A stretch of DNA of 64,000 nucleotides. Origin: a virus. Shown here piece by piece: positions 1-64,000 of this stretch. The notes beneath the pieces are model-generated. The model was not told the origin of the DNA. It saw nothing but the letters and a program-made list of their open reading frames with translations, and made no database searches. The DNA is taken from IMG/VR virus record IMGVR_UViG_3300045988_126281, one strand, 5' to 3'. Each line of letters opens with the position of its first letter. Position 1 is the first letter of the stretch. The position numbers and the translations under genes are program-made.

Positions 1-1017
1 TAAGAAGAATTTACATTAGGATAAGGTTTTCTTTTAGAACCATAATCTTGTTTTCTACTTAAGCCTCCAATACGTTTAATATTATATTTTTTACCATTTT
101 CTTGAATCCATTTTTGAACATCAGGACTAGATATAGCTTTATTACCAGCGGCTCTGACATCATTAGAATGATTTTTATCATCAGGATTATAAAGACCTCT
201 TTTATACATAGTAAAACCGTGTTGAAGAGGAGATTCAATATTGATTAAATCATTGTTTTTACTTCCCTTATAACCTTTATTATGATATTCATAATCATTA
301 ATAAGATATTCAGCAGGAATACCACCATAATTTCTTGCATAAGACATATTAAAATGAGCTCTAACTTTATCTTTATCCATACCAGCAGGAACAGCAATAG
401 TAGGCATAGCTCCACCATGAGTTTCTTGAACAGCAAGCCCTAATGCTTCATTAAAAGGAATTTTAGCTTTATTTGCATTTACAGCAATAGAATCAAGCAT
501 ATTAGAAGACATTCTTCCAGCACCGCGAACTTTTATTTCTTTATCATAAAGATATGGTATATAATATTTTTTACTATTAGAAGTAGACCCGTGCTTACTT
601 ATAGTTTTATTTACATAATCTTCATATCCACCACTAACTTCTTTAGTAGGACTATCATTTTGTTTAACTCTACTAAAACGTCCAAGTCTAGCACTAGTTC
701 CGTCATCTTTAAGATGATTTTTATCTTTAAATTTTTCTTGAGCATTAAAAACATCTTCAGGATTAATTCCTTTAATAACTAATTCAGCAGGACTATTTCC
801 ATTAAGAATAGGTTTAGCACTAAACACTTTAACAGACTTTTTATTAGTTTTAAGAACTTCACCGTTTTCTACTTCAAGACCTCTTTTAGTATTACCAATA
901 TCAATGCCTCCTTGTTCGTGAGTTCTACCAATCATTAAATACATATTATTTCCTAATGGAGTGGCTATACCGCCAGCTACAACATTAGGTATATTTGTTC
1001 TTTTAGATTTAGACATT
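1..1017 (-). CDS. Hypothetical protein, 5' portion only (start ATG at 1017, extends beyond the window start). Possibly virion-associated.
   Basis: Reverse-complement hand translation is open from 1017 to position 1, giving MSKSKRTNIPNVVAGGIATPLGNN... It lies downstream of the tail module on the same strand. No motif recognised. Confidence 0.55.
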
Positions 1018-1050
1018 AAAATTAAAAATTTTTATATATTTTACTCGATT

Positions 1051-1128
1051 TTTAGGCTCTGTGAGCTTAATTTGTATTGTGTATGAGTAATCTATCATAA
1101 TCAAACTAAAACTTAATCAGAGCCTAAA
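1051..1128 (-). promoter_or_regulatory. Hairpin with arms tttaggctctg / cagagcctaaa. The proximal arm is the ACAGAGCCTAAAA box ~33 nt upstream of the 1017 ATG.
   Basis: The same 13-mer is also found 31 nt upstream of the 5717 ATG. Confidence 0.45.
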
Positions 1129-1149
1129 CAAATAGCCAACAAACCGAAA

Positions 1150-1524
1150 TTAACGCATTAAATAGCCGCCAAGTTTATACATTTGGATTCGGTCAAAATA
1201 TTCTTTATTAGCATCTCTTTTAGCATTAATACCACCAAGAACTTTTCTTTTACCTCCACATCTCATTTGAGAAGTATTTTGAGTAGGAATAATAATTTTA
1301 TTTTGATAGTTAGCAATATAATCACGATTGCTAAGATTGGCTTGAATATTTTGTTGTTGCTGAATAGCATTTTGCTGATTTTGAGCTTCATTTTGATTTG
1401 CTATTTGGCGTTCAGCATTTTTCTTATTAGAATAAATGCTAACACCTGTTCCAATAGCAGAAGCTAAAGCACTAATAATACTACCAATTGCAAGTGCTCC
1501 TAAAGCACACTTTTTTCTTTTCAT
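1150..1524 (-). CDS. Small membrane-anchored protein (N-terminal TM helix, Q/N-rich region)
   Basis: 124-aa ORF with hydrophobic N-terminus ALGALAIGSIISALASAIG; its 3' end overlaps the upstream gene by 4 nt, consistent with an operon. Confidence 0.45.
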   Translation of the reverse strand: MKRKKCALGALAIGSIISALASAIGTGVSIYSNKKNAERQIANQNEAQNQQNAIQQQQNIQANLSNRDYIANYQNKIIIPTQNTSQMRCGGKRKVLGGINAKRDANKEYFDRIQMYKLGGYLMR

Positions 1525-4500
1525 AATTTTTTATCTTTAGTTACGTTATATTTTAAATCTTCAAACTCAACACGTCTTTCAGAATCACTAAAAGTAAATG
1601 AAGCAATAAAATAATTTCCATAAAGTCGAGACATTATATCTCCATAAATTTGTTTCCCATTGTGTTGAGAACCTTTATTCCTAAGATAACTAAAATTCCA
1701 ATTATCTAAATCCCAATAAGGTTTTTTATAATTATCAAAAGCATTTTTAGCTTTTTCAGTATCAATCTTTATATCAATAACGCCAGTATCAACGTTATGA
1801 TTAAATACTCTTAATGTATCACCAGAATAAGGAAGTTTCAATCCCTCTACGGGCAGTTGAATATAATCTTCATTAGACTTATCTATTTTATAAAGTTTGT
1901 ATGTAAGATATTCAAGATATTTAACTGTGTCATAAATAGTAAAACTACCTTTATCTGTAATATAAGCTCCTAATATAAGTATATCGATTTGAGAATTGTT
2001 AATTAATTGTTTAGTATAATTTTCAAAATTATTATAAGAAGTATTAGTAAGATTAAAATAATCAATATTAAAAATAGATTTAAGTTGATTGTCTTTCCTG
2101 CCTGTAAAGAAATATAGTTTGTTTTTAGTATTAATACCTTCTTCAAATATATAATCATGGAAAGAAATATAATTACCAAGTTTATAATTAAAGCTTATAA
2201 TTTTATTATCTTGCTTAGTAATATCTTGATAATCAAATCTAATAAGAAGTCTATTACTTATTTTATCATTAGCAAATCTAACTCTATTGGGTTTATATTT
2301 ATTAAGCCATTGAATAATATCATTATCAAGATTATTAATTTTTCCTTGACCAAATTGATATAATCTATGAGCATCATTATCATAAAAAATATAACCAAAA
2401 TCATCAGCAATCCAAGCTCTATCATCTTGTAATCCACAAATACCCAAAGTAGAAGTAAATACTTCTTTATAGTCAATATCAAATATATCAGGCATTGCAA
2501 GTTGAACATCTTTATCTTGTGTTTTCATAGTATTGTCTCTATTAAACATAAACAAAGAATGTTCAGTATGAACAAGAAGAGTAGTACCCATTGCAAGAAG
2601 ATTAGTAATATTTCCTTTATTTTCTGTAATATCTTTATATCCTTCTAAAGGAAAAATTCTCCAAGCATTTTCATTGCTTTCATCTTGAATAACATTGCTC
2701 CTATAAATACGTTTATTATAAACATTAAGATAAGAAATATTTTTATCATAATTAGTATAAGTTTTAGGATTACTTATATCTTGATTATAATATTTTTCTT
2801 TAAATAAATCAACAGTATCAGAAGGTTCTACAATACACCCATTTCCAAAAATAAAAGTTTGATTTTCTTCAGTTTCACTTGCTTCACTAAGTTGTGTAAC
2901 ACAAACTTTAGGAGGATTTTTAAAAGATTTAGCTTCAAGCATTTTATCTTTATAAACAGCAAGTTGAAGATAAGCAGCAGGGTGAGAATATTTAAAAAGA
3001 TTATCATCTAATTGAAAATTACTTCCAAAAGCCCAAGTAGGATAATAAGCATTATATGAATAGTTAAGAATAACATTTTTGCCAGAATCAAATATAAATT
3101 TATTCCAATTATAAATTAAAAAATCATTATATGTTGAATGCCCATTAAGACCTTCTTTAAATTCTTTAACTTTACCTTCAGTAAAATATTCAATATTAGT
3201 AAATTTAATAAGATTCTTATTTTCATTAACATAAAGTTCAGTAGTATCATTAAGAAGACTTGCTTTATATATAATATATTCTCCATTAGGAAAAAGTTCT
3301 TTGATTGTAGAAGTTGGTAAAGTAATTTCAAGACAAGTCCCTAAACCGTTTTGACCTTCGGTGGCATCTCCTGCAACTTTAATATTATATTTACTAATAG
3401 GAATTTCAATATTAACAGAAGTTCCGCCTTTTTCAGGAATATTAAGATTATAAGCAAATTTAGCATTAACTACAGCTGGGTTAATAATAAAAATATCTGT
3501 TACTCCAACGTCAATATCTCCATAAACCCAATCTTGAACATCAAAACAATTTTTCTTTTCAAGTCTAAGTTTGTTATATTTAAGTTCAAGATTATCAGTA
3601 ATATCAAATTCACTACTATAAAATTTAACAGTAGTTAAATTATCAGAATCAATAGCATTATAATTTTCATTTCTAACAATAGTTTTATTAGTATAAACAG
3701 TTGAAGCAACTTTAGTAGCTTTTTGTTCTTTATTATAAAAATCAAATTTAGTAAGAACTCCAGTAGTTTTACAAGTGCTTTCAAATTGTTCATATGTAAG
3801 AAAATATCCTACATATTCATTAGGAATATAAGTATTTCCAAAATCAATTTGAAGAGTAAGTCTATGTTTAATAATATTATCTTTAAAATTACTTAATTCA
3901 ATATAAGGAACTTTAAATAAAGCATCTCCATTTTTATTAATGACTAAATTAAAATTACCTTGACCATTATTAGGCAATTTATATCCTCTTGAAACTTCTC
4001 CATATTTATTTACAAAATGAATATAAAAAGCATAGGTCTCACCAGGAATAAGAGTAGTTTCTTTTTTACGTCTATTATAAGAATTATTTGTATTAATAAA
4101 ATCAAATGAAGTTAAAGAAGAAACATCTGGAGATATTTCTCCATTTTCTTTAAAATTATTAATACTAACAGTTAATTGAACTTCACTTGGAACATTAAGA
4201 GCTGTTAAACCACGGGCATGCCAATATTGAACTCCATTATAAATTCCATCAATATCGTATTGCATATATCCACCGCCTTGACTTCCATATCCATTTCTAG
4301 TCCAATTTAAAGTAATGTTTCCAATAAGTTCATTATTACTATTATAAAGATGAGCAGTTTCAGTTTCAGTACTTCCTTGATTAAACAAACTTGTTTTAAA
4401 AATTAAAGTAGTAGCATTTAAATTAATTTTACCAAAATGGTCTGATTTAATATAACTAGGTTTAGTATTTGTGTCAACTGTATTACTTCTTTTAATTATT

Positions 4501-5717
4501 CTATTAGTATTATTTTGTTTTGTTTTAACTTTTGTTTCTATATCAGTACAACCTTTTTCATCAGCAAAATAAATGCTATGCTTATAATAATCATCATAAA
4601 CAACATTTTCTTGTTTCCATCTAAGAATTATATTAGATAAATCTATATTAGGAATATTTTCTTCATTATAATTAGCAATATAAAGCCTATTTTGATAATT
4701 AATAATATTCTTTACGTTATAAAAATTATAATTATCTGTAATAAGATTAGTAACAGAATAAGTAACACAATTATTTATTTCAAGTTTATAATTTGTTACA
4801 TTAATTTTTATATCATTAGTTTTAAATGCTTTTTGAGAATCTTTTGTGGCACAAATAAAACCTATTTGATAATATTTATATCCGAGTTGTTCTGATTTAT
4901 TAAGTCCATTAATATCAAATGTAATAGTTTCATTAGCAATTTCTATATCATCTGAAATATAATCAGAACAACCAGTCATAAAATAAAGTTTCCATTTACC
5001 AGAACTATCAGGAAGGTCATTAATCCAACCTGAATAATAATATTTAATTATATCTCGTTCAATAAGGTCAGAAACAAATATAGGATAACCTAAATGAAAC
5101 CAAGAAGTATAATCAACTTTATTAATTTTAAATCTAATAAAGAAATTATACCAACCTTTATAAGCGTTTCCAATGGTATATTCTTGGTTAATAAGTTTTG
5201 GAATATAAACTTCTGGAGCATTACTAAGTAATCCATTTTTAAGATTAACATCAGTATCATCTCCATTTATACCAAATTTACCAATATTAATGGTTCGTAA
5301 AGGAATATTAAACTTAGTATTATATTCAGCAATAGAAAGTATAAGATTACTTTGTACATTATAAGTAAATGTACCTTTTATTTCTCCTCCGTGATATTCA
5401 AATTTGTTATATGAAATCTCACAAGAATTTTTATCTTCATTATATCTAACTATTGAAGCATTTGTTGGAAAAGAATCACCTTTATAAACTATTAAAATTA
5501 ATTCTACATTACAAGGAATAACTCCAGCAATATTCCAATCATTACCAAAATTATTATTAATAAAACTTTCAATGACTCTATTATGGAAAATACTATTTTC
5601 ACTTTGTAAACAACTAAAATCATTAGAAACTTTTACATTCCTTGCATTAACAAGAATTAAATCTTCACAATCTTTCGGGTGTTTATTAAGAACAAGTTTT
5701 TTATTTATATTTGGCAT
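1521..5717 (-). CDS. Large tail or receptor-binding structural protein (1398 aa)
   Basis: Single uninterrupted 4.2-kb ORF in the structural module, N/Y/T-rich and beta-rich, typical of tail fibre or spike proteins. Confidence 0.8.
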   Translation of the reverse strand: MPNINKKLVLNKHPKDCEDLILVNARNVKVSNDFSCLQSENSIFHNRVIESFINNNFGNDWNIAGVIPCNVELILIVYKGDSFPTNASIVRYNEDKNSCEISYNKFEYHGGEIKGTFTYNVQSNLILSIAEYNTKFNIPLRTINIGKFGINGDDTDVNLKNGLLSNAPEVYIPKLINQEYTIGNAYKGWYNFFIRFKINKVDYTSWFHLGYPIFVSDLIERDIIKYYYSGWINDLPDSSGKWKLYFMTGCSDYISDDIEIANETITFDINGLNKSEQLGYKYYQIGFICATKDSQKAFKTNDIKINVTNYKLEINNCVTYSVTNLITDNYNFYNVKNIINYQNRLYIANYNEENIPNIDLSNIILRWKQENVVYDDYYKHSIYFADEKGCTDIETKVKTKQNNTNRIIKRSNTVDTNTKPSYIKSDHFGKINLNATTLIFKTSLFNQGSTETETAHLYNSNNELIGNITLNWTRNGYGSQGGGYMQYDIDGIYNGVQYWHARGLTALNVPSEVQLTVSINNFKENGEISPDVSSLTSFDFINTNNSYNRRKKETTLIPGETYAFYIHFVNKYGEVSRGYKLPNNGQGNFNLVINKNGDALFKVPYIELSNFKDNIIKHRLTLQIDFGNTYIPNEYVGYFLTYEQFESTCKTTGVLTKFDFYNKEQKATKVASTVYTNKTIVRNENYNAIDSDNLTTVKFYSSEFDITDNLELKYNKLRLEKKNCFDVQDWVYGDIDVGVTDIFIINPAVVNAKFAYNLNIPEKGGTSVNIEIPISKYNIKVAGDATEGQNGLGTCLEITLPTSTIKELFPNGEYIIYKASLLNDTTELYVNENKNLIKFTNIEYFTEGKVKEFKEGLNGHSTYNDFLIYNWNKFIFDSGKNVILNYSYNAYYPTWAFGSNFQLDDNLFKYSHPAAYLQLAVYKDKMLEAKSFKNPPKVCVTQLSEASETEENQTFIFGNGCIVEPSDTVDLFKEKYYNQDISNPKTYTNYDKNISYLNVYNKRIYRSNVIQDESNENAWRIFPLEGYKDITENKGNITNLLAMGTTLLVHTEHSLFMFNRDNTMKTQDKDVQLAMPDIFDIDYKEVFTSTLGICGLQDDRAWIADDFGYIFYDNDAHRLYQFGQGKINNLDNDIIQWLNKYKPNRVRFANDKISNRLLIRFDYQDITKQDNKIISFNYKLGNYISFHDYIFEEGINTKNKLYFFTGRKDNQLKSIFNIDYFNLTNTSYNNFENYTKQLINNSQIDILILGAYITDKGSFTIYDTVKYLEYLTYKLYKIDKSNEDYIQLPVEGLKLPYSGDTLRVFNHNVDTGVIDIKIDTEKAKNAFDNYKKPYWDLDNWNFSYLRNKGSQHNGKQIYGDIMSRLYGNYFIASFTFSDSERRVEFEDLKYNVTKDKKL

Positions 5718-5747
5718 AAATAAAAATTATTGTAGATTTTGAATCAA

Positions 5748-5760
5748 TTTTAGGCTCTGT
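5748..5760 (-). promoter_or_regulatory. ACAGAGCCTAAAA box (on the - sense strand) 31 nt upstream of the tail-protein start codon
   Basis: ttttaggctctgt on the + strand, identical to 1050..1062. Confidence 0.45.
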
Positions 5761-5841
5761 AATGAATGTTTGTCTTAAATATGATAAGTTATATATTTTT
5801 AATAAAATCATTCATTACAAGTCAAGCAAAGTACCAAAGAA

Positions 5842-6687
5842 TCAATTTCGTGGGTCAAATGTATCTATAAACAATGTGCTTCTAAATAATTTAGAAGCAT
5901 TGCTAGCATCTACATTATCACCAATAATACTTGCTTTAGCTTTATCTTTAAGAATACTCCATTGATAATAAGGATTAGTACCGTATTGAGAAGCAGCAAG
6001 ATTGAATACAGGATGCTTATAACCTCTACAAAGCATTTTATAAATACAATAATATCCAAGTGCTTCTATAAGTAAACCGTTATTAGGAATAAAAGGAAGT
6101 TCAGTATTATAATTATTGCTTTCATAAGTTTTAATAGCATCATATTCAACAACAATATAATTAGCATCATAATCAAGTTCAATAGTTTTACAATCTACTA
6201 AAATATAATGTTTAGCACAATTATAATTTCCAACAATATCAGCGACATTATATCTAGCAGGATAATCTTTGCTATTAACTCTTACAGCAATACTTCCAAT
6301 AGATTCATCTTGATTAGGAACTAAATGGTTGTCAAGAGTACTTGGGGTAACACTGGAATCAAGGTGTCCATCAGCAGATTCATCTTCCCTGCCTGTAAAG
6401 GAATTGCCACATCGACTTTGTTGACCGCCCGATATAACATCAACTTCACAACCATTTTCATCAAATACTTTAAGATTAGTACATTCTAAATCACAATCAC
6501 TTTTAGCAAATCTATTCCTAACAGTAAGTTTACGTCTTTTTCTTACAGTAGGAGTAACTTTAAGTTGCTCCATAGCATCAATACACCAAGCAGCAACTCG
6601 TGGTATCCAATCACTATCTCCAGGATTAAAGTCATTATCAATTTTAGCGATAATCCTTTCAATGGTGGTATATCTTTTGTTTTCCAT
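5842..6687 (-). CDS. Hypothetical protein
   Basis: 281-aa ORF, same strand as the structural module. Confidence 0.6.
   Translation of the reverse strand: MENKRYTTIERIIAKIDNDFNPGDSDWIPRVAAWCIDAMEQLKVTPTVRKRRKLTVRNRFAKSDCDLECTNLKVFDENGCEVDVISGGQQSRCGNSFTGREDESADGHLDSSVTPSTLDNHLVPNQDESIGSIAVRVNSKDYPARYNVADIVGNYNCAKHYILVDCKTIELDYDANYIVVEYDAIKTYESNNYNTELPFIPNNGLLIEALGYYCIYKMLCRGYKHPVFNLAASQYGTNPYYQWSILKDKAKASIIGDNVDASNASKLFRSTLFIDTFDPRN
6389..6405 (+). repeat. Dispersed motif copy CTGCCTGTAAAGGAATT (inside a CDS)
   Basis: Exact consensus copy read directly from the sequence. Confidence 0.8.
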
Positions 6688-7588
6688 GTCTAATAAAATT
6701 AATACTTCTATCTGGATATTTCATAAGATAAATTCTAATTTTATATCTAAGTCCGCAAGGAAGAGTAAAAATTTCATTTTCAGTTTTACACATAGCAGCA
6801 ATTTGTTCAAAAGTTAAACCTCTATATTTAGAACTAATTGTATCAGCAAAATCAAAAGAATAATATTTTCTATTTCTCCAAAACTTAGATTTAACAAAAT
6901 TAAGACGAAACCAATAATTACTTTCTTTAAAAACTCTATAATCAGCACCATTATATTCAAGACCAAGTTTTTTAGCTATTTTAGCTTTAGCATCATCATA
7001 AAGCTCAATACCTGCTTCAGTAAGCTCTTTTTTGCGTTTATTAGTTTCATTAAAATCAATAGTTTTTCTTTTAAAAGGAACAACTTTCTTTTCTAAATAC
7101 ATTGTTCCAACCGAATTAGCAATAGTATAAGCATCACCTTTTATAAGAAGTTCATGAATTTTATTATAATAATTAAATAACATTTCTCTATATTCAGAGA
7201 ACTTAAGATTAGCTTCTCTATTAAGAGCATTTTTAGCAATATTAAGTTTATATCCTTCAGTAAGAATATTGAGATAAGCAAGAAGTTTTATAATTTCATT
7301 ACGTTTGCCAGCAGGAGCTTTATTATAAGCAATACTTGCTTTAACTTTAAAATCTTTAGTGCCCGAACAATATTCTCCATCAATCATTTCTCTTGGATAA
7401 TTATTAAGGTCTATATTGTGGGTATCAAGCAATACTTCTTTACAGGTAGTTAGCCAAGAACGATATTTAACTGCTTTGGCAATATTTTCTCCAATTTTAT
7501 CTTCAATTTCTTTAACTTGTTTATTAACCTTTTGTTTAAAATCTAAATAAAAGGTTTTCATATCATAATCAGCAGCCCTTTTTTTCAT
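6659..7588 (-). CDS. Hypothetical protein
   Basis: 309-aa ORF, lysine-rich. Confidence 0.6.
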   Translation of the reverse strand: MKKRAADYDMKTFYLDFKQKVNKQVKEIEDKIGENIAKAVKYRSWLTTCKEVLLDTHNIDLNNYPREMIDGEYCSGTKDFKVKASIAYNKAPAGKRNEIIKLLAYLNILTEGYKLNIAKNALNREANLKFSEYREMLFNYYNKIHELLIKGDAYTIANSVGTMYLEKKVVPFKRKTIDFNETNKRKKELTEAGIELYDDAKAKIAKKLGLEYNGADYRVFKESNYWFRLNFVKSKFWRNRKYYSFDFADTISSKYRGLTFEQIAAMCKTENEIFTLPCGLRYKIRIYLMKYPDRSINFIRHGKQKIYHH

Positions 7589-7591
7589 AAT

Positions 7592-8266
7592 TTATTTCAT
7601 AAGATTAAGAGTAGGAATTTCATTAGTTTGTCTTACAATATTAGGATTAAATGTTTCAAGAACAAGTTTTTTAATATCACCAATCATATCTTCAGAAATC
7701 ATAAATTCATCATCGTCAGAATAATTATATTCTTTATTGAAATGCTCTTCTGGAATTTCAAATGGATTTTCAAAAGCAGCTTCAACTATAATTTGATTTG
7801 TAAGAAGCAATCTATCTGAATTACGAAGATTAATATAAAGATATTGATTAATATAGTCATAAGATTCGAGACAAGCCATTCCAGGAAGACAAGTATAAAA
7901 CTTAGCAGAAGGTTCTTTAATAAAAGGAATTTCAATAGGATTATCAAATCCAGTAGTTCTTATAGAAATAAAAGGATGCCCATTATCAATACGAACAGGC
8001 CCTGGAACTCTATTAAGGCTACGTTTGACTTTTTTAAGGTTTAAATCAAAAGTGTCGCTAATATCACCATCAGGACAATCAATTAAAGTAATTTTAAATC
8101 TTTGCTGAAGAACTTTATCAACATATCCATGAGAACTATAAGTATTACGAATTAGTCTATTACGAGCATGAATAATACCAAGTCTAATAGCATTTCTTAC
8201 AGGAACACTATCTGCTTGTTGAACACTATGAGCAATCTCAGAAATTAATTGATTAATAGATGCCAT
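7592..8266 (-). CDS. Hypothetical protein
   Basis: 224-aa ORF tightly packed with its neighbours. Confidence 0.6.
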   Translation of the reverse strand: MASINQLISEIAHSVQQADSVPVRNAIRLGIIHARNRLIRNTYSSHGYVDKVLQQRFKITLIDCPDGDISDTFDLNLKKVKRSLNRVPGPVRIDNGHPFISIRTTGFDNPIEIPFIKEPSAKFYTCLPGMACLESYDYINQYLYINLRNSDRLLLTNQIIVEAAFENPFEIPEEHFNKEYNYSDDDEFMISEDMIGDIKKLVLETFNPNIVRQTNEIPTLNLMK

Positions 8267-8383
8267 AATACTTTTATTAATTATTAATACAAAAATAAAC
8301 TTTATTTTTAGAAATGAAAATTTATAATAATTAAAAAGTTCTCCTATAAGTTCATTAGAACAAATAGGAGAACAATTAATACA

Positions 8384-8680
8384 TTATTCTATATTAGATT
8401 TATAATCTAATTTAAGTTTATTTAAAATAGGTTTAAAAACCCAACTCCAAGCAACTGGAGCAGCAATAGCAGAATTAATAAGAATAATATAATTAGTATA
8501 TCCAGCAAAATAATAAATTGCTGTAATAAGTAGCATGACAACTATAAATACAATTCTTTTTGGCCAAGTACCAAATTTAACAATAGGAGTATATTTATTA
8601 ATAAAATATGTTAGAATATTAATAACTAACATATAAGCGAAATCAAAATTATTAATGAGATTATAAGTTATTTGTTCCAT
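8384..8680 (-). CDS. Small integral membrane protein
   Basis: 98 aa with two to three hydrophobic helices (IVFIVVMLLITAIYYFAGY; ILINSAIAAPVAWSWVF). Confidence 0.45.
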   Translation of the reverse strand: MEQITYNLINNFDFAYMLVINILTYFINKYTPIVKFGTWPKRIVFIVVMLLITAIYYFAGYTNYIILINSAIAAPVAWSWVFKPILNKLKLDYKSNIE

Positions 8681-8723
8681 TAAAAATTATATTAATAATA
8701 GTTTTGGTGTAAATATTTGTTTA

Positions 8724-9545
8724 TTAAACATTATGAACTTCAACATAAATATTAATTAAATCATTAAGTGAGTTATAAAGTGGAATAACACTATCTCTTA
8801 TACATTTATATATAGTATTATTTTGAGAATAATATTTATTAGCATAAAGAATCATATTTCCATTATATGGAATAGGGTCTTCAACAGTACCTTTATTTTG
8901 TTCATTAATTTCAGTATAAACAGTAGCAGCATCAGTCGGAAGCCAATTTGATTGAACAGTATGTTTAAGTAGCGCTTTAAACAATCTATCGTTATATATA
9001 AGTTTAGTATTAACATCTATCTCTTTACCAATTAGTTCTTCCCATTTAGGATATATAGATTTAATATTTACAGATTCTTCATCAGATAAATTAAATTTAT
9101 TAGAAACTATTTTAATAAAAGATTCAATATCTGAATTTTTTATTAAATTATGTTTAGTAAAATCTTTTTTCTGAATATTAAAATCATTTCGCACTTTATC
9201 TTTTATAATACTAACAGTTTCAAGATATTCTTTATATTCAGAAAACTCTTCGTCAGAAATAAGCATATCAAGTTGCATTTTAGAAGCTACATTTATAAAC
9301 TTAAATTCTTCTTCTAAAGTATAATAATTTCTAATAATAGCTTTAGCGCAATCAGAATAATTAGGAAGTCCAGAAAGTTTAACCCAAGTACAAAGCCAAT
9401 AAGGTTTGTTTTCTGTTTTTCCATCAATATCAACTACATCTTCATTACCAGTTTCAATAACATAAGTATAGATATAATTGTTATTACCAAGCCTATTAAT
9501 AATTATAGGCTGTTCATTTGTCTTAAATAATTGTTTGATTTCCAT
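8724..9545 (-). CDS. Hypothetical protein
   Basis: 273-aa ORF; its 5' end overlaps the RT gene 3' end by 43 nt. Confidence 0.55.
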   Translation of the reverse strand: MEIKQLFKTNEQPIIINRLGNNNYIYTYVIETGNEDVVDIDGKTENKPYWLCTWVKLSGLPNYSDCAKAIIRNYYTLEEEFKFINVASKMQLDMLISDEEFSEYKEYLETVSIIKDKVRNDFNIQKKDFTKHNLIKNSDIESFIKIVSNKFNLSDEESVNIKSIYPKWEELIGKEIDVNTKLIYNDRLFKALLKHTVQSNWLPTDAATVYTEINEQNKGTVEDPIPYNGNMILYANKYYSQNNTIYKCIRDSVIPLYNSLNDLINIYVEVHNV

Positions 9546-10720
9546 ATTTTAATAGTAGTTGGAAGTATTTTGTTTATTATAGTTTTATAAAGTATTTTAT
9601 TAGTAGAAACAGTATAATAAGAATGACCCTTATAAATAAAATTAATTTTAAAATACTTATTATGAACATCTATATCAATAACATTTATAACCTTATCATA
9701 AAGATTAGAAATTTTAATATAAGGAGCTACCCAATTAGTATATTTAATTCCTGTAAGTTTTTGAATTTTATAAAGAAGATTTTTAGAATTACAATATTTA
9801 CACCAACCAAAATAAGAACGAAAATGAATTTCAAAATATTTTTTATCTATGGTTCTGTTAACATAAGAATATACAAGTTTCATAATATTCTTTTTAATAC
9901 TTTTTCTTAAAAGTATATAATTATGATAAAACTTATATCCAATAAAATCAATACCTCTTTTGTCAACTTCAAATATTTGATAATTTTCTTTAAGTTCTAA
10001 TTTAAGAACTTGATGTAAATACATTTTTATAAGTATTAAAATCTTTCTAAGTTCTTCTTTAGTTTTTCCTAAAATAACAATATCATCTGCATATCTAAAA
10101 TAAAATTTACATTTAACTTCTTCTTTTAGCCAATGGTCAAAATAGGTTAAATATAAATTAGCAAAGAATTGAGAAAGATAATTTCCAATAGGAACTCCAT
10201 CAGAAGATTCAATAATATCTTTAAGTAAAATTAAAAGTTTGTTATCTTTAACTTTTCTTTTTATAATTTCAAAAAGAATTTCATGGTTAATAGAAGGATA
10301 AAATTTCTTTATATCTAGTTTAAGACAATATTTAGTGTTTTCAATATTATTTTCAAGACACTTTTTTAAATCTCTGTTAAGTTTAGTAATTCCTCTTTCT
10401 TTAACACAAGAATAAGTATGAGAAATAAAAATATTAACCCAGATAGGTTCCATAATATTCATAATAGCATGATGAGTAATTCTATCGGGATAATATGGAA
10501 GTTTAAAAATTAATCTTTCTTTAGGTTCATAAATTTTAAAAGTAGTATAAGTAGAAGTATGATAGTTAAGATTTATTAAATCATTAAGAAGTTTTTCATT
10601 TTCTTCTTTTCTATGTTCATTATGTTTTATAATATCTTTTCTAAGTTTTTTATCATTACTTGCTTTGTCATCAGCATATTCAATATTATCTTTAGTACAA
10701 ATTTTTTTCAAAAAGACCAT
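9503..10720 (-). CDS. Reverse transcriptase of a diversity-generating retroelement
   Basis: RT motifs LDIKKFYPSINHEIL (motif A/3), SQFFANLYLTYFDH (motif 4), FRYADDIVILG (YxDD catalytic motif); adjacent TR/VR pair. Confidence 0.85.
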   Translation of the reverse strand: MVFLKKICTKDNIEYADDKASNDKKLRKDIIKHNEHRKEENEKLLNDLINLNYHTSTYTTFKIYEPKERLIFKLPYYPDRITHHAIMNIMEPIWVNIFISHTYSCVKERGITKLNRDLKKCLENNIENTKYCLKLDIKKFYPSINHEILFEIIKRKVKDNKLLILLKDIIESSDGVPIGNYLSQFFANLYLTYFDHWLKEEVKCKFYFRYADDIVILGKTKEELRKILILIKMYLHQVLKLELKENYQIFEVDKRGIDFIGYKFYHNYILLRKSIKKNIMKLVYSYVNRTIDKKYFEIHFRSYFGWCKYCNSKNLLYKIQKLTGIKYTNWVAPYIKISNLYDKVINVIDIDVHNKYFKINFIYKGHSYYTVSTNKILYKTIINKILPTTIKIWKSNNYLRQMNSL

Positions 10721-10854
10721 TTATTCTTTTCATAATTATATTTCTATTTATAGAGCGTTCAATATTATATTTACTAACACTATGTTCGATTGCTACGTTA
10801 TTTTTTACCAAGAGGTAAGGTTTAATATTTTGTTCATTAAAAAATTTGAAATAT

Positions 10855-10956
10855 AAAAGAAACTACGATTGGCATTAGCATTACTAACACTATTATTAGA
10901 ATTAGAATAACTAAAACTAGCATTACTGCTATCATTAGCATTACTACTAGTTAACA
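10855..10956 (-). repeat. DGR template repeat (TR), non-coding, between RT and target gene
   Basis: About 102 nt, about 75% identical to 11035..11136. All 25 mismatches fall where the TR has T on the + strand, which is A on the - (sense) strand. The sense strand is rich in AAT/AAC codons. Confidence 0.85.
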
Positions 10957-11017
10957 ATTTAACTAATAACAATCAATATTAAACCTATGTTATTAATAAA
11001 CTTATGATTATAAAAAA

Positions 11018-13396
11018 TTATATTCTAATGCAAGAAAAGAAACCACGATTGGCAGTAGCAAAACCAACACCAGCACTAGAAAGAGAACAACCAAAACCAG
11101 CAGAACCGCCATCATGAGCACGACCACCAGCGAACAGCGTTTTTTTATCAGCATTATTATTCGTGTAATGATAATCACTTTTATAAGTAACCGATGTTGC
11201 TCCAATTGTAGCAGGAATTATCTCAGCTTTGTCACCAAACACAAATGTTTTAATATAACCGTAATCCTTTGATTCAGTTCCTCTTATTTCTTTATTTAAA
11301 ATATCATCATCAAATTTTGTGTTATCAGAAGTAGCATAAATAGTATTAGCAGAATTAGCATCTGGTTTTTGTAAGATAATTCCTTCAAGATTTTTACAAT
11401 AATCACCAAATAAGTTTTCAAGCCCTCTATATTTACAAGGTGTTAATGTAATAGCATTAATAGCATAAGAACCATCAATAACAATTGTTGGTATAGAAAA
11501 ATCTTTTACTCCGCTAAAATTACCAATATCATTAAGATAACCACAAGGAGTAATAGGATTATAATTATTAAATTTTACCCAAGCATTTGATTGAGAAAAA
11601 GTGGTTAATCCATTACCAAGACCTCCTTGATGATAACCATCACTTGTTAATTCTGCATTAAATGGGAGTTGACAATTAAAATTAGCATATTCTACATAAT
11701 AACACCAACAAAGAGCCTTATAAAAATCATAACAAAGAATCTCTTGATTATTAGCAGCATTAGCTATATATGTTCTCATAGTAATACGAGAAACATTTGT
11801 AACCGGTTTACCAAGATTACTTCTATAAGGTAGTGTGTCTAAATAACTGTCTAAAGAAGAATCATTGCTTCCACCTCTATAAGCAGTAGAAGTATTCATA
11901 ACAACACAAGCCTTAGGTGTATCAGCAATAGTTCTATCAAGTGTAATTCCCCAAGCACTAATAAGCAATCTTGGGACTTCAGTCCAAGTATTATCAACTT
12001 TTGTTAATGACATTCTAAACTGACGTTTATTACCGTTTTCAAATCCTTTATAATACCATACGTTTCCAGTATCAACACGTACATCTCCATCAGTTCCATC
12101 AAGTACAGAAGCAGAGCCATCAGCCTTTTTAGACCAATCGTTAGGGTCAAGATAATATTGAACTTTATTTCCTTTAGCAACGCAGCCCTTAAATGCAGAT
12201 TGAATAGGAAGAGTACGATGCATCGACATATTACCTATACGAGCACAGGCTGAATCAGCTACTGTAATATCCCATTCAATACCATAACTTATTTGGTCAA
12301 GAAAATTAACAGAAATAGTACCATCAGCATCAACATCAATTCCTGAGCCTATCTTTACAACACCTAACTTATCCTGTGCAGCTTTTGGCAAATCATCAAA
12401 AATAAGATTTCCATCAGCTCCTTTTTTAAGATATTGTCCGGCACTACCGCCTTCAGGCAAGATTACATTCTCACCCTCTTTAATTTTTGTTACGGTACCA
12501 TCAGTAGCAATATTATATTTTACTACATGTCCATTAGCAGTATTAATATTAGCCACTCCTCCATCAGTACTGTTCCATGTAGCTACACCATAACCATAAT
12601 CAATAGATACAAGTTGAGTTCCTGTATGTAATTGTTCTATATTAAATGCCTTTATCTCAGCAGAATCTCCAATCTCTAGATGAGTATATTCTTCAAGTTT
12701 ATCAATATCAACAGAAGCAAAACTTGAAGTTTCTCCTGTTTCAAATGAAACATCTTCTATTTTAAGAGCACCATTAACTACAAAAGTAACTGTACCGTTA
12801 AAATAATTACCAATACATTTAAGTCCGTTGTTATTTGTAACAATAACTGGAATCGATTGATTAGTAGAATATTTAGCAGTAACTTCAAGATTCTTTGCCT
12901 TAGATTCATCAGAATTATCGAGATATATTGTTTCATCTGCTCCACTTCCACCACCTTTATTTCCAATAGCTCTTGCGTACCATTCTGTAAATTCTCCTTC
13001 ACGAGAAAAATAATCCCATCTATATGGAGAATAATTATCATTAACTTCAGTAGTAGTTAAAGTAACATTAAAAATAGGAATACCTCCAATACCTTCAATA
13101 ACTTGAATAGTAACTTCAGCATTTGCTATATTATTAGGTAAGTCAGACATATTAACTTGACCTTGGAACATATCATTAAGAGAAATAGTTCCTGCATAAT
13201 AAGCATCATTAAGAGATTTAAAGAACTCTTCAGAAGTACCATTAACTTTAACATTATTTGGAATATCTCCTATAATTCCATCAGACTTACCTCTCATGGA
13301 TTTAAGATATTTCCAAAGAAATATTCTATCTTTTTTATCAAGTTGAGTTATTTTCTCAATTGTATCAAAAAGTTGTCTATCTTTTGCGTTATTCAT
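11018..13396 (-). CDS. DGR target protein: tail fibre or receptor-binding protein with C-terminal variable region
   Basis: 792-aa ORF. The VR lies in its last ~40 codons (...GGSAGFGCSLSSAGVGFATANRGFFSCIRI), the Gly/Ser/Ala-rich C-terminus typical of a C-type-lectin-fold DGR target. Confidence 0.8.
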   Translation of the reverse strand: MNNAKDRQLFDTIEKITQLDKKDRIFLWKYLKSMRGKSDGIIGDIPNNVKVNGTSEEFFKSLNDAYYAGTISLNDMFQGQVNMSDLPNNIANAEVTIQVIEGIGGIPIFNVTLTTTEVNDNYSPYRWDYFSREGEFTEWYARAIGNKGGGSGADETIYLDNSDESKAKNLEVTAKYSTNQSIPVIVTNNNGLKCIGNYFNGTVTFVVNGALKIEDVSFETGETSSFASVDIDKLEEYTHLEIGDSAEIKAFNIEQLHTGTQLVSIDYGYGVATWNSTDGGVANINTANGHVVKYNIATDGTVTKIKEGENVILPEGGSAGQYLKKGADGNLIFDDLPKAAQDKLGVVKIGSGIDVDADGTISVNFLDQISYGIEWDITVADSACARIGNMSMHRTLPIQSAFKGCVAKGNKVQYYLDPNDWSKKADGSASVLDGTDGDVRVDTGNVWYYKGFENGNKRQFRMSLTKVDNTWTEVPRLLISAWGITLDRTIADTPKACVVMNTSTAYRGGSNDSSLDSYLDTLPYRSNLGKPVTNVSRITMRTYIANAANNQEILCYDFYKALCWCYYVEYANFNCQLPFNAELTSDGYHQGGLGNGLTTFSQSNAWVKFNNYNPITPCGYLNDIGNFSGVKDFSIPTIVIDGSYAINAITLTPCKYRGLENLFGDYCKNLEGIILQKPDANSANTIYATSDNTKFDDDILNKEIRGTESKDYGYIKTFVFGDKAEIIPATIGATSVTYKSDYHYTNNNADKKTLFAGGRAHDGGSAGFGCSLSSAGVGFATANRGFFSCIRI
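11035..11136 (-). repeat. DGR variable repeat (VR) within the 3' end of the target gene
   Basis: Pairs with the TR at an offset of 180 nt; differences are restricted to TR adenines on the sense strand. Confidence 0.85.
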
Positions 13397-13477
13397 TGTT
13401 ATATAAAATTAAATAAAGGTAGCACTACCAAAATAAATATTTACTTTAATAGTACTACCTTAATCCGTATTGTTTAT

Positions 13478-14446
13478 TTATTTAGCAGTCCAAGAATCTG
13501 TAGAATCAACTATAACGTTTTGTGGTGTTGTACTACCAGATTCAAATGTAAGCATAGCAGGAGTAATATTAATTGCAGGTTCAATACCAGCTTGAATAAA
13601 TATAAGAACAATATAGGTACGATTATCTCCAATACCATATTCCATACTAACTTCGATAGCACTAATACTATCAGTAGTATTATTTGCAGGATAAGTTACA
13701 ATTCCTGTATCAGAATCTAATGACCAACCTGTATAAGATTTAACAATAGATAATGATGCATTATCGGTTGCATTAGCAGTAGAACCTGATGAATAAGTAA
13801 TTTTAACATTTACTAATTTATCAATGTTATAAGAAGTACTATCAGCTGTAACATTAATACGTTTAGCTAATCCACTATATCCAGCATGCCAACTAATAAA
13901 TTCTTTTTTAGTTATAATATTTTTATCTTGTTTCCAAGGAATATTTTGTCGAGTTGTAGATTTTCCATTATAAGTAATAGAAAGATTAATGCTGAATTTA
14001 GTAGTTTCTTCTGAAACGTTAGTTCCTTTACTTCCAACAGTTGCTTCACATTTTTTCTTATCTAATGTTACATCAGATGGTAGTGCATTAGTATTTTCCA
14101 TATGTTTATTAAATCCATCAGCAACAGTATCTTGAGTAAACTCTAATCTTCCAACTTCATCACCATCAGAAGTTTCGCGATATATTTGATAACCTTTAAA
14201 TTGAAGTTTCTTAGTTCCACCACCAGCAGAAAAATTAGGAGTAGTAACTTCGGTAATTACAGGATTATCATAAATATATTCGCCAGTTCCTTTAAACAAA
14301 CAAGTTAGTTTAGCAGTAGTTCCTTTAGCGTTAGTAAAAACAACTTCTTTAGTTGCATCATTTTTTCCTATATAAGCTTCAGGAGTAACTTGAACAACAG
14401 TTTCCCCAGAAGAACCGCTTGTTTTATCTAATATTACATTAGGCAT
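13478..14446 (-). CDS. BACON-domain tail-fibre paralog
   Basis: N-terminus (MPNVILDKTSGSSGETVVQVTPEAY...GYQIYRET) is paralogous to the 14467 and 16018 ORFs. C-terminus ITPAMLTFESGSTTPQNVIVDSTDSWTAK is BACON-like and shared with the 17557 ORF. Confidence 0.7.
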   Translation of the reverse strand: MPNVILDKTSGSSGETVVQVTPEAYIGKNDATKEVVFTNAKGTTAKLTCLFKGTGEYIYDNPVITEVTTPNFSAGGGTKKLQFKGYQIYRETSDGDEVGRLEFTQDTVADGFNKHMENTNALPSDVTLDKKKCEATVGSKGTNVSEETTKFSINLSITYNGKSTTRQNIPWKQDKNIITKKEFISWHAGYSGLAKRINVTADSTSYNIDKLVNVKITYSSGSTANATDNASLSIVKSYTGWSLDSDTGIVTYPANNTTDSISAIEVSMEYGIGDNRTYIVLIFIQAGIEPAINITPAMLTFESGSTTPQNVIVDSTDSWTAK

Positions 14447-14466
14447 TATTTTTTTTAATAATTAAT

Positions 14467-16014
14467 TTATTCAGGCTTAGTACTAACTATTTCAATATAA
14501 ATATCAGGAGTAGCTTGGTCTTTACTATAAAGTTTAATATTTTCTTCAGCACAAATAATTTCTGGATAATGAGCAATAAATTTAAGAATCTTATCTTCAG
14601 ATGGCATATAATCAGGGTCTAATGTGCCTCCATCAACTGTTGCATAAACATTAGAATTAACTGCGCCACCAGTATTTCCTTCCCAATTAGCAGTTAAAAA
14701 TCCAGCACTATGATAATAAAGCGTTGTAGGAAGAAGTTGTCCACTACCAATAGATTGGTTTAAATCACTAATCCTATCATTCATTCCAAGAATAAGAAGG
14801 CCTAAACCAACAAAATATTGTTGATACTGATAGCCAGTATCAAATGGGTCTAATGAAAGATTTATAGCTCCAGGAATTTTAACATATTGCTCTTTATTCA
14901 TTGTAGGAGCAATAGCGCCAACACATTCAAGTTTCTTAATAGAATGAGTAAGTATAGGATGCTCTCTATTTATATCTGAATCTTCAAATCCAGCAATAAA
15001 ATAATGCAAATAAATATCAAGATTTGACAAATTAACATCAGTATTATTTTTAATATAAAGATTGGCCATTTCAGTAGGATTCTGAATTATTTGCCAACTA
15101 TCAAATGAATCGACTTCAATGGTTTTAGCTTCAACAGAACTATTTTTAAATACAAGTTCAGTAGGTCTAACTGTCATATAAGACTCCTTACCTGCAATAG
15201 CAAAAGTAATAATCAATTGACTAATACTATCTGCAAGTTTAACTTGCATACCTTCTCTTGTATCAGTTGATAGATTTTCTTGCCAAGAAACTGTATTTTG
15301 AGAAAGATTAATAAATGAACCTGGTTTATGGACTGTCGTAGTACCATCAACTGTTATTTCATTAGAAGCGCCAGAAGTATAAATTTGTGCATATTGAATA
15401 CCTGTATTAATTTCATAACTACCAGCTTTAGGGCCAACTGTTTTATTAATAGCAGTACTCTTATCTCCAGTTTCAATAAATTTAATAAGAGTTTTAGATT
15501 TTATTTCATTAGCTTCTTGATAAACTTGAACAGAATCAGAAGTTACAGAAGCCTCATTAAGATTTATTGAAGCATAAACAGTAGCTTTTACTTTACGAGA
15601 AGCAAGAGTTGTTCCAAGATTATCTCCAGAAACACTGCCCGTAGAAGGGTCTGTTGCCCCATTAAAATTAACATTTCCTAAAGATCTAATAGAAGTATAA
15701 TCGAAAGTTAAACGACCTGCTTCAGCACCTCCAACAGTTTCTCTATAAATTTGATAACCTTCTATAGTAGGTAAAACATTTCCACCAGCTGCTGAAATAT
15801 CATTAGGATATTCAAATCTAGTTATAATTGGTGTATCATAAACAAATCTACCAGAACCTTTAAATATACATTGAAGCACGGCAGTTTTTCCTTTAGTAGT
15901 AGTAAAAGTTACAGTTTCTTGAACATCATTTTTACCATTATAACCATTTGGAGTTATATTAACATTAGTAACTCCAGATGTTCCACTTGTTTTATTTAAA
16001 ACAGCATTTTCCAT
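14467..16014 (-). CDS. BACON-domain tail-fibre paralog
   Basis: N-terminal ~100 aa align with the 13478 ORF (LNKTSGTSGVTNVNITPNGY...GYQIYRET); internal TVRPTELVFKNSSVEAKTIEVDSFDSWQI motif. Confidence 0.7.
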   Translation of the reverse strand: MENAVLNKTSGTSGVTNVNITPNGYNGKNDVQETVTFTTTKGKTAVLQCIFKGSGRFVYDTPIITRFEYPNDISAAGGNVLPTIEGYQIYRETVGGAEAGRLTFDYTSIRSLGNVNFNGATDPSTGSVSGDNLGTTLASRKVKATVYASINLNEASVTSDSVQVYQEANEIKSKTLIKFIETGDKSTAINKTVGPKAGSYEINTGIQYAQIYTSGASNEITVDGTTTVHKPGSFINLSQNTVSWQENLSTDTREGMQVKLADSISQLIITFAIAGKESYMTVRPTELVFKNSSVEAKTIEVDSFDSWQIIQNPTEMANLYIKNNTDVNLSNLDIYLHYFIAGFEDSDINREHPILTHSIKKLECVGAIAPTMNKEQYVKIPGAINLSLDPFDTGYQYQQYFVGLGLLILGMNDRISDLNQSIGSGQLLPTTLYYHSAGFLTANWEGNTGGAVNSNVYATVDGGTLDPDYMPSEDKILKFIAHYPEIICAEENIKLYSKDQATPDIYIEIVSTKPE

Positions 16015-16017
16015 ATA

Positions 16018-17547
16018 TTAACTATTAAGAAAGCCTTCATTTGTAGTTTCAACATTAATGTCATTTCCATTATATCTAGTAGGAGCCATATTAGAAAGAT
16101 AAGAACTTTGAAGAGTAAGATTACCTTCTTTTATATTTTCAATTGGGATAGCTTGTGAATAAGGAAGAACATCAATAGTTGTAGTTTCACCAGTAAAGTT
16201 TACATTAGCTTCTTTATCAATTTGTTTATAACCTTGAGTTCCAGTAGGAGTATAACTTACGCTAAGTTTTTCAATTCCGGTAATTGCTCTTTCTGGAAGA
16301 TTTGAAGCAGAATAAAGTTCTCCATATTGGTCTTTAAGGAAATATTCAACATATACGTATTTACCAATTACAGTTTCAGGGTCGTCACCATATCCTTTAA
16401 GTTTATCGACACATTTAACATTTCTATAAAGGGTTAGCATTGTAGTTTGACGTTCTTGAGTAACTTCAAATTCCCAAAAATCTGTACAAACAATTTTACC
16501 AGTTCTGTTATCAGTAGAATTATTTCTAGCAACAGAATAACTAATTTCATAATCTGTATTAATAGAAGATACTGTAGTAGGAGTAAGCCAAAAACTATCA
16601 GAACTAAATACAGTGACAGTATTAGTATAACATTTAAACGAATTAATAGTAGCTTCCCAACTAACTCTATTTCTTTCTGGAATAATAAACGACCAAGGTT
16701 CTGCAAGAGTGGAAGTAAAAATTACATCACCACTTATTATATCAATAGTTTGTTTAACAGTCGATGATAAGTTAGAACCCCAATCAGCTTGATATTGAGG
16801 AGAAGAAGTGTGTCCAGCTTGTATTGTAACATCTTCAGGTTCTCCATATTTATAAAAAGCAGGAACTGAATTTCCAGTATAAGTTATATTAATAGAAGAT
16901 GTTTCATTTTTAGTTACTGTAAATTCAATATATTTAGTTCCACTAATATCAGTTTTAAGAATACCAGATGCTTGATATTTTAAAAGACCATCTTTATCAG
17001 AAAGTCCAAGAATATATTCTTTTGGTTTAGCAACAGTACCTTCTGTAATATAAACTTGATATATAGCATCAGCTACATAATCCATATTAGAGCTTAAATA
17101 ATTTCCTTTACCCTCTATTTCAAGAGCATTTATTTCTTTATAGTCATAAAATCTAAAAGTATTTAAAGTTAAATCAATATCTGTAAATATATTAGAATTA
17201 AAACAAGCAGCAGTCGCTCCAGTTTCAGTAGTACTATGTTGTGGAACATAAGTTTTAGAATTAGATGCTTGAACCGAAAAAGATATATCTTTATCGGTTG
17301 TATTAGGAATTGTAAACCAATAAACGTAACCTGTTCTATCTGTCCTTTTATAATGAGGAGTAACAATATATGTTTGTTTTACTTTAGGAGTACAAGTAAC
17401 CAAGCATCGAGCAATTTTTCCTTTTGTATTTCTAAATACTAAAGTTTGCTGTTTTTCGCTTGTATATGCATCAGGAACAATAGTAATTGTTGTTGGAATT
17501 GTATTTCCTGATACAGGATTAACATTTAAAAACCCTATTTTACTCAT
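16018..17547 (-). CDS. Tail-fibre paralog
   Basis: N-terminus MSKIGFLNVNPVSGNTIPTTITIVPDAY resembles the neighbouring paralogs. Confidence 0.65.
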   Translation of the reverse strand: MSKIGFLNVNPVSGNTIPTTITIVPDAYTSEKQQTLVFRNTKGKIARCLVTCTPKVKQTYIVTPHYKRTDRTGYVYWFTIPNTTDKDISFSVQASNSKTYVPQHSTTETGATAACFNSNIFTDIDLTLNTFRFYDYKEINALEIEGKGNYLSSNMDYVADAIYQVYITEGTVAKPKEYILGLSDKDGLLKYQASGILKTDISGTKYIEFTVTKNETSSINITYTGNSVPAFYKYGEPEDVTIQAGHTSSPQYQADWGSNLSSTVKQTIDIISGDVIFTSTLAEPWSFIIPERNRVSWEATINSFKCYTNTVTVFSSDSFWLTPTTVSSINTDYEISYSVARNNSTDNRTGKIVCTDFWEFEVTQERQTTMLTLYRNVKCVDKLKGYGDDPETVIGKYVYVEYFLKDQYGELYSASNLPERAITGIEKLSVSYTPTGTQGYKQIDKEANVNFTGETTTIDVLPYSQAIPIENIKEGNLTLQSSYLSNMAPTRYNGNDINVETTNEGFLNS

Positions 17548-17556
17548 ATCTTAATT

Positions 17557-18906
17557 TTATTTAGCAGTCCAAGAATCACTACTATCAATAATTACATTTT
17601 GAGGAGTAGTAGATGTTGAATCAAAAATAAGAATAGTTGGAGTTATATTAATATAATTACTTTCAAGAGATATTTCAACAGTAGTTTCCTTAACTCCTCC
17701 ATAAGTAATTGTATATTCTTGGCTTACTGTGTCGTATCCATCTTTACTTACTTCAATAGTTCCTTTTATAGTATTATTAGAAGTATTTAAGAAATCAAAA
17801 GATTTACTTGATTGAATAACTCCATCAATTTTAATAATGGCATCTGAAGGATTTGCTCTGACTATAAGTTTATAAGTATCTACAATAAGTTGAATATTTT
17901 CAACTGTTTCTTTTGTTATAGTTCTAGCAAAAGTTTGAGTAATATATCCTCTTTTGGAAACTTTAACGTTAATAGAAGTTCCAGCAGCAACAGTTATTTG
18001 TTTTTGCTTAATTCCATTTATTTCAACTGTTGCATCGCTAGGTGTAGGATTAACTCTATAAGTAAATTTATCAGGAACAATTTCTTCAAGAACTACATCA
18101 ATTGTTCTATCTTCGTCAAGAACTAAATTATCTGATTTTGTTATATATCCGTCTTTAAGAACACTCCAATTAATAGTTGTTCCTTTAGGATAATTTTTAC
18201 TTACAGAACCAATAGAAGAAACATTATTAATAATAACAGTAGAATCAGATGGAGTAGGATTAATTGTAAGTGTGTTATAAACAACTACAATTCCTTCAAG
18301 AACAATATCAATATGTCTATCGGAAGTTATAGTAATATTGTTTGTATAAGGTTTATATCCAGAAGCCTTAGCTTCAACTTTAACGACAGTTCCTCTAGTA
18401 ACTGTAAGTTGTTTTGTTACAGTTCCATTAAGTTTAACAACTGCATCAGAAGGAGTAACTGTATCAACATATAAAGTAAATGTTTCAACAGCTTCTCTTT
18501 CAAGAGTAACTCTTAAAGTTTCATCATGAGTTAAAGTTTTAGAAGCAGTATAAGTTTCATATCCATCTTTTGAAACTTCAATATTAACAACTGTACCAGC
18601 TCTATCAGTTATTTCTTTTTGAGCAACTCCATTAATTAAAACAGTTGCATCACTAGGAATTGTAATTACTCTAAGAGTATAATATTGGCTTGGTGTAGGA
18701 CTACCTCCACCATAGCAAATTGGTTGCCAATATTCTCTATCATAAATATCAGTTCCTGCAGGAACTGGTTTTCTTGAAATAAAAGAGCGTAAAGTAGAAT
18801 CATCTTCTACATAAACGCAACAAAGTTCTTCATAACTAATTGTAGGGTCAAATTCCCCATTCATAGTTAGACAAACTTTACCTAAATCTTGTTTATAAAG
18901 TTCCAT
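17557..18906 (-). CDS. Structural protein with five tandem PEGA-like Ig repeats and a C-terminal BACON-like motif
   Basis: Repeats of ~65 aa, each with P[ST]SD[AS][TV]V.[IL][ND]G...G; the protein ends ...TTPQNVIIDSSDSWTAK. Confidence 0.7.
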   Translation of the reverse strand: MELYKQDLGKVCLTMNGEFDPTISYEELCCVYVEDDSTLRSFISRKPVPAGTDIYDREYWQPICYGGGSPTPSQYYTLRVITIPSDATVLINGVAQKEITDRAGTVVNIEVSKDGYETYTASKTLTHDETLRVTLEREAVETFTLYVDTVTPSDAVVKLNGTVTKQLTVTRGTVVKVEAKASGYKPYTNNITITSDRHIDIVLEGIVVVYNTLTINPTPSDSTVIINNVSSIGSVSKNYPKGTTINWSVLKDGYITKSDNLVLDEDRTIDVVLEEIVPDKFTYRVNPTPSDATVEINGIKQKQITVAAGTSINVKVSKRGYITQTFARTITKETVENIQLIVDTYKLIVRANPSDAIIKIDGVIQSSKSFDFLNTSNNTIKGTIEVSKDGYDTVSQEYTITYGGVKETTVEISLESNYINITPTILIFDSTSTTPQNVIIDSSDSWTAK

Positions 18907-18907
18907 A

Positions 18908-19414
18908 TTAATTATTATTGTTTTGAGTAATCAAATGAGCTTTATCGATTTCGCATTTACTTTTTTTAGAATTTTTATCTAAAAAATATTGATAAAGTTT
19001 ACCACTTTCAGTAACTCTAAATCGAGTATTAGTAACACAACTAACATCTCCATAAACATGTCCGTTTTCATCAATACGATAAAGTTTTCCTCCTAAATAA
19101 ATATTATTTTCAGTACCAGCATAAATAAGTTCAAGTTGAGCTTCAATATATTTTATTAAAGTTTCAGCTTCCTTATCTTTGCTAAGTTCTTTAGCTGCGA
19201 TAGCTGCTTGGAACATATTCCAACATTGAATAATACTTTTATTAGTTCCTTTACAAGTAGAATTACAATCTCTCAAAGCATCAAGACCAAAATCAGCTAA
19301 TAATGTAAGAAGTTTATGATAAATACAAACATATTCAGAAGGTATTTTAAGATACAAATATTGAGACTTTTCAAATTGTATCTCTTCTTTATTGGCATCT
19401 TTAATTTCAGGCAT
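18908..19414 (-). CDS. Hypothetical protein
   Basis: 168-aa ORF. Confidence 0.5.
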   Translation of the reverse strand: MPEIKDANKEEIQFEKSQYLYLKIPSEYVCIYHKLLTLLADFGLDALRDCNSTCKGTNKSIIQCWNMFQAAIAAKELSKDKEAETLIKYIEAQLELIYAGTENNIYLGGKLYRIDENGHVYGDVSCVTNTRFRVTESGKLYQYFLDKNSKKSKCEIDKAHLITQNNNN

Positions 19415-19637
19415 AACTTAATGCACTAATAAGGTGTTCAAGATTAGCACAACGCGATTTATTAAAAATATTATAATTTTCAACAGCATGTAAAGCAATA
19501 TTACTAAGCATATTATTAATATAATTACAATCAGAATTTATAAAACCTTTTTCTTGTTTTTTTCCAGAAATAATATTACCATTAATTACTATATCAGCGT
19601 AATTATTAATAAGAAGCGATTTAACATTATTTTCCAT
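19407..19637 (-). CDS. Small hypothetical protein
   Basis: 76-aa ORF overlapping both neighbours by a few nt. Confidence 0.35.
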   Translation of the reverse strand: MENNVKSLLINNYADIVINGNIISGKKQEKGFINSDCNYINNMLSNIALHAVENYNIFNKSRCANLEHLISALSYA

Positions 19638-20214
19638 CTTTAAGATACTTACTAGTCACTTCATTAATAAAATCAGTAGTACGAATTGTTATTTTATTAT
19701 GTATATTATATATTCTTTGTTCTTTAGTAGCAGATTCATCAAATATAATATTAGTAATATCTTCAATTATATTGTTTTTCCAATCAGAATTAATATAATC
19801 AACAACATGTTTATTATTATTAGAATAAAGTATTAATTCATTATAAAGAGAAGCAAATTCTCCATAGACAGTATGCTTTATATTATCAATTATATTACTT
19901 CTATTGCGATTAACATTATTTGATATAATAGTAAAAGTACTAAATTTAACTATTGAATATGCCATGCCTTTAAAGGCAGTTCTAATAGATGAAACACAAC
20001 GGTCATCTTCTTTTTCTATAATGCCCTTAGTAATATAAGTTAAAAAAGAATTAAGTTTATTAGCCGCATCAAGAAGTTCAGCATTAACTTTTATTGTCTT
20101 TCTGTTTGATTCTCGTTCTTTTTTATTATCGAGAATTTTAGTAATAACTAAATAACTAAATATAACTAAAGTTGGAAGCCAACCGTATTCAAAACCTTTA
20201 AAAAGCCATTCCAT
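19627..20214 (-). CDS. Hypothetical membrane-anchored protein
   Basis: 195 aa with N-terminal hydrophobic helix WLPTLVIFSYLVITKIL. Confidence 0.5.
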   Translation of the reverse strand: MEWLFKGFEYGWLPTLVIFSYLVITKILDNKKERESNRKTIKVNAELLDAANKLNSFLTYITKGIIEKEDDRCVSSIRTAFKGMAYSIVKFSTFTIISNNVNRNRSNIIDNIKHTVYGEFASLYNELILYSNNNKHVVDYINSDWKNNIIEDITNIIFDESATKEQRIYNIHNKITIRTTDFINEVTSKYLKDGK

Positions 20215-20222
20215 ATAACAAT

Positions 20223-20275
20223 AAAAAAGACTGATAATGCCATTAATAGTATAACTATTTTTGACAGTATCAGTC
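20223..20275 (-). terminator. Rho-independent terminator downstream of the 20295..21170 gene
   Basis: Inverted repeat gactgata / tatcagtc followed on the - sense strand by a U-run (+ strand aaaaaa at 20224..20229). Confidence 0.55.
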
Positions 20276-20294
20276 CTTTACTTAATCCGTATTG

Positions 20295-21170
20295 TTAGTC
20301 AACGAGAGCTTTACAAACAGTCTCAAACGTTTCAATAGAAGCAGAACCAGTCGGAAAAGCAACCTGAATAATTTGATTAACAACATCATCAACAGTTTTT
20401 ACTTCACGAGGTTCGCTAAATTTAAGAGTAAAGATTGTATAACCAACATCAGTAGCTTTAGGCTGAGCAAGAGGGTCAAGAGGATAATTAGGATACATAT
20501 AATGAACGTCGTCCATAAGTGTATACTCAAATCCAGCATCTGCGGCAGCTTTATTAGCAAGGTCGGTTACATAATCAGTATCCCCATAAGCCTTTTTGAA
20601 AGCAGTTGTATTTGCAATATCTGCATCAATAAGATAATCAGCAGGAACTACTGTAAAATCACAATCTTTTGTGTTAGCTGTGAAAGTAAGAACTTCATCA
20701 GAATAAGCAACAGTAACATCTGTTCCGATTACATTATCTTTAAAATACTTAAGGAGAGCGGCTCCAATAGTATCTTTAGTATCAGAAGATTTAGAATGAA
20801 CAGTGGCAGACCATTTATTCCTTTCATTAAATTTAACACCTTTCTTAACAAGAATAATAGTGTAATCCTGATTAGGAATAATATCTTCTGGAAGAGTTAC
20901 AGTGTAAACAGGCTTTGCGGCAGCTTGATAAACACCTTTTACATAAGAGAAATGATGCTTATAAATAGGAAGAACAACATTTCCTGCAGCACCTTGACGA
21001 AGAAGAACAAGAACTCCTTTCTTGTTAATCTCATTGCCAGTAGCAGTAAAAGCAGTCTTACCATTAGCATCGAGATATGCAAATCCTACTTTACCAGCAT
21101 CAGAAGCAATAGCGGCATCAACTGTTTTTGTAGGATACGCAGCATTTGCACCAAGAATAAATTGTCTCAT
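20295..21170 (-). CDS. Abundant structural protein (codon usage is GC-enriched, unlike neighbours)
   Basis: 291-aa ORF, Ala/Thr/Val/Asp-rich with no low complexity, followed by a strong terminator. Confidence 0.7.
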   Translation of the reverse strand: MRQFILGANAAYPTKTVDAAIASDAGKVGFAYLDANGKTAFTATGNEINKKGVLVLLRQGAAGNVVLPIYKHHFSYVKGVYQAAAKPVYTVTLPEDIIPNQDYTIILVKKGVKFNERNKWSATVHSKSSDTKDTIGAALLKYFKDNVIGTDVTVAYSDEVLTFTANTKDCDFTVVPADYLIDADIANTTAFKKAYGDTDYVTDLANKAAADAGFEYTLMDDVHYMYPNYPLDPLAQPKATDVGYTIFTLKFSEPREVKTVDDVVNQIIQVAFPTGSASIETFETVCKALVD

Positions 21171-21187
21171 ATTCTATTATTTATTTG

Positions 21188-21856
21188 TTAACTTTGTATA
21201 CTTTGAGAAGTAGAACCAACAGAAGAAAAATACTTTTGAACAGCAGTTTCAACTATTTCATGATGAAGATAATCAGGAAGATTACAATTGACACATAAAT
21301 TTTCATTATCGTCTAAATGAACAATAGCAGGATTTTCTATGTATCTAATTAAGAGAACTTGTGGAAATTTATCGGTTGTTCCATTTTGTATCTCAATAAT
21401 CATTCCGTCATCATCAAACATTGTAACAATCGGATAAGCAACAGATGCACGATTGCAATAATCAGCATTAGTATCTTCAACTTTATCTGGTTCAACAAAT
21501 CTACACTTAATATATCGTCCATCACCATAAGAAAGTGCAAAGGAACAGAAATACATTACATTTGTCAAATTTGCTATACTAAGATGAATAGGAAGTTTAT
21601 CTTCAAATGACAAATCAATTTCATTTCTTTTATATAAAGTTCTTATAGCATTTATTGGACTAATAGTATCATTCTGAATCGTAACTTTATCTTGAAATTG
21701 CATTGTGCTATTACTCAAAACAATTTTACGAACAGTATCAACAATAGCATCATTAAGATAAGTATCAATAGACTCAGGAAGAATAGCTCTGACCAATTGC
21801 AAACCCATTGCTTGACCTAAAGTCCTAAACAATACGTGCATCTCTTGTATCGTCAT
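21188..21856 (-). CDS. Hypothetical structural protein
   Basis: 222-aa ORF in the head-tail module. Confidence 0.6.
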   Translation of the reverse strand: MTIQEMHVLFRTLGQAMGLQLVRAILPESIDTYLNDAIVDTVRKIVLSNSTMQFQDKVTIQNDTISPINAIRTLYKRNEIDLSFEDKLPIHLSIANLTNVMYFCSFALSYGDGRYIKCRFVEPDKVEDTNADYCNRASVAYPIVTMFDDDGMIIEIQNGTTDKFPQVLLIRYIENPAIVHLDDNENLCVNCNLPDYLHHEIVETAVQKYFSSVGSTSQSIQS

Positions 21857-21857
21857 A

Positions 21858-23009
21858 TTAATAGTTTTTAAGTTTATTACTTAAAGCAGAAACTACTGAA
21901 GCATTATCTGGGTTCTTAAACCAAATTACAGCCTCCTTAATATTACTTCCAATAAATTCTCCACTAGGAAGAACTATATTTTGATTATTAGGAAGTCTTG
22001 TAAGTTCTCCATGAGAAATAAGTTTTTCAATTATAGCAACAAGTCTAATGTCTTTATCGCCACAAATCTTATTAAACTTAACAGGCTCAGTAGCACTAAA
22101 TTTATCAAGATTGTTTTCTTTTACAATAGTAGATTCAGCCAAAGAAGAAATAATAGGCAGACCATAGAAATTACAATACTGAATATAAACAGCATCGAAA
22201 AGTTCTTTATCTTGAACACAGTTAAGATAATTAGACTTAGCTCTATTAACTTCTGTCCTAAACTTAGCCAGTTTTTCGGCTTCTTTTTGGTCATCTTTAA
22301 AATAAAATCGAACATTAGGGTCTGAATTAATAAAAGCAATATCTTTCGCAACATCGTTATAAAACAAGCAATGTCTATAAATAAGATACTCTTCTACATT
22401 ATCAGGATACCCATATTGATATTTAGTGCTTTCAAGAGCATTAAGTTTGACAATTTTGTTTTTAAGAGCTTCTTTAAGTTTATTGAGGTCTTGGCGTGGA
22501 AAAGCATCATATTCCTCATTAATCTTATTTTCTTGTTCTTTAATGGCAAAAAAGTCTCTCTTTTTATAATAATGAAAACTGATATTAAGAGTCTTTCCAA
22601 TCTCATCAACTTTAACTTGGAAGTTATTAAGATATTGTTTTACTCTTGTAATAAAATTTTCATTATTAGGAGCTAAACCTATAATATTAGGAAAATAAGT
22701 TTCAACCTCAGCTTTATTAGCAGAAAGAGTACGAGAAGAAGAAATTGAACTTCCAATATAATCACTACGTTTGCCAATAATTTTATCATTAGCTTTACGA
22801 TAAAGTGAATAATTTTTTACAAGAGAAATACTAACACTTCTTCTGTCAAAATATTCTCTATCAAGAGATTCATTTTCTTCACGTTGAACACCTAAATCTA
22901 CTTTAACTTCTCCTGCACCAGGTTGAAGAGCTTCAGTAGGAACTTTCTGTTCATTACTATCATTGGGAACAGCACCCATTGCGAATTTAATTGTACCAGA
23001 ATTAGCCAT
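21858..23009 (-). CDS. Hypothetical structural protein
   Basis: 383-aa ORF immediately downstream of the capsid gene. Confidence 0.6.
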   Translation of the reverse strand: MANSGTIKFAMGAVPNDSNEQKVPTEALQPGAGEVKVDLGVQREENESLDREYFDRRSVSISLVKNYSLYRKANDKIIGKRSDYIGSSISSSRTLSANKAEVETYFPNIIGLAPNNENFITRVKQYLNNFQVKVDEIGKTLNISFHYYKKRDFFAIKEQENKINEEYDAFPRQDLNKLKEALKNKIVKLNALESTKYQYGYPDNVEEYLIYRHCLFYNDVAKDIAFINSDPNVRFYFKDDQKEAEKLAKFRTEVNRAKSNYLNCVQDKELFDAVYIQYCNFYGLPIISSLAESTIVKENNLDKFSATEPVKFNKICGDKDIRLVAIIEKLISHGELTRLPNNQNIVLPSGEFIGSNIKEAVIWFKNPDNASVVSALSNKLKNY

Positions 23010-23035
23010 AACTTAGTTGTTTATATTTTTATTTA

Positions 23036-24508
23036 TTAGAGCGAACACTTCAGTAAGAACATCTTTGTAGAGTTGTTCACCTGAAGTCCAATAGAAGATT
23101 TAACCTCATAACGAGCCATATCAACTTCTGTAGCTGCATGATTGGTATTAGGTAGACCCCAGCAAGCTGGAATATCAGTCATACCCTCGATAACCTTAGC
23201 TTTGTAAATCTGACCTTTCTGACGAACAAGACGAACATTACGTTCTCCCTCATAAGTAGAAAAATCAATAAATGCAGCTTGATGAGAAGTAAGAGGATAG
23301 CCTGTACGAGGGTGAATCATACCATTTTGTTTTGCAGCTTCGGCAATAGTTCCTTTATCAAAGAAAGAACAATGCTTAGCTGTAATTGTATGACCTTCTA
23401 CAGTCTTATACTTACGGAAATAAGCACCATACTCAAGACCATCACCGGAACCTTGAATTTCTTTTTCACCAAGAGGAGTAAGGAAACCATTTTCTTTAGC
23501 ATCAAGCTTCATAGCCTCATCAAAGTCCTCAAGGAAACCTTTACCGCCCATGAGTACAATATCCATTGTACCAGTATCAGTATCTCTTTCAAGAACATCA
23601 CCAACAGTTCTCTTAATCTTAGAAAGAGTAAGATACTCTCCATAGGTATCATAATTAGATTCACGGCAAATTTCAAGCATACCAGCAGTATGAGGAATTG
23701 GTTTACTGTTATCTCTATCTTTAAGACCAATTTCACCATTTACGTTACGGTTATATTCGGCAAGCCAAAGTCTTTCCTCATTCATAACACGCATTGTAAG
23801 GTTAAATTGACGCATTTCCTCGTTAATCCAAAGTTTAGAAGAACCGCCTTGAGCATTCTTAAACTCATATTGAGTAATTACGTTAGCAAGATTACCTGCA
23901 ATTTCTTTAGAATATCTATGGAACTCAAGCTGAGAAGTCATCTTACCATAAGACATAGAATTGCTTCTATTACCTTTAGAGTAAGATTCACTAATAGTAG
24001 GAGCACTCATAGACCAATACATTCCTTGCTTAAGGAAATCTGGATTTACATAAGCTTCTGGATTAGGAGTTGTAAGTTTAAGAATATAGGCATATCCATA
24101 AGGACTTTCACCTAAATCTTTTTGAATACGAACTTGGGTCATTCCATCAGGAGCAATAAGACCATATTGCTCAATAAACCAATGAGTAGCAAAATGAACC
24201 TCAAATTCAACACCACCTTTACCAGGAGTAGTATTATCAGGATTGAAATAAGTAACCATATCAGTAAACTTCATTCTACCCATAACAGGCCAAGTCCACT
24301 GAACAGTATCAATATCAACAACTCCTGCTTTACCTTGACCCTCAGTCATAAATGTAAGAGGGAATCTATCATCGTCCATACCATAATTATAAGTAAGGAA
24401 CGAATTAATTTCTACTGGCTTTTGAAGTTGAAGATATGCAATGCTTTCTTCATTAGAATATCCTCTGTCCTCATAACGACCAGAAGAAATTTTACGCATT
24501 TTATACAT
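23036..24508 (-). CDS. Major capsid protein (inferred)
   Basis: 490-aa ORF with GC-enriched codons. It sits in the canonical terminase-portal-scaffold-capsid order. No diagnostic motif was verified. Confidence 0.65.
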   Translation of the reverse strand: MYKMRKISSGRYEDRGYSNEESIAYLQLQKPVEINSFLTYNYGMDDDRFPLTFMTEGQGKAGVVDIDTVQWTWPVMGRMKFTDMVTYFNPDNTTPGKGGVEFEVHFATHWFIEQYGLIAPDGMTQVRIQKDLGESPYGYAYILKLTTPNPEAYVNPDFLKQGMYWSMSAPTISESYSKGNRSNSMSYGKMTSQLEFHRYSKEIAGNLANVITQYEFKNAQGGSSKLWINEEMRQFNLTMRVMNEERLWLAEYNRNVNGEIGLKDRDNSKPIPHTAGMLEICRESNYDTYGEYLTLSKIKRTVGDVLERDTDTGTMDIVLMGGKGFLEDFDEAMKLDAKENGFLTPLGEKEIQGSGDGLEYGAYFRKYKTVEGHTITAKHCSFFDKGTIAEAAKQNGMIHPRTGYPLTSHQAAFIDFSTYEGERNVRLVRQKGQIYKAKVIEGMTDIPACWGLPNTNHAATEVDMARYEVKSSIGLQVNNSTKMFLLKCSL

Positions 24509-24550
24509 ACGACTTAAACTTTTAAATTAAACATAAACAACAAGAAAAGA

Positions 24551-25837
24551 TTAATAACCAAGGTCAATATCTTTTCCATTCTTTGCATCGTTAGTAGTAG
24601 GTTTAGTAATCTTTAAAGTAGATTTATTATTTTGTTTGGCTTTAAGTCTAATAGATTTAACTTCTTTTTCATTAATAGCCATATCTACAAGATTAGAATA
24701 ATTACCACCAACAAATGTTAGATAAGCACGAAGAATTTCATCATCTCTACGAGCATTTTGGTCTTGGGCTGCCAAATCTCTCTGATATTGAGAAAAACCT
24801 TCTTTATCAACTCTATAAAGATAATTGAAGAAATCATTAGGCGTAACAGTAAGTTTTTGTCCATTTCTATTAATAATAATAGATTCAGGAATTTGATAAT
24901 TAGCAATTTTTCTACTATCTATAACTTCTTTAACGCCATTCCAATAATCTTGGTAATAACGTATTTCTTCGTCTTGTGCTTTCTTTGCTTCTTCTGCAAG
25001 TTTAGCTTTTCGGTCAGCATCATATTGTTTAAGATTATTAAGTTCATCTTCTGCAATAGTAGCAAGACTACCACTAGATTTAAGATAATCTATATAACCT
25101 TCAACATCGCCTTTAGCACCTCTTTCTTTCCAAGCAGTACGAATAATTTCTTTTTGCTGTTCCTCGTTATCTTTGTCTAAAGTGACATCACTTCTATCAA
25201 CAACTTCATTAAATCCTTCAAGACTATTTCCATTAGCTTTATAATAGTTAATGGCATCTTTAATAAAAGGATATTGAGTAAACAAAGTATTAAGAGCAGC
25301 TTCAGCTACATCATTTTTCGATACTTCAACAACGGCATCAATGTAACTTTTTATACCATTAGCGGTATTTTCAAATTGTATAGGTTTTTCGTCATCATCG
25401 ACAATTTCAGTGCCAACAGCTTTTATAATGTTGTCAATAGTAATATCATTTTCATTTGTATCATCTACATTGAAATTTTTAATCCAATCAGCAACATCTT
25501 TAGCTTCCTTAAAAATAGCACCTTTATCATCAATGACATTTCCGTTTTCATCAACTGTATAAGTTTTATCATCAAGTTCAAATTTAGTACCAGAAGAATA
25601 TTTAGATTTATTTTCTTCAGAACCTTCATCTTTTTTATCTTCTTTAGGCTCTTCTTTTTCTTCATTAGTAGTACAATTTCCTAAATCAGTAGTACCATTA
25701 GAAGTTTCTACTTTACCAGTAGAAATATTAGTTTTTTCGTCCGTTGGAGGAATAGGTTCATTTCCTTTTCCACCATCAGTAGGAGGAGTAACATCTGTAC
25801 TTGTCTCACCTCCAAAACCAAAATCAAAATCAGGCAT
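24551..25837 (-). CDS. Acidic coiled-coil protein, scaffold-like
   Basis: 428 aa, very D/E/K-rich with a predicted coiled coil (DADRKAKLAEEAKKAQDEEIRYYQDYWN); lies between the portal and capsid genes. Confidence 0.55.
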   Translation of the reverse strand: MPDFDFGFGGETSTDVTPPTDGGKGNEPIPPTDEKTNISTGKVETSNGTTDLGNCTTNEEKEEPKEDKKDEGSEENKSKYSSGTKFELDDKTYTVDENGNVIDDKGAIFKEAKDVADWIKNFNVDDTNENDITIDNIIKAVGTEIVDDDEKPIQFENTANGIKSYIDAVVEVSKNDVAEAALNTLFTQYPFIKDAINYYKANGNSLEGFNEVVDRSDVTLDKDNEEQQKEIIRTAWKERGAKGDVEGYIDYLKSSGSLATIAEDELNNLKQYDADRKAKLAEEAKKAQDEEIRYYQDYWNGVKEVIDSRKIANYQIPESIIINRNGQKLTVTPNDFFNYLYRVDKEGFSQYQRDLAAQDQNARRDDEILRAYLTFVGGNYSNLVDMAINEKEVKSIRLKAKQNNKSTLKITKPTTNDAKNGKDIDLGY

Positions 25838-26092
25838 ATCTTTATCAGTTTTAAGAAGTTTACTTTATGCAATTATACAAATTTCATTAATAAGTTCAAC
25901 AATAAAATCATTAATAACTTTATTAAAAACCAATTTAATAAATAATACTGTGAAATATAAAACTAAAATATTTTATAAATTTCAATCAATTTTAAGCCGC
26001 TCTGATGCAAAATAGTCTATATCTGATTAGTACCACATTCAATACTATAAAAGTGCATTAGAGCGCAAAGAAAGTGCTAATAAGGCAAAATT

Positions 26093-26139
26093 AAACTGCC
26101 TGTAAAGGAGTATTCAGTCGATTCCTTTACAGGCAGTTT
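26093..26139. terminator. Perfect 17-bp inverted repeat of the dispersed motif (aaactgcctgtaaagga / tcctttacaggcagttt) with a 13-nt loop
   Basis: Read directly from the sequence; intergenic between the portal 3' end and the scaffold-like gene start. Confidence 0.6.
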
Positions 26140-26168
26140 GCTATTAAATCATCATTTCCAATATCATC

Positions 26169-28586
26169 TTATTTTTTACTTCCAGATTTAGTATCATATT
26201 TATTCTTATTTTCTTTAGCAATTTTAAGTTTAGTATCAATATCCTTTTCTTTAACTTGTCTATCTCGTTCTGCATTAAAGAAATCAATAGCCATCTTTTG
26301 ACGTTCAATACTATTTTTATCTTGCTGGATAGCATTACGTTGAGCTTCAAGTCTATCAATACCTTCTTGTTTTTCAGTATCAGAAACATTTCCAGGATAA
26401 GAAACCATATTAGCATCAGCACGAATAAGTTCAATTTGTTTATCAATTTCACCTTCAAGAAGTTTAGTCTTTCTATCTTCTTCTCCTTTCATCTGTATCT
26501 TTTGCAACTCAAATTCTTGCTTCATTTGTTCTAATTGTTGGTCGAGTTGCTTAAGTTCATTTTCATGAGCTATCTTTTCATCATTAAATCTATTAATAAG
26601 TTTAACGATAGCAGCAACATTATCTCCTTGAATTGCAGCAACAGCAGAAGTAAGGTCACCATTTTGAGCAGCACTAAAAGCAAATTGTTTAAGTTGGTCA
26701 AGTTTTTCTTGTTCTTTAATAGAATTTTTAGCTTTAATTACGTAATCAGCATAAATGTGCTTATCAATATCAACAGAAACATATTTAAGATTATTTTCAT
26801 CATCACGATAAGAAGTATCAAGTCCATCAATCCACGCAAATTTAGAATAATCCATATCACGAGCATAATCTCTTTCACGCATTAAATCCATCATATATTC
26901 TATAATAACAGAACCCATACTGCCTCTGACAATGGCTTCTTGAGTAGTTCCTTTACCAGCAGAATTAGCAATATCCCCATATCTTTGAGGAGTCATATCA
27001 ACTTGCATCTTAGCTGTATTTTCAATATCAGCTAAAAGATTAGTAAGTTGAGTAAGATAATCTCCAATATTATTTTGAAGAAATCTTACTTGTTGAGCAC
27101 GAAGCATTCCTTGGTCTTCACTATCATCAATATAAAGAACTCCATCAGCAATCATTTTATAAATTGTATCTTCTGGGACTTTACCAAGAAGAGATTTAGC
27201 TATCATAAGGACATTAAGTTTATTTTTGGCAAGAACCATTTCTCTATGATAAGCAACAATATTATAAAATACTTGGAATGGAGTAACAATATCAAGAATA
27301 CTAAACTTACCAAAACCAGGAAATAATTCATTCATTCCATTATAAGGAAGTTTACCATTTCTATTATAAGCAATGGCACGAGCTTTATATGGATAAATAG
27401 CATATTGTCTACAACCTATCCTTGTAGATTCATATACTTGTGGAACATAAATATATTCCATAGAAATATCTCCAATATCAAAATTTAATTCATAATCATC
27501 TTCTTCCATTCTAGTAGAAATAAATCCTGCTTGATTTTGATAAGTAACAATACATCTTCTAATTTCACCTCTCCAAACTACATGCCAAACATCGTAAAGA
27601 TTACTATTTAAATCTCTAATCATGCTAGGCTCTTTACTAAAGAAAGCTCTATCTTCTTTATTAAATCTACTACAAATATCTGGATAAAACCTTTCATAAG
27701 TAGCAAAATCAAGAGGAGTTGTAGGATGCCCGTTTAAAGCATAATAATCTTCAAGAAATTTTCTATCTACATCAGTAAGATATTCATCAAATTCATCAAT
27801 TATCTGTTGATATGTAAGTTTACGTCTTTCAGCAAACATATCATAATCTTCAGCAAACATATTATCATTAGGAATAGGAAAAGCATCTCTTAAAGAAACA
27901 ACTCGTTTAATAATTTTTTCTCCAATAACATCGGTATAAGTGTAACATTCACCAAATGTTACCCATTCAAAATATGCTCTTGAATAAATAAGTTTATCTT
28001 CTGTAATATCACGAATTACATTAAGAATTTCTTGTCCTTGAGCAGATATATCATCAATATATTTTTCATTAAAATCTGCAATAAATTCTTCAATATTAAA
28101 TTGTTCTTGAGGATTAAATTGTTGAGGGTCATTACCTTGATTAACCCAATTAGCATAACTTTCTTGAATTTTTGCAGCTATTTGTTCTTGAACAATAAAA
28201 GCAAGTTCTTGACGAAGTTTTGAATTTCTTGCAAGAATTACTTCTGGATTATTAGCACCAACAATAAAATCATGAGGATTTTTGATATATTCAGAAACAT
28301 ATCTTCTAATAACACCTTTCATAATATCGTAATTCCTCATTGTAGCAGGAAAACGAGTATATTTTTCATTAGTAGCATTATAAGGATTTAGAATCTTTTT
28401 ATAAAATTCAGAAGGAATATCACCTTTAAGAACTCTATATTTTTTTTCTAAATCAGAACTATTTCTAATATTCTGACCTTGTGCTATAATCCAATCACAA
28501 CAGCCAGCATACCATTCAGGTTTATTTTTCTCGGCATTACTAACTCGCTGACGAGGAAAATCATATTCTCTTGGAAGTTCAACCAT
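26169..28586 (-). CDS. Portal protein (inferred)
   Basis: 805-aa ORF immediately downstream of the terminase gene; acidic coiled-coil C-terminus. Confidence 0.65.
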   Translation of the reverse strand: MVELPREYDFPRQRVSNAEKNKPEWYAGCCDWIIAQGQNIRNSSDLEKKYRVLKGDIPSEFYKKILNPYNATNEKYTRFPATMRNYDIMKGVIRRYVSEYIKNPHDFIVGANNPEVILARNSKLRQELAFIVQEQIAAKIQESYANWVNQGNDPQQFNPQEQFNIEEFIADFNEKYIDDISAQGQEILNVIRDITEDKLIYSRAYFEWVTFGECYTYTDVIGEKIIKRVVSLRDAFPIPNDNMFAEDYDMFAERRKLTYQQIIDEFDEYLTDVDRKFLEDYYALNGHPTTPLDFATYERFYPDICSRFNKEDRAFFSKEPSMIRDLNSNLYDVWHVVWRGEIRRCIVTYQNQAGFISTRMEEDDYELNFDIGDISMEYIYVPQVYESTRIGCRQYAIYPYKARAIAYNRNGKLPYNGMNELFPGFGKFSILDIVTPFQVFYNIVAYHREMVLAKNKLNVLMIAKSLLGKVPEDTIYKMIADGVLYIDDSEDQGMLRAQQVRFLQNNIGDYLTQLTNLLADIENTAKMQVDMTPQRYGDIANSAGKGTTQEAIVRGSMGSVIIEYMMDLMRERDYARDMDYSKFAWIDGLDTSYRDDENNLKYVSVDIDKHIYADYVIKAKNSIKEQEKLDQLKQFAFSAAQNGDLTSAVAAIQGDNVAAIVKLINRFNDEKIAHENELKQLDQQLEQMKQEFELQKIQMKGEEDRKTKLLEGEIDKQIELIRADANMVSYPGNVSDTEKQEGIDRLEAQRNAIQQDKNSIERQKMAIDFFNAERDRQVKEKDIDTKLKIAKENKNKYDTKSGSKK

Positions 28587-28598
28587 CTCAATTAAATT

Positions 28599-30836
28599 TT
28601 AAAACCAATCTCTATTTAAAATATCAACTTGTTCAAGATTTTCCTCATCAAGAGGTTTTCTACTTGTAAGTTCAGATTCAGCTCTGAGTTGCATAGCTTT
28701 CCATTCTATGCCACGAAGTATCATTTCAGATACTCTATCAAAATTACCTTTACTATTCCATTTCTTAAGTTCAAGAATAGTTTGATAATCATAAATAGTA
28801 TGAAAATTTCTTATAGGATTTCCAAATTCATCTTTACCAATTTCTTCATAAAGAAATTCTTTAAGAAGTCTAATACCATCAAGTTTTCTTGTAGCAGAAC
28901 CCATATTATAACCATAAGTTGAACTTGTTTTACCTTTTAATGTAGAATCCCAAACATATAAAGGCTCAAATGAAAGATAACGAAGTGCATTCCACTTTCT
29001 AAAATTAGAAACAGTTTCACCTCTATTAACCTCAACATTTGTAGTTCCAATGCAATTATAATATTTAGCTAAAAGATAACAAATATGGTCAGCTTCTTCA
29101 AGTTTATCAGTACGACCATAATAAGAAGCAACAAGTTTTTGTTTATATCCATTAACAGCACAAGGATTCATCCAAACTTTAATACTGTTATGAGAATGAC
29201 GATTAGTAATTTCATTTTTATCTTTATCGATACCAACGGGGTCATAAGTTATACTATAACGACCATTAGGTATTTCTTTCTTCGTTTGATAAGCATTTGA
29301 AATAATATCATATTCGGGAAAGAAAAAAATTCTAACACACCCATGAGGGTTTTCATTACTTCTACGAGGAACACCTTGAATATAATCAAATACTTGTTTT
29401 CCTTGTTCTCTCAATAATTTATTTGAAGTAAATTTAACACCTCCAGCAACTTCTTCTAATGCTCCGTCAATATAAAATTTTAAATCTTCATCAATACGAA
29501 GTCTATTTTCCCAAGCAGTAAGTTCTTCAGAACTAAATATATTTTCAGTAGCACTACTAAAAGATTCAGCAGGAAAATTAGCATATTGTCCAAGATAATT
29601 GATATAATCTGCATAAGTTTTAGCACTTTCTTTTTTCTTAATACGTTCTCTTTTTGCTATTTCAAGACCTACAAGTATATTACTATTTCCATTTTCATCA
29701 ACTCCTTTAACACCAGAAATTTCTCCTTGAAGTCCCCAACAATAAGGCTTAAAAAAACCACAAACTTCATTACGAGAATCTCTATCCCAAACATTTTCAA
29801 AAGGCATAAAATTAAAAGTTTTAGGATTATAAAAATTCTGTTCAAAAGTTTGCATATTACCAGAAGTAGCAGTTCCCCAAGCACAAAGAAAACCAGTTGT
29901 ATAAGCACCTGTTCTCATAGCAGGTTCAGTAACATTCATAAATTCATCAAAATTTTCCATAGTAGAAACTTCTTCTACTTTGACTTTAATAGCATCTTTA
30001 CCAATTGCACAATCAGGATTGTTCATAGCAGAAACAGAAATTAAAGAACTACCCCAAGATTTATCTGCTTCTGTACCATTAGGTAACTTATAACCAAGAC
30101 GAAAATCAGTTTTCATTGTACTAAGAATACCTCTAACAAAAGGAGTATTTTGTTCATAAAAACGAATATCTTGTATAGCAAAATCTGTAAGACCTCCTTT
30201 TTGAGTAAGATATTTTGAATCAGCAGCTATATGAATAACTACTTTACGAGATTGAAGATTTACAGTATTTGCAGAATCAGAAGCCATAATATAAGAAAAT
30301 CCTCCACGACGAGTTTTATCTATAAGAAAATGAAAACCATTATTTTGTGCAAATTCCATAGCATGAAACGTCCAAAATTGAGCATCAATAAATTTAGGAA
30401 AATTATAATATTTTTCAGCAGTATTTATATTACCAACTTTAACAGTACTTTCTTTTAATTGCTCGATACGTGTATAATTAAGAAAATTATAATGAGAACC
30501 TGTAATTCTAACATTATGAATACTGCCATCAGGATATAAAAGGCAAGGTGCAGTAAAACCATTTTTACGTCTATATTGTTCTCTTTTTCTTACTTGACGA
30601 TGAGGAATACTATCAACTTTATAATTAGTAAACACTTTATTTCTATTAAAATAATCAGCCATTTCAACAAAGAGTTCAGTATTAATAAATCTAACACCTG
30701 GCTGAATATTCATAAGAAAACCTCCACTATCGCCTATAAGAAATAAATCATCTGGGTCTTTATATCCACAATCTTTAGCATGTTTATAATGTGATTTATC
30801 CTCATTAATGAACGATAAAAAAGGATAATTATCCAT
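28599..30836 (-). CDS. Terminase large subunit (inferred)
   Basis: 745-aa ORF at the head of the morphogenesis operon; possible deviant P-loop DKTRRGGFS. Confidence 0.6.
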   Translation of the reverse strand: MDNYPFLSFINEDKSHYKHAKDCGYKDPDDLFLIGDSGGFLMNIQPGVRFINTELFVEMADYFNRNKVFTNYKVDSIPHRQVRKREQYRRKNGFTAPCLLYPDGSIHNVRITGSHYNFLNYTRIEQLKESTVKVGNINTAEKYYNFPKFIDAQFWTFHAMEFAQNNGFHFLIDKTRRGGFSYIMASDSANTVNLQSRKVVIHIAADSKYLTQKGGLTDFAIQDIRFYEQNTPFVRGILSTMKTDFRLGYKLPNGTEADKSWGSSLISVSAMNNPDCAIGKDAIKVKVEEVSTMENFDEFMNVTEPAMRTGAYTTGFLCAWGTATSGNMQTFEQNFYNPKTFNFMPFENVWDRDSRNEVCGFFKPYCWGLQGEISGVKGVDENGNSNILVGLEIAKRERIKKKESAKTYADYINYLGQYANFPAESFSSATENIFSSEELTAWENRLRIDEDLKFYIDGALEEVAGGVKFTSNKLLREQGKQVFDYIQGVPRRSNENPHGCVRIFFFPEYDIISNAYQTKKEIPNGRYSITYDPVGIDKDKNEITNRHSHNSIKVWMNPCAVNGYKQKLVASYYGRTDKLEEADHICYLLAKYYNCIGTTNVEVNRGETVSNFRKWNALRYLSFEPLYVWDSTLKGKTSSTYGYNMGSATRKLDGIRLLKEFLYEEIGKDEFGNPIRNFHTIYDYQTILELKKWNSKGNFDRVSEMILRGIEWKAMQLRAESELTSRKPLDEENLEQVDILNRDWF

Positions 30837-31169
30837 TTATTTTAAAATTAAACCAATTAAAAGACCTATAATACAGCCACTACTTATAATAGTAACTGTT
30901 TTATAAGTCTTTATATTTTTAGAAAGTTTTTCGTTAAGAACTGTTGCATTAGCAACAGTTTTTCGACATTCTCCAATAACAATATTTTGTTCTATAATAT
31001 ATTTATCTTTTTGGATTATAAGAGAATCTTTTAAAATATTAAGGTCTTTATAATATTCTCGTTCAATAAGTTTAGCATTAATTTGTTTAATTTGTTCAAG
31101 ATTAAGAGTAATACTAGTATCAGCTTTTTGGTAAACTCCCTGTAAAGGAATGTGTTTATTACTTGCCAT
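30837..31169 (-). CDS. Lysis-associated membrane protein (C-terminal TM anchor, coiled coil)
   Basis: Probable start MASNKH; C-terminus VTIISSGCIIGLLIGLILK; adjacent to the endolysin. Confidence 0.4.
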   Translation of the reverse strand: MASNKHIPLQGVYQKADTSITLNLEQIKQINAKLIEREYYKDLNILKDSLIIQKDKYIIEQNIVIGECRKTVANATVLNEKLSKNIKTYKTVTIISSGCIIGLLIGLILK

Positions 31170-31464
31170 CAACAAGTTCCCAAAAGTATTTAATACTACC
31201 AGAATCATTAAGATTCTTAATATATTCAAGTTGCATTTCATAATAATTATTTGTAAAATTAATTCTATTATTAATATTGTTAATATTAGCATTAATAGAA
31301 TCTCTTTGATTCTTTCGATAAGTAGTATCTATTTTGGCATTCATATATTTATCTAAATCAGATTTAAGAACTTTAATTGTCCAACCTTGATAAAAACAAA
31401 ATCCAGCTAAAAAGAAAACTACTATGGTTAAAAGTATTAATAAGAAATTCATTTTAATTTTCAT
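31159..31464 (-). CDS. Signal-anchor periplasmic protein, i-spanin-like
   Basis: 101 aa with N-terminal TM helix FLLILLTIVVFFLAGFCFY followed by a hydrophilic coiled coil. Confidence 0.45.
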   Translation of the reverse strand: MKIKMNFLLILLTIVVFFLAGFCFYQGWTIKVLKSDLDKYMNAKIDTTYRKNQRDSINANINNINNRINFTNNYYEMQLEYIKNLNDSGSIKYFWELVDGK

Positions 31465-31465
31465 A

Positions 31466-31882
31466 TTAAAGATGTTTAAGATTATAAAGAAGAGCTTCAG
31501 TAATTTTATTTGTAGGTGTCATACCAAGACTTGCAGAAATAGCTATTGCAGCAGCTGAACAGCCTCTATTAACACAATCATCAAAAATTTCATTAGCAAT
31601 TTTTTGAACTCGAACAGAATCTAATTCAAATTTGTCCCAATATTCTTCTTTATAAATATCTTTGATACAAGCGGTAAGCCAATTATTAGCCTTAAGTCTT
31701 TTATTAATCCCAATAAGACCATTAGTTCTTTTATCTTCATCTATAACTTTCCAAATTCTTGATTTAGGGTGTGCTCTTCGACTAATACCCATATATGTTT
31801 CTCCACCAGCATCATTAGGGTCATTCACATATCCTCCTTCATGAAAGATAGTTCTTTGAAAGGCAATGTCAAAATTAGCCAT
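31466..31882 (-). CDS. Endolysin, GH108-family N-acetylmuramidase domain
   Basis: N-terminal motif FHEGGYVNDPNDAGGETYMGI matches the GH108 signature EGGxxNDPxDxGGxTxxGI. Confidence 0.7.
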   Translation of the reverse strand: MANFDIAFQRTIFHEGGYVNDPNDAGGETYMGISRRAHPKSRIWKVIDEDKRTNGLIGINKRLKANNWLTACIKDIYKEEYWDKFELDSVRVQKIANEIFDDCVNRGCSAAAIAISASLGMTPTNKITEALLYNLKHL

Positions 31883-31888
31883 AACTCA

Positions 31889-32170
31889 TTAACAAATAAA
31901 CCAATCATTTGCAAGAATATCACTATTAGAAGGATTCCAATGCTCTACACAAGGAACATTATCTTCATTAATCCAACAAGAAGAAATAATAGCATTTCCT
32001 TTAACGCTACCGTAATGCTCAGCAATCTTTTTAAGATTAGGGTCAAAACATTTATCAGAAGTAATTAAAAATTCTGGTTTAATCCAAAGAAATTTACCAG
32101 TTCCGTTCCAAGCTTTCCTAGAAACTTGTTCTCCAGCTTTAAGCTTATAAAGTGCTTCACTAAAATCCAT
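31889..32170 (-). CDS. DUF2829-like small protein (Tad2-like)
   Basis: 93 aa; the FSEALYKLKAGEQVSRKAWNGTGKFLWIK ... LANDWFIC pattern resembles DUF2829. Confidence 0.5.
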   Translation of the reverse strand: MDFSEALYKLKAGEQVSRKAWNGTGKFLWIKPEFLITSDKCFDPNLKKIAEHYGSVKGNAIISSCWINEDNVPCVEHWNPSNSDILANDWFIC

Positions 32171-32179
32171 AATTTTATT

Positions 32180-32548
32180 TTAATTGTTTAATGTACGTTT
32201 AATCCAACCTTTATAATATTTCATTTGAGAAGGTTTCTTATCAACAATATCAGTATATTTTCTGATACGTTCAAGTTTATATTTATAATAAAAAGTATTA
32301 GCTTTAGCATCTTTAATTGAATCTATATAAAGTTTTATTTTTTCATCTCTTTTAGCAAGTTCAACTTCATATAAATCTATACAATCTTGTTTAATACTTA
32401 ACTGCCTGTAAAGGGAATCAATAACTTTTGTAGTACTATCTTGATAATTTCTATTAACTTTATCAGCATCAATTACAATAGTTTCAATTCTTCTTCCACA
32501 ACTTATAAGAAGAAAACTGAAAATTAATAAAATTTGTAATTTTTTCAT
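32180..32548 (-). CDS. Lipoprotein, possible outer-membrane spanin
   Basis: Signal peptide with lipobox LLISCG; 122 aa; lies beside the lysis genes. Confidence 0.5.
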   Translation of the reverse strand: MKKLQILLIFSFLLISCGRRIETIVIDADKVNRNYQDSTTKVIDSLYRQLSIKQDCIDLYEVELAKRDEKIKLYIDSIKDAKANTFYYKYKLERIRKYTDIVDKKPSQMKYYKGWIKRTLNN

Positions 32549-32550
32549 AT

Positions 32551-33549
32551 TTAATCAAAAAGACTTTTAGAAGAAACACGAGTAGCTTGAACTTCTTTAT
32601 AACGGTCAAGAAGTATTCTTTTAACTTCATTATTAAGATAATTCATTTTATAAAATGTAGTTTTAGGAACAGGATTATTTTTAATATGATAAAGTCCATC
32701 AGGAAATCTTTTAGGCATATTATATTTATTAAGAACAAAATCAGAATCAATATGACAAAGCCATAAGCCTTTACAAGGTATTCCAAGAATAAATTCAACC
32801 ATATAAGCATACATACTTAATTGAAGATTATAAACGCTTCCATTACAATCTGGAAGATTATTTACAGGAGCAAGAAGAGTATCGTTTTTTCTAACCCATT
32901 CGTTTGTTTCTTGAGCAGGTTTAGTACTTTTATCTTTTTTATAGTACCCAGATTCAAATTTAAGCCCTCCCCTATTTGTTTTCCAATCTCCAATAACAAA
33001 ACCATCATCTCTTATACAAAGAATATCAATAGTTCCTGAAATAAGATAATCAATAAGAAAAGCACCTATTTCTGAATAAATTTTATATCCTTTAGAAATA
33101 TAAAAATCAAATACATTATAAATTTGAGGATATTGATTATTAGTAATAAATTTAAATTCTTCAATATCGAGTTCTTTAACTTTTATATCAATATTAGGAA
33201 GGTCTGCAACAGTTATCATTTGACCATTAGGAAGCCTCATATATTTGATTGCTTCTCTAAACATTGAACTGCCCTTAACCCCATCTTCAAGTCCATTATG
33301 AGTTTTAGTACCACGAGCACAAGCTTCATCTTTAATAGCATCCCATTGAGCCTCAATTCTTTTTTCAGACATACCAAGTTCTTTAGCTTTACGTTTAAGC
33401 CAATAATCTTTATCAAACTTGTTATGATAACTACCTAAAAGTGTAGTAACAGATTTATAATCATTTCCTAAAGTATCATTATATTTATGCGGCCCTTCAT
33501 CAAAAACAAGTCTAACATCTTGGTATCGAGTATCTCTAAGAGTTAACAT
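32551..33549 (-). CDS. PD-(D/E)xK-family nuclease (exonuclease or Cas4-like)
   Basis: Motif ...GTIDILCIRDDGFVIGDWKTN, read as D...D/E.K. Confidence 0.5.
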   Translation of the reverse strand: MLTLRDTRYQDVRLVFDEGPHKYNDTLGNDYKSVTTLLGSYHNKFDKDYWLKRKAKELGMSEKRIEAQWDAIKDEACARGTKTHNGLEDGVKGSSMFREAIKYMRLPNGQMITVADLPNIDIKVKELDIEEFKFITNNQYPQIYNVFDFYISKGYKIYSEIGAFLIDYLISGTIDILCIRDDGFVIGDWKTNRGGLKFESGYYKKDKSTKPAQETNEWVRKNDTLLAPVNNLPDCNGSVYNLQLSMYAYMVEFILGIPCKGLWLCHIDSDFVLNKYNMPKRFPDGLYHIKNNPVPKTTFYKMNYLNNEVKRILLDRYKEVQATRVSSKSLFD

Positions 33550-33561
33550 TGTAACTTTATG

Positions 33562-34188
33562 TTAAATTTCCTCATCAGCATCCATTGAAGAAGTAATAGA
33601 TTTACCACCTCTTGCAATCTGTTCTTCTTCTTCATTACGAAGATTTTCATAAGCTTCTTTAATAGCTTTAGTAAGATTAGGAATTTCTACAATCCTTTTA
33701 TTAACAGCATCAATAAGATTAAGTATAGTAATGATGTCTTCTGTTGTTATAGCCCCATTAAGTTTTTTGTTAAGTTCTTCATTAATTCTATTAGCAGCAA
33801 TAGAAGAAATATGTACAGATTTTTGAAGAGTTTCAAGAGCAACACCAGCTTCAGTTATATTTTGTTTATAATACTTATCGATAAGTTTTAAAACAAGACT
33901 GTCAGGTGTATAATTTTCTTCAAGATTAAAATTTTCTATTGCTTCTTTAAGGCATTCATTATCACTACACCCTTTTTGTCTACAAGGACTTTTTGGGTCT
34001 CCAAGATAATAAATAACTCCGCATTCAGCAATATATCTTTTTTTATCTTGAGTTTTATCTCTGCTATAAAGAGCTAAAACATCTTTATCAAGTAGTTGTC
34101 GTGGATTAGGAGCACAAGGCATTCCTGATTCATCAACACTAATAATTTTATCAATATTTACTTTAAACTTCATAATAATCTTCGTCAC
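33562..34188 (-). CDS. Hypothetical protein
   Basis: 208-aa ORF. Confidence 0.5.
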   Translation of the reverse strand: MTKIIMKFKVNIDKIISVDESGMPCAPNPRQLLDKDVLALYSRDKTQDKKRYIAECGVIYYLGDPKSPCRQKGCSDNECLKEAIENFNLEENYTPDSLVLKLIDKYYKQNITEAGVALETLQKSVHISSIAANRINEELNKKLNGAITTEDIITILNLIDAVNKRIVEIPNLTKAIKEAYENLRNEEEEQIARGGKSITSSMDADEEI

Positions 34189-34717
34189 TTAATGCTTGAT
34201 AAGCATCTTCAACATCTTGCTCGAAAGGAACATAATCTAACATAGACCAAGCAAATAACCAAGTTTCAGCATAAACTTTACCAAATCTTGTAAGTAACTT
34301 TTCATATTTAGATTTTTGTTCAATTCTAACTTTACGCATATAAGTAAGATATTGTCGTTTAATTCTAACTCGTTCAGCACATTCTTCTTTAAGTTCTCGA
34401 TAGAATTGTTTAAAATCTTCACGAGTCATATGATGACGACTAAGAGCAATAAGTTTTCTTTCCGATTTAAGTTCAACAGCAACTTCATTCTTTCCAAGCA
34501 TACCTATGTATGGAATTGCAACAACTTTATTATTTTTAATTCCATCATAGATGCACTCTTCAAGATTTTTAATAATATCTGACATAATTTTATTATCTTC
34601 TTCAGTAGGAAGATTAAGAGCAAGAACTACATCTTTATAATTCCATTTTTTAATTAAGCCAGAATCTATATCTTCATATGAATCAGAAATATCTTGATTA
34701 ATTAAAGGCTCTTCCAT
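34163..34717 (-). CDS. Hypothetical protein
   Basis: 184-aa ORF. Confidence 0.5.
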   Translation of the reverse strand: MEEPLINQDISDSYEDIDSGLIKKWNYKDVVLALNLPTEEDNKIMSDIIKNLEECIYDGIKNNKVVAIPYIGMLGKNEVAVELKSERKLIALSRHHMTREDFKQFYRELKEECAERVRIKRQYLTYMRKVRIEQKSKYEKLLTRFGKVYAETWLFAWSMLDYVPFEQDVEDAYQALSDEDYYEV

Positions 34718-35219
34718 TTAATTGAACTTTAAAAGGGTCTTCAAGTTGGTATCCAATTTTAAAAGCTCCTTTAATAGCACTTTCAGGAATAATTTTAAAT
34801 TCAAGTCCAATAGCATCAAAAGAAATTTCACGAGTAGCACATTTTTTTGCTAATTCTGAATCAGAATTAATAAAATCAATTATACGACTAACATTAGCTT
34901 TAGTATTAATTGGACAATGAGTTGCAAGTTCAATATCACTTTTATTAATAACAAGACCATCTCCTACTTTAAATTCTTCTTTAAAAGTTTCAGTGTACTT
35001 TGCAAGAATAGGAATAACTTTAATAGTTTGTGGTTTAGAATTTTTACCTAAAAAAGCAAGGTCAAAAGAAGTTGTTTGATATGCTAATGCAACAATACAA
35101 TAATACTTTGGAAGTTTAATATCTTTTGTAAGATTCTCAAGAACTTTTGGAGTAATCTCATCAAGACTTTCAGGTACAGCTATTGCAAAATTAGCTTTGT
35201 TATTTACAAGATTGTACAT
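34698..35219 (-). CDS. Hypothetical protein
   Basis: 173-aa ORF. Confidence 0.5.
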   Translation of the reverse strand: MYNLVNNKANFAIAVPESLDEITPKVLENLTKDIKLPKYYCIVALAYQTTSFDLAFLGKNSKPQTIKVIPILAKYTETFKEEFKVGDGLVINKSDIELATHCPINTKANVSRIIDFINSDSELAKKCATREISFDAIGLEFKIIPESAIKGAFKIGYQLEDPFKVQLNGRAFN

Positions 35220-35294
35220 AATATTTTAATGTTTTGGTTTAATCATTTTTCTTGGGTCTACAATAGAACCACCTTCTTTAAGTGTTTTCATAAT

Positions 35295-35771
35295 TTAAAT
35301 ATTAATTCCAGCAGAAGTAATTTCTGGATTAAGTTCTATAACAACAAATTTAGCATCTGCTAAACTAACGTTAGAAATAAAATTATATTTATCAATAACT
35401 TTAATAGTTCCATTAGGAATACATCTTATTATATGTCTATCTAATAAACAATTAATAGCTCTATAATAAGTTGTTTTAGATTTACCATAAAAGTTTACAG
35501 CAGCTTTAACAATCTCATCTTGAACCATTTGTTTATTATTATAAACACACCAATAAATAGCAGTAAGGCATTCTCTTTCAGCTTTAGGAAGTTCAAGGGT
35601 ACAAGTGAATATTTTACAAAGATTAAGAAATTTAATATCTATATCACTATTCCCTTTAGATTTAGTATTATCACAAACAAACTTAACTATTTCTTCATCT
35701 TGAACAAAATGTGAAGATTCAAAATCAGTATAAGTTTTATGACCAGTTCTATCATCAACATTAAGATTCAT
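35295..35771 (-). CDS. Hypothetical protein (first gene of the leftward block)
   Basis: 158-aa ORF. Confidence 0.5.
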   Translation of the reverse strand: MNLNVDDRTGHKTYTDFESSHFVQDEEIVKFVCDNTKSKGNSDIDIKFLNLCKIFTCTLELPKAERECLTAIYWCVYNNKQMVQDEIVKAAVNFYGKSKTTYYRAINCLLDRHIIRCIPNGTIKVIDKYNFISNVSLADAKFVVIELNPEITSAGINI

Positions 35772-35855
35772 TATATCATAACTTTTACAATTTCTGCAAC
35801 TAATATACGCATTTTTTGTAAAAATTCAAATAATGTTTATATTAGTCTTAGTAAT

Positions 35856-35873
35856 CCTGCCTGTAAAGGAATT
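35856..35873 (+). repeat. Dispersed motif copy cctgcctgtaaaggaatt in the divergent promoter region
   Basis: Exact core copy read directly. Confidence 0.8.
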
Positions 35874-35906
35874 GTTATATTTAATGATATTATTATACCT
35901 TATGAT

Positions 35907-36554
35907 ATGATTAATAAAACTGAAATAAAATTTACTGCCTTTAGTATTACTTCTGTTCGTGCTGAACAAAAATCAGAAGATAATAATGCAACTCCTAAAT
36001 TTAGAATTAATACTGATAAAAAAGGACAAATGTATTTTAGAGTTAAGCAAGAAGAATTTAATCGTCTTGAAAGACTTAGACAAAGTATTGCTTGTACTCC
36101 TTTTGAAGTTAAAGATAAATATCCAAGTTCAATGCCTGTTGATACTGTTATTAATGATGGAATTTATTGTTTAATTGAGCCTTATAAATTATTTGAAATA
36201 GCTGACAGACTTCCAAAGAATTGTTTTAAATATTTTCTTATTCTTTGTAAAGAACTTCTTCCTGATACAAATATTATTACTTTAGTTGGAACAGAAGTTG
36301 CTAAAAAATATGGTTTTGATGTTAGTCATATTCAAAACTATAATGCTATTCTTTGTGATTTGCAAATTATAGTTAGAACTGATGTTCAAAGTACTTTTGT
36401 AATTAATCATAATATTATTTATAAAGGTGACCTTAATAAATTTTCTAAAAACTATAAAGAAATTTATAATGATTCTGTTCCAGAACGTATTAATTATACA
36501 AAGATAAAACTTAGTAATAAAAAAGCTTATGTTAACAAGAATAAAACGGATTAA
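35907..36554 (+). CDS. RepL-like replication initiator paralog 1
   Basis: C-terminal TFVINHNIIYKGDLNKFSKNYKEIY is paralogous to MYVVNHNMIFKGNLEKFIATYNELY of the 37587 ORF. Start moved to an internal ATG at 35907 to avoid overlap with the divergent gene. Confidence 0.5.
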   Translation: MINKTEIKFTAFSITSVRAEQKSEDNNATPKFRINTDKKGQMYFRVKQEEFNRLERLRQSIACTPFEVKDKYPSSMPVDTVINDGIYCLIEPYKLFEIADRLPKNCFKYFLILCKELLPDTNIITLVGTEVAKKYGFDVSHIQNYNAILCDLQIIVRTDVQSTFVINHNIIYKGDLNKFSKNYKEIYNDSVPERINYTKIKLSNKKAYVNKNKTD

Positions 36555-36789
36555 ATTTGCCGATGAAGAACAATATGTTATTGAATATTGCATCGATGCT
36601 AATGAATGGAATTTTATCATTAATGAAGATAATGATTTTCCTAAATATTTTAATAATGTTGAAATAGCTGAAGATTATGCACAACAGTTTGAACAATATC
36701 ATTTTCTTACTAGTTATGTTAATAATACAGGTAGATATAATGCTAATATTGAAGAAGAAATTAAAATGATTGAACAAGTAAAATTATGA
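36529..36789 (+). CDS. Small hypothetical protein
   Basis: 86-aa ORF. Confidence 0.35.
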   Translation: MLTRIKRIKFADEEQYVIEYCIDANEWNFIINEDNDFPKYFNNVEIAEDYAQQFEQYHFLTSYVNNTGRYNANIEEEIKMIEQVKL

Positions 36790-37028
36790 AAGAATTTTAT
36801 AAGCATTCAAAAAATTATCGTTGGAGTATCAGTCATATTCATACAAAATGTGCTAATTATAAAGACGATTATAAAAAAGTTTTATTTAAACCTGGTTTTC
36901 GTTGTCATAAATTTATTTTAGATAAAAGTATTGCTTTTTATTTTAATATCCATTATAAAAATTATATTAGTAGTTATATATTAACTGTGCCATATATAAT
37001 AAAAAGAATTAATTCTAACTGTGCTTAA
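36786..37028 (+). CDS. Small hypothetical protein
   Basis: 80-aa ORF. Confidence 0.35.
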   Translation: MKEFYKHSKNYRWSISHIHTKCANYKDDYKKVLFKPGFRCHKFILDKSIAFYFNIHYKNYISSYILTVPYIIKRINSNCA

Positions 37029-37274
37029 CCTCATAATTGTAATAAATATACTATAACACATTCAAGTCGTCTTAGTCGTGATGATTAAGGCGGCTTTTAT
37101 TATGCTTATGAATATATAAAAATAAAATTATTAAAATTATAAAATTTAGTTTATAATAGTCTTAATGAAGATTATAACAAACTTCTGATTATCTTTCATT
37201 AGAAAAGATTAATCTTGTTATAGATGGTTCTGATTAGTGCGCTTGCCCTTGTTCAGTAGCAGATTATTACAACC

Positions 37275-37395
37275 CTGCCCGTAGAGGAATGAGCTATTGC
37301 AATTCCAATTGTTGCTTATGGTAAGATTCATAATGATATTTGTTGTAATCATTATCTTATTAGTGGGCAAGATGATGCCATTCCTTTACAGGCAG
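37275..37395. repeat. Inverted pair of the motif (ctgcccgtagaggaatg ... cattcctttacaggcag) bracketing ~90 nt of non-coding DNA
   Basis: Read directly. Confidence 0.7.
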
Positions 37396-37586
37396 TTGAA
37401 TCCAATGATACTTAGTGTGCCTTTGAACCTAATGTTATTAAATATGTTAATGATTTTGTTTGATATAATACTGGTATATCTATAAGATATAATACTGTCA
37501 TATAGTTAAGTGATTGATTATTAATATATTAGAAAATCATAACTATGAGCTGGAGTTCACAATTATGAATTTTTTAGTGTCGTTGT

Positions 37587-38195
37587 GTGAACTATATCCG
37601 ACAAATTACTATTTTTGTGAAGTATGATTCATTCTTTAATAATTTAATTATGGAGTTTAAGTTTAATAAAAGAGTACTTAAAGGTTATGGTATTAAAGTT
37701 AGTGCTAAAGCGGTTAAAGAAGCATCTAAAATAATGCCTACAACTTTTAATTTAGATTATGATTCTGCTACTAAATCTTGTTTTGATGAAGTTGTTAATG
37801 GCTATATGATTAGTCTTAATAAAGATTATGTTAAGAAAGAACCATATAGTATTATTAGCATTGCTTTAACTTTAAACTTTCCTAAACTTTCTAGACCTGC
37901 ATTGCTTCTTGTTGGTTATATTGCTTCTAAAATTCAATTTGATTCAAACTATATTGAGCTTAAAGAAAAAGATTTTGCTGGATATTCTGGACTATGTAAT
38001 AAATCTTTCTTTGATGGAATAAAAGAACTTGTTGATATTAAAGTTCTCGCTATTACTAATCGTAAATCTATGTATGTTGTTAATCATAATATGATATTTA
38101 AAGGTAATCTTGAAAAGTTTATTGCTACTTATAATGAACTTTATGGAAAACCTTGTGTTGTTGATGAGCAAGGACGTATTGTTATTGATAAATAA
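37587..38195 (+). CDS. RepL-like replication initiator (start possibly at 37650, MEFKFNK)
   Basis: Overall resemblance to firmicute and crAss RepL; paralogous to 35907..36554. Confidence 0.6.
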   Translation: MNYIRQITIFVKYDSFFNNLIMEFKFNKRVLKGYGIKVSAKAVKEASKIMPTTFNLDYDSATKSCFDEVVNGYMISLNKDYVKKEPYSIISIALTLNFPKLSRPALLLVGYIASKIQFDSNYIELKEKDFAGYSGLCNKSFFDGIKELVDIKVLAITNRKSMYVVNHNMIFKGNLEKFIATYNELYGKPCVVDEQGRIVIDK

Positions 38196-38204
38196 GATAT
38201 TGTT

Positions 38205-38405
38205 ATGAGTTATCAAAATGATATTACAATTCGTAAAACTGTTGTTTATAACGGTTATTGCAATAATATAATTAATGATATTAATTATTATAATTATCTT
38301 AAGCGTTGTTGTTATATAATTGGTTCTGCTGTAAGAAATCCTAATAATGCTGATGTTGTAAGTAATTGTAATCTTAAACTTATAGATATAAAATATGATA
38401 AATAA
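38205..38405 (+). CDS. Small hypothetical protein
   Basis: 66-aa ORF. Confidence 0.3.
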   Translation: MSYQNDITIRKTVVYNGYCNNIINDINYYNYLKRCCYIIGSAVRNPNNADVVSNCNLKLIDIKYDK

Positions 38406-38556
38406 AGAAATGATGGGACAGGTGGAATTGATAATTCTGCTTGTCCTATTTCTTTTATTGTTGTTTGTGATGAAGTTTGTTATGTTATTTGTTTTGCTGA
38501 TTATAATTTTCTTTGAGGAAAAATCGAAAAGCTGCTCGCTGTATTATTGTCATAAT

Positions 38557-38700
38557 CTAGTATTATTCTAATACTAGATTATTCTAATATAATATAATAT
38601 AATATATAAATAAATATATAATATAATATAAATAATATATTATTATATAATAATATTATATAAATATAATATTATTATAATGTAGTATTGGATAAAGACC
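38557..38700. repeat. Hairpin ctagtatta-ttc-taatactag followed by an irregular (TA/ATA/TAA)n low-complexity tract
   Basis: Read directly; about 140 nt of almost pure A/T with 2-3-nt periodicity. Confidence 0.7.
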
Positions 38701-39440
38701 GAAGTCTTGGTAATAAAGTTTGTAATAAAGTTATAGATTTTATTTATGATAATAATAATGATTTTCTTATAGGTAAATTTAATGATTTTATTTATGTTGA
38801 ATTTATTATTAATAATATAATTTTTAGTTATAGTAAAAATATAATTGAAATATAAGATAAAGTTTATTATAAAATTTATATTAGATTTGAAGTTATTGAT
38901 ATTATTAAAATTAATGTTAAAAATAGAATTAAAAGAAGTAATCATTTTATAGAAGGTAGTTAATGTAATTGAATTTAAATAAATGGTGTTATTATTAAAT
39001 ATTTTATTATTGATGGAAAATGATATAATCATAGTGCTAATAAAATTTATAATATTTATAATAAAAATATTGTTTTTCTTTGTAATGAAAATGGACATAA
39101 TGATAGAATTAGTCTTTTGTGTGTAAGATAAGATTATATTATAGGAAATGATATTGTTGAAATTTGTGTTTAATTTTGTTGTCAAATTGGTTATAAAGTT
39201 AATAGAAGTAATATTTATTTTTATTGTGTTGTTATTAATAGTGAAGATTATTATAGGCGGAATAAATATATTATTGTTAAAGGTGGCCACCTTATAAGAA
39301 ATTACATTGTTGAATTTAATAATGTAAAATTAAATATAATTATTAATTTTATTGCAATAAGAAATATTAATTGTTTTATTGCTATGAATGATTGTGCTGA
39401 TTATTATGAAATTAAATATATAGTGTGAGTTTAGTTTATT
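38700..39440 (+). other. Non-coding, C-depleted region (about 2% C against about 15% G on the + strand)
   Basis: About 16 C in about 740 nt counted by eye. Contains GGTGGCCACC palindrome and GGCCACCTTATA[AG]GAA direct repeats at 39285 and 39453. Confidence 0.6.
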
Positions 39441-39519
39441 TGTGTAAGACTGGGCCACCTTATAGGAAGCCCCGGGTGCTTCAATAAGACTTGAAGTCCC
39501 CCGTCAACTTCCATGTGAA

Positions 39520-39529
39520 AACCTCAAAC
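39520..39529 (+). promoter_or_regulatory. Candidate promoter box AACCTCAAAC (copy 1) with downstream TATTATA...TTGG
   Basis: One of four + strand copies, all upstream of GC-enriched genes. Confidence 0.4.
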
Positions 39530-39643
39530 TTGGCTACTATTATATTCTTGGAATTACTGAAATAATTAATTCTATCACATCAGATGATGATACTTATTCT
39601 GATGTTGATGTTTCTTTCGTATCTACTAAATCAAGTTTATCTT

Positions 39644-40117
39644 ATGAAAACTCTTGATTCTCTAACAGTTGCTCTTGCTGAAGGCACAAGAGTTACTGTT
39701 CGTAATGGCAAACTCTTTGTCATTACTAATGCCGAACTGCCTTCTGTTAATGACACTATTTGTACTGCGTTTCTTGATAAGAAGCAGTTTGTGTCTGCTC
39801 TTCTTAAGCACAGTGGTGCTTCCAAGTTTGTTAATGACAAACTCATAGAGGAGCTTGATGTCAAAGTTGGGGACAATTATGTCACTAAACGTGTGTACAA
39901 CGACTATGCTGTTGCTTACGCTGCATCTCATTGCTCCTATGTTCTTCAGCCTACTCTTATGGAAGCTGGAGATACTTATGACAAAGCAAACGGAGAACTT
40001 GGAGTTATCGAAACAAGTTATATCAAGTTTGACATTGTTAGTGTTGAACCTGATGAAGCTATGTCTGCTGCACTTACTAAGTATGCGGCTGCCGAACGTG
40101 ATTTCTTCGGATTCTAA
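39644..40117 (+). CDS. Hypothetical protein, GC-enriched codon usage, C-terminal ...ERDFFGF
   Basis: Start MKTLDSL; clean 158-aa ORF with composition distinct from the AT-rich neighbours. Confidence 0.6.
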   Translation: MKTLDSLTVALAEGTRVTVRNGKLFVITNAELPSVNDTICTAFLDKKQFVSALLKHSGASKFVNDKLIEELDVKVGDNYVTKRVYNDYAVAYAASHCSYVLQPTLMEAGDTYDKANGELGVIETSYIKFDIVSVEPDEAMSAALTKYAAAERDFFGF

Positions 40118-40171
40118 TGTTCATTTGCTCCTCCTTATCACGGAGGAGGAGCATTTAATGATGCTTTCGTT

Positions 40172-40423
40172 ATGAAAATTCTTGCTTATCTTGTATTTGG
40201 ACTTGATAAAGTCATTTACAATGTGTTTGGAGTTGTTACTCCAATAAAACGTGCTTATTGGCGTCGTAAAGCGAAAGAGATTCAAAAAGCTCTTGATTAT
40301 CAACATAATAAAGTAGCTAAATATAATAGTTATGCTGCCAATAAAATGACTGGCAGGTTTTATGTTGAAAAGTATGGTATAATTGATTCTATTCGTGAAC
40401 TCAATCATCCTGGTAGGATATAG
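40172..40423 (+). CDS. Small hypothetical protein
   Basis: 83-aa ORF followed by a strong terminator. Confidence 0.45.
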   Translation: MKILAYLVFGLDKVIYNVFGVVTPIKRAYWRRKAKEIQKALDYQHNKVAKYNSYAANKMTGRFYVEKYGIIDSIRELNHPGRI

Positions 40424-40427
40424 GACA

Positions 40428-40462
40428 GTTCTGGTACTAGAGATAGTACCAGAACTTCTTTT
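40428..40462 (+). terminator. Rho-independent terminator
   Basis: 11-bp perfect stem gttctggtact / agtaccagaac, loop agagat, then ttctttt. Confidence 0.7.
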
Positions 40463-40466
40463 ACAA

Positions 40467-40476
40467 AACCTCAAAC
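40467..40476 (+). promoter_or_regulatory. Candidate promoter box AACCTCAAAC (copy 2)
   Basis: aaaacctcaaacttatactattataactttggg, near-identical to copy 1. Confidence 0.4.
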
Positions 40477-40572
40477 TTATACTATTATAACTTTGGGTAT
40501 TAATTCGTTCTGAACCTGTTTTGCTTATGATGATAACAGTTGTGAAAACTCTTATCATCATTCTTTTTATAT

Positions 40573-40582
40573 AACCTCAAAC
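40573..40582 (+). promoter_or_regulatory. Candidate promoter box AACCTCAAAC (copy 3)
   Basis: ataacctcaaacggaaacgattaagatattgg. Confidence 0.35.
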
Positions 40583-40825
40583 GGAAACGATTAAGATATT
40601 GGTAGAAGTAATAGTAACAGTTATTTTTATCTTATAAGGTTTTACTCTTCTCAGCGGCCTTATAATAATATTATGAGAAGATACTTATAAACTTATGTGT
40701 GGAATAATAAGTATTAATTTAGAAACACTTATGGTTCAAGTATTGCCTTTACTTGTGTTACAGCCATTATCATGCGAAAAGGCAAAATGGCACTATCTTA
40801 TGGTAGTGCCATTATTTTTTATATT

Positions 40826-40835
40826 AACCTCAAAC
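40826..40835 (+). promoter_or_regulatory. Candidate promoter box AACCTCAAAC (copy 4), ~70 nt upstream of the 40907 ATG
   Basis: ttaacctcaaacatgacaattataatattgg. Confidence 0.4.
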
Positions 40836-40906
40836 ATGACAATTATAATATTGGCTGACATAATGATAAGCATTATGTTAACCATAACTTTAAAGTTTGT
40901 TATATT

Positions 40907-41503
40907 ATGGCAGATGCTATTACAAATGCTCCTGAAGTACAAGGTACTCCAGTTGAGCCTGTTGAAGCACAAGTTGCTTCTGTTGCTCCTAATGGAAGCA
41001 AATCAATTAAAGACATTATTAGTAGCATTATGGCTACTGGTAATGCTGTAAAGTATAGGGCTTGCTTAGTTAAGTCTTGTAGAGTTGAAGAAGAAGATAA
41101 TTATACTAGAGTTAGTATTACTCTTGGTAATGAAGTTACTGGTTTTCTTCCAGATGCTTCTGGTAATTATCTTCCTGCTCAAGTTACTACCGTATTCAGC
41201 TCCGGATTTGCCTTGTCGGCTTGTCTTAAAAATAATGAAGACATAAGTTGGCTTGCCGGCATTATAAACGAAAACCCAAATGCCATTCGTGTTCTTCTTC
41301 CTGGTAGTAAAATTGATATTATTCGTCAGCTTGTAAAAGCAGGTGAAGAGTACATCAATCCTTTCACTACAAAATCAGCTGAAGATATTGTTCCAAGTGT
41401 CTTTGACCATGATACTTACATTACTCATATTGTAGGTATTGAACTTGGTAAAAATGGTTCAAAGTTTGCTGATATGCTTGCTATGAAAGTTATGGGATTT
41501 TAA
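40907..41503 (+). CDS. Hypothetical protein, GC-enriched, C-terminal ...AMKVMGF
   Basis: 198-aa clean ORF. Confidence 0.65.
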   Translation: MADAITNAPEVQGTPVEPVEAQVASVAPNGSKSIKDIISSIMATGNAVKYRACLVKSCRVEEEDNYTRVSITLGNEVTGFLPDASGNYLPAQVTTVFSSGFALSACLKNNEDISWLAGIINENPNAIRVLLPGSKIDIIRQLVKAGEEYINPFTTKSAEDIVPSVFDHDTYITHIVGIELGKNGSKFADMLAMKVMGF

Positions 41504-41542
41504 TCTCATAATACTTATAATGTAACTTATAGATATAATAAT

Positions 41543-41625
41543 ACTGTCAATAGTAGTTTTGTAACATTAGGTTTCGACTAAAATAAATTTTAGTCTTAAA
41601 TTTAATACAGACTACTATTGACAAT
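41543..41625 (+). promoter_or_regulatory. Nested inverted repeats: outer actgtcaatagtagt / actactattgacaat, inner gactaaaa / ttttagtc
   Basis: Read directly; intergenic between the 40907 and 41716 genes. Confidence 0.5.
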
Positions 41626-41715
41626 ATTATTTATATTTACTATTTTTGACACAAACAAACCACGAGTGAGTTTGTTAATAATAAGACTTCTATTAATCAA
41701 AAACAATTTCAAATT

Positions 41716-42363
41716 ATGGCTAAAATGGCTGCTGCTCTTACAGATGAGCAAAAAAGTAAACTTGCAGAAATTTCTGCTAACGCTACTGAATCTACTGATT
41801 CTAAAGAGAACAAAGGTGCAAAACGTAATCGTATTGACCCTGAAAAGGCTAATGAAAACAAAAAGCCTGCTACTGAAAAGCCATATGCTCGTAAACCTTT
41901 TGTAAAAGGTGATGGAAATTACCATAAACCTTTTAAAGGTAATACCGCAGAGAATATAGACGCTATCATTGAGCGTTTTGGTGAGTTTAATGTTAAGATT
42001 GCTACTCTTATGAAGTACAATGCTGAGATTAGACGTTTCACTGCTCTTGGTATTCTTAATTGGCTTACACAAAAAGGTGTTATCAATGCCAAGTCTAAAT
42101 ACGTTACTTTCAAATGGAACAAGTTCGTTGTTCGAGTTGATGGTCTTAATAAAGAATTTTCTTACAAAGAAGATTTCTTTATCAATGCTCTTGTAGCCAG
42201 CTTTGCAAGTCTTGCTAATTATGCAACGTTTATAATTAATGATTTCATTAAATATGAAATTGAGGCTGATGCTAATGATGTTCTCAATAGCACTGACATT
42301 GATGAACTTACCATCAAAGATGGCTTTGATAAGCCAAAAGAGGAAGTAACAGATTCTGAATAA
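41716..42363 (+). CDS. Hypothetical basic protein
   Basis: 215 aa, GC-enriched; the stop codon is immediately followed by a copy of the dispersed motif. Confidence 0.65.
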   Translation: MAKMAAALTDEQKSKLAEISANATESTDSKENKGAKRNRIDPEKANENKKPATEKPYARKPFVKGDGNYHKPFKGNTAENIDAIIERFGEFNVKIATLMKYNAEIRRFTALGILNWLTQKGVINAKSKYVTFKWNKFVVRVDGLNKEFSYKEDFFINALVASFASLANYATFIINDFIKYEIEADANDVLNSTDIDELTIKDGFDKPKEEVTDSE

Positions 42364-42621
42364 ACTGCCTGTAAAGGAATTGCACAATATATTGCTTCTA
42401 TTAGTTCTATTAACAAAAGTCCCACTGATAAAGAGTCTGGAACTAATAGAAGCATTATTAAAACAAATATTATAGATATGATTGATTTTACTAATCCTTA
42501 TGTCTATATTATTGGTATAATTCTTCTTTATGCTATTATTATGATTCTTAAAGTTCTAATAAGAATTTGTGATAAAAGAGCTAATGATAACATTTATAAG
42601 GATTATCCCTCTAAAGGCAGG
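42362..42621. repeat. Motif copy aaactgcctgtaaaggaatt and a degenerate inverted copy tccctctaaaggcagg bracketing ~225 nt
   Basis: Read directly; the second copy has two core mismatches. Confidence 0.5.
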
Positions 42622-42913
42622 AAAGATTAAACTATCAATAAATTTTATTTTCTTATGTTTACTTGGTTTACAGTACTTTGTTACGGTTTATGTACCAAAA
42701 CATTGGATAAAATATTCGGTCTTAATAAAACTGAAGACCCACTTGAAAGACTTGCTAAAATTGAAGAAGCAAATGAAAGAAAAAGACAATAATATGTCAA
42801 TAGAAATATCTAATGATTATTATGCTAATGATTATGATGATATTTCTGAGAAACAAACAAATGAATCAGTAGATGATTCTGACGATGACGCTGCTGAAAC
42901 ATTTGGTTACTAA
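42569..42913 (+). CDS. Uncertain small ORF(s) with acidic C-terminus ...DDSDDDAAETFGY; true start unclear
   Basis: The long ORF form begins in low-complexity sequence that includes a motif copy. Alternative short ORFs at 42656..42793 and 42795..42913. Confidence 0.3.
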   Translation: MIKELMITFIRIIPLKAGKIKLSINFIFLCLLGLQYFVTVYVPKHWIKYSVLIKLKTHLKDLLKLKKQMKEKDNNMSIEISNDYYANDYDDISEKQTNESVDDSDDDAAETFGY

Positions 42914-42973
42914 GGTTGTTTTATTAGTATTATAACTATTACTCGTTGTGAAATGCGTAATAGTTTTCTTTAT

Positions 42974-43127
42974 GGAAGTATCGTTTGAATTGGCAAGACT
43001 ATTAATAAATGAAACAATTATTACAATAGTAATATTAATATTCAAGATAAGTATTGAGTTAGGTTACAAAACTTTTCCGGCCATTCTCATTTAATTAATA
43101 ATATAGGTTCGAATCCTGTTACTTCCA
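42974..43127 (+). ncRNA. tRNA-like element: clear 3' half (T-arm ATAGG-TTCGAAT-CCTGT, acceptor TACTTCC) pairing with GGAAGTA about 150 nt upstream. Possibly an intron-containing or degenerate tRNA.
   Basis: The acceptor-stem complementarity is 7/7 and a D-arm-like GTTT-GAATTGGCA-AGAC is present. The anticodon arm could not be folded cleanly. Confidence 0.25.
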
Positions 43128-43147
43128 CAAATTAAAATTTTAATATT

Positions 43148-43369
43148 ATGAATGACGAAAATAAAAAAGCATTTTGTGATTTAATGTCATTTCAAATTCC
43201 TATTCTTATTTGGATTATGACATTAATTGTAGCACTTAGTGGTGCTGGAAATTATATGAATGCTAATAATATTTCATTTTTTCCTATTGGGATTTTTATA
43301 ATTCTTATTGGAATAATAAATCTTATTGGTATTGTTCTTGTTATTAAAAATCACGATAAAAATATATAA
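43148..43369 (+). CDS. Small integral membrane protein (two TM helices)
   Basis: 73 aa: ILIWIMTLIVALSGAG; FFPIGIFIILIGIINLIGIVLVI. Confidence 0.45.
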   Translation: MNDENKKAFCDLMSFQIPILIWIMTLIVALSGAGNYMNANNISFFPIGIFIILIGIINLIGIVLVIKNHDKNI

Positions 43370-43381
43370 AACTTTAATATT

Positions 43382-43454
43382 GACTTCATAGCTCAGTTGG
43401 TAGAGCATAACACTTTTAATGTTAGGGTCACGAGTTCGAGCCTCGTTGGAGTCA
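43382..43454 (+). tRNA. tRNA-Lys (anticodon TTT)
   Basis: Cloverleaf folded by hand: acceptor GACTTCA/TGGAGTC, D-arm AGCTCAGTTGGTAGAGC, anticodon stem-loop TAACA-CTTTTAA-TGTTA, T-arm ACGAG-TTCGAGC-CTCGT. Confidence 0.85.
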
Positions 43455-43532
43455 CAGCACTAATTCTTTGTGCTATTATGGTTTTATGTGTTTCTCAAGT
43501 ACTATCTGTTGTGAAACACATAGTACTTTCTT

Positions 43533-43619
43533 GCTTTGGTGGTGAAATTGGTAGACACGAGGGACTTAAAATCCCTTGGACTGAAATAGTCCTTACGGGT
43601 TCGATTCCCGTCCGAAGCA
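43533..43619 (+). tRNA. tRNA-Leu (anticodon TAA), type II with long variable arm
   Basis: Acceptor GCTTTGG/CCGAAGC, anticodon stem-loop AGGGA-CTTAAAA-TCCCT, variable arm GGACT-GAAAT-AGTCC, T-arm ACGGG-TTCGATT-CCCGT. Confidence 0.85.
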
Positions 43620-43626
43620 CTAATTT

Positions 43627-43697
43627 TGAAGTATGGTGTAATGGCAGCACAAGAGATTTTGGTTCTCTTTGTAGAGGTTCAAATCCTCTTACTTCAA
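43627..43697 (+). tRNA. tRNA-Gln (anticodon TTG)
   Basis: Perfect 7-bp acceptor TGAAGTA/TACTTCA, anticodon stem-loop AGAGA-TTTTGGT-TCTCT, T-arm GAGGTTCAAATCCTC. Confidence 0.8.
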
Positions 43698-44021
43698 CAA
43701 AACGTTGTGATAACGAATCCAAGATATTTTTCAAAGTCAATTGTTGTCATAGAACTATTAATGAATTTGTAAGTATCCTTTATCTTGGAAATTCAATTAT
43801 TGCAGTAATTGAATTTGGTAATGCTGGTATTAATAAGATTACACCATATCTTTATTAATATCAGCATTATTTTTGTTTGTTATTTCAATTCTTTGATCAC
43901 TTCCTTGGCTTCTGAATAACTTTTATTCTATAAATGATAAACTATATCACTTATAGTAATAACATCATCAGAAAGCCTGTAAATCGAGTAAAAATAATAA
44001 AATTTATAAATTTTTAATATT

Positions 44022-44225
44022 ATGATTATTGATTTTGATGATTATGATGGATATAATATTGCATCAATAATTGCTGATAAACTTCCTAATTTAATGGATT
44101 GTATTACTATTAAAACAAGGTGTAGACAAATTTCTGGTAAAGTTATACATATTGAAAAAGAATATGACACTATTAGAAATTGTGTTAAAGCTATTGTTAG
44201 AATTGATTATAAAATTCCTAAATAA
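44022..44225 (+). CDS. Small hypothetical protein
   Basis: 67-aa ORF. Confidence 0.35.
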   Translation: MIIDFDDYDGYNIASIIADKLPNLMDCITIKTRCRQISGKVIHIEKEYDTIRNCVKAIVRIDYKIPK

Positions 44226-44231
44226 TAAAAT

Positions 44232-44603
44232 ATGATTTGGAAAGTTTACGATAGAACCGATACTCTATTAGAAACTATTGTTTCTAATATTGATTATTCT
44301 AATAAAGATACTATAACATTATCTAATAATAAGACTTATAGTATAGCTTACTGTGATAAAAAAGAAAAAATTATTTATATTGATAGATTAATATCAGAGA
44401 TTGTACAATATTACGATATTCTTACAAACAAACAATTTTTTAGTAGTATTAATCCAAATTATATTCCTAATATTAATGAAAAAGTTGCTTTTACAAATAT
44501 AATAGATACATGTAAAGGATTTGTTGAAGATAAAATTATTGATATTGATGGATTCAATAATATTACTATTATAAAACTTTATATTAGAATAAATAAAGAA
44601 TAA
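44232..44603 (+). CDS. Hypothetical protein
   Basis: 123-aa ORF. Confidence 0.45.
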   Translation: MIWKVYDRTDTLLETIVSNIDYSNKDTITLSNNKTYSIAYCDKKEKIIYIDRLISEIVQYYDILTNKQFFSSINPNYIPNINEKVAFTNIIDTCKGFVEDKIIDIDGFNNITIIKLYIRINKE

Positions 44604-44606
44604 AAT

Positions 44607-44924
44607 ATGATTGAACAAGTTAATCACCCTGCTCATTACCAAAATAATGGCAAAGAATGTATAGACCTTATGGTTGAAAAATATGGTCTTCGTGCTACTA
44701 TTGATTTTTGTATTCTTAACGCATTTAAATATATTTTTAGATGCGGTAAAAAAGAAGGTAATCCTGATTATCAAGAATTAAATAAAGCCGAATGGTATCT
44801 AAATTGGGCTGATAAACATAATATTTTCTCTGATATAGAAACTATGACTAATATTCTTGAACTTCAAAATAAGATTAATAATCTTAGAAGAGATATTGAA
44901 GCTAATGGTTCCAATAGCCAATAG
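44607..44924 (+). CDS. DUF3310-like phage protein
   Basis: N-terminal VNHPAHYQNNGKECIDLM matches the conserved HP.HY...E.ID signature of DUF3310. Confidence 0.5.
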   Translation: MIEQVNHPAHYQNNGKECIDLMVEKYGLRATIDFCILNAFKYIFRCGKKEGNPDYQELNKAEWYLNWADKHNIFSDIETMTNILELQNKINNLRRDIEANGSNSQ

Positions 44925-44944
44925 CAATCCCTTTACAGGCAGGA

Positions 44945-44977
44945 GTGGGTGCGCAAGCACCCACGGTTCTGTTCTTT
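44945..44977 (+). terminator. Terminator: GC-rich 8-bp stem gtgggtgc / gcacccac with GCAA tetraloop, then a T-rich run, immediately after a motif copy
   Basis: Read directly; follows the stop of the 44607..44924 gene. Confidence 0.6.
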
Positions 44978-45030
44978 GAGCAATTAAGACTAATCTCATT
45001 AAACTTTGTCTTATAAATGTTAACAATTAA

Positions 45031-45345
45031 TTGCGTAAAGTGATGAAAAATTATGATGAAGCAACTTGTGTTAAAGAACTTAATAAAAAAGTAAGTTGCG
45101 AAGTTGTTGATTCTGTTATTAATGTCCTTATTGGAGCTACCGATTTAGGAAATAGCAGTTGGGGAAAAATTGATTTCCTTAGAAGATATTGTGGTTATAG
45201 ACAAATCTTTGTCAAAGAACTTCCAAAACTTACTAAGAAAGTTCATATTGCTCGTGATGTTGAAGACACTGAAGTTACTCCTAAAAGAAGAAAAAAAGGA
45301 CTTCTTATTGATGCTAAAGTTAATATAAACTTTAAGTATAAATAA
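45031..45345 (+). CDS. Hypothetical protein
   Basis: 104-aa ORF. Confidence 0.45.
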   Translation: MRKVMKNYDEATCVKELNKKVSCEVVDSVINVLIGATDLGNSSWGKIDFLRRYCGYRQIFVKELPKLTKKVHIARDVEDTEVTPKRRKKGLLIDAKVNINFKYK

Positions 45346-45348
45346 GTC

Positions 45349-45813
45349 ATGCCTACATTTGACCTTTCTCTTGTAAAAAAGCCTAAAATCAAGAGAAAAG
45401 ATAGTTTTAACAAAACTAAAGGCAAATATACTATTATTCAAAGAAATGTTAAAGGTGTTTGTTGTATTACTTTAGAAGGTTTTTATTATGTTCAATTTGG
45501 TGAACATTTATATAAATTTACTTCTGAAAGTTATAATACTGTTACTAATGATTATTATTCTAAACAATTAGTTAATGGTAAAATTGTTCATATTAAAACA
45601 CTTAAAGATAATAATAAGTGGGATGGTGAATATTTTCCATTTGCTCCTGGAGTAATAGTTAAAGGTAATATTGTACGACATAATACTCTTAATAATTATT
45701 TCTTTGATTTAAAAGGAACTTATTGTGATTGGAAATATCTTGAAACAACTGAAAGTTTTAAGTTCTTTCGAGATAACTATGAAACAATAAGAGCAAATCA
45801 AAATAATGGATAA
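45349..45813 (+). CDS. Hypothetical protein
   Basis: 154-aa ORF. Confidence 0.5.
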   Translation: MPTFDLSLVKKPKIKRKDSFNKTKGKYTIIQRNVKGVCCITLEGFYYVQFGEHLYKFTSESYNTVTNDYYSKQLVNGKIVHIKTLKDNNKWDGEYFPFAPGVIVKGNIVRHNTLNNYFFDLKGTYCDWKYLETTESFKFFRDNYETIRANQNNG

Positions 45814-47269
45814 CCTTGAAATTGTAAGTAACAATACAATAAAAAGAACTAATCCAAATATAAATTTTACACAAAGTCAACAAGTGGCTATTGATGGACT
45901 TCTTGAGTTCATTAATAGCCCTTTTGATTCTGGTAAATTTATTAATGGATTAATAGGTTCGGGCGGTACTGGTAAAACTTTTACTATTAATTATATAATT
46001 AATGCCTGTAATTATGCTATAAGTACAATTCGTTGTACTGCTCCAACTCATAAAGCTTGTAGAGTTTTAAGTCAAGCTCTTAATGGACTTAAAGTTGAAA
46101 CTATACAATCTACATTTGGTTTTAGACTTGATACTAAACTTGAAGATTTTGATTATAATAATCCAAGATTTTCTCCAGTTAGTACTCCTAAACTTGAGAA
46201 TATCAAAGTTTTAATAATAGATGAAAGTTCTATGCTTCCTGCTAAACTTGTTAATTATATTATTAAAATTTGTAAGCCTCTTGAAATTAAAATTATTTTT
46301 ATTGGAGATTCAAGTCAATTACCACCTGTAAATGAAAAAACAAGTACTGCTTTTAATGTTTGTAATAAACTATATCAACTTACTGAAATAGTAAGACAAG
46401 AAGATAATAATCCTATATTATTTCTTTTAAATATACTTCGAGAAGATATTAAAAATAATACTTATAAATTTATTTCTTATATTAATGCTAATCTAAATTC
46501 ACAAAACGTTAATGAATTTGGAGATGGATATTTTATTTGTAATCCTAATGATTTTACTCAATTAATTGATGAAAGATTTAGAGATGAAGAATATCTTAAA
46601 AATATTAATCTTTATAAAATCATTGGATATACAAATGATAAAGTTGCTATATGGAATAATTTTGTAAGAAATAGAATTATTAAAGATGCTGATAAAACTA
46701 TTATTAATAAAAATGATTTAATCATGTCTTATCAGACTATTGTAAATGAATTTAATTCAATAGTTATTAATAATAGTGAAGAATATATAGTTAAAGATAT
46801 TATTAATTATACTGATACTACTTATGGATTTAAAGGATTTCTTGTTAAATTTCAAATGGTTAATGGTGGAAATGTAACAACTCCTTTATTTATTCTTGAC
46901 CATACTGATAGATTTAGTATTACTAAATATATACAAGTTATTGGAGAACTTGTTAAAGCTGCTAAATTTGCTAACGGAGCTACAAGAAGTAAACGTTGGA
47001 AAGAATATTTTGAATTCAAAAAGAAATATCTTATTATGTGTAATATTAAAAATGCTACACAAGTTCTTTATCAAAGAGATATTGATTATGGATTTGCTAT
47101 TACTTCTCATCGTTCACAAGGTTCTACTTATGATAATGTTTTTGTCGATATGAAAGATATTATATTTGATAAAAACAATAATATTTATAATAATAAAGCT
47201 GAAATGCTTCGTAGACTTTATGTAGCTTGTAGTAGAACTCGACATAAACTTTATATTTGTTATGGGTAA
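45806..47269 (+). CDS. SF1B DNA helicase (Dda/RecD/PIF1-like)
   Basis: Walker A GSGGTGKTF, Walker B LIIDESSM, motif VI AITSHRSQGSTYDNVFV. Confidence 0.85.
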   Translation: MDNLEIVSNNTIKRTNPNINFTQSQQVAIDGLLEFINSPFDSGKFINGLIGSGGTGKTFTINYIINACNYAISTIRCTAPTHKACRVLSQALNGLKVETIQSTFGFRLDTKLEDFDYNNPRFSPVSTPKLENIKVLIIDESSMLPAKLVNYIIKICKPLEIKIIFIGDSSQLPPVNEKTSTAFNVCNKLYQLTEIVRQEDNNPILFLLNILREDIKNNTYKFISYINANLNSQNVNEFGDGYFICNPNDFTQLIDERFRDEEYLKNINLYKIIGYTNDKVAIWNNFVRNRIIKDADKTIINKNDLIMSYQTIVNEFNSIVINNSEEYIVKDIINYTDTTYGFKGFLVKFQMVNGGNVTTPLFILDHTDRFSITKYIQVIGELVKAAKFANGATRSKRWKEYFEFKKKYLIMCNIKNATQVLYQRDIDYGFAITSHRSQGSTYDNVFVDMKDIIFDKNNNIYNNKAEMLRRLYVACSRTRHKLYICYG

Positions 47270-47771
47270 GCGGAATAAAGATAATAATAATTTTCAAGAT
47301 AATATTATTAGCAAACTCCCTGTAAAAGAATGCAATTACTGTCTTGGCTGTCCTGCTCGTCTTTATACTCCTAATGAATTTATAGTTTATGGTAAAGGAA
47401 ATGTTTGTTCTCCAATAATGTTTGTTATTTATGATTCTTATAAACATAAACAAGACAATATTAAATTACTTAAAGATGTTTATCAAGAATTATTTCAAAA
47501 AGATATTTTTGAAGAACATTATGTTACTACTGCTGTTAAATGCGAATGTCAAAATGAAATACTAATGCAAAGTTTTATTAATTGCAGAAATTTACTTTGT
47601 GACGAAATTACAAGTATTATGCCTAATAAAATAATTGTTGTTGGTAACATTCGTATTAATTTTGGTGATAAATATAAAATATATTATATTCCTAATATTT
47701 ATTCTTTACTATATGGAGAGAAAAATATTGCTAAATTTAAAGAACGATTATTAGAAGCAATTTATGATTAA
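47262..47771 (+). CDS. Possible family-4-type uracil-DNA glycosylase
   Basis: Cys cluster CNYCLGCPARL and GKGNVCSPIMFVIYDS, loosely resembling the Cx2C...GE[AG]PG core of UDG family 4. Confidence 0.35.
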   Translation: MGKRNKDNNNFQDNIISKLPVKECNYCLGCPARLYTPNEFIVYGKGNVCSPIMFVIYDSYKHKQDNIKLLKDVYQELFQKDIFEEHYVTTAVKCECQNEILMQSFINCRNLLCDEITSIMPNKIIVVGNIRINFGDKYKIYYIPNIYSLLYGEKNIAKFKERLLEAIYD

Positions 47772-50124
47772 TATTTGGTGCTATGATGTAGAGATATTAC
47801 CAAATTTCTTTAGTATAACATTTGTTAATCTTAGTTCATATACTAAAACTTTTAAAGATAGTTGTAATATTACTATTAAAAAAGGTAAAGAAAAACGTAT
47901 TCCAATTCCACTTACTGAAAAATATAAAGTTAGTGATATTAAAACAATGCTGGATTCAGTTGAATCTAAAACGTTTTGGATTTCAGATTTTAACGATAGT
48001 CAATTACTTACTATGATTGGCTTTATCAATTCGTTACAAGCTAAAAAAGACAGTAATAAAAACGTTTTTACGCACTGTTATGGTTACAACTCTGGAGCAT
48101 ACGATAAACTGATGGTTGCTTGCTTGCTGATGTATTACAATATGTTTTCAAGTACTAAAGAACTTATTAGAAAACTTTATGATACAAGTAAAAAGATAAT
48201 TGACCTTCAAGATAATGAAGAAATATCAAGAAAAGATTATTATCTTGATTCTCTTCGTAAATATCCTCTTCCTTATTATGACGTAGATTTAATGAAAGTA
48301 TTTGCACTTAATAAGGCTGGAACTATTATTGGTTCTGATGGAAAAAAATCTTATTATGGTAAAAGTCTTAAGCAAACAAGTATTAATCTTAAATGGTATG
48401 AACTTCTTGAATATGAACTCCCTCCTATTTGTGAAAAAGATGCTGAACTTTATTATAATAATCAACGTTATTCCGGTTTTACTTATGAACAACTTAATAG
48501 TGTTATAGATAAATGGGATAGATTTATGATTCCTGAATATGTTGAACCAACTATGCATTATAATAAAAATGATGTTTTTATTGTATGTGAAATGGCTCGA
48601 TTATATTCTGATGAAATAAAACTTCGTTATTCTATTTCTAATGCTTATGAAGTAAATGTTCTTAACAGTTCTCGTAGTAATGTTGCTGATATTCTTTTTA
48701 CAAAGTTTTATTCTGAATTTTCTAATCTTACTCCAAAACAATGGCAAGGTAAGAAAACAGAAAGACATAGTTATCCTCTTAAAAAAGTAATTTTTGATAA
48801 TATTAAATTTAAAACTAAACCTTTACAAGATTTACTTGAAGAACTTAAGAAAACTACTCTTTATAGTGTTGGCAAAGATGCACTTAATAAAACTATTGTA
48901 ATTGGTAATACTAAATATACTTTAGCTACTGGTGGATTACATAGTCAAGACCCTCCTCGTGTATTAAAAAGCAAACTTATTGAATGCGATCCCTCTACGG
49001 GCAGGAGCCGAGCCGTAGGCGAGGCAATTACTGATTTTAATTGGGATAATTATACTGATGATAGTTATGTGTATATACACGCTGATGTATCAAGTTTTTA
49101 TCCAAGTCTTATGACTGTTTATAAAATTGCTCCTGAGCATCTTGATACTGGTTGCTTTACTAAACTTGTTGGGTGGTTAAGAGATACTCGTGTTAAAGCT
49201 AAACATAGTGAAGAAGATATAATTGATGGTATTCCTAAAGATATTCTTGCACAAGCTCTTAAAATTGTAATTAATTCAATTTATGGAAAACTTGGTTCAG
49301 AATTTGGTAATCTTTTTGATAGATTGGCAGTTCTTAAAGTTACTATTAATGGACAACTTTTTGCATTTATGCTTAGTGAGGAACTTGAACTTAATGATAT
49401 TCCTGTAATTTCTGCTAATACAGATGGTATTGTTGTTAAAGTAAGAAAAGATAAATATTCAACTTTTCAACAAATTTATAAAAATTGGGAAAAATATACT
49501 GGATTAAGTCTTGATGAAGAATTTTATTCTGCTTATATAGATAGAGATATAAATAATTATTTTAGCATTGAACTTAATGGTAAATATACTTATAAAGGAG
49601 ATTTAAATCCTGATATGTATAAAGTAGATTTATCAAAAGGCTATAACGCTCCTATTGTTGCTAAAGCAGCTATTGAATTTTTGGCTCATAATAAACCTGT
49701 TCTTGAAACTCTTTATGAGTGTAAAGATATTCTTGACTTTTGTAAAACACAAAATATCGGAAGACAATTTCATACTGAATTTTATAAAGGTCAAACTAAA
49801 GAAATATTACAAAGACAAATTAGATTTTATGTTTCTATGATTGGAGGAAATTTATTTAAAGTTTCTAAAGAAGGAACTTTGAATAATCTTTGTGCTGGGT
49901 ATAAAGTTAATATTCTTAATACTCTTGATGATACACCAATTGAATTAAGGAATATTAATTATTCTTATTATGCTGATGAAGCATATAAGATTATAGACCC
50001 TATTAAATTAGGTATTAGTCCTAATCAAAAAGGTAATCCAAATACTAAAATTAAATCTGGTAAGTCTTTGCTTAAAAAGAATGCTCAAGCATATTTTAAT
50101 CTTTTTGATGATGAAGAAGATTGA
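47764..50124 (+). CDS. Family B DNA polymerase
   Basis: Motif A DVSSFYPSL (DxxSLYPS), motif B KIVINSIYGKLG (KxxxNSxYG), motif C-like ANTDGIVV. Confidence 0.9.
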   Translation: MINIWCYDVEILPNFFSITFVNLSSYTKTFKDSCNITIKKGKEKRIPIPLTEKYKVSDIKTMLDSVESKTFWISDFNDSQLLTMIGFINSLQAKKDSNKNVFTHCYGYNSGAYDKLMVACLLMYYNMFSSTKELIRKLYDTSKKIIDLQDNEEISRKDYYLDSLRKYPLPYYDVDLMKVFALNKAGTIIGSDGKKSYYGKSLKQTSINLKWYELLEYELPPICEKDAELYYNNQRYSGFTYEQLNSVIDKWDRFMIPEYVEPTMHYNKNDVFIVCEMARLYSDEIKLRYSISNAYEVNVLNSSRSNVADILFTKFYSEFSNLTPKQWQGKKTERHSYPLKKVIFDNIKFKTKPLQDLLEELKKTTLYSVGKDALNKTIVIGNTKYTLATGGLHSQDPPRVLKSKLIECDPSTGRSRAVGEAITDFNWDNYTDDSYVYIHADVSSFYPSLMTVYKIAPEHLDTGCFTKLVGWLRDTRVKAKHSEEDIIDGIPKDILAQALKIVINSIYGKLGSEFGNLFDRLAVLKVTINGQLFAFMLSEELELNDIPVISANTDGIVVKVRKDKYSTFQQIYKNWEKYTGLSLDEEFYSAYIDRDINNYFSIELNGKYTYKGDLNPDMYKVDLSKGYNAPIVAKAAIEFLAHNKPVLETLYECKDILDFCKTQNIGRQFHTEFYKGQTKEILQRQIRFYVSMIGGNLFKVSKEGTLNNLCAGYKVNILNTLDDTPIELRNINYSYYADEAYKIIDPIKLGISPNQKGNPNTKIKSGKSLLKKNAQAYFNLFDDEED
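48989..49027 (-). repeat. Motif copy atccctctacgggcagg plus a GC-rich extension, embedded in frame in the polB CDS
   Basis: The 39-nt GC-rich island encodes DPSTGRSRAVGEA. Its sequence architecture is near-identical to the intergenic element at 44927..44964. Confidence 0.7.
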
Positions 50125-51535
50125 TATTTATGAAAAAGCTGTACAAAGTTTAATGGAGGAGTTTCAAGCTCATAAGGGTAAAGGATATTGTTATATTTAT
50201 CCTCCTGCTAATCCAATAACTTTTGTTACTCAATTTATACAAAGAATAAAAAATAAACGTTCTTTTGCTAAAATACTTGTAGTTGTAGAAGATTGGTCTT
50301 TAGTAGATAAATGTAAATCTGCCTTTAAAGGAATGGTATCTATTGAAGATTATGATAATTTTATAGCAGATATTACTTTTCTTAGTACAAAATGGATTAA
50401 TACTTCTTTTAATTATAAATATACATTTGGTGTTACTATTGGATTAAATAATAATTATCCAATCTATGCTTATTTTAACAGAACGTGCCAATTTGTACTT
50501 GGTATTCTTACTAAAGATAACATGAATGCTGATTTTAAATATGGAATAAGCCGTCAACTTCCATTACTTAATATTAATCTTGATGAAAGTAATGTAACTG
50601 CTGCAAGAGTTAATACTCCTGTAAATGAATATAGAATACCTCTTCAATTTACTGAAGCAGATAAAGAAATTTATGATAAATATAATGCTTTCATAAAAAG
50701 TTGTAATACTATTTTTGGTGGTCTTGATAATATTACAAAATGTAGAATTGGAGATAAAGATAATGGAATAAGTGCTATGGATTTTAGATATAGACTTGCT
50801 ATTAATAACGGTTGGTCTGAAAAACTTGATACTAATACTGAATTTAATAGACAAATTGATGAAATATATAATCCTGTAAGTCTTTATCAAAGAGCAGAAT
50901 CATTTTTTAATATTACAAGAGCCAGACGTGAACTTGTAATGAATAATGAAAATAAATTTGATTCTATTCTTAATATTGTAAAAGATAATATTACTAAAAA
51001 AATACTTGTTGTTTGTAAAGATGGCAACTATGCAAATAAACTAATGAAGTATCTAAATAATGCAATTAAAGAATACGACAAAAAAGAAATTGCTGGTTGT
51101 TATCATGATGAAGTAGAAGCAAGATATTTTTCTGATAATTTTGGTAATCCTATTGTTTATAAATCGGGTAAACATAAAGGCGAACCAAGACTTTTTAAAT
51201 CTGCTATTGTAAGTACTTATTTTGAAGAGTTGTTTAATTCTAATAAAATAAATGTACTTATTATTAAAGAAAGTTCAAATAATAAACTTTCAGTTAATGC
51301 TGACATTATTATTTATACAAGTAGTTTACTTGCCGATATATTTGATTTTAAGAAAAGATATATAAATGTAACATTTACTAATAATATTACTACTCTTTAT
51401 AAAATATTTTATAGTGGAAGCATAGAAGAAGATTCGATTAATAGAGAAATACCTTCTACACTTATTTCGGTGCATGAAAATAACGAATTGCAAAAATTGC
51501 AACTGAATAAGACCACTAATGAGATAATCATATAA
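50108..51535 (+). CDS. Hypothetical protein (start MMKKIDIYE; overlaps the polymerase stop)
   Basis: About 475-aa ORF, no motif recognised. Confidence 0.55.
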   Translation: MMKKIDIYEKAVQSLMEEFQAHKGKGYCYIYPPANPITFVTQFIQRIKNKRSFAKILVVVEDWSLVDKCKSAFKGMVSIEDYDNFIADITFLSTKWINTSFNYKYTFGVTIGLNNNYPIYAYFNRTCQFVLGILTKDNMNADFKYGISRQLPLLNINLDESNVTAARVNTPVNEYRIPLQFTEADKEIYDKYNAFIKSCNTIFGGLDNITKCRIGDKDNGISAMDFRYRLAINNGWSEKLDTNTEFNRQIDEIYNPVSLYQRAESFFNITRARRELVMNNENKFDSILNIVKDNITKKILVVCKDGNYANKLMKYLNNAIKEYDKKEIAGCYHDEVEARYFSDNFGNPIVYKSGKHKGEPRLFKSAIVSTYFEELFNSNKINVLIIKESSNNKLSVNADIIIYTSSLLADIFDFKKRYINVTFTNNITTLYKIFYSGSIEEDSINREIPSTLISVHENNELQKLQLNKTTNEIII

Positions 51536-51615
51536 TAATTTTAATGATAAATTTTGTTATTAAATTAGAAAATGTTATATTTGTATCAGTTAATTAAACA
51601 CACGTTCTTTGAAAT

Positions 51616-52569
51616 ATGAATGATGCCAAAGGAGAAACTTCTAATGAGCTTCTTAATGAAAATCCAAGTGGAAGTTTAAAAGAAAATGAAAAGGCACATC
51701 AACATCAAGTAGTTGTTCAAGAACAAGGTGGAGATTTAAATCGTCTTAATCTTTTTGATGAAACTCAACTTGCTGCTGCTGAAAACTTTTTAACTAAAGT
51801 TATGCGTAGCGAAAAAGGTGGAATCAAATCTGTTAATGATGGTTTAGCTGTTCTTATGAGAGCTAAAGATTTAAATCTTCCTTTTAGTACTTGTCTTGAA
51901 CATATTCATGTTATTAATGGAAAAACTGGTGTTGATGTTCATATCATCAAAGCATTGCTACTGAGGGCAGGTTGTACTTGGGAATGTCTAAAAGACTATC
52001 AACCTCTGTATGAATATACAGACAGTATTAATGTTTATGTTGATGGCTCTCTTCCTGATTATTGTGTAAGATGTGTTTCTTCACAAGAAGCAGAAGATAA
52101 ACGTTCTAAAGCTGGAGATAAAGATGATAAAGTCTATGTATATCCTGTTAAATTTTACAAAGATTTTAATGGGAATATTTATAGAGAATATCAACTTAAC
52201 AGTAAATGTCAACTTGTTGCTAATCGTAGTCAAGCAATTGAAATTCAAAAAGGTGGTAAAATTCCTATTTTTAGAATTCCTTCTGTTCCTGTTGATTATG
52301 TTACTGAATATCATTTTACTCGTTGGATAAATGATAAATGTGTATTTGCAAATAGTAGATTTACATTTAGTGAGGCTAATGCCGCAGGTCTTTTTGAAAA
52401 AGATACTTATAAAAAATATCCAAGAGTTCTTATTCAGCATCGTGCTTTTACTTATGGTGCTCGTGATATTGCGAGTGATGTTCTATTTGGAGTTATGGAA
52501 ACTTCAGAACTCAAAATTGTTAATTCTATTGACATTGATGAACAAGATGTTATAGATATTAATAATTGA
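51616..52569 (+). CDS. Possible RecT-like ssDNA-annealing protein
   Basis: Segment LPFSTCLEHIHVINGKTGVDVHIIKALLLRAG resembles the RecT-family core; weak. Confidence 0.4.
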   Translation: MNDAKGETSNELLNENPSGSLKENEKAHQHQVVVQEQGGDLNRLNLFDETQLAAAENFLTKVMRSEKGGIKSVNDGLAVLMRAKDLNLPFSTCLEHIHVINGKTGVDVHIIKALLLRAGCTWECLKDYQPLYEYTDSINVYVDGSLPDYCVRCVSSQEAEDKRSKAGDKDDKVYVYPVKFYKDFNGNIYREYQLNSKCQLVANRSQAIEIQKGGKIPIFRIPSVPVDYVTEYHFTRWINDKCVFANSRFTFSEANAAGLFEKDTYKKYPRVLIQHRAFTYGARDIASDVLFGVMETSELKIVNSIDIDEQDVIDINN

Positions 52570-52642
52570 AATTAAAGTGAAACTTACACTCAATTAAGTT
52601 ATAAAAACAATAATCGTTTAACTTTTCAAAATTCATTTTATT

Positions 52643-53449
52643 ATGAAAGAGACAACTTCAAAGAAAATGAGCTTCGGCTTTGGTGTAGTAGTTAGTGGTC
52701 AGAGAAATACTACTTATGCTCCTGAACTTGTTGCACTTACTACCAAAGGTGGTTTCAGACTTACACCTCCTGTTACAAAGGCTCTTGGTCTTCAGCACGG
52801 GGACAATGTAATGTTCATTTCTAATGAAGACACTATTGATGCTGCTATTCGTGAGCATGTTACTGAACTTGTTGATTTCTGCTCTGCCAACGGTCTTGAC
52901 ATTGACACTCCAGAAGCTGCTATTGCAATTCATAAGGAGTTCGATGTGTGGGCTATTGCTAAGGGTATTCAAGAGTTCAACAAAGATGGTTCAGTTAAGA
53001 CTACTACTGAGCGTCTGAGCAAAGAACAGAGAGAGGCTTATGCTCGTCAGAACTTTGATGCTATGGTTGCTTCTGTTGAAGCTAACGGAGATGACGAAAC
53101 AAAAGCTGCTCTTGAAGCTGCTGAAACCAATGAGGACAAAGTTGCTGTTCTTGCTACATTCGTTCGTGGTACTGAACTTCCTAAACTTACTGGTTCTAAA
53201 TGTGCTAATTCTTCTGCTATGCTTGGAACAGGCACTGTTCTTACCTTTACAGATTCTAATGTTTGGGGTAAGCTCAAGAACGGTATGAATCGTGAAGAGC
53301 TTAGCACAAAAGCTCGTGTATTCTCTGTTGATATTGAGAATATTCAGCATACTGAAGTTTATGATGGAACCAAAAATGTTGAGATTCCTATTCTTCTAAT
53401 TGGTTCTTCTGTTGATGTTGACGGTGGTCGTATCAAGAATGAGGACTAA
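52643..53449 (+). CDS. Hypothetical protein, GC-enriched codons
   Basis: 268-aa clean ORF. Confidence 0.6.
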   Translation: MKETTSKKMSFGFGVVVSGQRNTTYAPELVALTTKGGFRLTPPVTKALGLQHGDNVMFISNEDTIDAAIREHVTELVDFCSANGLDIDTPEAAIAIHKEFDVWAIAKGIQEFNKDGSVKTTTERLSKEQREAYARQNFDAMVASVEANGDDETKAALEAAETNEDKVAVLATFVRGTELPKLTGSKCANSSAMLGTGTVLTFTDSNVWGKLKNGMNREELSTKARVFSVDIENIQHTEVYDGTKNVEIPILLIGSSVDVDGGRIKNED

Positions 53450-53568
53450 TTTGGTTCTAAAATAATCATTCGTATTTCAAGTGATAATTGAGTTGGAAGT
53501 AATAAAAGTAATTAGTTACTTCCAACTCTTTTTATATCTAATGTTTAATTAAACAAAAATTACAAATT

Positions 53569-54510
53569 ATGCCCGATGCAACTGTTAATGGAGCGCAAAG
53601 TGCACAAGCTGCTCCAGAAGTAAAAAAAGTTATTCGTAGAGGTATTAGTAATGCCACTACTGGAACCGCTCGTTTAAAATTTAGCGAAAATGATGCTAAT
53701 CCTTCTAATGGACTTTTCCTTGCTCATGTTGAAAATGTAGAAATTACAGAAGCTACTATTGGTGAGGATAAAACCGGTATTCCTTCTTTTGCTGGACTTA
53801 CTATTCCTTTCTTAAATATTTATTTTGCTTCTAATGATGCAGACGCTAATCGTCGTAAATATGTAAGACTTAGGTTTAGTCCAGTTGAATCTTCTGTTGA
53901 AACTATTCCTGGAGGAAAAGGTGCTTGGAAAGTTGATAGAGTTCTTAATTGGCTCAAACATATTCTTGACGTCTTTGTTCTTAAAGGACGTGAGATGACA
54001 GAAGAAGAAATTGCTGCACTTTCTCTTTCTTATGAGGATTTTGATGAGCAAGGAGAGTATGTTAATGTTGATGGAGAAACTGTTGTTGCAGCTTGGAAAA
54101 CACTCTTTGAGAATTTCGTAAATATTCTTGTTAGAGGTAAAGACGGTGCTCCTTATTATAAGTCCAATGACGGAAAGTTTATTACCGTTTGGATTAAACT
54201 TCTTCGTTATATTAAAGCCGGAAAGAAAGGTTGGCAAGAAGTTGATGGAGGAAATCTTACTTTTCCTCAATTTGTAGGCGAAGGTGCTATTGAGATTTAT
54301 AAGCAAAATGTTCCTCCTGTTATTAGAGTAGATGTTACTCGTGAAAACATTCGTCCTATGAAACTCGATAAGCCTAAGACTCCTAATATGCCTGCTGGAC
54401 TTCCTGGAGGAGTTTCTATTGACGCAGGAATAGGTCTTGGAGGAGGACTTGGTTCTGATGGATTTATGCCTGGAGCTGGAATAGGCATAGAAGATATGCC
54501 TGATTTTTAA
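53569..54510 (+). CDS. Protein with bacterial-SSB-like C-terminal tail (Gly-rich linker plus acidic tip ...EDMPDF)
   Basis: The C-terminal 40 aa PAGLPGGVSIDAGIGLGGGLGSDGFMPGAGIGIEDMPDF mimic the SSB intrinsically disordered linker and DDDIPF tip. Confidence 0.55.
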   Translation: MPDATVNGAQSAQAAPEVKKVIRRGISNATTGTARLKFSENDANPSNGLFLAHVENVEITEATIGEDKTGIPSFAGLTIPFLNIYFASNDADANRRKYVRLRFSPVESSVETIPGGKGAWKVDRVLNWLKHILDVFVLKGREMTEEEIAALSLSYEDFDEQGEYVNVDGETVVAAWKTLFENFVNILVRGKDGAPYYKSNDGKFITVWIKLLRYIKAGKKGWQEVDGGNLTFPQFVGEGAIEIYKQNVPPVIRVDVTRENIRPMKLDKPKTPNMPAGLPGGVSIDAGIGLGGGLGSDGFMPGAGIGIEDMPDF

Positions 54511-54572
54511 CATATAATTGCTGTTATTAGGGGCTATGAGATTCTTCTTGTAGTCCCTTTTCTTTTATTCAG

Positions 54573-55760
54573 ATGGGAAGAAATGTTAATTCATCTAATC
54601 TTAGTAAAAATTATATTCTTTCTAAAGTTAGTCAAGTTACTATTTTTAGTACATATTTTGATTTACCTGTTCAGATAATTAATAATTGTATTGAAACTGG
54701 CGAATTAATACTTTCTCCTATCAGAAATGACCAACATCCGACTTGTGGTTTTCGATATGATAATCGAGGTAGATTAAAATTTAAAGATTTTGCTGGATAT
54801 TTTTGGGGAGATTGTTTTGATGCTGTTGCTTTAGTTTTATCTACTATAAAAGGAAAACAATATAATGTTTCTAATAAAAATGATTTTATTGCTATTCTTA
54901 CTCACATAACTTATACTTTTAAAAATATATTTTATGGTACTGAAATAGATACAAATGCTATTTCTTTAATAAGTAATAGTCTTGAACTTATTAAGAAAAA
55001 GAAACCTATTATAGAACTTGTTGTTCGTGAATGGACTGAAGAAGATAAAAAATATTGGAATAATTTTGGTATTACTTTACAATATCTTAATCTTAATTTT
55101 GTTTATCCAATAGACCAATATTATATTGACAGAAAAATTAATCCTCAACCTAAATATTTTTATAAAGAAAGCGACCCTTGTTATGCTTATTATCTTGGTA
55201 AAGATAAAAATAATATTATGAATATTAAACTTTATTTTCCTAATAGGCATCATCAATGTACTCGTTTTATTACTAATTGTAATCATCTTGAAGGTATTCT
55301 TAATTTAACAAGAAATGATTATGATTTTATTGTTATTACTAAGTCTACTAAAGATAGATTAAGTATTGGTTGTACCTTACTTTCAACTTCACTCTTTTAC
55401 AGGCAGGATGCCAAAAACAAAATTGGAGTTATTAATATTCCTCATGAAACATATAAACTTAGAAGTTTTGAATATGATTGGCTTAAGTCTAAACTTTCTA
55501 TAAATGGTATTATTGTTTCATTAATGGATAATGATAGAACAGGTTATCTTGAAGCTCAGTGGCTTCGTAAAAAATATGATATTGTTCCTTTAATTATTCC
55601 AAAAGAATATGAAAGTAAAGATTTTGCTGAACTTCGTTCTAAAGTTACTTTTGATAATATTATAGAACTTATAAAATCTACTATTAATAAAGTTGAAGAA
55701 TATGAGAAAACAAAAGAATATATTAGGAATAAAGAAACGAGTGATATTAGCCCGTTTTGA
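54573..55760 (+). CDS. DNA primase (DnaG-like zinc-binding plus TOPRIM)
   Basis: N-terminal Cys/His cluster HPTCGFRYD...GDCFD and TOPRIM DxD motif LMDNDRTG. Confidence 0.65.
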   Translation: MGRNVNSSNLSKNYILSKVSQVTIFSTYFDLPVQIINNCIETGELILSPIRNDQHPTCGFRYDNRGRLKFKDFAGYFWGDCFDAVALVLSTIKGKQYNVSNKNDFIAILTHITYTFKNIFYGTEIDTNAISLISNSLELIKKKKPIIELVVREWTEEDKKYWNNFGITLQYLNLNFVYPIDQYYIDRKINPQPKYFYKESDPCYAYYLGKDKNNIMNIKLYFPNRHHQCTRFITNCNHLEGILNLTRNDYDFIVITKSTKDRLSIGCTLLSTSLFYRQDAKNKIGVINIPHETYKLRSFEYDWLKSKLSINGIIVSLMDNDRTGYLEAQWLRKKYDIVPLIIPKEYESKDFAELRSKVTFDNIIELIKSTINKVEEYEKTKEYIRNKETSDISPF

Positions 55761-55776
55761 TTTTAATTCAATAGTT

Positions 55777-56181
55777 ATGGAAGCTATTGATGAAAATGAT
55801 GAAAAATCTTTAGATAAACAAAGTGAAAAAGATAATATTAATTATTTCTTTAATAATCTTTGTTTAAAAAATAAAGATATTGTTCTTTATGGAGAAATAA
55901 ATCTTGAAGATAAAAAAGATATTAAATATCTTGAAAAATATAAAAATATTATTTGTAATCCTGATGCTATTAGTAATTGGATTGAATCTAATTTTGATTA
56001 TGAAAAAGGTACTATAACTTCTAATTGTGAAGGAGTTTATAAAGGTTATCAAACTTGGCAATTTCTCAAATGGTTTAAGTATAATTATTGTCTTATTGGT
56101 AAACCAAAAAGAATACTTATTTATCATTATCCTACTAATATTATTCGTAAAAATGCTCCTCAATGGTTTACTAATTCCTAA
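55777..56181 (+). CDS. Hypothetical protein
   Basis: Start MEAIDEN, chosen to avoid overlap with the primase gene. Confidence 0.45.
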   Translation: MEAIDENDEKSLDKQSEKDNINYFFNNLCLKNKDIVLYGEINLEDKKDIKYLEKYKNIICNPDAISNWIESNFDYEKGTITSNCEGVYKGYQTWQFLKWFKYNYCLIGKPKRILIYHYPTNIIRKNAPQWFTNS

Positions 56182-56224
56182 ATATCAACTTATTAGAACT
56201 GAAGGTTTAGAAAGTAAAGTTTTA

Positions 56225-56377
56225 ATGGCAGGAGATGATATTATTACTATTGAAATTGCTTTTAATACTAAAGTTCAATCTGAAAAAATTAAAGATATTG
56301 TAGAAAAAGAAATCATTTATACTATTGTTGATTATGAAGGTAAAGTAATTAAATCTTATAATACTATATATGACTGA
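56225..56377 (+). CDS. Small hypothetical protein (MAGDDIITIE...)
   Basis: Protein-like C-terminal half of ORF 56027..56377. Confidence 0.3.
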   Translation: MAGDDIITIEIAFNTKVQSEKIKDIVEKEIIYTIVDYEGKVIKSYNTIYD

Positions 56378-56951
56378 CATTATTGTTAATACAAATTATC
56401 AAATGTATGATGATATACAATTTGGTAATTTTAGTTATTTACTTTCTAAACAAGACATTGAAACATCTCTTAAACAAACTTTAAGAGAACTTGATTGTAC
56501 TAAACTTTATAAAGATAAACTTATTTATACTGTTCATACTACTCAATATGAAAATTCTGTAAATCTTTATATAAGATTACTTTTACGTCTTAATAATCAA
56601 ATTCTTTATAATATTTATTTTGATAAACTTCAAAAGCAACATCAAATTAATATTAAATTTGAAGAAGAATTTAAATTACAAAATAATATTATTAAAACAG
56701 TTAAAAAGAAAAAAGAAAAAACTATTAAATATCCTAATAAATATATTAGACACGAAACTACTAATCTTTATACTGGAAAAATAGAATATATTTATGATAA
56801 TCTTTGTACTGGAGATTCATTCACGAGTGATAACCCAGACCTACTTCCTGAACTAAATGAAAGAAAAACTAAACGTAATAAAATTAAAACTATTCCTATT
56901 GTAGGAAAAGTTATTTTTGATTTTAAAAGAAAAACAAATGGAAAAGTTTAA
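56370..56951 (+). CDS. Hypothetical protein
   Basis: 193-aa ORF. Confidence 0.5.
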   Translation: MTDIIVNTNYQMYDDIQFGNFSYLLSKQDIETSLKQTLRELDCTKLYKDKLIYTVHTTQYENSVNLYIRLLLRLNNQILYNIYFDKLQKQHQINIKFEEEFKLQNNIIKTVKKKKEKTIKYPNKYIRHETTNLYTGKIEYIYDNLCTGDSFTSDNPDLLPELNERKTKRNKIKTIPIVGKVIFDFKRKTNGKV

Positions 56952-57141
56952 ACCAGGAGATGTAGTTTATTTTATGTATAAAGATAGAATAAACAAAGGA
57001 TTTGTAGAATATTATATTCCAAGTAGAAAAGCGTATAAAATACGTAATCATCTTACTAATGTTTCTCAATATAAAATATGGAGAAGTAAATTAGGACTTA
57101 TTATTAGTCTTATAAGACGTATGACAGATAAAACCTGTTAA
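56917..57141 (+). CDS. Small hypothetical protein
   Basis: 74-aa ORF. Confidence 0.4.
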   Translation: MILKEKQMEKFKPGDVVYFMYKDRINKGFVEYYIPSRKAYKIRNHLTNVSQYKIWRSKLGLIISLIRRMTDKTC

Positions 57142-57142
57142 T

Positions 57143-58372
57143 ATGATTAAAATTCCATTTCCTTTTATTAAAGGTTTTTATAGAAGAAATAATTACGGAG
57201 AGCCTTATGTTTGGTATGGAGAAGTTATTGGTACTAATAGTATTAAAGTTTATCATGGAATTGTAGGAAAAAGTATTTCTAATCAAATTCTTTTTACAAC
57301 AAGAGATGCAGATAAAGAACTTCAAAGTAAAATTAAAGCCAAACTTAAAGAAGGTTATATTACCATAGATGAAATAAGAGATTGTGGAAGCCTCCCCGTA
57401 GAGGAATCATTACAAGATTTTCTTGATAAATATCTTCCTATTGTTAGAACTACTGATAGCGGTACAACTTTAGCTATGCTTGCTAAAATATTTGATAATA
57501 CTAATAATAAACTTTTTAATAATAATCAATATTATCTTGGGCAATGGAAGATTAATGGTCTTCGTTGTATTATTCGTGCTGAAATTGATGAACAAGATAT
57601 TTTTAAAAGACCGAAACTTAAATTTATTAGTCGTGAAGGTACTATTTGGAAAAGTTTAGGTAATCTTGAAGAATATCTTTTACAAGTTATTCCAAAAGAT
57701 GTAATTGATTCTATTATTTACTATGATTTTGCTCTTGATGGCGAACTTTATCTTCCTGGGTATTCAGTAAATCAAATTAATCATATTGTTAAAGATTCAA
57801 CTTGCATTGAAAATTCTAAAATTCAATATTGGTGTTATGATTTAGTTGCCAGCGATATTGTTGCTAAAGAAAGATATAATTATCTTTTAGATAAACTTGG
57901 AAATTTTATTCCAAAATTTGTTTATAAAGAACAACATATACATAATACTAATCGCTTTGTTCTTCTTCCAAGTACAACTATTACTACTGAAATAGAAGCT
58001 CTTTCTGAAAGAAATAATTATATAGATTTAGGTTTTGAAGGTCTTATTCTTAAAGTTCCGGATGTAGAATATGCTTATGGAAAACGTAGTCCTAAATATA
58101 TGATTAAATATAAATCTACTAATGATGGAATATTTACTATTGTGGATATTTATCCAGAAGATAAAAGAGATATTCCTTTAATTAAAGTTAAAAATGATAT
58201 TAATGATGCTACTTTTGAAGTTCATATAAATGGAACTTTTGAATACCAAAAAGATATTCTTAAAAATCGTGATAAATATATTAATAAACAATTATTTATT
58301 ACTTTTGGAGAAAGAAGTGGTGTTAATCAAGTTCCTTTTCATGTTAAAGAAGTTAGATTTTGTAATTATTAA
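57143..58372 (+). CDS. ATP-dependent DNA ligase (nucleotidyltransferase superfamily)
   Basis: Motif I variant WKINGLR (KxNGxR rather than KxDGxR), motif III FALDGELY, motif IV EGLILK, motif V K-x-K. Confidence 0.65.
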   Translation: MIKIPFPFIKGFYRRNNYGEPYVWYGEVIGTNSIKVYHGIVGKSISNQILFTTRDADKELQSKIKAKLKEGYITIDEIRDCGSLPVEESLQDFLDKYLPIVRTTDSGTTLAMLAKIFDNTNNKLFNNNQYYLGQWKINGLRCIIRAEIDEQDIFKRPKLKFISREGTIWKSLGNLEEYLLQVIPKDVIDSIIYYDFALDGELYLPGYSVNQINHIVKDSTCIENSKIQYWCYDLVASDIVAKERYNYLLDKLGNFIPKFVYKEQHIHNTNRFVLLPSTTITTEIEALSERNNYIDLGFEGLILKVPDVEYAYGKRSPKYMIKYKSTNDGIFTIVDIYPEDKRDIPLIKVKNDINDATFEVHINGTFEYQKDILKNRDKYINKQLFITFGERSGVNQVPFHVKEVRFCNY

Positions 58373-58759
58373 ATGAGTATTTATAAATATAATATACTTA
58401 ATCCTGTTACTGATAAACATAAACCACATTATGTTGAAAAATGTAATTGGTTTATTTTTCCTACTACTAAACGATATAGATATTATGTTGAAGTAAGTAA
58501 ATTAAATGATAGAGGAATAACTGAATATTATCTTCTTCTTTCTGAAAAAAAATTTGATGAAAATTGTCGTATTTGTGATTATAGTGTTTATCACGGTAAT
58601 AAAATTCACCCAAGAGGAGAATTAAAAGATTATCTTATTCAAGAAAGTAAAGAAAGAGGAAATCTTTATTGTACTTATAAATGTACTGAAGAAAGTGAAA
58701 TTGTTTTTGATACTGGAGAAATTAAAGTTGTTCCTTATGATGTATATCATATAGTATAA
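58373..58759 (+). CDS. Hypothetical Cys-rich protein
   Basis: 128 aa with CRICDYS...CTYKCTEE. Confidence 0.5.
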   Translation: MSIYKYNILNPVTDKHKPHYVEKCNWFIFPTTKRYRYYVEVSKLNDRGITEYYLLLSEKKFDENCRICDYSVYHGNKIHPRGELKDYLIQESKERGNLYCTYKCTEESEIVFDTGEIKVVPYDVYHIV

Positions 58760-58762
58760 GAA

Positions 58763-58790
58763 AGCGGTTGGAACTCCAGCCGCTTTTATT
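58763..58790 (+). terminator. Rho-independent terminator (agcggttgg-aact-ccagccgct then tttt)
   Basis: 9-bp stem with one G-U pair, followed by TTTTATT. Confidence 0.65.
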
Positions 58791-58960
58791 ATGCTTATTC
58801 GGCTATAATGCCTATTTACTTGACTTCTAAAGCATTTATTTTAATCAAATGATTAACTATATCGATTTGATATGAAAGCGATTCAGCAAGGCTGAAAATC
58901 GAGCAAAAATTATAATAATTTTTATTTTGTATTTATTAAATTATTATTATCTTTGTAAAT

Positions 58961-59686
58961 ATGAAACCAACAGTAATTGGAATTATTAAAGATGCTAATG
59001 GTATTAGCGATATTATTGCATCAATGCTTGCTTATATTAAAATTAATGGTTCTACTAATGCTAACTATAAAGATTGGAAATTTGAATATGACAATCGTAT
59101 GATGTATGATTTAGACCTAAATCATACTATATGTGATATAGATAAAATACTTAAATCAATAACTCAAAATGTTTTTGGAGTTAATTTTACTATTTGGGAA
59201 AATAGTATTAAAAAATATAATATTAATTATGTTTATGATGTTAAGCAAAATATTTGTATTAATTCTGATAGAATTGATAATATAAATCAACATATTATTC
59301 CTGACAATTATTTAAACAGTATTTGTAAAATTAAAGAATATTTTATTGATACTGATAAAAATAATTGTGTTACTATTAAAGGTCTTTGCAATATAATTGA
59401 AACATTTCTTAATGAAACTATAGAAAAAGATTTTTTTTATAAAAGACTTTTTCGTGAAATTGAAAGGGATATTAAATTTTATCCTTTTAAAGTTATTGCT
59501 AATATAGATAAAGATAAAAGTAATCTTGTTACTAATTGGATTCAAAGTTCTAATTCCTTTACAGGGGAAGTGCTACAAATCAGTCCTTTTAATGCTGATG
59601 AACCTTATAGTAAAGATAACTTTAATGGTGAAGAATGTTTTAATTTATTTTATAAAATATTAAACTATTATAAACAATGGATATAA
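58961..59686 (+). CDS. Hypothetical protein
   Basis: 241-aa ORF. Confidence 0.5.
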   Translation: MKPTVIGIIKDANGISDIIASMLAYIKINGSTNANYKDWKFEYDNRMMYDLDLNHTICDIDKILKSITQNVFGVNFTIWENSIKKYNINYVYDVKQNICINSDRIDNINQHIIPDNYLNSICKIKEYFIDTDKNNCVTIKGLCNIIETFLNETIEKDFFYKRLFREIERDIKFYPFKVIANIDKDKSNLVTNWIQSSNSFTGEVLQISPFNADEPYSKDNFNGEECFNLFYKILNYYKQWI

Positions 59687-59967
59687 AAGATAGACTTAAA
59701 ATTGCAAGAGACATTCAAGATAAATGTCTTATTAATAAAATAGAATGTGATGTAAAAACTAATTTTCATGAAACTGAATCAAAAAACAATAATACATGTA
59801 AGTACCCTAATATATATCCTTATATTTCTATTTGGATACTTCCTAAAAATAAACGTGAATATTGTTCTTCTCTTTATCTTTGGAATGATGATGAAAATAT
59901 AAAAGAACTTGATAAATATAAGTGTTTTATGGATACATTAGAAAAATTAATAAAAGAATGCGATTAG
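59677..59967 (+). CDS. Small hypothetical protein
   Basis: 96-aa ORF. Confidence 0.4.
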   Translation: MDIKDRLKIARDIQDKCLINKIECDVKTNFHETESKNNNTCKYPNIYPYISIWILPKNKREYCSSLYLWNDDENIKELDKYKCFMDTLEKLIKECD

Positions 59968-60821
59968 TTTCTTTTTCTGTTAGTCCTATTGATAATCATA
60001 ACAAAATTAAAAAAGTTGCAGAATGTGCAAGAATTTGTTATGCTTCTGAAAATAAAGGAGATGATTCTAAAGATTTTGAATTAGTTAAAAGACTTCAACA
60101 CGATAAACATTTTAGTATGTTTAGACATATTACTTTTTATTATATTATTCCTGTTAAATCTATTAATAAAGAATGTCTTTTTAAATTTAAAAATACTCCA
60201 TACGTTGGTTATGCTAAATATAAAGGAAATTATTATTTAGCTTGTAATGGTCAATTTGTTCTTGAGCATCAAAATTTAATTAATCAATGTATTCAACCCG
60301 AATGGGAAGTTGAAAAAGAAAAATTTCAAGGAAATTATATTACTGAAAAATTAATTAGATATACTTTTAAAATTAATACTCAGATAAGTACTACACGAGA
60401 ACTTAATCGTGTTAGTCCTAATAATATTGCTGAACAATCTACAAGATATGTTGATTTTAATAAAAAATTAGGTATTCAAATTGCAACTCCTCATTGGTTT
60501 TATGGTTTAACTACCTGTAAAAGAATGTTGGCTAAACTTATGTTTAAAACTACTGAATGGAATTATAAACTTGCTAAAAAAGTTCTTGGTCTTAAACCAC
60601 AAGATGCAAGAGAATTTCTTTGTCTTGGAACTAATTCAGTTGTAGTTTATACATATTCATTAAAAGAATGGAGGCATATTCTTGATTTGAGATATTTTGG
60701 TACAACTGGTATTCCTCATCCTAATGCTTATGCAGTGGCTTCTGCTATTAAAAAGATATTTAAAGAGCATTATGATATTGATATTAATGAAAAAGGTTTT
60801 GAATCAAGTAGAATAAAATAA
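59958..60821 (+). CDS. thyX: Flavin-dependent thymidylate synthase ThyX
   Basis: Start MRLVSFS; KVAECARICYAS and HFSMFRHITFYY match the ThyX N-terminal core; S.RY motif ...EQSTRYVDF. Confidence 0.7.
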   Translation: MRLVSFSVSPIDNHNKIKKVAECARICYASENKGDDSKDFELVKRLQHDKHFSMFRHITFYYIIPVKSINKECLFKFKNTPYVGYAKYKGNYYLACNGQFVLEHQNLINQCIQPEWEVEKEKFQGNYITEKLIRYTFKINTQISTTRELNRVSPNNIAEQSTRYVDFNKKLGIQIATPHWFYGLTTCKRMLAKLMFKTTEWNYKLAKKVLGLKPQDAREFLCLGTNSVVVYTYSLKEWRHILDLRYFGTTGIPHPNAYAVASAIKKIFKEHYDIDINEKGFESSRIK

Positions 60822-60824
60822 ATT

Positions 60825-61592
60825 ATGGCAAATCTTTATGAAATAGATAATCATCTTCAATACATTATTAATGAAATTGAAGAAAGTGGTGGTGAAGTTT
60901 CAGACGAAACTTTAAAAGAACTTGAAATTACTCAAGAAGAACTTAATAAAAAACTTACTTCTTATTGTCAAGTTATCCAAGTTTATAAGAATAAACTTGA
61001 AGCTGCTAAAGCAGAAAAGAAAAGAATTAATGACCTTCAAAATGTTCGTAAAAATGTTATTGAGCGTATGAAAAATTATATGCTTGATGCTGTTCAAAAA
61101 TACGGATATGATGGAAAGTCTGGAAATAAAATTGTTGAACTTGATACTTTTAAAATTTATACTACTAATAAGAAAGCTATTGCAATTGATGAAGAACGAA
61201 ATGAAATTCTTCGTAAATGTATGATTTCATATATTATCGATTTAACAAGAAATGGTATTCTTGAAACTGGTGATGAAGTTGATTTAACTTACCTTCTTGA
61301 AGCATTAAATCAATTTGCTATTAGTGAATATGGAGAAGAATTTGAGCCATTTACTATGGCAGATTTAAAATCTTCTGGAATTAAAATTGAAGTTTCAAGT
61401 ACTTTATTTGATTTATTTAAAGATAAAGGTTATCTTGCTAAATTTATAGGAGATAATCTTGTTAATCTTACTATAACCAATGATACTAAAACAGAAGATA
61501 TTAAATTTTATAACGCTGAAGCAATTAGTATAGAACAGCCAGGTGTTACTATTGCTAAAGAAGAAATTAATACTTCTTTAACTATTAAGTAA
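60825..61592 (+). CDS. Hypothetical protein
   Basis: 255-aa ORF with a coiled-coil N-terminus. Confidence 0.55.
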   Translation: MANLYEIDNHLQYIINEIEESGGEVSDETLKELEITQEELNKKLTSYCQVIQVYKNKLEAAKAEKKRINDLQNVRKNVIERMKNYMLDAVQKYGYDGKSGNKIVELDTFKIYTTNKKAIAIDEERNEILRKCMISYIIDLTRNGILETGDEVDLTYLLEALNQFAISEYGEEFEPFTMADLKSSGIKIEVSSTLFDLFKDKGYLAKFIGDNLVNLTITNDTKTEDIKFYNAEAISIEQPGVTIAKEEINTSLTIK

Positions 61593-62246
61593 ATGATTAA
61601 AAATTATAGCGTACTTCCAGCAGCAAAAGATATTCGAGAACATATTGAAATTGAATATTCTTTTGCTGCTCAAAAGTTTTTTGGTGCTAAAGGACAAGCT
61701 CTTAGTAAACTTTATCAGTTTCTTGACCAAGTTTATAAAGATTCTTCTCCTGAAGTTATCAAAGAACTTTCTAATATAATGAATTATTATTCTAATACAG
61801 GTAATTTTAGTCCTATAACGCTTAATGATGAAGAATTTAATATGCATGGATATAATATTCGTAATAAAAATATTGTTAAATACTCTACCGCTATTGTTAA
61901 TAAAGCCGCATATTCTCTTCCATTTGATGTTAAGACAGATAGACTTTATATTACTGTAAATGGAGAAATAACTAATTGGTATCTTCATAGATGTGCAATT
62001 CCTTTACGGGCAGGCAAACAAGATTATACAATATATGCTCCAATTAAACTTTTTGCTTGGTCTGCTGTAAGCAATAAAGGTATTATTGCTGTTTCTCCTA
62101 TTGTTGAAATTAAAAAACTTCTTAAATATTATAAACTTGAAATTCTTCAAGATAATGTTATTGAAGTAGATAAGAAATATGGTGAATTAAATAAAACTTA
62201 TACAAAAGATGGCTTATTTAGTAAAGGGAGCACCATTCAGATATAA
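61593..62246 (+). CDS. Hypothetical protein
   Basis: 217-aa ORF. Confidence 0.5.
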   Translation: MIKNYSVLPAAKDIREHIEIEYSFAAQKFFGAKGQALSKLYQFLDQVYKDSSPEVIKELSNIMNYYSNTGNFSPITLNDEEFNMHGYNIRNKNIVKYSTAIVNKAAYSLPFDVKTDRLYITVNGEITNWYLHRCAIPLRAGKQDYTIYAPIKLFAWSAVSNKGIIAVSPIVEIKKLLKYYKLEILQDNVIEVDKKYGELNKTYTKDGLFSKGSTIQI

Positions 62247-62289
62247 AGGTGCTATTGATGTTTCAGATTGTCATTCTTCAAGAGAAGTT

Positions 62290-63246
62290 ATGGAAAAAGC
62301 TCATTTAGCTTGGAATGTTGATAAATGTGAGCTTTATGCTAAAATGCCAAGAATGCTTGGTAACTTTCCAGAATCTGATATTGATAGTTTTAATTTTGGT
62401 TTAAACCAATATAGAAATGTTCCTAAAGCTTATGGAACCTATCGTACTGATTGTAATTATCCGCTTGGACTTGTTGGTGAAAAATATGAAATAGTTCAAA
62501 ATACAGAAGCTTTTACTTTCTTTGATGATGCTATTGGTAAAAATCAAGCTATTTTTCAAACAGCTGGTTACTTTGGAAGAGGTGAAAGAATATTTGTTTC
62601 TGCTAAACTTCCTAATAATATTCTTGTTAATGGCGACCCAGTAGATAATTATCTTGTATTTACTAATTCTCATGATGGAAGTTCTGGAGTTAAAATTCTT
62701 TTTACTCCTATTAGAGTTATTTGTCAAAACACTCTTAATGCAGCTATTAAAACTTCAACCAACTATGTAAGTTTTAGACATACTCAATCAATTCATGATA
62801 ATATTGATATAGCTCATCAAATACTTGGTATTTGTGATGTTATGGGACGTAATGTTGGCGATTATTATCGTGAACTTGCCGCAACTGAAATGAAAGATGC
62901 TGAAGTTGATGATTATCTTTGTAGAGTTGTTCTTTCTAAAACTGAATACGGAAATCTTATTACTAATGGCTTTACTCCTACACAATTAGTTAATCGTAGT
63001 TATCATGCTGCTAACGATAATGAAATTTCTACTCAAAAAGTTAATATTCTTAGTAGTATGCGCGAATATTATGAATATGGAATAGGACAAGAAAGAATAA
63101 AAGGTACTGCTTGGGGTGCTTTTAATGCTGTTTCTGGTTATTATTCTAATCTTGAAAATAATTCAGGAATTAAACGTATGGATGCTCTTCTTTATGGAAG
63201 TAGAGCTAATATTCTTAAATATGCTGTTAATAATATAGCTGCTTAA
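62290..63246 (+). CDS. DUF932-like phage/plasmid protein
   Basis: Motif YLVFTNSHDGSSGVKILFTPIRVICQNTL matches the NSHDGS...R.VC.N core of DUF932. Confidence 0.5.
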   Translation: MEKAHLAWNVDKCELYAKMPRMLGNFPESDIDSFNFGLNQYRNVPKAYGTYRTDCNYPLGLVGEKYEIVQNTEAFTFFDDAIGKNQAIFQTAGYFGRGERIFVSAKLPNNILVNGDPVDNYLVFTNSHDGSSGVKILFTPIRVICQNTLNAAIKTSTNYVSFRHTQSIHDNIDIAHQILGICDVMGRNVGDYYRELAATEMKDAEVDDYLCRVVLSKTEYGNLITNGFTPTQLVNRSYHAANDNEISTQKVNILSSMREYYEYGIGQERIKGTAWGAFNAVSGYYSNLENNSGIKRMDALLYGSRANILKYAVNNIAA

Positions 63247-63247
63247 T

Positions 63248-63676
63248 ATGGAAATAAAAATTAAATTATTATCAGATAAAGCTAAACTCCCTGTAAAGGG
63301 AACTGATGATTCAGCTGGTTATGACCTTACTGTTGCTTCTGCATTTTGGGATAGAAGTAATAATGTAATTTCTTATGGATTTGGAATCGCTATTGAAATT
63401 CCTAAAGGTTGGGTTGGTCTTATTTTTCCTCGTTCTTCTGTTTATAAAAAGAATCTTGATTTAACTAATTGTGTTGGAGTTATTGACTCTGATTATCGTG
63501 GAGAAATTAGTGCTAAATTTAGACTCCTTAATCCAAATGCTGATAATATTTACGTTGTTGGAGAAAGAGCTGCTCAAATAGTTTTTGTTCAACACGGAAA
63601 TATCGATTTTAAGGTATCAAATGAGCTTTCTGAAACTTTAAGAGGAGCTGGAGGTTATGGACACACTGGAGATTAA
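63248..63676 (+). CDS. dut: dUTPase
   Basis: Motifs AGYDL, PRSSVYKK, GVIDSDYRGEI and a C-terminal Gly-rich RGAGGYGHTG. Confidence 0.9.
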   Translation: MEIKIKLLSDKAKLPVKGTDDSAGYDLTVASAFWDRSNNVISYGFGIAIEIPKGWVGLIFPRSSVYKKNLDLTNCVGVIDSDYRGEISAKFRLLNPNADNIYVVGERAAQIVFVQHGNIDFKVSNELSETLRGAGGYGHTGD

Positions 63677-63679
63677 ATT

Positions 63680-63943
63680 ATGATTTTTTATTATACTCTT
63701 AATATTCGTTATTGTGATATTTCTAAAAAGAAAATAGATAATATTGAATGTTCTTGTGCTACTAATGGTGTTCAGCGTTCTATTAAAGATATTTCTGATT
63801 ATTATCAAAATCTTTATGATTGGGTCATAATAGATTGTGATGCTGAAATACAAATTTGGAAAAGTATTAAATTTACTATTCTTGATTTTATTTTTAAATT
63901 TGATTGGATTAGAAATAAATTTACTAAAATTGAAAAAGATTAA
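63680..63943 (+). CDS. Small hypothetical Cys-containing protein
   Basis: 87-aa ORF. Confidence 0.45.
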   Translation: MIFYYTLNIRYCDISKKKIDNIECSCATNGVQRSIKDISDYYQNLYDWVIIDCDAEIQIWKSIKFTILDFIFKFDWIRNKFTKIEKD

Positions 63944-63964
63944 TGTTTAACTGCCTGTAAAGGG

Positions 63965-64000
<36 letters not shown>

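What the first reader, a model, noticed from the sequence alone, without database searches (positions are those of the whole stretch)
39515..40840. Four same-orientation copies of AACCTCAAAC followed by TATTATA...TTGG upstream of codon-distinct genes: candidate phage-specific promoter
Copies lie at 39520, 40467, 40573 and 40826. A possible fifth, ttaacctcataattgtaataaatatactat, lies at 37026. Copies 1 and 2 are near-identical over 25 nt (aaaacctcaaactt..ctactatta). All lie in intergenic DNA on the + strand preceding genes 39644, 40907 and 41716. These genes have conspicuously GC-enriched codon usage, suggesting high expression. The motif does not match the Bacteroides sigma-A -33/-7 consensus (TTTG / TAnnTTTG) in this orientation. 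It may be recognised by a phage-encoded or virion-packaged RNA polymerase, or be a regulator operator.
Basis: seen in the sequence. Interest (0 to 1): 0.55.

Follow-up and report, generated by a model that had tools for sequence, protein, structure and literature searches.

The report
Conserved phage-specific promoters in crAss-like phages
Four copies of a roughly 30-base signal sit at the head of the DNA-replication genes of a crAssphage relative; the signal is conserved across that phage subfamily, including the prototype gut crAssphage, and is most likely a phage-specific transcription start signal whose reader (injected phage polymerase or redirected host polymerase) has not been identified.

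Summary
AACCTCAAAC occurs exactly four times in 64 kb, all on the + strand within 1.3 kb (0.11 expected). The window is a crAss-like phage of Intestiviridae/Crudevirinae.

The full signal is bipartite, about 30 bp: a 5' box (CCTCAwAC), a 2-6 nt spacer, then AC-N6-AAT-N-TTGG. The C at -11 from TTG is present in 39 of 40 instances. Copies 2-4 directly follow intrinsic terminators. Copies 1 and 4 precede codon-biased genes (a 157-aa protein and an SSB-like protein). Copies 2 and 3 precede ORF-free units of about 70 and 215 nt.

The signal recurs in distant relatives, always on the replication-module strand. p-crAssphage carries CTCATTATCAACATTAAATAnnTTG three times before gp02 and gp04, and the cultured phage 'Rudgehvirus jaberico' has it too. 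It is absent from bacterial genomes. The 5' box differs between lineages but is uniform within a genome, which points to a phage-encoded reader.

It lacks the Bacteroides -33 box and only loosely resembles the -7 box. Best reading: phage-specific early/middle promoters, probably read by the virion RNA polymerase. The main rival is host polymerase plus a phage activator. The fifth copy at 37026 is rejected, and no copy precedes gene 41716.

The parts
39437..39508 (+). Conserved GC-rich element ending in CTTGAAGTCCCCCGTCAA, 12-20 nt upstream of the first promoter box
   Evidence: CCCCCGTCA is invariant or nearly so in 18 divergent relatives, including p-crAssphage position 84, and always lies upstream of the first promoter copy. 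It is 90-97% identical in L121/L122. No consensus RNA structure was found on either strand. Its function is unknown.
39520..39551 (+). Promoter-like motif copy 1 (AACCTCAAAC-N6-AC-N10-TTGG; the longest spacer of the four)
   Evidence: conserved in L121 (as AACCTCATAC) and L122
39644..40117 (+). Gene driven by copy 1: 157-aa protein with no family match and the highest GC3 in the window
   Evidence: The start at 39644 gives a 93-nt leader, which fits the 55-130 nt seen in relatives.
40126..40153 (+). GC-rich hairpin after the first gene, with a weak U-run; a possible partial terminator
   Evidence: z -5.0
40172..40423 (+). 83-aa ORF, last gene of the first transcription unit
   Evidence: conserved in L121/L122
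40422..40462 (+). Intrinsic terminator T1 (13-17 bp stem plus UCUUUU), ending 5 nt before copy 2
   Evidence: z -6.9
40467..40496 (+). Promoter-like motif copy 2; its 3' end TAACTTTG matches TAnnTTTG exactly
40497..40569 (+). Unit A: ORF-free stretch of about 70 nt ending in terminator T2 (hairpin 40527-40561 plus U-run); candidate small RNA
   Evidence: The stem keeps pairing through changes in L122, and the only ATG is lost there.
40573..40602 (+). Promoter-like motif copy 3
40603..40820 (+). Unit B: ORF-free stretch of about 215 nt ending in terminator T3 (40786-40813 plus U-run); candidate non-coding RNA
   Evidence: Fold z -3.3. Indels that are not multiples of three occur in relatives, and the whole cassette is duplicated in L121. 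No Rfam match. Terminator z -5.5.
40826..40854 (+). Promoter-like motif copy 4
40907..41503 (+). Gene driven by copy 4: 198-aa OB-fold SSB-like protein, homologous to p-crAssphage gp02
   Evidence: BLASTP to gp02, E 4e-8. AlphaFold model pLDDT 73.6; the top Foldseek PDB hits are nearly all bacterial or mitochondrial SSBs, at probability about 0.9-1.0 but with low TM-scores of 0.22-0.45.

Best explanation
The four boxes are copies of a bipartite, phage-specific promoter at the head of the rightward DNA-replication module of a Crudevirinae crAss-like phage.

Arrangement. Each copy starts an insulated transcription unit:
- P1: a 157-aa protein plus an 83-aa protein.
- P2: an RNA of about 70 nt.
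- P3: an RNA of about 215 nt.
- P4: an SSB-like protein.
Units 1 to 3 each end in an intrinsic terminator just before the next promoter.

Recognition. It appears to be in two parts. The 5' box (CCTCAwAC) changes between phage lineages but is the same in all copies within a genome. The 3' half (AC-N6-AAT-N-TTGG) stays constant across the subfamily. Transcription would start at or a few bases after TTGG.

Most likely reader. I favour the phage's own transcription machinery, namely the virion-packaged RNA polymerase injected with the DNA, possibly helped by an early phage DNA-binding protein for the 5' box. These would then be early/middle promoters that work independently of host sigma-A.

Shown versus inferred. 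Shown: the motif, its conservation, and its position relative to terminators and genes. Inferred: promoter function, the start site and the identity of the polymerase. The confidence of 0.45 is for the whole statement, including the virion RNAP. That the boxes are promoters of some kind I put at about 0.85.
For: - Statistics: 4 exact copies against 0.11 expected, one strand, within 1.3 kb.
- Anatomy: copies 2-4 begin 5-14 nt after hairpin-plus-U-run terminators. Leaders are 53 and 93 nt in the window and mostly 55-130 nt in relatives.
- Footprint: motif identity is 92.7% against 68.4% for other non-coding DNA and 74.9% for CDS, window vs L122.
- Deep conservation: CCTCAWAC occurs 45 times on the + strand and 6 on the - strand in loci L123-L157. 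All 53 profile hits at E<=10 are on the module strand.
- Variants at the orthologous place: p-crAssphage at 121, 366 and 1296 before gp02 and gp04, and nowhere else in 97 kb; cr3_1 and the cultured 'Rudgehvirus jaberico'.
- Specificity: the strict consensus hits only 6 crAss-like contigs (~31-97 kb) in IMG/VR, with several same-strand copies in most of them. In 596 Gb of bacterial genomes it gives only chance-level hits, none in Bacteroidales.
- Logo: C at -11 in 39 of 40 instances, and no information downstream of TTGG.
- No -33 TTTG lies at 19-21 nt upstream.
- The 5' box is homogeneous within genomes and differs between lineages: CCTCAAAC, CCTCATAC, CCTCATAT, CCTCATTC, CTCATTAT, CCCTCyyA.
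- Downstream genes have capsid-like codon bias.
- Analogy: in crAss-like phage phi14:2 the whole replicative module is transcribed by the rifampicin-resistant virion RNAP, and abundant early non-coding RNAs come from intergenic DNA near its start (bioRxiv 10.1101/2020.03.07.982082). A 2023 review states that the vRNAP drives early and middle genes (PMC10136315).
Against: - No transcription start site or expression data were obtained for this phage or any relative.
- In phi14:2 the mapped early 5' ends showed no common motif, and I found no analogous repeat in its first 5 kb.
- The 3' end of the motif resembles the Bacteroidetes -7 box (nAATyTTG against TAnnTTTG; exact in copy 2), which would fit host sigma-A.
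- One related clade (L123) has exact TAnnTTTG boxes (CTTACTACATTTG) at the equivalent places.
- The variable 2-6 nt spacer is unlike the rigid promoters of single-polypeptide phage polymerases.
- The vRNAP genes lie outside the window, so co-variation of polymerase and box could not be tested.
Confidence: 0.45

Rival explanations
1. These are promoters read by the host sigma-A RNA polymerase after redirection by a phage-encoded activator. The activator would bind the 5' box in place of the missing -33 element, while sigma-A reads the -7-like 3' end. This resembles T4 middle promoters (MotA box plus sigma-70 -10). The activator would be an early protein such as one of the RepL-like winged-helix proteins encoded just upstream (35739-36554, 37650-38195).
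For: - The 3' end resembles TAnnTTTG: TAACTTTG, TATTCTTG and TAATATTG in copies 2, 1 and 4, and nAATyTTG in the family logo.
- The box lies about 10-13 nt upstream of that element, as a MotA box does (own knowledge of T4), and the spacer is flexible.
- A lineage-specific 5' box fits a co-evolving phage DNA-binding protein.
- RepL-like genes sit directly upstream, and one has a TATTTTTG box 33 nt before its start.
- The L123 clade uses exact TAnnTTTG at the same places.
- In crAss001 a transcriptional regulator is among the earliest genes (PMC8375218).
Against: - The T of TA is not conserved, and TTCGG variants occur.
- TAnnTTTG is not enriched in this AT-rich genome: 123 found against 115 expected.
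- No MotA, AsiA or sigma-like family was found in neighbouring proteins.
- The homologous module is rifampicin-resistant in phi14:2.
- RepL-like genes were not detected in several motif-bearing loci, although those loci are truncated.
Confidence: 0.28
2. These are ordinary strong host sigma-A promoters with an unusual upstream region, needing no phage factor.
For: The 3' end is -7-like. The DNA upstream of the box is T-rich. The downstream genes appear highly expressed.
Against: - No -33 TTTG is present in any copy.
- About 20 conserved positions exceed the host consensus, including an invariant C at -11.
- The box changes between phage lineages that share the Bacteroidales promoter type.
- The consensus is absent from bacterial genomes.
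Confidence: 0.08
3. The copies are binding sites (iterons or operators) for a RepL-like initiator or regulator near a replication origin, and are not promoters themselves.
For: - Two RepL-like genes lie just upstream.
- A 19%-GC palindromic region (38585-38690) and 153-168-nt tandem repeats (39139-39470) also lie upstream.
- Directly abutting tandem copies 25-29 nt apart occur in L129, L130, L132 and jaberico.
Against: - In the window the copies are 947, 106 and 253 nt apart. Each sits after a terminator and before a gene or RNA unit.
- Orientation strictly follows transcription.
- Distance to start codons is regular.
- The 25-29 nt spacing is not in helical phase.
Confidence: 0.07
4. The motif acts at the RNA level (a leader or processing signal), or is simply a remnant of recent cassette duplication without function.
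For: A cassette was duplicated in L121. Copies 1 and 2 share 25 nt.
Against: - Terminators immediately upstream argue against read-through RNA carrying the motif.
- The motif persists where the flanks are unalignable, at 33-46% protein identity.
- The motif has no self-complementarity and no Rfam match.
Confidence: 0.03

Closest known systems
Phage T4 middle promoters (MotA box at about -30 plus host sigma-70 -10 element; MotA/AsiA sigma appropriation). From own knowledge.
   Same: Bipartite layout. A phage-specific box replaces the host upstream element at a similar distance (about 10-13 nt) from a host-like downstream element, with a slightly flexible spacer. It serves replication-type genes.
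   Different: No MotA or AsiA homologue was found. The downstream half carries much more conserved sequence than the host -7 box, including an invariant C at -11. The homologous module in phi14:2 does not depend on host RNAP.
Early promoter clusters at the leading genome end of T7 (A1-A3, host RNAP) and N4 (P1-P3, virion RNAP hairpin promoters). From own knowledge; N4 also via PMC4496689, listed.
   Same: A cluster of 3-6 same-strand promoters at the start of the first-expressed module, next to a place where many assemblies end. crAss-like phages also inject a giant virion RNAP.
   Different: The motif has no hairpin of the N4 type, and tandem copies lack any hairpin. The sequence is unrelated. 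Physical genome ends were not determined here.
phi14:2 (Steigviridae) early transcription by virion RNAP gp66 and its abundant early non-coding RNAs; phi14:2 tripartite middle promoters read by host RNAP (bioRxiv 10.1101/2020.03.07.982082)
   Same: Same genome architecture. ORF-free, separately transcribed units lie near the start of the replicative module. Phage-specific multi-block promoter motifs are conserved within a crAss subgroup.
   Different: No common motif was reported for phi14:2 early 5' ends, and none was found here. The phi14:2 tripartite motif lies before middle/late genes on the other strand and was found only in 14 genomes, chiefly candidate genus VI of Betacrassvirinae. Its logo could not be read for comparison.
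Bacteroidetes sigma-A promoters (-33 TTTG / -7 TAnnTTTG, spacer 19-21; Bayley et al. 2000, from own knowledge)
   Same: The 3' end ..AATyTTG(G) overlaps TAnnTTTG. Copy 2 matches it exactly.
   Different: There is no -33 element. Extra invariant positions are present. Apparent host-type promoters elsewhere in the window look different (51553-51583 TTTG-N19-TATATTTG; 41621-41648 TTG-N20-TATTTTTG).

Membership tests
Bacteroidetes sigma-A promoter | -7 element TAnnTTTG | tested here: inconclusive
   Copy 2 TAACTTTG is exact; copy 1 TATTCTTG and copy 4 TAATATTG match 5 of 6; copy 3 AGATATTG matches 3 of 6. The family logo is nAATyTTG, with the leading T not conserved. TAnnTTTG is not enriched in the window.
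Bacteroidetes sigma-A promoter | -33 element TTTG, 19-21 nt upstream of the -7 element | tested here: not met
   None of the four copies has it. The pattern TTTG-N19-21-TAnnTTTG matches elsewhere (5 sites, 2.7 expected) but not here.
N4-type virion-RNAP promoter | Short DNA hairpin (5-7 bp stem, 3-nt loop) with conserved bases just upstream of the start | tested here: not met
   The motif has no self-complementarity. The hairpins upstream of copies 2-4 are terminators followed by U-runs, at variable distance. Abutting tandem copies in L130/L132 have no hairpin between them.
T7-like single-subunit RNAP promoter | Rigid, contiguous conserved block of about 23 bp running through +1 | tested here: not met
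   The spacer between the 5' box and the AC...TTGG half varies from 2 to 6 nt.
T7-like single-subunit RNAP promoter | Phage encodes a T7-like RNAP | not tested
   No such gene appeared among the window proteins scanned. crAss-like phages are known for a two-barrel virion RNAP instead.
T4 MotA-dependent middle promoter | Phage-specific box about 12 nt upstream of a host-type downstream element, with the host upstream element absent | tested here: met
   The box ends 10-13 nt before the -7-like 8-mer, and -33 is absent. This is a match of geometry only.
T4 MotA-dependent middle promoter | MotA/AsiA-type activator and co-activator encoded by the phage | tested here: not met
   No Pfam or PHROG match of that kind in the 10-20 neighbouring proteins scanned. 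Only RepL-like proteins were found.
ECF-sigma promoter | AAC-containing -35 element plus a CGT-type -10 element about 16-17 nt downstream | tested here: not met
   AAC is present in the box, but there is no conserved CGT element. The conserved downstream positions are AC, AAT and TTGG.
Replication-origin iterons | Several direct repeats clustered in about 100-250 bp, in helical phase, next to an AT-rich region and a Rep gene | tested here: not met
   Spacings are 947, 106 and 253 nt, with each copy between a terminator and a gene or RNA unit. An AT-rich region and RepL-like genes are present nearby.
phi14:2-type tripartite middle promoter | Sequence logo of the three blocks | not testable with these tools
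   The figure and supplementary file are not held.
phi14:2-type tripartite middle promoter | Location upstream of middle/late (virion and transcription-module) genes | tested here: not met
   All copies lie on the replication-module strand at its head.

The most novel reading that the evidence does not exclude
This may be the first sequence-defined promoter class for the giant virion-packaged RNA polymerase of crAss-like phages, present in the prototype human-gut crAssphage itself. On this reading, a conserved GC-rich element (…CCCCCGTCA) plus a battery of 3-6 insulated promoters lies at the end of the genome that is expressed first. The battery drives abundant small non-coding RNAs and an SSB-like protein. 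A lineage-variable 5' box sets phage-specific polymerase or cofactor specificity.
Probability: 0.4. Interest if true: 0.8.

Novelty: new variant of a known kind. Interest (0 to 1): 0.6.

Why it matters
crAss-like phages are the most abundant viruses of the human gut. What their injected giant RNA polymerase recognises is not known. The only study in the searchable library found no common motif at early starts, and a 2023 review of the order never mentions a promoter.

The motif found here is sharply defined, deeply conserved and phage-exclusive. It sits at the head of the module expected to be transcribed by that enzyme, and it is present in p-crAssphage and in a cultured relative. That provides concrete templates: for example P2-unit A-T2, which should give a terminated product of about 70 nt. 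These can be used in in-vitro transcription, rifampicin experiments and mutagenesis.

The motif also points to previously unannotated small non-coding transcription units, and it offers compact candidate promoter and terminator parts for engineering Bacteroides phages.

Tried and rejected
- Megablast of the region against GenBank phages found nothing.
- I tried to infer transcript ends from short public contigs that carry the two genes. The three 0.6-0.8-kb gene-1 sets look like low-coverage metagenome DNA, and none of the contigs starts at a predicted transcript start.
- Rfam gave only three tRNAs elsewhere in the window, at both gathering and E-value thresholds.
- RNAalifold on the GC-rich element found no supported structure on either strand.
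- I tested whether TTG(G) could be a -33 box with a -7 box further on. There is no information downstream of it, so this was rejected.
- I looked for an analogous repeat or cassette in the first 5 kb of phi14:2 and found none.
- Co-occurrence of RepL-like genes with the motif was uninformative, because many loci are truncated.
- Pfam and PHROG gave no function for the small neighbouring proteins.
- The homologue search for the 157-aa protein listed only close relatives among the 120 hits shown (211 found), so no structure was predicted for it.
- The supplementary promoter lists of the phi14:2 paper are not held.
Full report
WHAT THE WINDOW IS

The 64-kb window is a crAss-like phage.
- PHROG profiles identify the major head protein (23036-24508, -), the portal (26169-28586, -) and the large terminase (28599-30836, -). 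They also identify a Dda-like helicase (45806-47269, +) and a DNA polymerase (47764-50124, +).
- Genes run leftward from 1 to about 35.8 kb and rightward from about 35.7 kb to 64 kb.
- The capsid protein is 76% identical to that of Carjivirus communis (p-crAssphage; Intestiviridae, Crudevirinae). Gene order matches that genome.
- No GenBank phage is close at the DNA level.
- BLASTP maps w37650 and w35739 to the RepL-like gp43/gp88, w40907 to gp02 ('putative SSB'), and w41716 to gp06.
- The finding therefore lies at the head of the rightward replication module. Upstream of it are two RepL-like genes and then an AT-rich non-coding stretch of about 900 nt.

THE OBSERVATION

- AACCTCAAAC occurs exactly four times (39520, 40467, 40573, 40826), all on the + strand. 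The expectation is 0.11, and no shuffle reaches four.
- Near-matches elsewhere are scattered, mostly inside genes, and lack the downstream half.
- It is the most repeated G+C-containing 10-mer in the intergenic DNA.
- The proposed fifth copy at 37027 has two mismatches and no downstream half. Its core is mutated in relative L121 within a 94%-identical flank. I reject it.
- No copy precedes gene 41716. That gene instead has a host-type TTG-N20-TATTTTTG upstream.
- The codon claim is correct. GC3 is 0.297 for 39644-40117 (highest of 61 ORFs; mean 0.119, sd 0.052), 0.231 for 41716-42363 and 0.181 for 40907-41503. The capsid gene is at 0.222.

ANATOMY

- Copies 2, 3 and 4 begin 5-14 nt after strong hairpins followed by U-runs. 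The z-scores are -6.9, -3.8 and -5.5.
- P1 is followed, after 93 nt, by a 157-aa ORF and then an 83-aa ORF.
- P4 is followed, after 53 nt, by a 198-aa protein. Its AlphaFold model (pLDDT 73.6) matches OB-fold single-strand-binding proteins.
- P2 and P3 are followed by ORF-free stretches of about 70 and 215 nt, each ending in a terminator.
  - In relatives these stretches carry indels that are not multiples of three.
  - The terminator stems keep their pairing through base changes.
  - L121 has one whole extra promoter-unit-terminator cassette.
  - Unit B folds better than shuffles (z -3.3), and neither unit has an Rfam match.
- The region is thus a series of insulated transcription units, two of which are probably non-coding RNAs.

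COMPARATIVE EVIDENCE

Close relatives.
- L121 and L122 keep all copies.
- Window vs L122, the motif is 92.7% identical. Other non-coding DNA is 68.4% identical and coding DNA 74.9%.

Distant relatives.
- I used an alignment of homologues of the SSB-like protein to fetch 32 further loci from crAss-like contigs, most from genomes of about 85-97 kb.
- The core generalises to CCTCAWAC. It occurs 45 times on the + strand and 6 times on the - strand of loci L123-L157, several copies per genome. All lie upstream of the homologue, in phages whose protein is only 35-46% identical.
- A profile built from 37 instances gives 53 hits at E<=10 in about 0.5 Mb, all on the module strand. It also reveals the variants CCTCATAT, CCTCATTC and GCTCATAC.

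Named genomes.
- p-crAssphage carries CTCATTATCAACATTAAATAnnTTG at 121, 366 and 1296, before a small ORF, gp02 and gp04. Two loose matches to the 8-base box (6292, 77360) lack the downstream half.
- cr3_1 carries CCCTCyyAwAATAACAATAAAGAATTTGG.
- The cultured 'Rudgehvirus jaberico' carries CTCAAACTAATGAC-N9-10-TTGG three times, before its homologue.

Refined logo.
- I anchored 40 instances at TTG. This gives C at -11 (39/40), A at -12 (33/40), AAT at -4 to -2, and TTGG.
- There is no information downstream of TTGG.
- The spacer between the 5' box and the AC varies from 2 to 6 nt.

Other regularities.
- The next ORF usually starts 55-130 nt after the motif.
- The strict consensus (19 fixed bases) hits only six crAss-like contigs in IMG/VR, with several same-strand copies in most of them.
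- In 596 Gb of bacterial and archaeal genomes it gives eight chance-level hits. None is in Bacteroidales, and one is a mis-binned crAss contig.

WHAT IT MOST LIKELY IS

A promoter reading fits five lines of evidence:
- strict co-orientation with transcription;
- position between a terminator and a gene or RNA unit;
- regular leader length;
- the phylogenetic footprint;
- orthologous placement across the subfamily.

Against the Bacteroidetes sigma-A consensus (-33 TTTG, -7 TAnnTTTG; own knowledge, Bayley et al. 2000):
- The -33 element is absent in every copy.
- The 3' end resembles the -7 box only loosely. It is exact in copy 2, and nAATyTTG in the logo.

The 5' box differs between lineages but is uniform among the copies of one genome, while the 3' half is constant. 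This is the pattern expected if the 5' box is read by a co-evolving phage-encoded component. Absence from host genomes agrees with that.

WHICH POLYMERASE

This was not determined.

For the virion RNAP:
- In phi14:2 the entire replicative module is early and rifampicin-resistant, and so attributed to the injected polymerase.
- In that phage, intergenic RNAs near the start of the module are among the most abundant transcripts.
- A 2023 review extends this view to the whole order.

Against it:
- phi14:2 early 5' ends showed no common motif.
- I found no analogous repeat in phi14:2.
- The flexible spacer and the -7-like end fit a sigma-type reader.
- One related clade (L123) has exact TAnnTTTG boxes (CTTACTACATTTG) at the same places.

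My estimates are:
- promoter of some kind: about 0.85;
- virion RNAP, with or without a phage specificity factor: about 0.45;
- host RNAP redirected by a phage activator (T4 MotA-like geometry): about 0.28;
- plain host promoter: about 0.08;
- iteron or operator only: about 0.07.

The iteron idea draws on the neighbouring RepL-like genes, the AT-rich palindromic region, and the abutting tandem copies in some relatives. The dispersed placement in front of separate units argues against it.

UPSTREAM ELEMENT

- Immediately before P1 lies a GC-rich element of about 70 nt (39437-39508) that ends in CTTGAAGTCCCCCGTCAA.
- The CCCCCGTCA core is invariant or nearly so in 18 divergent relatives. These include p-crAssphage (position 84) and clades that lack the CCTCAWAC box.
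- No consensus RNA fold is supported on either strand.
- Several long assemblies end within 48-1700 nt upstream of it (ranges). It may therefore mark a genome end, a hard-to-assemble region, or an origin. Its role is unexplained.

NOVELTY

In the searchable literature only the phi14:2 paper treats crAss promoter motifs, and its motif concerns middle/late genes of another subgroup. I regard this as a new variant of a known kind of feature, namely phage-specific promoters. Its interest is above average for two reasons. It gives a concrete, testable candidate for what transcribes the early module of the human-gut crAssphage lineage, and it reveals unannotated small RNA units.

Noticed in passing
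whole window, e.g. 6389(-), 26096(-)/26124(+), 32402(-), 35857(-), 37275(-)/37383(+), 42365(-), 44930(+), 63951(-): A dispersed 13-mer, CCTTTACAGGCAG (variant CCTCTACGGGCAG), has 26 matches at <=2 mismatches (10 exact) against 0.54 expected. It occurs on both strands, in genes and between them, and sometimes as inverted pairs flanking 15-100 nt. Related repeats occur in p-crAssphage (CCCCCGTAGAGGATGG, 8 copies, all on one strand), cr3_1 and L123. Function unknown.
   Followed up: partly
window 39437-39508; p-crAssphage BK010471 about 40-100; L123-L157: A GC-rich element ending in CCCCCGTCA is conserved across the subfamily just upstream of the first promoter, even in clades without the CCTCAWAC box. 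No RNA structure is supported. Many assemblies break 48-1700 nt upstream of it.
   Followed up: partly
window 41530-41640: A very stable 110-nt hairpin (21-nt arms, 95% complementary; z -9.0) lies between the SSB-like gene and gene 41716. Its arms contain ATAATACTGTCA, and its right arm overlaps a host-type TTG-N20-TATTTTTG box.
   Followed up: partly
window 37462-37509: A tandem 24-nt repeat, GATATAATACTG(G/T)..., lies 140 nt upstream of the RepL-like gene 37650. ATAATACTGTCA recurs at 41538. This may be a second regulatory or promoter motif (7 matches at <=1 mismatch against 0.9 expected).
   Followed up: no
window 38572-39470: About 900 nt of ORF-poor DNA. It includes a 19%-GC stretch of overlapping AT palindromes (38585-38690) and two tandem 153-168-nt units (39139-39470), each ending in GGCCACCTTATA. 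It resembles an origin or a terminal region.
   Followed up: no
window 51553-51583: A perfect Bacteroidetes-type promoter, TTTG-N19-TATATTTG, lies 33 nt before gene 51616. Host-type promoters therefore may coexist with the CCTCAAAC class in the same module, although such matches are not enriched overall (5 found against 2.7 expected).
   Followed up: no
L123 5515-6185: A related clade lacks the CCTCAWAC box. At the equivalent places it has CTTACTACATTTG (an exact TAnnTTTG): once before the first gene, and three times in tandem 36-37 nt apart after it.
   Followed up: partly
L129, L130, L131, L132, L134: 30-50 nt downstream of their tandem or third promoter copies: The transcribed, apparently non-coding units share a repeated TTAAGCGT (for example ..TTTAAGCGTATTACTAAGCGT..). 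This suggests a conserved small RNA or a protein-binding site in the RNA or DNA.
   Followed up: no
L121 5656-5919: One close relative has an extra promoter-unit-terminator cassette of about 260 nt. These small non-coding units are therefore gained and lost as modules.
   Followed up: partly
window 43382-43698: Three phage tRNA genes (Lys-UUU, Leu-UAA, Gln-UUG), which match the A/T-ending codon preference of the genome.
   Followed up: no

What the first reader, a model, noticed from the sequence alone, without database searches (positions are those of the whole stretch)
48989..49027. In-frame GC-rich mini-element (motif plus hairpin-prone extension) inside the DNA polymerase gene, matching an intergenic terminator-associated copy
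Inside polB the sequence is atccctctacgggcagg-agccgagccgtaggcgaggc (48989..49027). At 44927..44964 the intergenic sequence is atccctttacaggcagg-agtgggtgcgcaagcacccac. The two share the 19-nt left part ATCCCTYTACRGGCAGGAG, each followed by a 20-nt stretch of about 70-80% GC in a ~30% GC genome. The intergenic copy forms a perfect 8-bp stem with GCAA tetraloop and acts as a terminator-like structure. The polB copy is translated as DPSTGRSRAVGEA without interrupting the frame. It lies ~20 codons upstream of polymerase motif A. The downstream segment ctacgg...ccgtag is self-complementary. This looks like insertion or recruitment of a small structured element into an essential gene and tolerated in a surface loop. 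A functional RNA or DNA structure embedded in coding sequence is another possibility.
Basis: seen in the sequence. Interest (0 to 1): 0.6.

Follow-up and report, generated by a model that had tools for sequence, protein, structure and literature searches.

The report
Genome-wide phage signal inside polB
The GC-rich patch in this gut phage's DNA polymerase gene is one copy of a short DNA "word", here followed by a small hairpin, that crAss-like phages scatter 20-35 times through their genomes, even inside essential genes, and preserve at the nucleotide level, which points to an undescribed signal read by the phage's own machinery.

Summary
The 17-nt left part (consensus aATTCCTYTACRGGCAGk) is not a two-copy match. 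It occurs about 25 times in the 64-kb window, on both strands and in every stop-free reading frame of about 17 genes. Every Intestiviridae genome examined has its own version as its most over-represented word, including prototype crAssphage (TCCTCYACGGGGRG) and cultured crAss002.

The polB copy sits in a variable, low-confidence loop. The motif is kept at that position in many genera in all three reading frames, so the nucleotides are conserved and the peptide is not.

The 20-nt GC tail is a real hairpin: outer stem, tandem G·A, G-C stem, GNA triloop. Nine polB lineages carry it in the same register, with compensatory changes (covariation 0.50 versus 0.13 in shuffles, 0/500).

The same "word plus hairpin" composite recurs after stop codons (window 44927) and inside other genes in crAssphage and crAss002.

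No Rfam family, host-genome enrichment or publication in the searched library was found. Function is unproven. I favour a DNA-level signal read by a phage protein, with rivals being an RNA-level element or a selfish repeat.

The parts
48989..49005 (+). polB copy of the 17-nt core word (ATCCCTCTACGGGCAGG), sense, read as D-P-S-T-G-R
   Evidence: orthologous copies in crAssphage, cr110, Whopevirus, L020 and dozens of PolB orthologs in three frames
49007..49025 (+). polB tail hairpin GCCGAGCC-GTA-GGCGAGGC (6 Watson-Crick pairs, tandem G.A/A.G, GTA triloop), 1 nt after the word; codes R-A-V-G-E
   Evidence: fold shape; covariation in 9 lineages
44927..44943 (+). intergenic core word (ATCCCTTTACAGGCAGG), 3 nt after the stop of ORF 44607..44924; positional counterpart of crAssphage 6021+
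44945..44964 (+). hairpin GTGGGTGC-GCAA-GCACCCAC, 1 nt after the word, followed by GGTTCTGTTCTTTG; terminator-like
   Evidence: stem invariant while loop, spacer and flanks vary in L007/L018; related to the polB tail of L162
26095..26137 (.). inverted pair of core words (26095-26111 on -, 26121-26137 on +) forming a 17-bp hairpin with T-rich flanks, between the genes ending at 26169 and starting at 25837
   Evidence: (z = -9.6)
37274..37396 (.). divergent pair of core words (37274-37290 on -, 37380-37396 on +) in the ORF-poor junction between the two gene arms
42364..42621 (.). divergent pair (42364-42380 on -, 1 nt after a stop codon; 42605-42621 on +); counterpart of crAssphage pair 3346-/3450+; the - copy is missing in relative L009
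55391..55407 (+). core word inside the DNA primase gene (sense); the most deeply conserved position
   Evidence: (shared with crAssphage, Wotdevirus, crAss002)
57391..57407 (-). core word antisense in the ligase-homolog gene; same position and orientation in crAssphage and Whopevirus
6388..6404 (-). core word (sense) in the tail-tubular (crAssphage gp50) homolog; the orthologous crAssphage copy is a long form with hairpin
35856..35872 (-). core word at the divergent arm junction, about 85 nt upstream of the - strand gene starting at 35771 and at the 5' end of a weakly RepL-like ORF
1841..1857 (+). core word, antisense in ORF 1521..5717
2097..2113 (-). core word, sense in ORF 1521..5717; aligns to crAssphage without an indel
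7434..7450 (+). weaker core word (20 bits), antisense in ORF 6659..7588
15634..15650 (-). core word, sense in ORF 14467..16014 (read D-P-S-T-G-S)
19964..19980 (+). self-palindromic variant (GCCTTTAAAGGC) scoring on both strands, in ORF 19627..20214
31135..31151 (-). core word, sense in ORF 30837..31292 (I-P-L-Q-G frame)
32401..32417 (-). core word, sense in ORF 32180..32548 (L-Y-R-Q frame)
47315..47331 (-). core word, antisense near the start of ORF 47262..47771 (K-L-P-V-K-E)
50318..50334 (-). core word variant (TAAAGG), antisense in ORF 50081..51535
60510..60526 (-). weaker core word, antisense in ORF 59958..60821; no indel against crAssphage
61998..62014 (+). core word, sense in ORF 61593..62246 (the T..G intermediate of the Y/R pair)
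63286..63302 (-). core word, antisense at the N-terminus of ORF 63248..63676 (K-L-P-V-K-G-T)
63950..63966 (-). intergenic core word 7 nt after the stop of ORF 63680..63943, abutting a (TA)n run

Best explanation
SHOWN (about 0.9): 48989-49027 is the polB copy of a two-part cis-element that belongs to a dispersed family found in all Intestiviridae (crAss-like) genomes examined. Part 1 is a 14-17-nt word (window: aATTCCTYTACRGGCAGk). Each genome has its own consensus, and selection keeps the word at the nucleotide level in tolerated places: variable protein loops in any open frame, and spacers just after stop codons. Part 2, present in a minority of 'long form' copies, is a strand-specific hairpin that starts a fixed few nucleotides 3' of the word. 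It has an outer stem, tandem G.A/A.G, a short G-C stem and a GNA or GNNA loop closed by C-G. In polB it is translated (R-A-V-G-E) while its pairing is maintained by compensatory substitutions. INFERRED mechanism (about 0.4): the element works on DNA, not as a peptide or mainly as mRNA. A phage-encoded protein that co-evolves with each genome's word recognises it. In long forms the sheared-G.A/GNA hairpin forms on the gene-sense strand when that strand is single-stranded or extruded, marking a site where a phage enzyme that needs single-stranded DNA starts work. That could be priming or origin-like initiation by the DnaG-type primase/replisome, or an N4-style hairpin start for the ssDNA-dependent virion RNA polymerase. 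If forks leave the divergent arm junction, the sense strand is the lagging-strand template. Intergenic copies and inverted pairs double as terminator-like hairpins because that is where such sequences are harmless.
For: Family and nucleotide-level selection: 25-31 copies against 0-3 in shuffles. Copies lie in all 3 sense frames and both stop-free antisense frames of about 17 genes. The homologous word is the top over-represented k-mer in crAssphage, Whopevirus, Wotdevirus, crAss002 and six partial genomes. The core is conserved against flanks in a 92% relative (2/77 versus 14.4%, p=6e-4). Positional orthologs in polB, primase, ligase (antisense) and the gp50 homolog each carry the resident genome's version. 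The polB site carries the motif in three different reading frames. 6 of 7 unshared copies align without an indel, so they arose by substitution. No bacterial genome is enriched for the word. Hairpin: nine polB lineages share one ungapped register (loop 19 nt after the T of TAC). Covariation score is 0.497 versus 0.134+-0.043 in shuffles (0/500) and 0.01-0.15 in slid registers; 7/9 pairs change on both sides. Partners sit in different codons and some changes are nonsynonymous. GC islands lie directly 3' of words (window 2/4, p=0.017; crAssphage 5/13, p=2e-4). Tails at different loci and phages are related: L162 polB resembles window 44945, and the L156 polB tail shares a 17-mer with crAssphage 28172. 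DNA-level reading: short forms show no strand preference (52 sense, 50 antisense). Loops are GAA/GTA triloops or GNNA (GCAA, GTTA, GAAA) closed by C-G with Y-GA-R tandem mismatches, the geometry known for very stable DNA mini-hairpins such as d(GCGAAGC) (own knowledge). G.U-type pairs are rare (2 cells). Long forms are on the sense strand in 7/8 strict cases. Two divergent long-form pairs precede the two RepL genes of crAssphage. The crAss-like virion RNAP transcribes only single-stranded or denatured DNA in vitro, and its early promoters have no known motif. Close pairs are always inverted (17/17).
Against: No experiment links the element to any process. Short forms lack the sense bias a lagging-strand priming signal would predict. 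Long forms lie after stop codons and one has a U-rich tail, which suits an RNA role equally well. Sense orientation cannot separate mRNA from lagging-strand template. Whopevirus and Wotdevirus have the word but no detectable long forms. The polB hairpin alone is not more stable than shuffled sequence. No trans factor was identified. The RepL-like call in the window rests on one weak tblastn hit with no Pfam or PHROG support. The covarying polB sequences are partly related by descent.
Confidence: 0.4

Rival explanations
1. RNA-level element. On the mRNA the word is a single-stranded protein- or RNase-binding site and the hairpin its structural partner, like boxA+boxB of lambda nut sites, T7 RNase III sites, or 3'-end stabilisers and terminators. 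It would control processing, stability, pausing or antitermination. Antisense short forms would be by-products or act on antisense transcripts.
For: Long forms are sense-oriented in 7/8 cases. Intergenic copies cluster within 60 nt after stop codons. The 44945 hairpin is terminator-like with a U-rich tail. Inverted pairs form strong hairpins followed by T runs. Some loops are GNRA (GCAA, GAAA). The Y and R degeneracies in crAssphage are compatible with G.U pairing.
Against: Short forms are equally frequent in antisense (50 versus 52), and the antisense ligase copy is positionally conserved in three genera. Triloops GAA/GTA closed by C-G dominate, and GCAA becomes GTTA (not GNRA) in a relative. 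G.U pairs are rare in the stems. A terminator in the middle of polB would be harmful, and no U tract follows it. No Rfam family matches.
Confidence: 0.25
2. Double-stranded DNA word only. The 17-mer is a binding site for a phage DNA-binding protein with a density-dependent, orientation-free role such as genome organisation or packaging, self-marking, or global regulation. This is analogous to uptake sequences or mycobacteriophage stoperators. The hairpins would be ordinary terminators, or incidental GC-rich insertions that happen to sit next to the word.
For: No strand bias, all frames, three-fold intergenic enrichment (25% versus 8.3%, p=4e-9), inverted pairs used as terminator-like hairpins, and turnover by point substitution. 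Each genome has its own consensus with positional orthologs. Two genomes have the word without long forms.
Against: It does not explain the fixed word-to-hairpin register, the conserved tandem-G.A/GNA architecture, or compensatory evolution of a hairpin inside polB and other coding regions, where a terminator is unwanted. It also does not explain the strand specificity of long forms.
Confidence: 0.15
3. Selfish repeat. The word and especially the GC hairpin tail would be a miniature mobile or gene-conversion-driven element, comparable to REP/RAYT repeats, Rickettsia palindromic elements or yeast mitochondrial GC clusters. It would spread into tolerated sites, including in frame into genes, with no benefit to the phage.
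For: It is GC-rich in an AT-rich genome. The tail is about 30 nt extra relative to L020. Tails occur at three or more separate places in the PolB tree, always beside the word. Near-identical tails occur at unrelated loci in different phages. Copies turn over between close relatives.
Against: Most new core copies arise without indels. The core is only 17 nt. Positional orthologs persist at under 55% protein identity while tracking each genome's own consensus. The core is under purifying selection and the stems evolve by compensatory change, which implies selection on the structure itself. No transposase or RAYT is annotated in four complete genomes.
Confidence: 0.15
4. Chance resemblance, or a conserved peptide (for example S-T-G-R) needed by the polymerase.
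For: S-T-G is frequent at this loop position among PolB orthologs (49/119).
Against: The same nucleotides are read as S-T-G, P-L-Q/K/R-G or L-Y-G at the same site. The word occurs in unrelated genes, on both strands and between genes. Shuffles give essentially none. The loop is dispensable in many orthologs.
Confidence: 0.01

Closest known systems
DNA uptake sequences (Neisseria DUS, Pasteurellaceae USS)
   Same: A short specific word scattered through the genome at roughly one per 2-4 kb, with no strand preference. It is placed in coding regions wherever the protein tolerates it and is enriched between genes. Inverted pairs serve as terminator hairpins, and related lineages have dialects of the word.
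   Different: Those are bacterial and are driven by a competence receptor during transformation.
Mycobacteriophage cluster A stoperators
   Same: A phage-genome-wide family of 13-17-nt asymmetric sites (20-35 copies) whose consensus differs between related phages, implying a co-evolving phage protein.
   Different: Stoperators are mostly intergenic, co-oriented with transcription and bound by the immunity repressor. Here 75% of copies are inside genes, orientation is random, and no repressor or lysogeny module was seen in the annotations examined.
Hairpin promoters of phage N4 virion RNA polymerase, and G4-type single-strand initiation (ssi) signals
   Same: Short GC-rich DNA hairpins with 3-nt purine-rich loops closed by C-G, next to conserved sequence, used by an enzyme that needs single-stranded or extruded DNA. 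The crAss-like virion RNAP also works only on ssDNA in vitro, and the phages encode a DnaG-type primase.
   Different: N4 has three promoters at one genome end with the hairpin on the template strand of the genes served. Here the hairpin features are on the sense strand, copies are dispersed, some are inside coding regions, and no initiation has been shown.
Rickettsia palindromic elements, REP/BIME repeats and yeast mitochondrial GC clusters
   Same: Repeated, hairpin-prone, relatively GC-rich sequences. RPEs and some GC clusters lie in frame inside protein-coding genes and are translated.
   Different: Those are 35-150-nt insertions that share full-length similarity. Here the conserved unit is a 17-nt non-palindromic word that mostly arises by substitution, and the hairpin is conserved in architecture and register rather than sequence. 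No RAYT-like gene was seen.
Lambda-type nut sites (boxA plus boxB)
   Same: A linear conserved box followed a few nucleotides later by a short hairpin with a G...A-type loop, on the sense strand.
   Different: nut sites number about two per genome, lie in early leader transcripts and have a GNRA-like pentaloop. Here there are dozens of words, mostly without hairpins, half of them antisense, and the loops are mainly triloops.

Membership tests
Any curated RNA family (Rfam 15) | Covariance-model match at or near the gathering score | tested here: not met
   Only three tRNAs in the window. A permissive scan of 44800-49200 gives nothing at either site.
Intrinsic (rho-independent) terminator | G+C-rich hairpin immediately followed by a T/U tract, downstream of a gene | tested here: met
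   For the intergenic copy only: 44945-44964, 8 pairs, tail GGTTCTGTTC, 21 nt after a stop codon. The inverted pair at 26095-26137 is followed by TTTAATTTTG.
Intrinsic (rho-independent) terminator | The same features at the polB copy | tested here: not met
   The polB copy is not called by the scan. It is followed by AATTACTGATTTTAA and lies mid-gene, 1119 nt before the stop.
Rickettsia-palindromic-element-like in-frame mobile insertion | Presence or absence as a discrete indel relative to orthologs | tested here: inconclusive
   The tail is about 30 nt extra relative to L020. However, the core word is present without the tail in many orthologs, and 6/7 unshared core copies show no indel.
Rickettsia-palindromic-element-like in-frame mobile insertion | Copies share full-length (about 100-150 nt) sequence similarity and are palindromic | tested here: not met
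   The conserved unit is 17 nt and non-palindromic. Tails share architecture more than sequence.
REP/BIME with RAYT transposase | Extragenic location | tested here: not met
   102 of 136 copies in five genomes are inside ORFs.
REP/BIME with RAYT transposase | A RAYT/Y1 transposase gene in the genome | tested here: not met
   None is annotated in crAssphage, Whopevirus, Wotdevirus or crAss002. This check used annotation only; no HMM search was run on all ORFs.
DNA uptake sequence-like dispersed word | Strong over-representation, both orientations, coding and intergenic copies, inverted pairs as terminators | tested here: met
DNA uptake sequence-like dispersed word | Recognition by a DNA-uptake receptor during natural transformation | not testable with these tools
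   This is not applicable to a phage in any obvious way. The resemblance is in the distribution pattern only.
Stoperator-type repressor sites | Orientation tied to transcription and intergenic placement | tested here: not met
   52 sense versus 50 antisense; 75% of copies are in genes.
N4-type hairpin promoter | 5-7-bp stem, 3-nt loop DNA hairpin beside conserved sequence | tested here: met
   There are GAA/GTA triloops closed by C-G, with 2-3 bp inner and 2-4 bp outer stems around tandem G.A, in fixed register with the word. That this matches the N4 geometry rests on my own knowledge.
N4-type hairpin promoter | Hairpin on the template strand upstream of early genes; few copies at one genome end | tested here: not met
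   The purine-rich loop and G.A features are on the sense strand. Copies are dispersed and some lie inside polB, gp45, gp50 and crAss002 gp7.
G4-type ssi priming signal | Hairpin on the lagging-strand template recognised by DnaG primase | not testable with these tools
   Sense-strand placement in both arms and a phage DnaG-type primase are compatible. Replication direction is only inferred from gene orientation and GC skew.
Host-dictated word (Chi-like or restriction-related) | The same word is enriched in a bacterial host genome | tested here: not met
A shorter core was not tested.
Intein or self-splicing intron in polB | Long insertion with splicing motifs or an interrupted frame | tested here: not met
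   The segment is 39 nt, in frame and without stops. No intron family was found in Rfam.

The most novel reading that the evidence does not exclude
crAss-like phages of the family Intestiviridae may carry a previously unrecognised genome-wide system of strand-specific single-stranded-DNA signals. Each signal is a lineage-specific 14-17-nt word plus, at key sites, a sheared-G.A/GNA mini-hairpin in fixed register. The signals are written even into the coding sequence of essential genes (polB, primase, ligase, virion proteins). A phage enzyme, either the DnaG-type primase/replisome or the ssDNA-dependent virion RNA polymerase, would use them as initiation sites. That would make this a new class of phage cis-element and would explain how these polymerases find their starts.
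Probability: 0.25. Interest if true: 0.85.

Novelty: new variant of a known kind. Interest (0 to 1): 0.7.

Why it matters
crAss-like phages are the most abundant viruses of the human gut, yet their replication origins, the promoters of their unusual virion RNA polymerase and their regulatory DNA are essentially unknown. This analysis shows that every Intestiviridae genome examined carries 20-35 copies of a lineage-specific word under nucleotide-level selection. A subset is coupled to a covarying hairpin that is maintained inside coding sequence, including the DNA polymerase gene. That gives three things:

- a concrete, testable cis-element, present in cultured crAss002, for finding the protein that reads it;
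- a clear example of overlapping constraints, with protein code and nucleic-acid structure in the same codons;
- a practical caution for annotation and evolutionary-rate analyses of these genes, because GC-rich "insertions" and rare codons there are not neutral.

I found no description of it in the searched literature.

Tried and rejected
1. Peptide motif: rejected, because the word occurs in all open frames and three frames are used at the polB site.
2. tRNA-like or known RNA family: ARAGORN and Rfam find nothing at the sites.
3. A general "motif plus hairpin" rule: a perfect hairpin of 5 bp or more is no more frequent downstream than upstream of copies. Only a minority of copies are long forms, and Whopevirus and Wotdevirus have none.
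4. A hairpin within the core word itself: only 3-5 weak pairs with G.T, and outer-stem covariation is absent in Wotdevirus. The window's Y/R linkage (Fisher p=0.0012) remains unexplained.
5. Folding energy as evidence for the polB hairpin: not significant.
6. Covariation within the window lineage: the tail is identical in five relatives.
7. Covariation in crAssphage gp50 long forms: nine strains are identical or nearly so, which is uninformative.
8. Host-dictated word: no enriched bacterial genome.
9. Promoter for known crAss-like promoters: the phi14:2 paper reports sigma-70-like middle/late promoters and no early motif. The P23-45 paper was not informative.
10. Mapping the loop onto a solved polymerase: only weak palm hits to Pol alpha, so AlphaFold was used instead.
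11. Finding a trans factor near the junction: Pfam and PHROGs give nothing except primase and DUF3310.
12. Megablast of polB against phage records: no match, so the phage is a new genus-level relative.


Full report
**1. The observation.** The sequences are exactly as described.
- 48989-49027 lies in ORF 47764..50124 (786 aa). This is a family B DNA polymerase of a crAss-like phage, 54-58% identical to the polymerases of crAssphage, Whopevirus and cr3_1, with weak palm-motif similarity to Pol alpha. A megablast against phage records finds nothing.
- The segment is read in frame as DPSTGRSRAVGEA, residues 409-421, 20 codons before motif A.
- The second site, 44927-44964, starts 3 nt after the stop of ORF 44607..44924.
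- Its tail is a perfect 8-bp hairpin with a GCAA loop. The fold is significantly more stable than shuffles (z = -3.7 as DNA, -2.9 as RNA), and the terminator scan calls it terminator-like.

**2. It is not a two-copy match.**
- The shared left part matches 11 places at <=3 mismatches, where 100 shuffles give none.
- A position-weight matrix finds 31 sites above 12 bits, about 25 of them above 20 bits, against 0-3 in shuffles.
- The consensus is (gc)aATTCCTYTACRGGCAG(G/T).
- Copies lie on both strands, between genes and inside about 17 different ORFs.
- They are read in all three sense frames (IPLQG, SFTGR, LYRQ) and in the two antisense frames that lack a stop (LPVKE, ACKG). The conserved object is therefore nucleotides, not a peptide.
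- The Y and R positions are linked (C..G 5, T..A 20, C..A 2, T..G 1; Fisher p = 0.0012). At the polB site the window has C..G, the 98% relative L007 has C..A, and the 92% relative L009 has T..A. The last of these costs a Ser-to-Phe change.

**3. It is family-wide.**
- Prototype crAssphage (BK010471) has a homologous word, tccaTCCTCYACGGGGRGt, in about 32 copies on both strands. It is that genome's most over-represented GC-containing word.
- The same holds for every other genome examined: Whopevirus (CCTTTACGGGCCAG), Wotdevirus of the subfamily Obtuvirinae (CTTCTACGGGGGAGG), cultured Bacteroides phage crAss002 (CCTTTACGGGGGAA) and six partial genomes.
- Pooled over five genomes there are 136 copies: 52 sense, 50 antisense and 34 intergenic. 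Intergenic copies make up 25% where non-coding DNA is 8.3% (p = 4e-9), and they often sit within 60 nt after a stop codon.
- All 17 close pairs (<=300 nt) are inverted and none is tandem (p = 1.5e-5). Of those <=120 nt apart, 8 of 9 are divergent.
- The pair at 26095-26137 forms a 17-bp hairpin (z = -9.6) followed by T runs.
- A scan of 185,579 bacterial and archaeal species genomes with the window's 16-mer gave only single scattered hits in unrelated phyla.

**4. Copies are old at some positions and turn over at others.**
- Protein-anchored mapping shows positional orthologs between the window phage and crAssphage in four genes: polB, the primase gene (confirmed as primase by PHROGs, E = 2e-90), the ligase homolog (antisense in both) and the gp50 tail-tubular homolog. 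Each copy carries the resident genome's dialect.
- The primase copy is shared with Wotdevirus and crAss002, which spans three subfamilies. The polB, ligase and gp50 copies are shared within Crudevirinae.
- Seven other mappable in-gene copies are not shared. Six of these align to the crAssphage ortholog with no indel at the motif, so they arose by substitution rather than insertion.
- In the 92% relative the 11-nt core changed at 2 of 77 positions, against 14.4% in the flanks (p = 6e-4). One copy (42380-) is missing in that relative.
- Together this indicates selection for the presence of the word and for a factor that reads each genome's dialect. It argues against a simple insertional mobile element.

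**5. The polB site.**
- The segment sits between the conserved ATGGLHSQD.P..LKS block and motif A. This stretch ranges from 18 to 49 residues among 120 orthologs and is essentially absent in Obtuvirinae and other lineages.
- In an AlphaFold model (mean pLDDT 86, pTM 0.83), residues 411-420 are coil with mean pLDDT 55, lying between strands 399-402 and 435-442. This fits a tolerant, flexible loop. Surface exposure itself was not computed.
- At this position 49 of 119 orthologs read S-T-G and about 19 read P/S-L-Q/K/R-G. Whopevirus reads L-Y-G.
- The DNA confirms these are the same nucleotides in three different frames: TCT ACG GGN; CCT CTA CGG GGA or TCT TTA CAG GGG; and CTT TAC GGG.

**6. The GC-rich tail is a real hairpin.**
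- On its own the polB tail folds as GCCGAGCC-GTA-GGCGAGGC, with six Watson-Crick pairs and a tandem G.A/A.G. It is no more stable than shuffles of the same composition, and it is invariant in five close relatives.
- A sister genus (L020) has the word but no tail: 10 nt where the window has 40 nt before the conserved TGG GAT AAT.
- Fetching polB DNA from more distant lineages gave eight further tails. All have the loop exactly 19 nt after the T of TAC, and all share one architecture with different sequences:
  - CC GA GGC gaa GCC GA GG
  - TC GA GGC gaa GCC GA GA
  - TTAC GA GC gaa GC GA GTAA
  - TCAC GA GC gaa GC GA GTGA
  - CCAC GA GC gta GC GA GTG
  - CGC GA GT gaa AC GA GCG
  - TGC GTA GC gaa GC GGA GCA
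  - GTGGTTGC gaa GCGACCAC
- On the ungapped alignment the nine-pair helix has a covariation score of 0.497. Column shuffles give 0.134 +- 0.043 (0 of 500 reach the observed value), and the six slid registers give 0.012-0.154.
- Seven of the nine pairs change on both sides. Four pairs are paired in all nine sequences, with two or three pair types each. The middle positions hold the non-standard G.A pairs.
- Paired bases lie in different codons, and some compensating changes are nonsynonymous, for example CTT..AAT against CTC..GAT. Protein selection cannot produce this pattern.
- In a neighbour-joining tree, six GA-type tails fall in one clade. The window and L162 lie elsewhere, next to tail-less or loop-less polymerases. 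The tail has therefore been gained, exchanged or lost several times, always in the same register.

**7. Word plus hairpin is a recurrent composite.**
- GC islands are rare in these 28% GC genomes. They lie directly 3' of words far more often than chance: window 2 of 4 (p = 0.017) and crAssphage 5 of 13 (p = 2e-4).
- A scan for C-G- or T-A-closed GNA/GNNA hairpins 4-8 nt after the core finds 2 in the window, 4 in crAssphage (about 7 by looser inspection, including copies inside gp45 and gp50) and 2 in crAss002 (one inside a coding region, with the same tandem G.A). Whopevirus and Wotdevirus have none. Seven of the 8 strict cases are on the sense strand.
- Tails at unrelated loci are related. 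L162's polB tail resembles the window's intergenic tail, and L156's polB tail shares the 17-mer GCGTAGCGAAGCGGAGC with a crAssphage intergenic long form.
- At the window's intergenic site, relatives keep all 16 stem bases while the loop (GCAA to GTTA), the spacer and both flanks diverge.
- In crAssphage, two divergent long-form pairs lie upstream of the two annotated RepL genes.

**8. How it most likely works.**
- Shown: a dispersed nucleotide-level word with lineage-specific dialects, and, at some copies, a strand-specific hairpin maintained by selection even within coding sequence.
- Inferred: - I favour action on DNA (about 0.4) for three reasons:
  - Short forms have no strand preference.
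  - The hairpins are dominated by GAA/GTA triloops closed by C-G, with Y-GA-R tandem mismatches. From my own knowledge of DNA mini-hairpins such as d(GCGAAGC), of the N4 virion-RNAP promoters and of ssDNA origins, this geometry is typical of very stable DNA hairpins. It is unusual for RNA, which prefers GNRA and UNCG tetraloops.
  - G.U-type pairs are rare in the stems.
- The sense strand is also the lagging-strand template if forks leave the divergent arm junction, as gene orientation and GC skew suggest.
- These phages encode a DnaG-type primase. They also encode a virion RNA polymerase that transcribes only single-stranded DNA in vitro and has no known early-promoter motif. A start signal for one of these enzymes is therefore the most attractive specific mechanism. 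It is unproven.
- Two points weigh against it. Short forms lack the strand bias such a signal predicts, and the sense bias and after-stop placement of long forms fit an RNA role equally well.

**9. Comparison with what is known.**
- The distribution logic is closest to bacterial DNA uptake sequences and, among phages, to mycobacteriophage stoperators.
- The hairpin geometry is closest to N4 hairpin promoters and G4-type priming signals.
- The in-frame, translated aspect recalls Rickettsia palindromic elements.
- Defining features of each of these are not met (see the membership table), so I do not file the element under any of them.
- No Rfam family matches. Full-text searches for the sequences and for crAss-related repeat, motif, promoter and terminator terms found no description.

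**10. Verdict.** The finding is real and more interesting than stated. Function remains to be shown experimentally, and crAss002 offers a cultured system in which to test it.

Noticed in passing
window 26095-26137: Two core words in inverted orientation with a 9-nt spacer form a 17-bp hairpin (z = -9.6) flanked by T runs on both strands. It lies between the long ORF ending at 26169 (the position of the crAssphage portal gene) and the next gene, and looks like a bidirectional terminator built from the word.
   Followed up: partly
window 58764-58783: One of only four GC islands in the window, GCGGTTGGAACTCCAGCCGC, is a hairpin placed 5 nt after the stop of ORF 58373..58759. It looks like a terminator and has no adjacent core word.
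   Followed up: no
window 12438-12458: A GC-rich island (CCGGCACTACCGCCTTCAGGC) lies inside ORF 11018..13396 and is not associated with the word. Its nature was not examined.
   Followed up: no
window 43382-43698: There is a cluster of three tRNA genes (Lys-TTT, Leu-TAA, Gln-TTG), all decoding A/T-rich codons, in the replication-gene arm.
   Followed up: no
window about 63967-63990: A (TA)n microsatellite directly abuts the core word at 63950-63966 (- strand), just after the stop of ORF 63680..63943. AT-rich repeats also follow the crAssphage long form at 95864. This could be an unwinding element.
   Followed up: no
window 36600-37650: There is an ORF-poor stretch of about 1 kb at the junction of the two divergently transcribed arms, at the cumulative GC-skew minimum. 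It contains a divergent pair of words (37274-37290 on -, 37380-37396 on +), and a third word lies at 35856-35872. This is a candidate origin or regulatory region. The neighbouring ORF 35739..36554 is only weakly similar to crAssphage RepL gp43.
   Followed up: partly
L011 (crAssphage) 28075-28210 and L012 45743-45915 (genome 95743-95915): Both annotated RepL genes of crAssphage (gp43, gp88) are preceded, within 300-600 nt, by a divergent pair of words. These carry GC-rich tails made of (AGCGN)n runs, that is, overlapping GCGNAGC units.
   Followed up: partly
window core word; all genomes: The word resembles the universally conserved 16S rRNA segment around positions 338-357 (ACTCCTACGGGAGGCAGCAG, recalled from memory as the 341F/EUB338 target). 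Different phage dialects match different parts of it (CTACGGG..AGG in Wotdevirus, TACRGG..CAG in the window). This was not tested statistically and may be coincidence.
   Followed up: no
L004/L015 (Wotdevirus MH552500) and H3/H4 (cr3_1): Relatives carry homing-type genes around polB: a GIY-YIG endonuclease and a PacI-like endonuclease next to UDG in Wotdevirus, and a homing endonuclease splitting polB in cr3_1. The same gene region is therefore a hotspot for other kinds of insertions as well.
   Followed up: no
L164 (P0113 polB) loop: In this lineage the polB word is extended to CCTTCCTCTACGGGGGAGGAA, which by itself folds into an 8-pair hairpin. It resembles the Wotdevirus dialect ACCTTCTACGGGGGAGGT and lacks a separate tail. 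This hints that word-internal pairing may substitute for the tail in some lineages.
   Followed up: no
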